From: Burkholderiales bacterium
GTDB taxonomy: Bacteria > Pseudomonadota > Gammaproteobacteria > Burkholderiales > Burkholderiaceae_D
Assembly: GCA_016196925.1 (NCBI GenBank)
Contig: JACPWS010000066.1
Span: 1 to 28,136 of the forward strand
Length of the DNA: 28,136 nt
Direction: 5' to 3'
Shown: in pieces, positions 1 through 28,136 of the stretch
Numbering within the stretch: the stretch's first letter is position 1
Layout of the letters: each line of letters opens with the position of its first letter
Program-made: the position numbers and the translations under genes
Notes under the pieces: generated by a model
What the model was told of the DNA's origin: nothing
Seen by the model: the letters and a program-made list of their open reading frames with translations, nothing else
The model's database searches: none

Positions 1-61
1 CAATAAATGCTGGCAGGCGACCAATTATAATTGCTATAAAATCATATCTATAGATAACCAG

Positions 62-325
62 TTATTTCCCGTTAGCCCGTTCTAATTTACGAGTGGCGTC
101 ATGCAAGTTATCAACTGATCTGTTAAAATCAGCAACTTCCCGCTTATTTGTGCTGAACACTGCGTCCATTGCGAAGAAAAGCGTAACGAGAATAATTCCA
201 ACTAAAACAATATTGGTCAGAATATTTCGGCCTTTAGCTTTGGTCATTTCACATCCGCATTTAGGACAAGCTGCTGCCTTATCACTTATCTCCGCACCAC
301 ATTCTTTGCATTTTATTAGTGCCAT
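62..325 (-). CDS. small zinc-ribbon membrane protein (hypothetical)
   Basis: 87-aa ORF. N-terminal CxxC...CxxC (KCKECG...CPKCGC) is followed by one hydrophobic helix (ILTNIVLVGIILVTLFFAM). Lies in the AT-rich island. Confidence 0.55.
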   Translation of the reverse strand: MALIKCKECGAEISDKAAACPKCGCEMTKAKGRNILTNIVLVGIILVTLFFAMDAVFSTNKREVADFNRSVDNLHDATRKLERANGK

Positions 326-409
326 TTTAATCTCTCAATATAAACACGCGGCGCACCAGCTGATTTATTCTAAATCGGTTGCAAATTATTTAAACGCCCT
401 CTTATTTAA

Positions 410-700
410 TTAAATTGTTTTGAGTACCTCAGCGCGGGATCTAAAACATTCGGCGGTATCAGCTGCGGGGATGCATTCTTTTGTAATTTCCAAAAGTTTA
501 TCCTTATAATATTGTTTATCATGTTTGGGATTGATTATGACCAAATTGCCAGCTGTTTCGTCCATGCTACCCGCCAGTTGCCGAATTGCCTCTGCCTGTT
601 CAGGCGTCTGAGCAGTTGAGTTTTGATTATTGCAAGCAGTCAAAAAAATGGTCCCCAACATTAACAGAACACATTTTGATTTAGCAGAAAAATTCTTCAT
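410..700 (-). CDS. putative lipoprotein (hypothetical)
   Basis: 96-aa ORF with a signal peptide and lipobox (LMLGTIFLTAC). Same strand and immediately upstream of the zinc-ribbon ORF. Confidence 0.55.
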   Translation of the reverse strand: MKNFSAKSKCVLLMLGTIFLTACNNQNSTAQTPEQAEAIRQLAGSMDETAGNLVIINPKHDKQYYKDKLLEITKECIPAADTAECFRSRAEVLKTI

Positions 701-931
701 ATCATCCCTGTAGTTTTAGTTTAAAGTGAAAGAGAAATGTGGCGCCGTGTGAACATTATCTAAAATCCGAGTCTGAAATCAATCGTTTGATGTGTCAGAT
801 TTAAATTTTACCACTAGTTCACTGAAAGATTAGCCAATTGGTTTGGCTGCGGCGACCACCTGTCGCTGGGCGGCCTTCAATTTGATTCTTGCCTGAGCTG
901 ACTTGGCCTGCTGCGGCGCACCTAGTTGTGG

Positions 932-1177
932 TCAGTGTCTTTGCTGTAAACTCGGCAGTTGCAATGTCTGAACGGCCTTTGCTTTCTTCTGCGTATCGCG
1001 CTCTGCTTTTAAGCGATCACCCGCCGCGTCCGCCGTTGTCTTCAACGCATTCAATCGTGTCTTGTCAGCAGTTGCTTTGGCAGACGCCAGTGTGGTGGTC
1101 GCTGGTGCTTTTGGCGCTGCTATCGTTTGCGGTCTGGCTGGCGTGTCCAGCCCTTCAGTGATTTCTTTGATTTTCAT
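932..1177 (-). CDS. hypothetical Ala/Lys/Thr-rich protein
   Basis: Start chosen at MKIKEITEGL because AGGGGGA lies about 6 nt upstream. Low-complexity, coiled-coil-like sequence. Ends at an in-frame TGA that is followed by 33 more sense codons (see findings). Confidence 0.4.
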   Translation of the reverse strand: MKIKEITEGLDTPARPQTIAAPKAPATTTLASAKATADKTRLNALKTTADAAGDRLKAERDTQKKAKAVQTLQLPSLQQRH

Positions 1178-1241
1178 GCTTTTCCCCCTGCATGTATTTA
1201 TCGACACGCAAGGGGATGCGGGCAGCAGTAATACGAAAGTA

Positions 1242-1688
1242 TTATTTTTTAAAATTCAATTTGACCGCGCCGCAGATCGTTTCGATCTGCGTGTCCAGTT
1301 CACCGTCCAGTACCAGCTTCCGCAACGCTTCCAGCGTCGCCAGCAAGTCGCTGGCCTTGTCCAGTTCCACCGCTGTTGCGCCTTTCGCGTTCAGCGGGAT
1401 GACCTTCGCGCCGTAGCGCACGGACACGCAGCATTTCCCGCTGCTGCCGTCAGTGAACCACCACTCCTTCAACTTCTTTGCCACTTCGACTGTCGCGCTT
1501 TCACCAGTTGCCGCGTTTTTCGTCGTTCGCATTTTGGTTGGTGCATAGGTCTTGCCGTCCTGCTTTGCCGTTGCCATTGCGATCTGCTCAAAAATTCGAT
1601 CTGCGATTTTTTGGCGGCGCATGACGATGGGTGGCATTTGCGCTGGACGCTTTGCGGTGACCAGCTTGAGCTTTGCGAGTGCAGACAT
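1242..1688 (-). CDS. hypothetical island protein
   Basis: 148-aa ORF with a GGAG about 8 nt upstream of the ATG. From memory it resembles a conserved family of roughly 150-aa island proteins (possibly DUF6641-like); this is unverified. Confidence 0.5.
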   Translation of the reverse strand: MSALAKLKLVTAKRPAQMPPIVMRRQKIADRIFEQIAMATAKQDGKTYAPTKMRTTKNAATGESATVEVAKKLKEWWFTDGSSGKCCVSVRYGAKVIPLNAKGATAVELDKASDLLATLEALRKLVLDGELDTQIETICGAVKLNFKK

Positions 1689-1853
1689 TGAATTTCTCCG
1701 TCAAGTTGTTTGTATGTCTTCACTCTAATGTCGGTCATTCAGAAATACGACCGAACTTTCATTGATCAAATTGATTTCATCGAAATTCGCATAGATCACC
1801 AAATTTCAGGCAATTTTTTATTTGATATTGTTTGGTGATGGCTAAATACTTTT

Positions 1854-2177
1854 ATGAAAAACACAGATTCTCTTGCCGATACCTGGCTAAAAAAACGCGG
1901 TCTGAATGTGCATACCTTTAGCACAACGAGGATAGAAATTGTCCGAGCACAGATGGTGGCCAAGCTACTGTTGAGCGATTATGGTAAGTATTTGAGCACC
2001 GATCAAATCGAAGCGCTGCATGAATTCCAACGCACTGCTGCAAACGGCAAGAAGGTTGTCAAAATAACAGACGGCGTGTGTTTCAAAATTATGAACATGA
2101 TGACTGCTGTGAATCGGAAAATTTTTATGCAACATCGAAAATTGGCAAAGCGATCCAATCGCCCAGTAGCCCAGTAA
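1854..2177 (+). CDS. hypothetical protein
   Basis: 107-aa ORF and the only plausible one in this interval. No clear SD and no recognisable motifs. Confidence 0.35.
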   Translation: MKNTDSLADTWLKKRGLNVHTFSTTRIEIVRAQMVAKLLLSDYGKYLSTDQIEALHEFQRTAANGKKVVKITDGVCFKIMNMMTAVNRKIFMQHRKLAKRSNRPVAQ

Positions 2178-2777
2178 GGAAGTTAGCAGTACAGGAAGAC
2201 ACGGAGATAAGCCACTTCAACAAAGGGCAAAAACGCGGGGTGAAATATGACGGCTAATGCCCCCGCACTTGCTACAGATCGCTGTAAAGAGCTGTAGCGT
2301 ACAGGTGAGCGCCGCTGAGTTGCTGCCATGCAAGCCAATGCAGAAGCAGATTGCAAGTTCCAATACGATCGTCTTGCGTAAAACTCATTTACAGTTGTGA
2401 GCGATGGACAATGTCTTTTCGAGCGCAAAGCGACGGTACCAATGTTCATTTTTTTAAAAGAAAATGCGCATAGCCGTCGCTTGCTCCAAACAATGGCCCC
2501 AATAAAAATAATTCAAAGCGCAGTGGGGCGGAAAGCAGAAAAGCGAAGTAACCGTGCAGAGCTAAGTGAGGGAGCGAACGCGAGCGAACATAGCGATAGC
2601 ACAAGCGAACGGCGTTCGCTTCCAACTCAGAAATCAATTCTGGCCTCCGCAAGCACTCAACAATGTTGCAGATCACGCGCAGGCGCTGCGGAATGCAAGA
2701 ACACAGCGCAATGCGGCAATCAAAAAATAAAAGCGTCTGCGGCGCTGTCGTCGATAAATATCTGGTGCAAATAAATT

Positions 2778-2807
2778 CACCAAACATTATTGCACTTATG
2801 TTTGGTG
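2778..2807. repeat. perfect 10-bp inverted repeat (CACCAAACAT-N10-ATGTTTGGTG) upstream of the short recombinase gene
   Basis: Read directly from the sequence: arms at 2778-2787 and 2798-2807. Confidence 0.8.
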
Positions 2808-2913
2808 CTTCGTAAATATTCAAAGCGAAACTGCGTGAAATTATTTGGCCGACTTTTGGCAGATAAGACGGCACAATTGAATACACGAATTTATTTGGTA
2901 AAGGGGAAATAAA

Positions 2914-3480
2914 ATGTCACAAGCTAAATGCTTAACAGCAACTGAAATCGAACAGGTTCTTGCATACGTCGCAACGCGGCGATTTGCGTTACGCAATCGG
3001 GTCATGTTCTTAACCAGCACGCTTTGCGGGATGCGCGTCGGTGAAATTGCCAGCTTGAAAATTGGCGACGTGCTGAACGCAGATGGCGTGGTGAAAGATT
3101 TCGTGCATTTGACGGTAGCCCAAACAAAGGGGCGACATCCACGCACGGTATTATTGCCGCAAAAATTGCAGGCTGAGATTCAGCGCTACATGGACATTCG
3201 GCGCGTCTCTGACTTTTCCCATCCGTTGTTCGTAACTGCTGGCGGGAAAGCATTTAGCGCGAATGTGATGGCGCAGCACTTTTTTTGGCAATATCGGAAA
3301 TGCGGCATTGTCGGCGCAAGCTCACACAGTGGTCGGCGCTCATTTTTGACTACGTTGGCAAATAAAGGCATTTCGATTCATATTCTCGCAAGTCTTGCCG
3401 GCCATAGATCGGTAAACGTTACGATGAAATATCTGACCGCAAATGACGAGATGAAGCGCAATGCTGTGAATTTAATTTAA
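2914..3480 (+). CDS. short tyrosine recombinase (phage-integrase catalytic domain only)
   Basis: 188 aa with an AGGGGA SD 7 nt upstream. Catalytic signature is present: GMRVGE (Arg), TKGRHPR (Lys), HSGRRS (His-x-x-Arg), GHRSV (His), MKYL (Tyr). There is no N-terminal core-binding domain. Confidence 0.8.
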   Translation: MSQAKCLTATEIEQVLAYVATRRFALRNRVMFLTSTLCGMRVGEIASLKIGDVLNADGVVKDFVHLTVAQTKGRHPRTVLLPQKLQAEIQRYMDIRRVSDFSHPLFVTAGGKAFSANVMAQHFFWQYRKCGIVGASSHSGRRSFLTTLANKGISIHILASLAGHRSVNVTMKYLTANDEMKRNAVNLI

Positions 3481-3561
3481 GGGCTGATTGACCAGTAACC
3501 AGTGGTGACCAGTTGCCAACTAATTTATGGTCGCCAGAGATATTTTGGTAGGGGTTTAATC

Positions 3562-3680
3562 GCAAATAGACGTAAAAAAAGCGCACATCGCGCCTACTCT
3601 TTATCCTAATCCGCCGACGCCAGTCATCAGTCTCCACCCGTCAGCAGTCACGCTTGTGCGGAATATTTACGTCTATTTGC
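3562..3680. repeat. 15-bp perfect inverted repeat pair (GCAAATAGACGTAAA / TTTACGTCTATTTGC) flanking 89 bp
   Basis: Arms at 3562-3576 and 3666-3680, between two convergent island genes. Confidence 0.8.
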
Positions 3681-3691
3681 AAAAATCAATC

Positions 3692-4321
3692 TCACCCGCT
3701 TTTTCTCAATTTAGCCAACTTTCCTGCCAAACTCGCGCCCGTCAATTCATCCAGCTTTGCAACTGGATTTTCTATCCAATAAATGGCGTTTCGCAGTACA
3801 GCCATTTTGACGTCAGCCTTGCTCTTCTTTTGTGCTGCGCCAATACACACCATGTATTTTGAACGCGATGTGACGATGCGTGGCATGCCAACCCGATCAA
3901 TGCTAATTTTCGATCCCGCACCAAAATCCAAATCTCTGTCGAACCATATTGCCAGGCTCCCGTCGCTGCTAATTATTTCCCGCAAGTACTCCCACGCCTT
4001 TTCGTATTTTGATTCCGAAAGCTCACGCAATCGCTGTGCTGTGCTTTTACCGCTCGTGTGCTTGCTGCGCTTTGCTGGCACGCTATTTCCGTCTGCTCTA
4101 TTTTCATCAAAGTCACCTGCATGCAGCAGTTCTTCATAACGCTTAATTTCGTCAGGCTTCGCTTCGAATATCTTTCGTTGGTCAAGTTCTCGCTGCCATA
4201 GATCTTCATATTCAGCTACGCCGTCCTTGCCAACCGCACCTTCAAAATCTCGCATGCTAACCGCTCCATTAGCCGCCATTTTTGCGAGCAAATTCTTAAG
4301 TCGTAACAAGTCGCGCATCAT
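3692..4321 (-). CDS. hypothetical protein co-transcribed with the integrase
   Basis: 209-aa ORF. Its ATG overlaps the integrase TGA (ATGA, 4318-4321), indicating translational coupling. No recognisable domain. Confidence 0.55.
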   Translation of the reverse strand: MMRDLLRLKNLLAKMAANGAVSMRDFEGAVGKDGVAEYEDLWQRELDQRKIFEAKPDEIKRYEELLHAGDFDENRADGNSVPAKRSKHTSGKSTAQRLRELSESKYEKAWEYLREIISSDGSLAIWFDRDLDFGAGSKISIDRVGMPRIVTSRSKYMVCIGAAQKKSKADVKMAVLRNAIYWIENPVAKLDELTGASLAGKLAKLRKSG

Positions 4322-5574
4322 GCCGTAGCCTTCTTCTTGCCCATCTTCGGTCCAGCGATCACATCAGCTTTCATTGCTGGCGTAATGTGGCCGTAGTGCT
4401 TTTCGATCATGCCAACGCTGGTTCCCATTTGCTTTGCCAGCGTTTCGATTGGCATGCTGTCTTGCAGCAGCGCGAAGTGGGCGTATGTGTGCCGCAGGCT
4501 GTACAGGGTGCGCTTTTCTTTCACGCCTTTGTCTTTGTCCAAGCCACTGTCGCGCATCAAATTTCTAAACGTGCCGTTCAACGATTTTGTTGTCTCGCCC
4601 GTTTGCAGCCGAAAAATAAAGGTATCCAGTTTCCGTTTAAGCAGCGCATCAAACTCAAGCTTTTTCAGATCGTCAAAACGGTCTTTGATGCGTTTCAAAT
4701 AGTCTTCCGCATTGTGCCGCGCAATCAGCGTGCGCTTGCCTGTCTTGCCATCTACGGTAAATTGTAGATACCGTTCGCCGCCCTTCAAAATCCATTCAAC
4801 ATCGCGCCACTTCATGTTCAATGATTCTGTGCCATGCCGCATCCCCGTGTTCGCCAGAATCAGTACGTAGTCTCGCAACAGCTCGCGCATGTGCACGGTC
4901 TTTTCCATGTGCCCCTTCTTCGCCCACGCCGTCATGTAGCTTGTCAGCTTGTTGTACTCGGCCAAGCTGAACGCCTCGCGCGGTGTCCCCTTCGCGCCAT
5001 TATTTTTCATCTTAGGCACTTGCGACTGTGCCAGCCAGCCGCGCTCAACGGCAGCGTCAAAAACGCGGTTTAGCGCAGATGTGTGCGTGGTAATTGTGCT
5101 GGCGACTGGTGCATGCCCCATTTCCTTCGTGCGCCATGCATCAAACGATTTAAGATGCTCGTATCCTATCGTGTTGATGTTGTACTTGCCAAAGTAGGGC
5201 ACGAGGTAGCGATTGATGGCGCCGATGTAGCTGTGGTAAACGCTCTTGCCAACACCGCTGTCGAGTTGCTTCTGCATTTCGTCCGAAGCCAGCTTGGCCA
5301 CATCGTTAAAGCGCCTGCTGCTAACTGGCAGATTTTCTTCGCGTAAAAAGCGGGCTTTGTCATACGCAGCACAGGCAAACGTCTTTGCATATTCCAAATT
5401 GCGCTGCTTGGTGCTGATGCGATGCCATTTCTCGTCGTTCAGCTTAAAGCGTGTTTGCCAGCGTTGGCTTCCGACGCGCTTGTAGAGCACAACTTCGCCA
5501 TCGCGTGCGTAGACAAGCTCGTATTCAGCGCTTTGCTTTGGGAGTTGGAGTGTTTTGGCAGCAGTTTTGGACAT
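4318..5574 (-). CDS. int: tyrosine-type site-specific integrase (island integrase)
   Basis: 418 aa. Motifs: ANTGMRHGT (Arg), YSLRHTYAH (His-x-x-Arg region), IEKHYGH (Tyr). Its start lies 112 bp from the 3' end of tRNA-Phe. Confidence 0.9.
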   Translation of the reverse strand: MSKTAAKTLQLPKQSAEYELVYARDGEVVLYKRVGSQRWQTRFKLNDEKWHRISTKQRNLEYAKTFACAAYDKARFLREENLPVSSRRFNDVAKLASDEMQKQLDSGVGKSVYHSYIGAINRYLVPYFGKYNINTIGYEHLKSFDAWRTKEMGHAPVASTITTHTSALNRVFDAAVERGWLAQSQVPKMKNNGAKGTPREAFSLAEYNKLTSYMTAWAKKGHMEKTVHMRELLRDYVLILANTGMRHGTESLNMKWRDVEWILKGGERYLQFTVDGKTGKRTLIARHNAEDYLKRIKDRFDDLKKLEFDALLKRKLDTFIFRLQTGETTKSLNGTFRNLMRDSGLDKDKGVKEKRTLYSLRHTYAHFALLQDSMPIETLAKQMGTSVGMIEKHYGHITPAMKADVIAGPKMGKKKATA

Positions 5575-5685
5575 TTAGCAGCACACTTGAAATAGTAGAT
5601 TTCAGTGTAGCAGCGAAACTAAAACTGTGCGATGACTGTGTTACAGAAAAGCGTAGCACACTTTCATGCGCTACGCCCCGTAATA

Positions 5686-5761
5686 TGGTGGCCCGGGGCG
5701 GAATCGAACCACCGACACAAGGATTTTCAATCCTCTGCTCTACCGACTGAGCTACCAGGCC
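5686..5761 (-). tRNA. tRNA-Phe (GAA)
   Basis: The reverse complement GGCCTGGTAGCTCAGTCGGTAGAGCAGAGGATTGAAAATCCTCGTGTCGGTGGTTCGATTCCGCCCCGGGCCACCA folds as a 76-nt cloverleaf. Anticodon loop is TTGAAAA. Near-identical to E. coli tRNA-Phe. Confidence 0.92.
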
Positions 5762-5912
5762 AAGACGAAGAATTATAGCGAGGCGGCTGCGGATTTGCAA
5801 ATGTTTTTTGAGACGGGGATATCGAAATCCTTATTTCCAGTCGTGGCCGAGGGCCATTCCGCCCCGGGAGGCTGCCGTATAATGGCGGGACTCATCGTTC
5901 CTTTATTGAAGA

Positions 5913-7118
5913 ATGCGCGTATTTATGGCGAACCAGACTCAGCATAGTGATATTTGCATCGTTGGCAACGGCGCGGTCGGCAAGGCGGCGGCGCTCGGCC
6001 TGACGCAGGCGGGATTGAAGGTGACTTTGTTGTGCCCGGCCGCCGCGCCAGTCGCCGCGTCGGATCACTGGGATGTCCGGGTGTATGCTTTGAATCATGT
6101 GGCGCATGACCTATTATCTTCATTGAGGGTGTGGGATGCGCTGGATGCCGGACGGGTGGCGCCGGTGGCGGCGATGCAGGTGCACGGCGGCCATGCCGCG
6201 GATGCGGGGAAGTTGGGCTTCGATGCGTATGGCGCCTGCATAGAAGAGCTGGCCTGGATAGTCGAAGATCGCAATTTGAACCGCGCGCTGGATACGGCGA
6301 TGAAGTTCGCGCAAAACCTGAACGTGCTGCACGGCCGCGCACAAGCCTTGCAATTACAAGAGGATAGCGCACTGGTTCGGCTCGATGACGGTACGGCGCT
6401 CCGCGCTACGCTGGTGATCGGGGCCGATGGCGCGCAATCCTGGGTGCGTGCGCAATGCGACATCGGGCTCGATTACCGTTCTTACGGGCAAAAAGGGGTA
6501 GTGGCGAATTTCGCCTGCGAAAAGCCGCATCGCGGCGTGGCGCAGCAATGGTTTGTCGGCGAGCAGGGCATCATTGCGCTGCTGCCTTTGCCGGGGCAGC
6601 GCGTGTCGCTGGTGTGGTCGGCGCCGGATGCGCTGGCGGCGCAATTGCTGCGCGAACCCTTGCCGGCGCTGGCGGCCCGTTTGGAGGAATATTGCCTCGC
6701 CAGTCTGGGGCATCTGAGCGCGCTCGTGCCGGAAGAGATCAAGGCGTTTCCGCTCACGCTGATGCATCCGCACAGTACGATAGCGCCGCGCGTGGCCCTG
6801 GTCGGCGATGCGGCGCATGTGGTCCACCCTTTGGCGGGGCATGGCATGAACCTGGGATTCGGGGATGTCGCCTGCCTGCTCGATCTGGTCAGGCGGCGGG
6901 AAGCGTATCGGGATTGCGGCGACAGTCGCGTGCTGGAACGTTATCGCCGCGCGCGCAAGGAGCAGGTGATGTTGATGCAGCTGACTACCGATGGCCTGGC
7001 GCGCTTGTTCGCTTCCGAGCTGGCGCCGTTGCGGCTGGCGCGCAATCTGGGCTTGAACTTGCTCGATCGTTTGCCGGTCATAAAGGGGAAGTTGATCTCG
7101 CATGCAATGGGCAAGTAA
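5913..7118 (+). CDS. UbiH/UbiF/VisC/COQ6-family FAD-dependent monooxygenase
   Basis: Motifs: GxGxxG (IVGNGAVGKAAA), GADGAQSWVR, GDAAHVVHPLAGHGMNLG. An alternative start is at 5925 (MANQ). Confidence 0.85.
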   Translation: MRVFMANQTQHSDICIVGNGAVGKAAALGLTQAGLKVTLLCPAAAPVAASDHWDVRVYALNHVAHDLLSSLRVWDALDAGRVAPVAAMQVHGGHAADAGKLGFDAYGACIEELAWIVEDRNLNRALDTAMKFAQNLNVLHGRAQALQLQEDSALVRLDDGTALRATLVIGADGAQSWVRAQCDIGLDYRSYGQKGVVANFACEKPHRGVAQQWFVGEQGIIALLPLPGQRVSLVWSAPDALAAQLLREPLPALAARLEEYCLASLGHLSALVPEEIKAFPLTLMHPHSTIAPRVALVGDAAHVVHPLAGHGMNLGFGDVACLLDLVRRREAYRDCGDSRVLERYRRARKEQVMLMQLTTDGLARLFASELAPLRLARNLGLNLLDRLPVIKGKLISHAMGK

Positions 7119-7166
7119 GCGCTCATAGTGCGATGGGCGGACCGTCTATTTTACTGAAAGTAATAT

Positions 7167-7898
7167 ATGAAATTTAAACAATATTCGCTCGCGCTCTGCG
7201 TGAGTTTGCCGGCACTGGTATTGGCCGAGACCGCGCAGGAAGCCGCTGTCAAAAAATTGGTCGAACCGCGTCTGGGCGAGGGCGTCAAAGTCGACGCGGT
7301 GACCAAGACCCCGTACTCGGGCTTGTTTGAAGTGCGGGCCGGCTCCGACATCATCTATACCGACGAAAAGGCGCAATACCTGTTTGTCGGCAATGTGTTC
7401 GACACCAAGACCGGCGCCAACTACACCAAGGCCAGGGTGGATGAAATCAACAAGATTAAATTCTCCGATCTGCCGCTGGAATCTGCCCTGAAAATGGTCA
7501 AGGGTGACGGCAAGCGCGTGATTGCCGTGTTTGAAGACCCGAATTGCGGTTACTGCAAGCGCTTCCGTAAGACGCTGGCCGGCATGGACAATATTACGGT
7601 GTACACCTTCATGTATAACATCTTGTCGGAAGATTCCACGACCAAATCCAAGAACATCTGGTGTTCCGCCGACCGCAACAAGGCATGGGATGAGTGGATG
7701 GTGAACGGCAAAATGGCGCCGGTTGCGCCCGCCAATTGCGCGACGCCGAACGAAAAGGTTCTGGCGCTGGGCCAGAAATTGCGGGTGAACGGCACGCCGG
7801 CCATCTTCTTTACCGATGGTTCGCGCATTCCAGGCGCTATCGATGCCAAGGGTCTGGAAGAGAAATTCAACTCGCTGGCCGGCGCCAAGGCGCGTTAA
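7167..7898 (+). CDS. dsbC: DsbC-family thiol:disulfide interchange protein
   Basis: Signal peptide (LCVSLPALVLA), thioredoxin-fold CGYC active site, and GTPAIFF near the cis-Pro region. Confidence 0.8.
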   Translation: MKFKQYSLALCVSLPALVLAETAQEAAVKKLVEPRLGEGVKVDAVTKTPYSGLFEVRAGSDIIYTDEKAQYLFVGNVFDTKTGANYTKARVDEINKIKFSDLPLESALKMVKGDGKRVIAVFEDPNCGYCKRFRKTLAGMDNITVYTFMYNILSEDSTTKSKNIWCSADRNKAWDEWMVNGKMAPVAPANCATPNEKVLALGQKLRVNGTPAIFFTDGSRIPGAIDAKGLEEKFNSLAGAKAR

Positions 7899-8143
7899 GC
7901 AGCGGCTCCGCTCCCCGCCCATACCGTGCCCGCGCAAGCAACGGCCCGTTCTGCCGGCGCTGTCGGTATTCGCTATCGCTGGCTGCATCCTGCGGCAGAT
8001 GGCGCTCTAAACGCTAGAATTCGCCTTGGCCGGGTGAAATTACTGGGGGGAGTATATATATTCACCCCTTTAAATTCGCTGACAACAGCGTGATTTTGCT
8101 TGATACTCCCAAAAAAATACCAATTTCAGGAAGATTTGAGGTG

Positions 8144-8314
8144 ACTATTCAGCCGCTATGAAGAAGAATAAAAAATCAAACATCTCAACACAGAGACACA
8201 GAGGTACAACAAAGACAGAGAAAAGTAAATTTACCGCTACTCTCCTGATTTTCTCCGGGTCTCTGTGCCTCTGTGTTGAGGGGTTTTGAGCTTTTTCATA
8301 GCGGCTGAATAGTT
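8144..8314. repeat. about 170-bp palindromic MITE-like element
   Basis: 19-bp perfect terminal inverted repeats (ACTATTCAGCCGCTATGAA at 8144-8162, complement at 8296-8314). Inner inverted repeat CTCAACACAGAG[A/G]CACAGAG at 8184-8203 and 8261-8280. AT-rich relative to its flanks. Confidence 0.7.
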
Positions 8315-8413
8315 ACGATTTAAGACGCATTGAGGAGGTGCGGGCGAGGTTCGTGCGCGCTCGGGATGGCTGTCGTTCGCGCCGTTTGCCCGATTTTTGC
8401 GCTATACTTCAGC

Positions 8414-8482
8414 CCTTCCAAGGAGCGCTGCGACCGGATCTCGCTATCCTGCCAGGCTTGGAATCAGACAACCGCGCTCACG
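8414..8482 (+). promoter_or_regulatory. SAH riboswitch (S-adenosylhomocysteine-responsive leader of ahcY)
   Basis: AGGAGCGCUGCGAC ... GCCAGGCUUGG ... AACCGCGCUCAC matches the remembered SAH-element consensus. Pseudoknot pairings: TTCCAAG (8416-8422) with CTTGGAA (8457-8463), and GAGCGC (8423-8428) with GCGCTC (8474-8479). Located directly 5' of ahcY. Confidence 0.75.
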
Positions 8483-8511
8483 TTACTTTTTTCACTAGAA
8501 AGGAGGGCGTG

Positions 8512-9936
8512 ATGAACGCCACTGTAACTTCCACCCAAAATTCTTCCCAAGACTTCTACGTTGCCGACCTCAGCCTGGCTGATTGGGGCCGCAAGGAAAT
8601 CCGCATCGCCGAAACCGAGATGCCTGGCCTGATGGCGATACGCGAAGAGTTCGCCGCCGCCCAGCCCTTGAAAGGCGCGCGCATCACCGGTTCGCTGCAT
8701 ATGACGATCCAGACCGCGGTGCTGATCGAAACCCTGACCGCGCTCGGCGCGCAAGTGCGCTGGGCATCCTGCAATATCTATTCGACCCAGGACCATGCGG
8801 CGGCCGCGATTGCGGCCGGCGGCACGCCGGTGTTTGCATTCAAGGGTGAAAACCTCGATGAATACTGGGAATTCACGCACCGCATTTTCGAATGGACCGA
8901 CGGTGGCTACTCCAACATGATCCTGGATGACGGCGGCGATGCAACGCTGTTGCTGCATCTGGGCACGCGCGCCGAGAAAGATATTTCCGTGCTGGCGCAC
9001 CCCGGTTCGGAAGAAGAAATCTGCCTGTTCAACGCGATCAAGAAACATCTGGCGAGCGAGCCGGACTGGTATTCCAAGCGTCTGCCGCAGATCAAGGGCG
9101 TGACCGAGGAAACCACCACCGGCGTGCACCGCCTGTACCAGATGCACAAGGAAGGCAAACTGGCGTTCCCGGCGATTAACGTCAACGATTCCGTCACCAA
9201 GTCCAAGTTCGACAACCTGTACGGCTGCCGCGAATCGCTGGTGGACGGCATCAAGCGCGCCACCGATGTGATGATCGCCGGCAAGGTCGCGGTGATCGTC
9301 GGTTACGGCGACGTCGGCAAGGGTTGTGCGCAAGCGATGCGCGCGTTGTCGGCCCAGGTCTGGGTGACCGAGATCGACCCGATCTGCGCACTGCAGGCGG
9401 CGATGGAAGGTTTCCGGGTTGTTACCATGGATTATGCGGCCGAATTCGGCGACATCTTCGTGACCACCACCGGCAATTACCACGTCATCAGCCATGCGCA
9501 CATGCTGCAGATGAAGGACCAGGCCATCGTCTGTAACATCGGCCACTTCGACAATGAAATCGACGTCGCCTCGCTCAAGCAATACACCTGGGAAAACATC
9601 AAGCCGCAGGTCGATCACGTGATTTTCCCTTCCGGCCGCCGCATCATCCTGCTGGCCGAAGGCCGCCTGGTCAACCTCGGTTGCGGCACCGGCCATCCTT
9701 CGTATGTGATGAGCTCTTCGTTTGCCAACCAGACTATCGCCCAGATAGAATTGTTTGCGAACACGGCGCACTATCCGGTCGGCGTCTATACTTTACCCAA
9801 GCATCTCGATGAAAAAGTCGCGCGTCTGCAATTGAAGAAACTGAATGCGCAACTGAGCGTGCTGACCGAAGAGCAGGCCGCGTATATCGGCGTGAAAAAA
9901 GAAGGCCCTTACAAGCCGGATCATTATCGTTATTGA
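8512..9936 (+). CDS. ahcY: adenosylhomocysteinase
   Basis: 474 aa from the ATG at 8512, with AAGGAGG at 8500-8506. Typical AhcY sequence throughout, including the NAD-binding GYGDVGKG. The 5' ORF extension to 8338 covers the riboswitch and is not coding. Confidence 0.95.
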
Positions 9937-10226
9937 TAGCTGTAAGCAGAGCTGGTTGTGCCTGACGTAGTTTAATCAAGCAGTAGTCCTGGAATCCGTC
10001 GTTCCAGCGAAAGCTGGAACCCAGCGTCTTCCGTAAATCAAGCAACGACACTGGATTCCCCCTTGCAGGGCGCGCTTGAACATACAAGTTCAAGCCGTTA
10101 CGCAGGCGAGCAGCAAGCCGCTCGAATTCCCTGCTTCACCCTGCGCGGGAATGACGAATTCAGCAGCCGCTTGTTTTATTGAATACTTTGCGCAGCAACC
10201 AGCATTACAGAAAACGGAGTACTCCC

Positions 10227-10568
10227 ATGCGCCTACTCGCCACCTGGTTAATCAACGCCCTGGCCCTGCTGGCCATTCCTTACCTGATGCACACGGTCTC
10301 CATAGCTAACTTCGGCACGGCGCTGATCGTGGCGCTGGTGCTGGGCCTGGTGAATACCTTCATCCGCCCGCTGCTGGTGATACTGACACTGCCGGTCACC
10401 CTGATCACGCTGGGCTTGTTTGTGCTGGTGTTGAACGGCTTGCTGTTCTGGGCCGTGGCTAGCCTGGTGAGCGGCTTTCATGTGGCCGGATTCTGGGCTG
10501 CCGTCGGCGGCGCCTTGCTGTATAGCGTGATTTCCTGGACGCTCTCTACACTACTCTTGCAAAAATAA
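10227..10568 (+). CDS. phage-holin-family-4 / DUF360-like small membrane protein
   Basis: 113 aa from MRLLATW, with ACGGAG upstream and three to four TM helices. Sits in the position seen between ahcY and metF in related genomes (from memory). Confidence 0.7.
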   Translation: MRLLATWLINALALLAIPYLMHTVSIANFGTALIVALVLGLVNTFIRPLLVILTLPVTLITLGLFVLVLNGLLFWAVASLVSGFHVAGFWAAVGGALLYSVISWTLSTLLLQK

Positions 10569-10580
10569 TCAATACGCCTA

Positions 10581-11414
10581 ATGAATACGCCTAATTTCAG
10601 CATAGAATTTTTCCCGCCCAAGACCGCGGAAGGCGCAGAAAAATTGCGCGTGACCCGGGCCAAGCTGGCCGAGTTGCATCCGAAATATTTCTCCGTCACT
10701 TTCGGCGCCGGCGGCACCACCCAGCAAGGCACGCTCGATACCGTGCTGGAAATACGCCGCGAAGCTCATGAGGCGGCGCCGCACCTGTCTTGCGTAGGCG
10801 GCACGCGCGACTCTATCCGCGCGATCTTGCAGCAATACCAGGCGCACGACATCCGCCGCCTGGTGGCCTTGCGCGGCGATTTGCCGAGCGGCTACGGCGG
10901 CGGCGGCGAATTCCGCTACGCCAGCGAGCTGGTGGAATTCATCCGCGCCGAGACCGGCGATTGGTTTCATATCGAAGTCGCGGCTTACCCGGAAATGCAT
11001 CCGCAGGCGCGCTCGCCGCAAGACGACCTGAACAATTTCGTGCGCAAGATGCAGGCCGGCGCGAATGCCGCGATCACCCAGTATTTTTACAATGCCGACG
11101 CCTATTTCCGCTTCGTCGAAGAGACGCAAAAAGCCGGCATCAGCGCGCCTATCGTGGCCGGCGTCATGCCTATCACCAACAGCAGCCAGCTGCTGCGTTT
11201 CTCGGAAATGTGCGGCGCCGAAATCCCGCGCTGGATACGCCTGAAACTCGGCAGCTACGGGGACGACAGCGCCTCGATCAAGGCTTTCGGGCTGGATGTG
11301 GTCACGCACTTATGCGAACGCCTGCTGGCCGGCGGCGCGCCGGGCTTGCATTTCTATTCGCTGAACCAGGCGGCCGCCACCACCGCGATCTGGCAGCGCT
11401 TAAGTTCAGCGTAA
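10581..11414 (+). CDS. metF: methylenetetrahydrofolate reductase
   Basis: 277 aa. Begins FSIEFFPPKT and contains VTFGAGG, LRGD and AAYPE motifs typical of MetF. Confidence 0.93.
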   Translation: MNTPNFSIEFFPPKTAEGAEKLRVTRAKLAELHPKYFSVTFGAGGTTQQGTLDTVLEIRREAHEAAPHLSCVGGTRDSIRAILQQYQAHDIRRLVALRGDLPSGYGGGGEFRYASELVEFIRAETGDWFHIEVAAYPEMHPQARSPQDDLNNFVRKMQAGANAAITQYFYNADAYFRFVEETQKAGISAPIVAGVMPITNSSQLLRFSEMCGAEIPRWIRLKLGSYGDDSASIKAFGLDVVTHLCERLLAGGAPGLHFYSLNQAAATTAIWQRLSSA

Positions 11415-12308
11415 GCCCAGCCACAGCCCGAGCGGCACGAACAGGACGGCGGCGGCATTGCCGAGCAAGACGATGGAAGCGACCTTGTCCGGCTCTTGCC
11501 GATACTGCTCCGCCAGCATGAAGCAAAACACGGCCGGCGGCAGGGCGGCGAACAGATACATCTGGCCGCGCTGGCTGGCCGTCAGCGGCAGCACTTGCTC
11601 GAGCAGGAAGGCCATCAGCAAGCCGGCCAGCGGACAGGCCGCGGCACCGGTCAAGCCTATGCGCCAGCTGGCGAAATTGATGTCCAGCATGCGCACGCCG
11701 AGCGCAAACAGCATGATGGGGATGCAGGCGTCGCCGCTCATCTTCAGCGCCAGAAACAGGCTGGCCGGCAGCGCGATATGGAAGATCGCGAACGTCATGT
11801 CGGCCGCCATCGCCAGCATCATAGGGCTGCGCAGGAAGCGCCACGGGCTGTCGCGGTGGTCGGGGTGGCCGTGCTGTAGGATGCGGATGCCGACCGTGAA
11901 ATACACCAGGTTGCACGCCATGAACAGGGCGACCGCCGCCGACAGGCCGCCGGCGCCGAAGGCCAGCGCCGCCAGCGGCAAGCCCATATTGCCGCAATTG
12001 TTGTACATCATGGGCGGCACGAAACTGCGCACGTCGTAACCCAGCAGGCGCGCCAGCGGCCAAGCCAGCAAGCCTGAGCCGAGCGCAATCAGGGCGCCGG
12101 CCAGGATCAGCCAGCCGTTCCCTATCACATCGAAATCCCTGGCCGCCAGCGCCGTAAAGATCAGCAAAGGGCACAACACATCCATGCTGATGCGGTTCAC
12201 CGCCACCATGTCGGCGGCCGCGGCGGCGCCCTTGCGGCGCGCATACAGATAACCGAGGGCGACGACGATAAAGACTGGAAAGATGATGGCAAGGATGCGT
12301 TCTGACAC
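11406..12308 (-). CDS. AEC (auxin efflux carrier) family transporter
   Basis: 300-aa polytopic membrane protein with an AEC-like N-terminus (ILAIIFPVFIVVALGY). Its 3' end overlaps the metF 3' end by 9 bp (convergent). Confidence 0.8.
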   Translation of the reverse strand: MSERILAIIFPVFIVVALGYLYARRKGAAAAADMVAVNRISMDVLCPLLIFTALAARDFDVIGNGWLILAGALIALGSGLLAWPLARLLGYDVRSFVPPMMYNNCGNMGLPLAALAFGAGGLSAAVALFMACNLVYFTVGIRILQHGHPDHRDSPWRFLRSPMMLAMAADMTFAIFHIALPASLFLALKMSGDACIPIMLFALGVRMLDINFASWRIGLTGAAACPLAGLLMAFLLEQVLPLTASQRGQMYLFAALPPAVFCFMLAEQYRQEPDKVASIVLLGNAAAVLFVPLGLWLGLR

Positions 12309-12533
12309 GACTGGGCTCGCAAATGGATGAGCGGCTCAGTATCGCAGATTCTTGCGCCGGGCGTTTCCGGCGCGACTATGCCGCCTTTCGACGGTGCGAC
12401 GAATATCAGTGGTTGTCCCGAAGAATTTGCCATAAAATGAAAGCGCATCGCTTCTGCAAGCTTGATTTCCTGTATCGATCATCGCCAGCCTGAGACTTCA
12501 GGCTTTGCCGGCCTCACACGGAACAACCAAGTC

Positions 12534-13178
12534 ATGACTGAACTGAATGAGCAACAACAGCGCCTGACCATCAAACTGGTGTATTACGGCCCGGCGCTGT
12601 CGGGCAAGACCACCAACCTGACCCGCCTGCACGATATGCTTGCGCCCGAGCTCAAGGGCGAGATGATGACGCTGGAAACCGAAGGCGACCGCACGCTGTT
12701 TTTCGACTTGCTGCCGCTAGGTTTTACCGCACCCTCGGGCTTGACGATCAAGTTCAAGCTGTTCACCGTGCCCGGCCAGGTCGCGCACGACGGCACCCGC
12801 AAGGCGGTGTTGTCGCGCGCCGACGGCGTGATGTTTGTGGCCGATTCGCAAGCCAATCAAATTTACAATAACGGCGCTTCCTTCGATAACCTGATCGCGA
12901 ACGCCGGCATGGTCGGACTCGATCTGGCGACGCTGCCGCTGGTAGTGCAATTCAATAAACGCGACATGCCGGATATCCTGAGCGAGCAGCAAATCCTGGA
13001 GCGCTGGTCGCAGGCGCCGTGGCCGGTGTATTTCGCTTCGGCGCTGGAGGGCAGCGGCGTGCTGGAATCGTTCGATGCCTTGCTGGCCAGAATTTACGAT
13101 AATCTCGACGCTGAATTTTCTTTCGGCGGCCAACATGGCTTAAGCCGCGCAGCCTTTATCGCGGCAGTGCGGGGGTAG
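12534..13178 (+). CDS. MglA-family Ras-like small GTPase
   Basis: Motifs KLVYYGPALSGKTTNL (P-loop), GDRTLFFD (switch I with Arg/Thr), FTVPGQV (switch II Gln), MFVADSQ, QFNKRD (G4). These align nearly one-to-one with Myxococcus MglA as I recall it. Start chosen at MTELNEQ; a TTG at 12462 is an alternative. Confidence 0.85.
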   Translation: MTELNEQQQRLTIKLVYYGPALSGKTTNLTRLHDMLAPELKGEMMTLETEGDRTLFFDLLPLGFTAPSGLTIKFKLFTVPGQVAHDGTRKAVLSRADGVMFVADSQANQIYNNGASFDNLIANAGMVGLDLATLPLVVQFNKRDMPDILSEQQILERWSQAPWPVYFASALEGSGVLESFDALLARIYDNLDAEFSFGGQHGLSRAAFIAAVRG

Positions 13179-13180
13179 CG

Positions 13181-14413
13181 ATGGACCTGGCTCAATTCGA
13201 CCGTGACATTACGCTGGCCGAGTTATTGCGCGGCATTTCCGGCACCAGACTGAGTGCGGCGCTCGACCGCTCGCTGCGATCCAACTGGCGCCTGCTCGAC
13301 AGCAGCGGCAATGATTTGCTGTGTTCGCAAAACTTGCGCGACGAAGACGGCAGCTGGAATAGCGCGGTTTTGCGGGTGGAACTGGAAAGCATAGGCAGCC
13401 TGGCGGCCGAGTGCGAGCAAGCCGGGGTCGATACTTGTGCCGCCTGGCTTGAGCTGGTGCTGGCCGGCGCCCATCGCTACAGCATGGCGGCCGACCTGCA
13501 TCTGGAAACCGTCTTCACCAGCTACAAGGACTTGCAACGCGAACACGCGGCCTTGCAGGAATCCGAACAGCGTTACCGCGAACTGGCCGGGCAGCTCGAG
13601 CAAAGGGTGGCGGCCCAGGTGGTGTTGATAGAGCGCTCGCAGCGCCAGCTGTATCAAGCCGAGAAAATGGCCTCGGTCGGCAGCCTGGCGGCGGGCGTGG
13701 CGCATGAAATCAATAATCCTATCGGTTTCCTGCGCAGTAATTTAAGCACTGCGATCGACAATGCCGCCAGCATGCGCGAGGCGCTGCTGGCCTATCGGCG
13801 CGGCGACCCGGCGGCCGCGGAAAAAATCTGGAAAGCGAAAGACCTGAGCTTCATCCTCGACGATTTTCCTGTGCTGCTGGCCGAGTCGGTCGACGGCGCC
13901 GACCGCGTCGCGCGCATCGTCGCCAATCTGAAGGATTATGCCAACATCGACCAGACCGAAGTCAGCGCAGTCGATCTGAACGAGGTCATCCATACCGTGA
14001 TGCGCCTGATCGGCGACCAGCCGTGCGAGCAGATAGAGCTGGCGACCGATTTGCACCCCTTGCCGGCCATCGTCTGCGACCGCGGGCGCCTGAACCAGGT
14101 CTTGTTGTCGCTGCTGCAGAATGCTGTGCGCGCCCTGAGCGGGAAAGGCGCGATACGCGTTTCCAGCGCCGTGCAGGGCGAAGAAATCCGCATCGCCGTG
14201 CGCGACAACGGTTGCGGCATCGCGGCGGAAGCGCTGGCGCGCATCTTCGACCCGTTCTTTACCATGCAAGACGTCGGCAAGGGCACCGGGCTCGGCCTCA
14301 CCGTGAGCCAGGAAATCATCGCCAGTTACGGCGGCCATATCGAAGTGGAAAGCCAGGTCGGTATAGGCAGCACGTTCACGGTGTGCCTGCCGCTGCCGGT
14401 TGCGGCGAAATAA
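13181..14413 (+). CDS. soluble sensor histidine kinase (unassigned N-terminal domain, coiled coil, HisKA, HATPase_c)
   Basis: H-box AGVAHEINNPIGF, N-box LLQNAVRAL, G1 DNGCGI, F-box FDPFFT, G2 GTGLGL. No hydrophobic TM segment. The ATG is 2 nt after the GTPase stop. Confidence 0.9.
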   Translation: MDLAQFDRDITLAELLRGISGTRLSAALDRSLRSNWRLLDSSGNDLLCSQNLRDEDGSWNSAVLRVELESIGSLAAECEQAGVDTCAAWLELVLAGAHRYSMAADLHLETVFTSYKDLQREHAALQESEQRYRELAGQLEQRVAAQVVLIERSQRQLYQAEKMASVGSLAAGVAHEINNPIGFLRSNLSTAIDNAASMREALLAYRRGDPAAAEKIWKAKDLSFILDDFPVLLAESVDGADRVARIVANLKDYANIDQTEVSAVDLNEVIHTVMRLIGDQPCEQIELATDLHPLPAIVCDRGRLNQVLLSLLQNAVRALSGKGAIRVSSAVQGEEIRIAVRDNGCGIAAEALARIFDPFFTMQDVGKGTGLGLTVSQEIIASYGGHIEVESQVGIGSTFTVCLPLPVAAK

Positions 14414-14431
14414 TTTCCTGGAAAAGCAAGT

Positions 14432-16666
14432 ATGAGCACACCCGCCAATTTTTCCCACCTGTTCACCGGCGCCCCGGCGCCGGCGGCGACCGAATTGCCT
14501 AAAGCGAAGGCCTACCGCATCTTGCTGGTCGACGATGAGCCGAATGTCTTGTCTGCGCTCAGGCGCGTGTTCCGCCAGGAAAACTATGAAGTCGTCACTT
14601 GCCAGGCGCCGCAAGAGGCGCTAGAGCGGCTCGGGCGGGAAAAATTCCAGCTGATTATCAGCGATTACATGATGCCGGGCATGAACGGCGGCGAGCTGCT
14701 GAAGCAGGCGCGTGCCAATTTCCCCGACATGATACGCATCATGCTGACCGGTCATGCCGATGTCAACGCCGTGGTCGGCGCGGTGAAGACCGGCGCCGTT
14801 TACAAATTCATCCTCAAACCCTGGAATGACGACGATTTGCGCGTGACGGTCGCGCTGGCGCTGGAGCAGCATTCCTTGCTGGAGAAAAACAAGGCGCTGC
14901 AAAAGGAAAACCTGGAAAAATCGAGGGAAGTCGCGCAACTGGCGAAAATCAGCGTCAGCAATCGCAGCCAGCTGGCGTTCACCTTGAATAAACACGGCGT
15001 GCTGGGCGCGCAGCAATTGGAAGAACTGTTGAATTTGCAGCAGCAAAGCAAGGAGCCGGCGATCCGTTTGCTGGTAGAGCGCAACTGGGTCAGCGAGAAA
15101 ACCATCAGCGATTTCCTGGCCAGGGAAATGAAGCTGCAACAGGTGGCGCTGGCCGAATATGTGGTCGATCCGGCGGTCGCCGCACTGGTGCCGGCCGTGC
15201 TGTGTCATAAGCAACTGGTGCTGCCGCTGAGCATTAGCGATAAGCACTTGCTGATGGCGATGGCCGACCCGCTCGACGCCGGCCTGATCGAAGACTTGCG
15301 CTTCATCAGCGGCTTGGAAATCGTGCCGGTGCCGGCATCGATACACGCGATCACGGACAAGATATCTGAAGTGTACAAGCTCGGCGATTCCGATCTGTCC
15401 GACCTGGAAGTGGCGTTCGGCGTTTCCGACCCTTACGAAGGCATACAAATCGTCATCGACGAAGACGACGATTTGTCGCTGACCGAGTTGTTGCGCGAGA
15501 CCGAAGAGCCGCCGGCGATACGCCTGGTGAATTCCATCTTGCTGGAAGCGATACGGCTGGGCGCTTCCGACATCCATATCCAGCCGCGCGCAAAAAACGT
15601 GATCATACGCTTGCGCATCGACGGCGTGCTGACCGACAAGATGTTCATCCCGCACAATATGCATCAGTCCATCGTGTCGCGCATCAAGATCATGGCCGAA
15701 CTCGATATTTCCGAGCGGCGCCGGCCGCAGGACGGCCGCCTGACCGTGAAGACGCCGAAGCGCATCGTCGATTTGCGCGTCTCGGCCTTGCCGACCATCA
15801 ACGGCGAAAAGATCGTGATGCGCATACTGGACCGCAATTCCTCGGTGCTGAGCATGGACGGCCTCGGTTTCAGCGCCGCCAGCCTGGAGCGCATCCAGTA
15901 CGCCAGCGAAAAGCCGCAAGGCATCATCCTGGCGACCGGGCCCACCGGCAGCGGCAAGACCACCACGCTGTACAGCCTGCTGCAAAGCAATGCGTCCGTG
16001 GAAAAAAACTACCTGACCATAGAAGATCCGGTCGAATATTATCTGGACAGCGCCGGCCAGGTCCTGGTCAAGGAAAAGATAGGCTTGACGTTTCCGCTGA
16101 TTTTGCGCGCCATCTTGCGGCAAGACCCCGACGTCTTGCTGATCGGCGAAATCCGCGATTTCGAGACGGCCGAAGTGGCTTTCCATGCGGCGCTGACCGG
16201 GCACCAGGTATTTTCCACCTTGCATACGAATTCGGCGATCGCCACCGTTTCACGCCTGTTCGACCTAGGCCTGAAACCGTTTGTGATCGCGACCGCGCTG
16301 GAAGCCATCGTCGCCCAGCGTCTGGTGCGGAAAATCTGCGAAGTATGCCGCGAACCGGTGACGCCAGATTCCGCCGCGCTGCGCCGCCTCGGCGTGCGTT
16401 TCCAGCACGGACTCAAGCATTGTTTCAAAGGTCGCGGCTGCCAGGCTTGTTACCACACCGGGTATAAAGGGCGGATAGGGCTATATGAAGTGCTGAGCCC
16501 GGACGATCACATGCGCCACCTGATCGCGGGCGAGGCTGCCGTCACCGAAGTCGCGCAATACGCCAACGCCAAAGGCTTCACCACCCTGCGCGACGACGCC
16601 TTCGACAAAGTGCAGGCCGGCCTGACCACGCCGGAAGAAGTGCTGCGCGTGCTGGGGCCGGAATAA
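14432..16666 (+). CDS. response-regulator receiver fused to a T2SSE_N domain and a GspE/PilB-type secretion ATPase
   Basis: REC: LLVDDE, IISDYMMPG (Asp), MLTGH, FILKPW. T2SSE_N-like segment at about aa 190-320. ATPase: Walker A GPTGSGKTTT, Walker B DVLLIGEIRD, His box GHQVFSTLHTN, tetracysteine CEVC...CQAC. Confidence 0.9.
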   Translation: MSTPANFSHLFTGAPAPAATELPKAKAYRILLVDDEPNVLSALRRVFRQENYEVVTCQAPQEALERLGREKFQLIISDYMMPGMNGGELLKQARANFPDMIRIMLTGHADVNAVVGAVKTGAVYKFILKPWNDDDLRVTVALALEQHSLLEKNKALQKENLEKSREVAQLAKISVSNRSQLAFTLNKHGVLGAQQLEELLNLQQQSKEPAIRLLVERNWVSEKTISDFLAREMKLQQVALAEYVVDPAVAALVPAVLCHKQLVLPLSISDKHLLMAMADPLDAGLIEDLRFISGLEIVPVPASIHAITDKISEVYKLGDSDLSDLEVAFGVSDPYEGIQIVIDEDDDLSLTELLRETEEPPAIRLVNSILLEAIRLGASDIHIQPRAKNVIIRLRIDGVLTDKMFIPHNMHQSIVSRIKIMAELDISERRRPQDGRLTVKTPKRIVDLRVSALPTINGEKIVMRILDRNSSVLSMDGLGFSAASLERIQYASEKPQGIILATGPTGSGKTTTLYSLLQSNASVEKNYLTIEDPVEYYLDSAGQVLVKEKIGLTFPLILRAILRQDPDVLLIGEIRDFETAEVAFHAALTGHQVFSTLHTNSAIATVSRLFDLGLKPFVIATALEAIVAQRLVRKICEVCREPVTPDSAALRRLGVRFQHGLKHCFKGRGCQACYHTGYKGRIGLYEVLSPDDHMRHLIAGEAAVTEVAQYANAKGFTTLRDDAFDKVQAGLTTPEEVLRVLGPE

Positions 16667-16707
16667 GCCCTTGTCAGCCTTAGTGAAATGCAGATTAAAT
16701 CAAAAGA

Positions 16708-16780
16708 CGTCATTCCCGCGAAAGCGGGAATCCATGTAGATCAAACACTTAGGTGGATCCCCGCTTTCGCGGGGATGACG
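16708..16780. repeat. inverted pair of REP-like elements (CGTCAT[T/C]CCCGCGAAAGCGGG[A/G]ATCC)
   Basis: Copies at 16708-16733 and, in reverse orientation, 16755-16780. Each is a GAAA-loop hairpin. They lie between convergent genes, so they are a likely bidirectional terminator or REP. Confidence 0.75.
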
Positions 16781-16804
16781 AAATCGGAATAAATCCGTGT
16801 TTCC

Positions 16805-17287
16805 TTAGCCCGCCTTGCCCGCCTTCAGCACCGCATAGTCGAGCGGCAGTGCAGTCGTGCTCTTAATCACTTCCATCACAAAGCTGGAGCTGACGTCTTG
16901 CAGGTCGGCCACCTTGACCAGTTTTTTATACACGAAATCGAAGCCGGCCATGTCCGGCACATGCACCTTCAACAGGTAATCGATATCGCCGCTCATGCGG
17001 AAAATCTCGACGATTTCCGGGATGTCGCGCACCCCGGCGATGAAGCGCTGCATCCACTTTTCATTGTGCTGGGCGGCCTTCAGCGCCACCATCACCGTCA
17101 GGCCCAGATTCAGCCTGACCGGATCGCATAAGGCCACCTGGCGCCGTATCACGCCATCTTCCTGCAATTTTTGCAAGCGCCGCCAGCACGGCGTGACCGA
17201 TAAATGCACGGCTTGCGCCAGGTCGGCCAGGGCTATCGACGCATCTTTTTGCATTAAATTTAAAATTTCTAGATCTTTTTTATCCAT
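16805..17287 (-). CDS. Lrp/AsnC-family transcriptional regulator
   Basis: 160 aa with an N-terminal HTH (DLEILNLMQKD...LADLAQAVHLSVTPCWRRLQKLQEDGVI) and a C-terminal RAM/AsnC_trans_reg domain. Divergent from metC. Confidence 0.9.
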   Translation of the reverse strand: MDKKDLEILNLMQKDASIALADLAQAVHLSVTPCWRRLQKLQEDGVIRRQVALCDPVRLNLGLTVMVALKAAQHNEKWMQRFIAGVRDIPEIVEIFRMSGDIDYLLKVHVPDMAGFDFVYKKLVKVADLQDVSSSFVMEVIKSTTALPLDYAVLKAGKAG

Positions 17288-17429
17288 GATTTAACATTAT
17301 TAGAAAATTTTTCTCAAAATAGCATAAAAACGCCAGGGTTTTAGTAAAAATTTCCGTTCCATGCTTGTTACGATGCAGGTCTGAACGGCATTGCAGCTAG
17401 CGTGCCGGATAACGCCACGGAAACGCACC

Positions 17430-18635
17430 ATGAAACAGCAAGACAGCGCATTGCAGACCGCCACCCGCCTGACCCATGCCGGCCGCAAAGGCAAGTCCCA
17501 TCACGGCCCGGTCAATCCGCCGCTGGTGCGCGCCTCCACCATCCTGTTTCCGGATGTCGCGTCTTTTCACGAGGCGCATGGCAGCCGCCGCGTCTACGGC
17601 CGGCTGGCCACCGACACCACGCTGGCGCTGGAGCAAGCCCTGTGTGCGGCCGAAGGCGCCGCCGCCTGCATGCTGACGCCGTCCGGACTGTCGGCGATCA
17701 GCACTACCTTGTTGGCCTTGCTGCAACCGGGCGACCATTTGCTGATGGCCGATACCGCCTACGACCCGACGCGCCAACTGTGCGAAGGGCTGCTGAAACG
17801 CAACGGCATCAGCACCACCTATTACGATCCGCTGCTCGCCGGCGGCATCGCCGCCCTGATGCAGCCGAATACCAGGGTGGTGTTCGTCGAATCGCCCGGC
17901 TCGTTGACTTTTGAAGTGCAGGATATTCCTGCCATCGCGGCCGTCGCCCATGCCGCCGGCGCGGTGGTGGTGTCGGACAGCACCTGGGCCACGCCTATAG
18001 GCTGGGCTTCGTTCGGACTCGGCATTGACGTCTCTATCCACGCCGCCACCAAATATATCGTCGGCCATTCGGACGCTCTGATGGGCGCGATCCTGACCAC
18101 CGCGGCGTTGGAGACGCGCGTGCGCGACACCTACAAACAGCTCGGCATGTCGATCGGTGCCGACGATGCCGCCCTGGCCTTGCGCGGTTTGCGCACGTTG
18201 GCCGCGCGTCTGGCGGTGCACCGCGATAGCGCCCAGATAGTGGCGCGCTGGTTGCAGCAGCAACCGGAAGTGGCGCAAGTGCTGTATCCGCCGCTGCCAG
18301 GCGCGGCCGGTCACGAACTCTGGAAACGCGATTTCCGTCCCGAATATGCCTGCGGCCTGATGGGCGCGGTGTTCCGCAGCGATGTCAGCGAACAGCAAGT
18401 GGCGGCCCTGATAGACCGCACGCGCCTGTTCGGCATAGGACTCAGTTGGGGCGGCTACGAGAGCCTGATCCTGCCGACCAATCCGGCGCGTTATCGCAGC
18501 GTGCAGCCGGAAAAATGGTCGGCGCCCATGTTGCGCCTGCATGTAGGCCTGGAAGCGGCGGAAGACTTGCTGGCCGATCTGGAGCAGGGCTTTGCTGCGC
18601 TGCGCGTCAGGCCGGCGATGGCGCAAGCGGCCTGA
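17430..18635 (+). CDS. metC: cystathionine beta-lyase (PLP-dependent Cys/Met metabolism family)
   Basis: 401 aa from MKQQDSALQ. Contains TRLTHAGR, PLP-lysine motif ATKYIVGHSD, and C-terminal RLHVGLE. Confidence 0.8.
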   Translation: MKQQDSALQTATRLTHAGRKGKSHHGPVNPPLVRASTILFPDVASFHEAHGSRRVYGRLATDTTLALEQALCAAEGAAACMLTPSGLSAISTTLLALLQPGDHLLMADTAYDPTRQLCEGLLKRNGISTTYYDPLLAGGIAALMQPNTRVVFVESPGSLTFEVQDIPAIAAVAHAAGAVVVSDSTWATPIGWASFGLGIDVSIHAATKYIVGHSDALMGAILTTAALETRVRDTYKQLGMSIGADDAALALRGLRTLAARLAVHRDSAQIVARWLQQQPEVAQVLYPPLPGAAGHELWKRDFRPEYACGLMGAVFRSDVSEQQVAALIDRTRLFGIGLSWGGYESLILPTNPARYRSVQPEKWSAPMLRLHVGLEAAEDLLADLEQGFAALRVRPAMAQAA

Positions 18636-18728
18636 GTCGGGCCGGATCAAAGTTAACGTCGCACAGACTCGCGTCTGTGCCGGTTCACCCGTCCTGAAGT
18701 GTCTCCTTCGATAAGTCTGGATGGTTTT

Positions 18729-18758
18729 CCCGCAGGGTGGTTCCTGCGGGTTTTTTTT
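18729..18758 (+). terminator. rho-independent terminator after metC (also abuts the PBP1A 3' end)
   Basis: CCCGCAGG-GTGGTT-CCTGCGGG followed by T8. Confidence 0.75.
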
Positions 18759-20988
18759 ATTGCGCCGCGGGGCTGGTTTCACCGAGGTCCAGCGATTTGA
18801 CGCCGGCGCCGTTCATGAATTCGGTGTACATCCAGTCGCCTTCGGCCGCGCTGACGCCGTCCGGCGCGGCGCGCTGCGTTTCCGCCTTGCCGGACAGCGC
18901 GACCCGCATGCTGTCTATCCAGATCGGCAAGGCCAGGGTGGCGCCGAACTCGCGTCCGCCCAGCGATTTCGGATCGTCGTAACCCATCCAGGCCACCGCC
19001 ACCACCTTGCCGGCATAACCGGCAAACCAGCCGTCGACCGCATCGCTGGTGGTGCCGGTCTTGCCGGCCAGGTCGCGCCGTCCCAGTTTCTGGCTGGCGG
19101 CCGCGCCGGTGCCGCTGCGCGTGACTTCTCGCAACATGGCATCCATGATGAAGGCGTTGCGCCCGTCCAGCACGCGCTGCTCTTCGCTGAGCGCCGGCGG
19201 CTTGTTTTCACTGAGCACGGCGCCGCGCGCATCGGTGATCTTGCTGATCAGCCAGGGATTGATCTGGTAGCCGCCATTCGCAAACACCGCGTAGGCACTC
19301 ACCAGTTGCAGCGGCGTCACGCTGCCGGTGCCGAGCGCCAGGGTCAGGTTGGTCGGATGTTTCGCGGTCTCGAAACCGAAATGCGGCAGCCAGGCTTTCG
19401 CGTGTTCCACGCCTATCGCTTTCAGGATGCGCACCGAGACCACGTTCTTGGATTGTGCCAGCGCAGTGCGCATGCTGACCGGGCCGTCGTATCTGCCGTC
19501 GTCATTGCGCGGATCCCACTTCAGGACTTCGGCGCTGGTGTCCGAGAGTTGTACGTCGTTGATGAGGGTGGCCGGCGAAAATCCGCGCTCCAGCGCCGCC
19601 GAATAGATGAAGGGCTTGATGCTGGAGCCGGGCTGGCGCCAGGCGCTGGTGACGTGGTTGAATTGCTTGCGGTTGAAATCGAAGCCGCCGACCAGCGCGC
19701 GATACGAACCGTCGTCCGCATTCAGGGAAACATAAGCGCCTTCGACTTCCGGCAGCTGGCTGATGCTCCAGCGTTTCGCTGCATCTTGCACGACGCGTAT
19801 CACGGCGCCGGGACGCAGCCTGAGCGCGGCATTGGCGTTCGCCTGCAAGGCGCTGGCGGCAAAGCGCAAGCCGTCGCCGCCGATTTCTATTTCCTCGCCG
19901 GACAGCAATTCGGCGCGCAGCTTTTTGGGCGAGGCTTCCAGCACGACCGCCGCCAGCAAGCCGGCGCTGGCAGTATGTTTTTGCAGCACTTCGTCGATCG
20001 CATCGTCGCGTTCTTCTTCGTCGGCCGGCAACGCTATGCCGGCTTCCGGGCCGCGGTAGCCGTGGCGCTGGTCATAGGCCATCACATTGCGGCGCACCGC
20101 TTCATAGGCCGCGTCTTGTTCCGCCTGGTTGATGGTGGTGAACACCTTGATGCCGCTGGTATAGGCGGCTTCCTGGTATTGCGCAACCACGGTCTGGCGC
20201 ACCAGTTCGGCGACGTAGTCGGCATGCGTGTCGAATTGCAGGCTGCTGTTGACATGCAGTGGCTCCTTGCCGGCCTGCGCGTATTGTGCTTCGGTGATAT
20301 AGCCTTGCTTTAGCATGGCCTTCAGCACCAGCATCTGTCTTTGTTTGGCGCGCTGCGGGTTGACGGCAGGGTTATGGCGCACCGGGTTCTGCGGTATGCC
20401 GGCCAGCATCGCGGCTTCGGCGATGCTGAGCTGATCGAGCGACTTGCCGAAATAGGTGCGCGCCGCGCTGGAAAATCCGTGGCTGCGCTGACCGAGATAG
20501 ATCTGGTTCATGTACAGCTCGAGGATCTGGTCCTTGGAGAGGGCCGCCTCGATGCGATAAGTCAGCAGGATTTCTTTCAGCTTGCGCGCTATCGATTTTT
20601 CCTTGGTCAGGAAGAAGTTGCGCGCCACTTGCATGGTGATGGTGGAGCCGCCCTGGTGAAAACCGCCGCTGAGATCGGACAGCAGCGCGCGTCCGGCGCT
20701 GATGAAGGAGATCCCGCCGTGTTCGTAAAAGCGCGTGTCTTCTATCGCCAGCAAGGCATTCTTCATCACGGCCGGGATCGCCTTGATAGGCACGAAATCG
20801 CGGTGCTCTTCGCCGAACTCGCCGATCAGGGCGCCGTCGGCGGTGTAGATGCGCAGCGGGATCTTAGGCCGGTAATCGGTGACCGCATCGAGCGCCGGCA
20901 AATCGGGCGCCAGCACCAGGAACACATAGGCCAGCACGCCCAGCACGGCGACGCCGACCAGGGCCAGCAAGGAGGTGATTAATTTCAT
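18757..20988 (-). CDS. mrcA: penicillin-binding protein 1A (bifunctional transglycosylase/transpeptidase)
   Basis: N-terminal TM anchor. GT51 motifs EDTRFYEHGG and GGSTITMQ. Transpeptidase motifs SSIKP (SxxK), SKN and KTGTT. Confidence 0.9.
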   Translation of the reverse strand: MKLITSLLALVGVAVLGVLAYVFLVLAPDLPALDAVTDYRPKIPLRIYTADGALIGEFGEEHRDFVPIKAIPAVMKNALLAIEDTRFYEHGGISFISAGRALLSDLSGGFHQGGSTITMQVARNFFLTKEKSIARKLKEILLTYRIEAALSKDQILELYMNQIYLGQRSHGFSSAARTYFGKSLDQLSIAEAAMLAGIPQNPVRHNPAVNPQRAKQRQMLVLKAMLKQGYITEAQYAQAGKEPLHVNSSLQFDTHADYVAELVRQTVVAQYQEAAYTSGIKVFTTINQAEQDAAYEAVRRNVMAYDQRHGYRGPEAGIALPADEEERDDAIDEVLQKHTASAGLLAAVVLEASPKKLRAELLSGEEIEIGGDGLRFAASALQANANAALRLRPGAVIRVVQDAAKRWSISQLPEVEGAYVSLNADDGSYRALVGGFDFNRKQFNHVTSAWRQPGSSIKPFIYSAALERGFSPATLINDVQLSDTSAEVLKWDPRNDDGRYDGPVSMRTALAQSKNVVSVRILKAIGVEHAKAWLPHFGFETAKHPTNLTLALGTGSVTPLQLVSAYAVFANGGYQINPWLISKITDARGAVLSENKPPALSEEQRVLDGRNAFIMDAMLREVTRSGTGAAASQKLGRRDLAGKTGTTSDAVDGWFAGYAGKVVAVAWMGYDDPKSLGGREFGATLALPIWIDSMRVALSGKAETQRAAPDGVSAAEGDWMYTEFMNGAGVKSLDLGETSPAAQ

Positions 20989-20989
20989 T

Positions 20990-22762
20990 TTATTCTTCCA
21001 GCGTTTGCAGCAAATACAGCTTTTGATAAATACCCTGTTCCAGCGCCATCAACTCGTGATGGCTGCCTTGCTCGGCCAGCCTGCCGTGGTTCAGCACCAC
21101 GATGCGGTCGGCCTCGCGTATGGTGGACAGGCGGTGCGCAATCGCGACGATGGTGACCCGGCCGCGCAATTCTGTGAGCGCGGTTTGCACGATCTGTTCG
21201 GTTTCGCTGTCGATGTGCGAAGTCGCTTCGTCCAGCAACAGTATGCGCGGCCGGCCGGCCAGTGCGCGCGCAATCGCGATCAATTGCTTTTGCCCGGTAG
21301 ACAGGCGCGCGCCGCCTTCACCGAGCGGCGTGTCGTAACCGTGCTCCAGTTGCAGAATGAAATCGTGCACATGGGCGGCCTGAGCGGCGGCGATGATTTC
21401 CGCTTCGCTGATGGCGCGGCCCATGGCGATATTCTCGCGCGCATTGGCCGCCAGCAAAAACGGCTCTTGCGGCACCAGGCCGACGCGCGCGCGGAAATGC
21501 GCGTCGGAGAAATTCCCCAGCAGCTGGCCGTCGATTTGGATGCGCCCGGTTTGCGCCGTATAGAAGCGCAGCAGCAGGCTCAGCAAAGTCGATTTGCCGC
21601 TGCCGGTATGGCCGACCACGCCATAGAAACTGCCGGCCGGGATGCGCAGGCTGAGGTCGTGCAACACCGGCTGCGCAGCATCGTAGCCGAAACTTAAGTG
21701 CTGCATGTCGAGCTCGCCCGCGCCTATCTGCGCCGCGCTGGCCGCCGTGGCCGGCGCCGCTTCGTTGAGCAAGCTGTTCACGCGCGCCGCCGACACCACC
21801 GCTTGCTGGATCTGGCCGAATTGCAGGGTGATCTGGATCAGCGGATCGACCACGCGCGCGATATAGCTGACGAACGCGTACAGGATGCCGATTTCCACGC
21901 CGGAAAAACTGCGCTGGCCGAAACAGAAAATCACCAGCACCAGCAGCAGCGAATTCAGCAGATCGAGCGCCGGCCGCAGCAGCCAGGCATTCGCGCGCAA
22001 CTCCTCCATGCGCGCCGCATAGTGCGTCTGGTTGGTGTCGGCAAAACGCTGCGCAAAACGCTGAGTCGCATTGCTGGCTTGCAGCGCGCTCATGCCGTTG
22101 ATGCTTTCCGCCACCTGGGCATTGATCTCGCTGCGCAACTGGCGCGCCCGGCTGACGGCTGGCGCGCTCCAGCGCTGGTAAAAGCGCACGATGACCACCA
22201 CCGCCGGCACCAGCATGGCGACGATCAGCATCAGCCGCCATTCCAGCCAGGCCATCGCCACCAGCGCGCCGAATACCACGATGGAAGAATCGAGCATCAC
22301 GAACAGGACTTGCACATACAGATTCTTGACCGCTTCGGTGTCGTTGGTGACGCGGCTCACCAGTTGCCCGGTAATCGCCTGGTCGAAGTAGGCCATCGGC
22401 AGGCTCAGCACATGGGTATACACTTGTTCGCGCAGCCGCCGCACCGAACGCATCGCCACTCCGGCCAGCCGCGTCAGTTGCAGGTAGCGCAGCCAGGTGG
22501 CCCACCAGCCGGTGAGCAGATAGGCGCTCAGCAAGGCGAGCACCACGCTCCATTCCATCTGATGCGGCAACAGATAGCGGTCGATGAAAGCCTTGCCCAG
22601 CAAGGGGCCGAGCGCTTCCAGTCCGGCCGCGAGCAGCAGGTAAAGGACGCCCAGCAGCACATGCCGTTTTTCCGGTTGCGCGGCTTGCAGCAGCAAATGC
22701 AGCGCCTGTTTCTTTTCGGACGCGCTGGCCGATCTGATTTCTGCTTGCATATCACGCGGCAT
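20990..22762 (-). CDS. ABC transporter permease/ATPase half-transporter (MdlB-like)
   Basis: Six-TM domain followed by Walker A GHTGSGKST, signature LSTGQKQ and Walker B ILLLDEATS. The start is uncertain: ATGs at 22813, 22762 and 22750. The upstream partner stops at 22752. Confidence 0.85.
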   Translation of the reverse strand: MPRDMQAEIRSASASEKKQALHLLLQAAQPEKRHVLLGVLYLLLAAGLEALGPLLGKAFIDRYLLPHQMEWSVVLALLSAYLLTGWWATWLRYLQLTRLAGVAMRSVRRLREQVYTHVLSLPMAYFDQAITGQLVSRVTNDTEAVKNLYVQVLFVMLDSSIVVFGALVAMAWLEWRLMLIVAMLVPAVVVIVRFYQRWSAPAVSRARQLRSEINAQVAESINGMSALQASNATQRFAQRFADTNQTHYAARMEELRANAWLLRPALDLLNSLLLVLVIFCFGQRSFSGVEIGILYAFVSYIARVVDPLIQITLQFGQIQQAVVSAARVNSLLNEAAPATAASAAQIGAGELDMQHLSFGYDAAQPVLHDLSLRIPAGSFYGVVGHTGSGKSTLLSLLLRFYTAQTGRIQIDGQLLGNFSDAHFRARVGLVPQEPFLLAANARENIAMGRAISEAEIIAAAQAAHVHDFILQLEHGYDTPLGEGGARLSTGQKQLIAIARALAGRPRILLLDEATSHIDSETEQIVQTALTELRGRVTIVAIAHRLSTIREADRIVVLNHGRLAEQGSHHELMALEQGIYQKLYLLQTLEE

Positions 22763-24503
22763 CGAGACTGGCCTCCAGTTGTTGATAGCGCCACTGGCTG
22801 GCGTACCAGCCATCCTGTTGCAGTAACTGCTGGTGGCTGCCTTGTTCTGTGATTTTTCCTTCGCGCAGCACGATGATGTGGTCGGCGTCGGCCACGGCGC
22901 TCAGCCTATGGCTGACGATGATGGCGCTGCGTTCCGTATGTTGCCGGCGCAGCTCCGCCAGGTGCTGCAGGATGCGGGTTTCGGTTTCGGTATCGACTGC
23001 CGACAAGGCGTCGTCCAGCAACAGCAGCGGGGCGTAGCTCAGCAAGGCGCGCGCAATCGCCACGCGCTGGCGCTGGCCGCCGGACAAGGTGACGCCGCGT
23101 TCGCCGACCGGGGTGTCATAGCCTTGCGGGAAGCGCAGGATGTCTTCATGCACCGCCGCCAGCTGCGCCGCATGCGCTATCTGTGCGCGCGTGGCGGCCG
23201 GATTGCCGAGCGCGATATTCTGCGCGATCGAAGCGGAAAACAAAAACGGTTCCTGCGCCACCCAGTTGATCGCGCTGCGCAGAGCCTGCAGCGTATACTC
23301 GGCCAGCGCATGCGATCCCCAGCTTATCCTGCCTTGTTGCGTTTCTATCTGGCGCAGCAACAGCCGTATCACGCTGGATTTGCCGGCCCCGGTCGGCCCG
23401 ACTATGCCGATAGTCTGGCCGGGCGCCAGCGTCAGCCTGACTTGGCTCAGCGCGGGCAGGGCTTGCCCCGGATACTGGAAAGTGATGCCTTCGAGTTGCA
23501 AGCTGCCGGCCGGCGCGCTGCTGAGCTGGCCGCTATCCTGTACCGTCAGTTCTGCGCTCAGGACCGGCTGCAAGCGGTTCCAGGCGGCCTTGCCGCGCTC
23601 CAGCAGCGACAACACCCAGCCGGCCGCAAACATGGGCCAGATCAGCTGACCCAGATACATCGTGAAGCTGGTCAGCGCGCCTATCGTCATTTCGCCCTGC
23701 CACACCAGATAGCCGCCCACACCCAGCGTCAGCGCGCCAGCCGTAGTCAGGGCCAGCCCGACCGCCGGTTCGTAAGCGGCTTCCCAGCGCTGTGCCGCCA
23801 GACTCGCGGCTGATGCGTGTTCGGCCAGTTCGGCAAATTGCGCCGCGCTGCGTTGCTCCAGCCCCAGTGCGCGCAGGGTGCGCACGCCGGACAGGGTTTC
23901 CTGTACCTGATCGTTCAGGGCGCTGAAACGGTACAGCGCATCGCGCGAAGCGTCGTGCACGTGGTGCGTGATGCGCTTGAAGGCCAGGCCCATCAGCGGA
24001 AACGGCAGCAGTGCCGCCAGCGCCAGCCGACTATCCACGCCCAGCAACATCATGCCTATCACCAGCACGAAGGTCATGGAACCGTCGAAGCCGGCCAGCG
24101 CCGCTTCGCCGGCCGCCAGCTCGATCGCATCGGCGTCATTGGTGCCCAGCGCCATCAGGTCGCCGGTGCGTTGCTGCTGGAAAAAGCCCGGCCCCTGCAG
24201 CGACAGGCGCTGGTACAGCCGGGTGCGCAACTCCACCCCGAGCCGGTAAGAGGCGGCAAACAGCTGCATGCGCCAGCCCACCCGCAAAAAGTAAATCGTC
24301 AGCCCCATCAGTATCAGCCAGCCCAGCTCCAGCAGCAGCTGCGCCTGATCCAGGCTGTGCGCCACCATGCCGTCGATCACGGCGCCGACCCGGCGCGGTA
24401 TCAGCACGGTCAACACGGCGACCGTGAACAGCATGGCCGCCGCAGCCAGATACTGGCGCCAGTGGCGGCGGATGAAGTGGGCGAGCAGTTGGTACAGGGT
24501 CAT
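22752..24503 (-). CDS. ABC transporter permease/ATPase half-transporter (MdlA-like)
   Basis: The N-terminus (LAHFIRRHWRQYLAAAAML...IPRRVGAVIDG) parallels E. coli MdlA as I recall it. Walker A GPTGAGKSS, signature LSGGQRQR, Walker B LLLLDDALS. Confidence 0.9.
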   Translation of the reverse strand: MTLYQLLAHFIRRHWRQYLAAAAMLFTVAVLTVLIPRRVGAVIDGMVAHSLDQAQLLLELGWLILMGLTIYFLRVGWRMQLFAASYRLGVELRTRLYQRLSLQGPGFFQQQRTGDLMALGTNDADAIELAAGEAALAGFDGSMTFVLVIGMMLLGVDSRLALAALLPFPLMGLAFKRITHHVHDASRDALYRFSALNDQVQETLSGVRTLRALGLEQRSAAQFAELAEHASAASLAAQRWEAAYEPAVGLALTTAGALTLGVGGYLVWQGEMTIGALTSFTMYLGQLIWPMFAAGWVLSLLERGKAAWNRLQPVLSAELTVQDSGQLSSAPAGSLQLEGITFQYPGQALPALSQVRLTLAPGQTIGIVGPTGAGKSSVIRLLLRQIETQQGRISWGSHALAEYTLQALRSAINWVAQEPFLFSASIAQNIALGNPAATRAQIAHAAQLAAVHEDILRFPQGYDTPVGERGVTLSGGQRQRVAIARALLSYAPLLLLDDALSAVDTETETRILQHLAELRRQHTERSAIIVSHRLSAVADADHIIVLREGKITEQGSHQQLLQQDGWYASQWRYQQLEASLDAA

Positions 24504-24550
24504 GGGTTTGGGTTAATGTGACTAATCTGACCGTCCGTGACGGTGGTTTT

Positions 24551-24646
24551 CTCCTCCCCTTTCAAGGGGGAGGCCGGGAGGGGGATGGGTTTCTTTTGCG
24601 ACGGAAACCCATCCCCACCCTAACCCTCCCCTTGAAGGGGAGGGGA
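24551..24646. repeat. nested imperfect palindrome / REP-like element
   Basis: 12-bp perfect core GGGATGGGTTTC (24582-24593) pairs with GAAACCCATCCC (24604-24615). Each arm also holds its own hairpin (CCTCCCC-TTTCAA-GGGGAGG and CCCTCCCC-TTGA-AGGGGAGGG). Confidence 0.75.
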
Positions 24647-24696
24647 TTTCCTGCAATTTGGCCTGCTTGCACATAGCAGGCCGAATAAACACGTTG

Positions 24697-24732
24697 AAAA
24701 AAAATCCGTTACCCCGGCCGGGATAACGGATT
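24697..24732 (-). terminator. rho-independent terminator of the oligopeptidase gene
   Basis: On the minus strand, AATCCGTTATCCCGGCCGGGGTAACGGATT is followed by T8, about 20 nt after the stop at 24755. Confidence 0.75.
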
Positions 24733-24754
24733 GCGTGTTCTTAAAAAATTAAGA

Positions 24755-26653
24755 TCAGCGCACTACATGTGCAGCATTATCCCACTTCAGCATGTTCCAC
24801 AAGAAGCTGTAGGTGATGGCGCGCATGTCGGCCCGTTGTGCATTGTTGGCTGCGCCGCCATGGCCGCCTTCGATGTTTTCGTAGTACCAGACATTATCGT
24901 GTCCCTGATCCAGCATCTTGGCCGCCATCTTGCGCGCATGGGCTGGATGCACGCGGTCGTCGCGGGTGGAGGTGATGAACAGCACATTAGGATACTTGAC
25001 TTCGGTTTTCACGTTCTGGTAAGGCGAATAACGCGAGATGTACGACCATTCGTTGGCCAGATCGGGATTGCCGTATTCGCCCATCCAGGAGGCGCCGGCC
25101 AGCAGCTTGTTGAAGCGCTGCATGTCCAGCAAAGGCACCTGGCTGACCACCGCGTTGAACAGCTCGGGATGCTGGGTCAGCGCCACGCCGGCCAGCAAGC
25201 CGCCGTTGCTGCCGCCCATCGCGCCCAGATGCTTAGGGCTGGTGATTTTGCTGGCGATCAGGTCTTTTGCCACTGCGGCGAAATCGTCATAGGCGCGTTG
25301 ACGGTTTTCCTTCAAGGCCGACTGGTGCCAGCGCGGACCGAATTCGCCGCCGCCGCGGATATTCGCGACCACGTACACGCCGCCTTTTTCCAGCCAGGAT
25401 TTGCCGATCTCGCCTGAATACGAAGGCGTCAGCGAAATCTGGAAGCCGCCGTAACCGTATAGCAGGGTAGGATTGTTGCCGTCGAGTTTGACATCCTTGC
25501 GCTTGACCATGAAGTAAGGCACCTGGGTGCCGTCCTTGGAAGTCGCGAACTTCTGCAGGATTTCATACGGCTTGGCATCGAAGAAGGCCGGCGCCGATTT
25601 CAGGCTTTCGCGCGCATCGTTGCCGGCGTGCGCCAGCAGATACACGCTAGGGGTCAGGTAATCGGAATAGCTGAGGAAATAATCGTCGGAATGCTCTTCA
25701 TCCAGCGCGCTGACGCCAACCGCACCCATGGTTGGCAAGCTGACCTGGCGTGAAGTCCATTTGCCGTCGGCGAATTTCCATTCCTTCAGGCTGCTCTTCA
25801 CATTGTCCAGCGATTGCAGCAACAGGAAATTCTTGGTACTGGTAGCGTTGGTGAAAGAAGTGCTGTCAGACGGCTGGAACAAAACCGTGAAGTTGCGTTC
25901 GCCTTTTTGGAAAGCCTCGAAATCGATCGCCAGCACGCTGCCGGACGCGTAAGTCTGGCCGCCGGTAGTCCAAGCCTCGCGCGGCATCACGATGAATTGC
26001 GTTCCGAAAAAGCTGAAGCCGGAACGCTCGGGAATATCGAGCTTGCTGAGTTTATCGCCTTCGCGCAGGAAGCTTTCTGCGGTATAGAAAGTCACGCCGC
26101 GATGCACGATTTCATGCCGGATGCCGCCATGCTTGCTGCTGTAGGCGGACACGCCCATATCGGTTTTTTCGCCTTGCAGGAGTGTCTTGGCAGCGCTCAG
26201 CGGCGTGCCGCGTTTCCATTCCTTGACGATGCGTGCATAGCCGGAATCGGTCAGGCTGCCGGCGCCGAAATCGGTCGCAACGAACAGCGTGTCCTTATCG
26301 CGCCAGTCCAGCGTCATTTTGGCTTCCGGTAAAGTGAAACCGTCCTTCACGAAGCTCTTGCTGGCGAGATCGAATTCGCGCAGCACGACGGCGTCGGCGC
26401 CGCCGTGCGACAGTTCGATCAGGCAGCGGTCGTAGGCCGGTTCGCGGCAGTTGCTGTTCTTGAATACCCAGTTTTCGTTTTCAGCCTTGGCCAGCGCATC
26501 GATATCGAGCACGGTTTCCCATTGCGGCTGCGCCTTGCGGTAATCGTCCAGCGTGGTCTTGCGCCACACGCCGCGCGGGTGTCGAGCGGCACGGGCGGTT
26601 GAGTTAGCCATTCCCAGTCCTTTTCTGTAAAGGAGGCAAGACAACTGCCGCAA
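24755..26653 (-). CDS. S9A prolyl oligopeptidase family serine peptidase, apparently 5'-truncated (possible pseudogene)
   Basis: Catalytic triad context GGSNGG (Ser), TSTRDDRV (Asp), IEGGHGG (His). Family-like sequence begins only at HPRGVWRKTTL (about codon 25). The preceding about 24 codons are unrelated, and the roughly 100-aa N-terminal segment I expect for this family is absent. Confidence 0.75.
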   Translation of the reverse strand: MRQLSCLLYRKGLGMANSTARAARHPRGVWRKTTLDDYRKAQPQWETVLDIDALAKAENENWVFKNSNCREPAYDRCLIELSHGGADAVVLREFDLASKSFVKDGFTLPEAKMTLDWRDKDTLFVATDFGAGSLTDSGYARIVKEWKRGTPLSAAKTLLQGEKTDMGVSAYSSKHGGIRHEIVHRGVTFYTAESFLREGDKLSKLDIPERSGFSFFGTQFIVMPREAWTTGGQTYASGSVLAIDFEAFQKGERNFTVLFQPSDSTSFTNATSTKNFLLLQSLDNVKSSLKEWKFADGKWTSRQVSLPTMGAVGVSALDEEHSDDYFLSYSDYLTPSVYLLAHAGNDARESLKSAPAFFDAKPYEILQKFATSKDGTQVPYFMVKRKDVKLDGNNPTLLYGYGGFQISLTPSYSGEIGKSWLEKGGVYVVANIRGGGEFGPRWHQSALKENRQRAYDDFAAVAKDLIASKITSPKHLGAMGGSNGGLLAGVALTQHPELFNAVVSQVPLLDMQRFNKLLAGASWMGEYGNPDLANEWSYISRYSPYQNVKTEVKYPNVLFITSTRDDRVHPAHARKMAAKMLDQGHDNVWYYENIEGGHGGAANNAQRADMRAITYSFLWNMLKWDNAAHVVR

Positions 26654-26772
26654 AGAGGTTTCTTTTCAATGCTAACCCAGCCAGCAAGTTCAGGCGGCAT
26701 CTCCGGCGGATTCTCGCTAAGCAGCACTTTTGTTTTACAGCAACAGCACGCAATGGTGATCTTATCGCGCAT
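26419..26772 (-). CDS. chimeric small ORF; its first ~57 codons encode a Cys-rich zinc-ribbon-like peptide
   Basis: AAGGAG lies 5 nt upstream of the ATG at 26772. The N-terminal part is MRDKITIACCCCKTK...CGSC. Beyond about 26600 the frame runs out of frame through the oligopeptidase gene, so the 3' part is probably not native. Confidence 0.3.
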   Translation of the reverse strand: MRDKITIACCCCKTKVLLSENPPEMPPELAGWVSIEKKPLCGSCLASFTEKDWEWLTQPPVPLDTRAACGARPRWTITARRSRNGKPCSISMRWPRLKTKTGYSRTATAANRPTTAA

Positions 26773-26821
26773 CCCATTCTCCTTGTTCAGGGTGTTGAGT
26801 GCGACAGAAACCGGCCTACCT

Positions 26822-27134
26822 GATCAGCGAGCGAAGCGTTTCAGCAGCGGCTCAATCTCCTTTTCCAGCACTTGATTACTGGGAAGCCGGATAGCGTACA
26901 GGAGGCCATGCTCCTCTAGTCATAGCCTGCCAGACGGCTATACACGGACTGGCGCAGCAGTGACACCGGGGGTATTGCACATTGCTTCCGCCCCGGCTCT
27001 TCCGCAGGTAGCGGGTTGCAGTCTCGGTTAATCCCACCTTGTGGCCATCCTCAACCCCTCCTCTTGCTACGGTGTCCCTTCGAGAGTGTTCCTTTCCTCT
27101 GAGGAGCTTCTGCCCGCCGAGGCGCAACGCTCAC
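26822..27134 (-). pseudogene. remnant of an IS1380-like DDE transposase (internal fragment with frameshifts and stops)
   Basis: Minus-strand frames give ...CCASP / SVYSRL / LEEHGLLYAIRLPSNQVLEKEIEPLLKRFAR*. From memory, the IS1380-family segment is FANPEVYEYLEAE..KYAIRLPANRVLQ.RIG.LLKRPVGRPP. The match is broken by a frameshift and stop codons and truncated at both ends. Confidence 0.45.
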
Positions 27135-28136
27135 TCACGAGCGCAACTGCCCTCTGAGGAAACTTGCCACCTCGGTTTGGGAGACTCGTCTGAAAAACTC
27201 GAGTCCCCTGACATTGGAAAGAGCTTGGACGAACTCTTGGCTGGGTTCCGGGCAGGAAGCAGGATCAAAATCTTCGGAAGGGATCAGATACCCCCTCAAT
27301 TGCTCCTGCTCGGTATCGCTTGGTTCGGACGGCCTGCTGTATTGACCCTCGAGAAACCCGGTGCTGCGGTTCAGCACCGCAATCAGTGCAGCAGCCGTGG
27401 ACATATCCGTGAGGAGTACACGCAGCTGATCAGGAGTCAGATCGCCCTCCAGCCCATCGACGTTTAGGACACCGCACGTTAGCTTGAAGGGTTGAACCTG
27501 ATAGGGGATCGGCATAGAGACGATCCATTTGAGATCGGGGTGCGCCTTCCGAATTTCAGGCTCAAATTCGGGTTTTTTTGCATCGATGTCAAAGGCGTAG
27601 GGCCACTTGCCATCTTTCCCTTTCACCGACAGCACAGGTCGGAAGTATTTAAACGCTCTTCCCGAGGAGAAAAACCCGGTCGGTATCGAGATCGTTAGCT
27701 CTTCCCTAGTGCGAAGCTGGGCACCCTGTGGATCAATGGCCAAGGTCTCCCGAGTTCCCGAAGCAGTCACTACCCGGCCTCCAAGGGCCCCGGACATGAG
27801 CGTTGCCGCTTCTGTCTCTGCTCTGATTGTCGGAATAATACTCTGCATAATCCCAGCCGTCAGCAGGTAGGCCACAAAGACATAACCGGCAGCTAAGACT
27901 CCAATAAGCAGGCCTATAACTGATGGGGCTGAACCGGAGGTCCCGGAGAGATCCTTTACGGTTCCCAAGAAATTAAACAGTTTAAACATCATTGGCCAGA
28001 CCGGAGACCATATTGTCACAAAGATAATCCCTAGAAGGATCAGGCCCGGTGTTCCCTTCTCCGCAAGGGCATTGGCAAGGCTCCTCGCCCCATCCCCCGA
28101 GGGGCTCTGTGGTTTAGGCTTAACTCGGCGTGCCAT
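27135..28136 (-). CDS. hypothetical 2-TM membrane protein with a GAF-like C-terminal domain
   Basis: 333-aa ORF whose ATG is the last codon of the window. Two hydrophobic helices (GLILLGIIFVTIWSPVWPMMF; VIGLLIGVLAAGYVFVAYLLTAGIM). The C-terminal pattern IPTGFFSSGRAF...WIVSMPI...CGVLNVDG is reminiscent of GAF folds. Confidence 0.55.
   Translation of the reverse strand: MARRVKPKPQSPSGDGARSLANALAEKGTPGLILLGIIFVTIWSPVWPMMFKLFNFLGTVKDLSGTSGSAPSVIGLLIGVLAAGYVFVAYLLTAGIMQSIIPTIRAETEAATLMSGALGGRVVTASGTRETLAIDPQGAQLRTREELTISIPTGFFSSGRAFKYFRPVLSVKGKDGKWPYAFDIDAKKPEFEPEIRKAHPDLKWIVSMPIPYQVQPFKLTCGVLNVDGLEGDLTPDQLRVLLTDMSTAAALIAVLNRSTGFLEGQYSRPSEPSDTEQEQLRGYLIPSEDFDPASCPEPSQEFVQALSNVRGLEFFRRVSQTEVASFLRGQLRS

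Follow-up and report, generated by a model that had tools for sequence, protein, structure and literature searches.

MglA of Myxococcus xanthus controls the activity or placement of PilB (PMC7668184), and the same is described for SofG, an orphan MglA paralogue of 239 aa from this organism; MglB does not stimulate SofG, no GAP for it is known, and PilB and PilT depend on it for their positioning (PMC4316618). In the actinobacterial conservon, an operon of CvnA (kinase), CvnB (Roadblock), CvnC and CvnD (GTPase), the kinase and the MglA-family GTPase interact (PMC4316618). Among ATPases, Wang et al. (2016) listed Gmet_3473 as a REC-MshEN-T2SSE protein, in a catalogue line without a reference, and gave the range of this architecture as beta-, gamma- and delta-proteobacteria (PMC5013675, Suppl. 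Table 4). The survey of Wuichet lists Gmet_3475 as an orphan MglA of 225 aa and, as the two genes are two locus tags apart, they evidently belong to one and the same triad in Geobacter metallireducens, of the kind analysed here. The possibility left open by an earlier, sequence-only reading, that surveys had already catalogued the module, is thus borne out for its two ends, which are known separately, but not for the triad, as neither PMC5013675 nor the GTPase survey connects ATPase, kinase and GTPase; we found no functional study or description of the triad in the literature. New here are a reduced PocR domain, a Myxococcota sister clade, Ala21 and the C-terminal tail of the GTPase, and a degenerate MshEN c-di-GMP motif.

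The operon occupies positions 12534–16666 on the plus strand of the window, i.e. the whole 28,136-nucleotide stretch of DNA that was analysed, and consists of three intact, co-oriented genes, the first for an MglA-family GTPase, the second for a soluble histidine kinase and the third for a PilB-like ATPase of REC-MshEN-T2SSE architecture (Table 1); PilB is the motor that ordinarily assembles type IV pili. ORF coordinates confirmed the layout given by the sequence-only reading, three same-strand ORFs separated by 2 nt (GTPase/kinase) and 18 nt (kinase/ATPase) and preceded by a 225-bp gap, and no other free-standing ORF was listed between 12300 and 16800. Pfam searches agreed with its domain assignments, returning an Arf-type GTPase, HATPase_c with a sub-threshold HisKA, and Response_reg, MshEN and T2SSE. 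The upstream gap is bordered on its other side by a divergent AEC-family transporter gene (11406–12308, minus strand); no match to the sigma-70 consensus was found on its plus strand, nor any Rfam family, c-di-GMP riboswitch included. The flanks are, as had been noted, methionine/SAM-cycle and transporter genes among others: ahcY, which has an SAH riboswitch, a gene for a holin-like membrane protein, metF, a transporter gene, lrp, and genes for a Cys/Met PLP enzyme, PBP1A, ABC exporters and an S9 peptidase. The reported lack of pilus and T2SS components held for the whole 28-kb window, and that of a Roadblock/LC7 domain for all window ORFs scanned.

Table 1. Coordinates of the features of the operon and its borders
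Feature	Position	Strand	Basis
Intergenic region, presumed operon promoter region, 225 bp	12309..12533		ORF coordinates
MglA-family small GTPase, 214 aa	12534..13178	+	Pfam Arf 6e-8; PDB MglA matches
Kinase N-terminal sensor module, residues 1–121	13181..13543	+	AF2, hhalign
Kinase coiled-coil, DHp and HATPase_c	13544..14413	+	Pfam
Receiver (REC) domain with N-terminal leader; Pfam residues 30–140	14432..14851	+	Response_reg 2.7e-25
MshEN region	14969..15388	+	Pfam MshEN 2.9e-17; motif scan; 48-orthologue alignment
T2SSE (PilB/GspE-type) hexameric ATPase core	15500..16666	+	Pfam T2SSE 1.3e-125
Inverted pair of REP-like hairpin elements (16685–16734 and 16754–16803), operon end	16685..16803		Hairpin analysis

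The GTPase ORF (12462/12534–13178) yields a 214 aa protein from the ATG at 12534, in agreement with orthologues of 214–216 aa, and matches the solved MglA proteins of M. xanthus (E 3e-44) and T. thermophilus (E 8e-43). The motifs named by the sequence-only reading are all present, namely the P-loop G19-PALSGKTT, D52-R53-T54 with the intrinsic Arg53, P80-G-Q82 and N141-KRD, and they are invariant or nearly so among orthologues, as are those listed below for the receiver and the ATPase; the GTPase motifs and C-terminal tail are kept across 80+ relatives, and the catalytic residues also in an alignment of 26 orthologues. Like MglA of the MglA/MglB systems, this GTPase has an intrinsic Arg finger, NKxD, and PGQ in place of DxxGQ, and MglA, too, controls the function of type IV pili by way of PilB. 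However, it is only 41% identical to M. xanthus MglA, has no MglB/Roadblock partner at any locus and is co-encoded with a kinase and a receiver-ATPase instead of mglB. It also carries a conserved, subfamily-specific C-terminal tail of ~28 residues (~186–214) that MglA lacks, and alanine, not glycine, at MglA position 21. Since Ala21, a feature of the subfamily, corresponds to Ras-G12, it suggests that GTP hydrolysis may be slow and differently regulated. SofG, an orphan of similar size, is functionally the nearest precedent for a link between GTPase and PilB without MglB, although its partners are bactofilins and the housekeeping PilB, not a receiver-fused ATPase.

Loci were retrieved by two peptide patterns of the GTPase subfamily, A[LM]SGKTTNL and GDRTLFFD, and the ordered GTPase–kinase–ATPase triad was present in 49/85 of those fetched, a proportion from which, as the patterns select one subfamily, the frequency among all MglA relatives is not readable. 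These loci come from Beta- and Gammaproteobacteria, Desulfobacterota, Nitrospirota and Bacteriovoracaceae, and include Noviherbaspirillum, Janthinobacterium, Rhodoferax, Gallionellaceae, Marinobacter, Pseudomonas, Stutzerimonas, Sedimenticola, Geobacter/Geomonas, Desulfosarcina, Desulfoluna, Syntrophales and Thermodesulfovibrio. As the triad recurs in this order in several phyla amid unrelated flanking genes, chance adjacency is excluded, and synteny extends far beyond Burkholderiales, where it had been proposed to look for it. The distance matrices of the three proteins correlate (GTPase–kinase r = 0.86, GTPase–ATPase 0.86, kinase–ATPase 0.94, all inflated by shared species phylogeny), and 17 of 44 GTPase/kinase junctions overlap by 4 nt. 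These data show that the triad is one ordered unit, co-inherited across several phyla and often translationally coupled. When all neighbours of the 49 loci were clustered, the recurrent families were solely kinases and REC proteins. None of them corresponds to MglB/Roadblock, a platform protein, a pilin or a secretin, so that no mglB was found to accompany the orthologues elsewhere. The operon had been called an orphan, but in many genomes it is not: there it forms part of a bigger group of signalling genes, which also encode a PAS kinase, REC-PAS, REC-HD-GYP and stand-alone REC proteins. As many loci carry such extra kinases and receivers, another kinase than the adjacent one may also, or even mainly, act as phosphodonor.

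The ATPase (14432–16666, plus strand, 744 aa) holds, as stated earlier, an intact receiver, Walker A and B, a His box and a tetracysteine motif. Five receiver residues, the phospho-acceptor D78 together with D34/D35, T106 and K129, are invariant in 49 orthologues; among solved receivers the nearest is 2RJN, which belongs to an HD-type response regulator. MshEN_N (residues 180–232) retains the 53-residue motif and 24+5+24 layout of the published definition (PMC5013675) and is followed by MshEN_C/N1 (residues 235–319); its c-di-GMP residues are degenerate, RLG being replaced by QLA and, in motif II, G by I, G by N and Q by E. The core carries the Arg fingers RPQDGR, Walker A (GPTGSGKTT), Asp box, Walker B, His box and a CxxC...CxxC zinc site, and from MshEN_N to the C-terminus the protein aligns with solved PilB 5TSG (E 6e-133), a likeness to PilB/MshE that includes intact motor motifs. 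It differs from these proteins in its N-terminal receiver, in the degenerate c-di-GMP motif, in scoring under the NCBIfam cut-offs (PilB 559 vs 676; GspE 541 vs 630) and in never being encoded with pilC, pilins or pilMNOPQ; its architecture and taxonomic range are those of the REC-MshEN-T2SSE proteins of Wang et al. The closeness of the core to PilB would also fit an ATPase that is the only PilB or GspE of some canonical pilus or T2SS locus and has been displaced from it, with GTPase and kinase adjacent by accident, but the sub-cut-off scores and the retention of the triad across phyla despite differing flanks make this extremely improbable. It is contradicted by G. metallireducens, which has a canonical PilB (the deposited 5TSG chain, aligning from its residue 23 to our residue 178 and so matching no receiver) plus the REC-fused Gmet_3473.

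Alternatively, the ATPase might be a signalling output that drives neither a filament nor any pilus or secretion machine; its phosphorylation and its nucleotide state would then determine how it binds other regulators, such as those of exopolysaccharide or biofilm. M. xanthus PilB is reportedly a signalling protein for exopolysaccharide production, platform, pilin and secretin genes do not recur at the 49 loci, and the surrounding genes all encode signalling proteins, HD-GYP phosphodiesterases included. However, the catalytic and zinc-site residues of a working PilB-type motor are invariant in 49 orthologues and the entire PilB architecture is kept, which argues for real ATP-driven mechanical work, and we regard a purely signalling role as distinctly unlikely.

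The kinase (13181–14413, plus strand, 410 aa, soluble) gave Pfam matches to HATPase_c (6.8e-27, residues 300–406) and to HisKA (21.9 bits, under the 26.9 cut-off); an alignment of 36 orthologues shows no variation at H175 of the DHp, within HEINNP (codon 13703–13705), at the N box or at the G boxes. All three intact proteins of the operon thus have complete catalytic motifs. The kinase is not sensor-less. AF2 models (pLDDT 82.5 and 80.7) gave a small alpha/beta N-terminal domain of two helices and four strands, followed by a long signalling helix, for which Foldseek returned weak GAF/PAS matches. By hhalign this domain, in which two large stretches are deleted, matched those of PocR kinases (96.2%, E 2.4e-9), and the triad kinases of delta/Nitrospirota did so at 99.2% (E 1.5e-19). 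As judged from these profile comparisons it is a cut-down PocR (PAS-like) domain, homologous to PocR minus two inserts, and it forms a small family (59 representatives in 1.8 billion). The alignment gaps suggest that the missing segments are the loops of the ligand pocket, and the input to the kinase would therefore probably be a protein. In addition, a Myxococcota sister clade has the same GTPase type, with Ala21 and the same tail, next to a full PocR-HisKA-HATPase_c kinase, sometimes accompanied by a single REC but by no ATPase. Pairing of this GTPase type with a PocR-type kinase is therefore the conserved core, and the kinase is the conserved partner of the GTPase.

We consider it somewhat probable that the triad works as a two-component system which is modulated by the GTPase and gates a PilB-type ATPase acting in trans, this ATPase being its response regulator. 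The upstream-encoded GTPase, operating without MglB, would bind the kinase in one nucleotide state and so provide its input; the soluble kinase would autophosphorylate on H175, and phosphotransfer to D78 of the receiver would turn on or off either the assembly of the PilB-like motor into hexamers or its ATP turnover. With neither a platform protein nor a pilin or secretin encoded alongside it, the ATPase would, we assume, most likely serve a type IVa pilus machine, or a related one, whose genes lie elsewhere, standing in for the housekeeping PilB in response to a signal.

It is equally conceivable that the GTPase binds not the kinase but the ATPase or its receiver. GTP-bound GTPase might then recruit or activate the ATPase at the cell pole or pilus machine, with the kinase as an independent second input through the receiver. 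This accords with the GTPase–ATPase correlation (r = 0.86), with MglA (via SgmX) and SofG being tied to PilB/PilT activity and placement in Myxococcus (PMC7668184; PMC4316618) and with the receiver-domain proteins RomR, FrzS and AglZ among MglA-GTP partners (PMC4316618). Against it, the gene that overlaps the GTPase gene is that of the kinase, and the sister clade dispenses with the ATPase, so that this route is possible but appears unlikely. A reversed, conservon-like flow, in which the kinase would regulate the GTPase (as GAP, GEF or by sequestration) as an output parallel to the receiver-ATPase, seems very unlikely, even though the conservon GTPase is proposed as a kinase output (PMC4316618) and, with no MglB at any locus, another factor must control the GTPase cycle, SofG likewise having no known GAP (PMC4316618). 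A receiver effector in the same operon fits ordinary kinase-to-receiver output, and the conservon partners Roadblock (CvnB) and DUF742 (CvnC) are missing from the triad loci. The conservon resembles the triad in coupling an MglA-family GTPase to a histidine kinase in one operon (PMC4316618), but its kinase sits in the membrane and has both a HAMP domain and an LPxR tail, whereas ours is soluble with a mini-PocR domain, it lacks the dedicated response regulator of the triad, and its group 2 GTPase has a deviant G4 where the triad has the standard NKRD.

Downstream of the operon, the REP pair and convergent lrp gene described by the sequence-only reading were both found. The arms of the pair are 50 nt long, 76% complementary and each contain an internal GC hairpin; a terminator-like hairpin on the minus strand (16712–16731) lies inside this region, and the Lrp/AsnC gene follows at 16805–17287.

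The ORF map of the window placed the three genes on the same strand with spacers of 2 nt (GTPase/kinase) and 18 nt (kinase/ATPase), behind a 225-bp leader that lies between the operon and a divergent AEC-type transporter gene. This is the arrangement described in the sequence-only reading, and all of the motifs quoted there are present in the encoded proteins. The REP pair and convergent lrp gene that it had noted downstream were also confirmed: the REP-like elements have 50-nt arms that are 76% complementary, with a CCCGCGAAAGCGGG-type hairpin in each, and the Lrp/AsnC gene follows on their 3′ side. The GTPase frame is also opened by a TTG at 12462, upstream of the ATG at 12534, which we take as the start because the orthologues are 214–216 amino acids long. 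No convincing sigma-70 promoter was found in the 225-bp leader, and an Rfam search gave no regulatory RNA 5′ of the operon, including any c-di-GMP riboswitch.

Positions of the triad genes and the adjacent repeat pair in the window
Feature	Position	Strand	Basis or location
MglA-family GTPase	12534-13178	+	ORF map; Pfam Arf-type
Histidine kinase	13181-14413	+	ORF map; Pfam HATPase_c, HisKA below threshold
REC-MshEN-T2SSE ATPase	14432-16666	+	ORF map; Pfam Response_reg + MshEN + T2SSE
REP-like hairpin elements, inverted pair	16685-16803		between ATPase stop codon and convergent lrp

Comparison of the GTPase with the PDB by phmmer matched residues 3–188 to MglA from Myxococcus xanthus (E 3e-44; 41% identity) and Thermus thermophilus (8e-43), and similarity over the whole G domain unambiguously assigns it as an MglA relative within group 1 of the Ras-like GTPases. 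The family hallmarks are an intrinsic arginine finger beside the switch-I threonine, a PGQ G3 motif and an [NT]KxD G4 motif; the corresponding R53-T54, P80-G-Q82 and N141-K-R-D144 do not vary among 26 orthologues and are retained in nearly all of the 85 loci that we collected around GTPase homologues. However, canonical MglA has Gly21, is approx. 195 amino acids long and has no C-terminal tail, whereas in the orthologue alignment Ala21 is invariant at this position (Gly12 of Ras) and the protein ends in a conserved tail of about 28 residues, YDxLDxxFxLxxxHGLxxxxF. By these sequence features the GTPase belongs to a distinct Ala21-plus-tail subfamily. In Ras, substitutions at Gly12 slow hydrolysis, and the G21V variant of MglA is GTP-locked. 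Neither the GTPase nor the ATPase reached the cut-off of any curated NCBIfam model.

In the kinase, His175 within HEINNP is invariant and the ATP-binding domain is complete (HATPase_c, 94.5 bits); the H-E-x-x-N motif suggests a bifunctional kinase/phosphatase. The first 120 residues had no Pfam match, and a word-indexed search with the N-terminus alone returned only two proteins, an exhaustive HMMER search finding 59 representatives in 1.8 billion proteins. In AlphaFold models (pLDDT 82.5 and 80.7) this region folds as a four-stranded sheet with two helices, followed by a very long signalling helix that extends into the DHp domain, and neither Pfam nor the model has an N-terminal transmembrane segment or a HAMP domain. 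When the modelled N-domain was searched with Foldseek, the best matches were GAF/PAS domains, which were weak (E ≥ 0.035). The same search of this confident model led us to reject the idea that the domain is a fused MglB/Roadblock GAP, the Roadblock entries 8yl2 and 8fw5_H having a probability of 0.25 or less.

The origin of this domain emerged from profile–profile comparisons. Pfam PocR (PF10114) did not match the window kinase or ten other triad kinases; nevertheless, the N-domains of the beta/gamma triad kinases aligned with the PocR-kinase region at 96.2% (E 2.4e-9), those of the delta/Nitrospirota kinases at 99.2% (E 1.5e-19), and the two groups with each other at 97% (E 1.2e-10). The same two large PocR inserts, the Cys-containing loop among them, are missing in every comparison. 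Given profile homology with two large deletions, we regard this domain (residues 1–121), which we call mini-PocR, as a derived, reduced relative of PocR and not as a member by the Pfam criterion. We infer that the triad kinase has kept a PocR scaffold that is probably ligand-blind, with the GTPase as its likely input.

The ATPase aligns with solved PilB from the MshEN_N bundle through to the C-terminus (5TSG, E 6e-133). Its T2SSE match (PF00437, 419 bits) places it in the superfamily, although it scored below the curated cut-offs of both the PilB model (TIGR02538, 558.8 bits against 675.65) and the GspE model (TIGR02533, 540.8 bits against 630.25). Among 49 ATPase orthologues the arginine fingers, Walker A and B motifs, Asp and His boxes and four cysteines are all invariant, as are D34, D35, D78, T106 and K129 of the receiver, which resembles the receivers of HD-type response regulators (2RJN). 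As a rival reading, the ATPase may act as a signalling output and not as a motor; the invariant motor motifs just listed speak against this. Judged by their motifs, the kinase and the ATPase receiver, encoded in the same operon 18 nt apart, qualify as a two-component system. That the gene is simply a displaced housekeeping pilB is effectively excluded, since Geobacter metallireducens has both a canonical PilB (solved chain 5TSG, with no receiver match) and the REC-fused Gmet_3473.

The c-di-GMP-binding MshEN motif comprises two 24-residue stretches of RLGxxLLxxGLLxxxxLxxxLxxQ with five residues between them. Residues 180–232 of the ATPase keep this 24+5+24 layout and eight of the 11 relaxed positions in each motif, but motif I has QLA for RLG, losing Arg and Gly, and motif II is without both Gly residues and Gln; the aligned orthologues are similarly degenerate. 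Imperfect MshEN motifs can still bind c-di-GMP (PMC5013675), but these losses make binding by the triad ATPase doubtful.

The triad is also present, in different surroundings, on contigs with close homologues of the GTPase from Noviherbaspirillum, Janthinobacterium and a Burkholderiales metagenome-assembled genome, and a kinase identical to that of the window has been deposited from a Burkholderiales metagenome-assembled genome. To extend this, one genome per GTDB species was scanned with the GTPase alignment, which gave 80 loci and, with five found earlier, a total of 85, in which the ordered GTPase–kinase–REC/MshEN/T2SSE arrangement was called by blastp. It was present in 49 of the 85, a figure that concerns the Ala21 subfamily selected by the peptide patterns of the scan, which is therefore silent on canonical MglA. 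The hosts reach far beyond the Burkholderiales, in which the earlier reading had suggested mapping the triad: besides that order they include Rhodoferax, Gallionellaceae, Sedimenticola, Oleiphilaceae, Kangiellaceae, Marinobacter, Pseudomonas and Stutzerimonas, together with Desulfosarcina, Desulfoluna, Desulforapulum, Geobacter, Geomonas, Syntrophales, Thermodesulfovibrio, other Nitrospirota and Bacteriovoracaceae. Comparison of pairwise distances over 44 loci gave correlations of 0.86 for GTPase–kinase, 0.86 for GTPase–ATPase and 0.94 for kinase–ATPase, which partly reflect species phylogeny, and in 17 of the 44 the GTPase and kinase genes overlap by 4 nt. The adjacency is meaningful, and chance is effectively excluded as its cause by the recurrence of the triad in 49 of the 85 loci in different surroundings.

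Clustering of the neighbours of these 49 loci recovered as recurrent families only the triad proteins themselves and further histidine kinases and receiver proteins. No non-signalling neighbour recurred, including MglB within four genes, and neither did a PilC/GspF platform protein, pilin, secretin, prepilin peptidase or Roadblock protein. The same holds in the window, where the ORFs scanned gave no Roadblock/LC7 (MglB) match and no pilus or secretion genes were found; the sequence-only reading was thus right that neither an MglB-type ORF nor machine genes lie nearby. The sole pilus genes near orthologues are two PilT-like genes at one Desulforapulum locus, approx. 2 kb downstream with unrelated genes between, and this pair carries no weight because it does not recur. 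The description of an orphan operon fits the window, which holds a minimal version, the triad alone without extra signalling genes, but not many other loci, where the triad often sits inside a larger signalling cluster. Those of Stutzerimonas and Geomonas add a PAS kinase, REC-PAS, REC-HD-GYP and single REC proteins and a large PAS/GAF kinase. In the Noviherbaspirillum locus (L001), CheA, CheB and two large REC/PAS/GGDEF/EAL proteins are encoded upstream of the triad (1-7972) and HDOD-HD, HATPase_c, REC-HD and REC genes downstream (12166-16230), flanks suggestive of a connection with chemosensory and c-di-GMP signalling.

Several loci depart from the common pattern. One from a Burkholderiales metagenome-assembled genome (L039, 1711-3590) has a decayed-looking GTPase with R53H and Q82D (YDGPALSGKTT, NDHTLFFD, TVPGDST), followed by a mini-PocR kinase with the REC-ATPase absent. 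In Desulfosarcina cetonica JCM 12296 (L019, 10062-12504) the REC-ATPase is split over three consecutive ORFs, so that the gene is a frameshifted pseudogene or the assembly is in error. In Ca. Magnetomicrobium (L046, 1171-10008) the cluster has the same content in a rearranged order, the REC-ATPase gene lying upstream of the accessory kinase and receiver genes and not after the kinase. A contig assigned to a Polaribacter sp. bin (Bacteroidota; L042) carries a gammaproteobacterial-type triad, probably through a binning error and not as a true occurrence in that phylum.

The lower-identity loci (L056–L085), mostly from Myxococcota and Bradymonadia, form a sister clade whose GTPase has Ala21 and the same tail. 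Here the GTPase gene is followed by that of a soluble PocR-HisKA-HATPase_c kinase (e.g. L075, 8001-10486, and L083, 8001-10036) and the ATPase is absent; a single receiver domain follows the kinase in L074, L075 and L080. An Ala21-type MglA-like GTPase with a PocR-type kinase is thereby recognizable as the evolutionary core, and the sister clade might include SofG.

Whether surveys had already catalogued the module was left open in the sequence-only reading, and the answer is divided. A survey of prokaryotic small GTPases listed 59 orphan MglA homologues that were not pursued (PMC4316618). Its group-1 orphans, with no neighbours noted, include Daro_0968 (214 amino acids), Gmet_3475, Geob_3508, GM18_0303, GM21_2366, Dalk_0302 and HCH_00229 (PMC4316618); matched by length, taxon and locus tag and not by sequence, those named here are probable members of the Ala21 subfamily. 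Dechloromonas has only one entry in the supplement, which also covers orphan MglBs (PMC4316618), which would fit a genome encoding this GTPase but lacking an MglB. The REC-MshEN-T2SSE architecture has likewise been catalogued in beta-, gamma- and delta-proteobacteria, with Gmet_3473 as an example and no reference given (PMC5013675). Gmet_3473 lies two locus tags away from Gmet_3475, so each end of the triad was already listed, separately and without the link between them. A full-text literature search found no functional study of the combination, and searches by locus tag found no literature on Daro_0966-0968, Gmet_3473-3475, Geob_3508, GM18_0303, Dalk_0302 or GM21_2366. New here are the spread beyond Burkholderiales, the frequent larger signalling clusters and the core of Ala21 GTPase and PocR-type kinase.

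The analysis establishes what the three parts are, that they are intact and inherited together, and that neither MglB nor machine genes lie nearby. The best-supported reading of the triad is a GTPase-modulated two-component system. In the steps that we infer, the GTPase in one nucleotide state would bind mini-PocR and so set kinase or phosphatase activity, the kinase would govern phosphorylation of D78 on the ATPase, and this would gate assembly or turnover of a PilB-type hexamer that would act in trans on pilus machinery from another locus. The finding of the sequence-only reading is real, and its proposal that a GTPase and a phosphorelay gate a secretion or pilus motor ATPase stands with these steps in the conditional. 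By analogy with MglA and SofG, which act on PilB, the ATPase may instead be the direct target of the GTPase; the sister clade, with its GTPase–kinase pair and no ATPase, speaks against this. Alternatively, signalling may run the other way, as has been suggested for the actinobacterial conservon. That system, however, has CvnB (Roadblock), CvnC (DUF742) and a membrane HAMP kinase with an LPxR tail, none of which occurs in the window or the loci, and the window kinase differs from its kinase in lacking both an N-terminal transmembrane segment and HAMP.

A more specific version of the GTPase-modulated two-component system is possible, and we hold it only tentatively: a widespread MglB-independent GTPase would have a ligand-blind PocR-derived kinase as effector, which would phosphorylate a spare PilB-type motor, a signal-gated ATPase swapped or added onto an existing type IV pilus machine or serving an unrecognized substrate. 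If true, it would be the first pathway from a bacterial small GTPase through a histidine kinase to a mechanical ATPase, and the wiring of orphan MglA-type GTPases would have a general explanation. Signalling coupled to small GTPases is already known, as are regulated PilB ATPases. To our knowledge, bacterial small Ras-like GTPases are understood almost only via MglA/MglB in Myxococcus. One orphan MglA subfamily now gains a defined, conserved partner set in genetically tractable hosts (Janthinobacterium, Marinobacter, Stutzerimonas and G. metallireducens), in which a GTPase cycle without MglB, GTPase input to two-component phosphorelays outside the actinobacterial conservon and control of a PilB-type motor by phosphorylation become testable. 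In environmental Proteobacteria and metal-reducing Desulfobacterota, biofilm formation and behaviour at surfaces could depend in part on such a second PilB paralogue under regulation.

Elsewhere in the window we found ahcY, a holin-like membrane protein, metF, a Cys/Met PLP enzyme, PBP1A, two ABC exporters and an S9 peptidase; PADLOC gave no meaningful match to a defence system. An SAH riboswitch (RF01057, 8414-8486, + strand, 55.8 bits) precedes ahcY. It sits inside the mechanically listed ORF 8338-9936, which is therefore over-extended, and the AdoHcyase match starts at residue 72 of that ORF. Positions 1-5761 have a GC content of 0.41–0.51, compared with about 0.60 elsewhere, and are bounded by a tRNA-Phe gene (5686-5761, − strand). 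This stretch holds a 188-amino-acid phage-integrase fragment (2914-3480) and ORFs without Pfam matches (1062-1691, +; 3692-4321, −; 4318-5574, −), and has the appearance of a residual tRNA-targeted genomic island.
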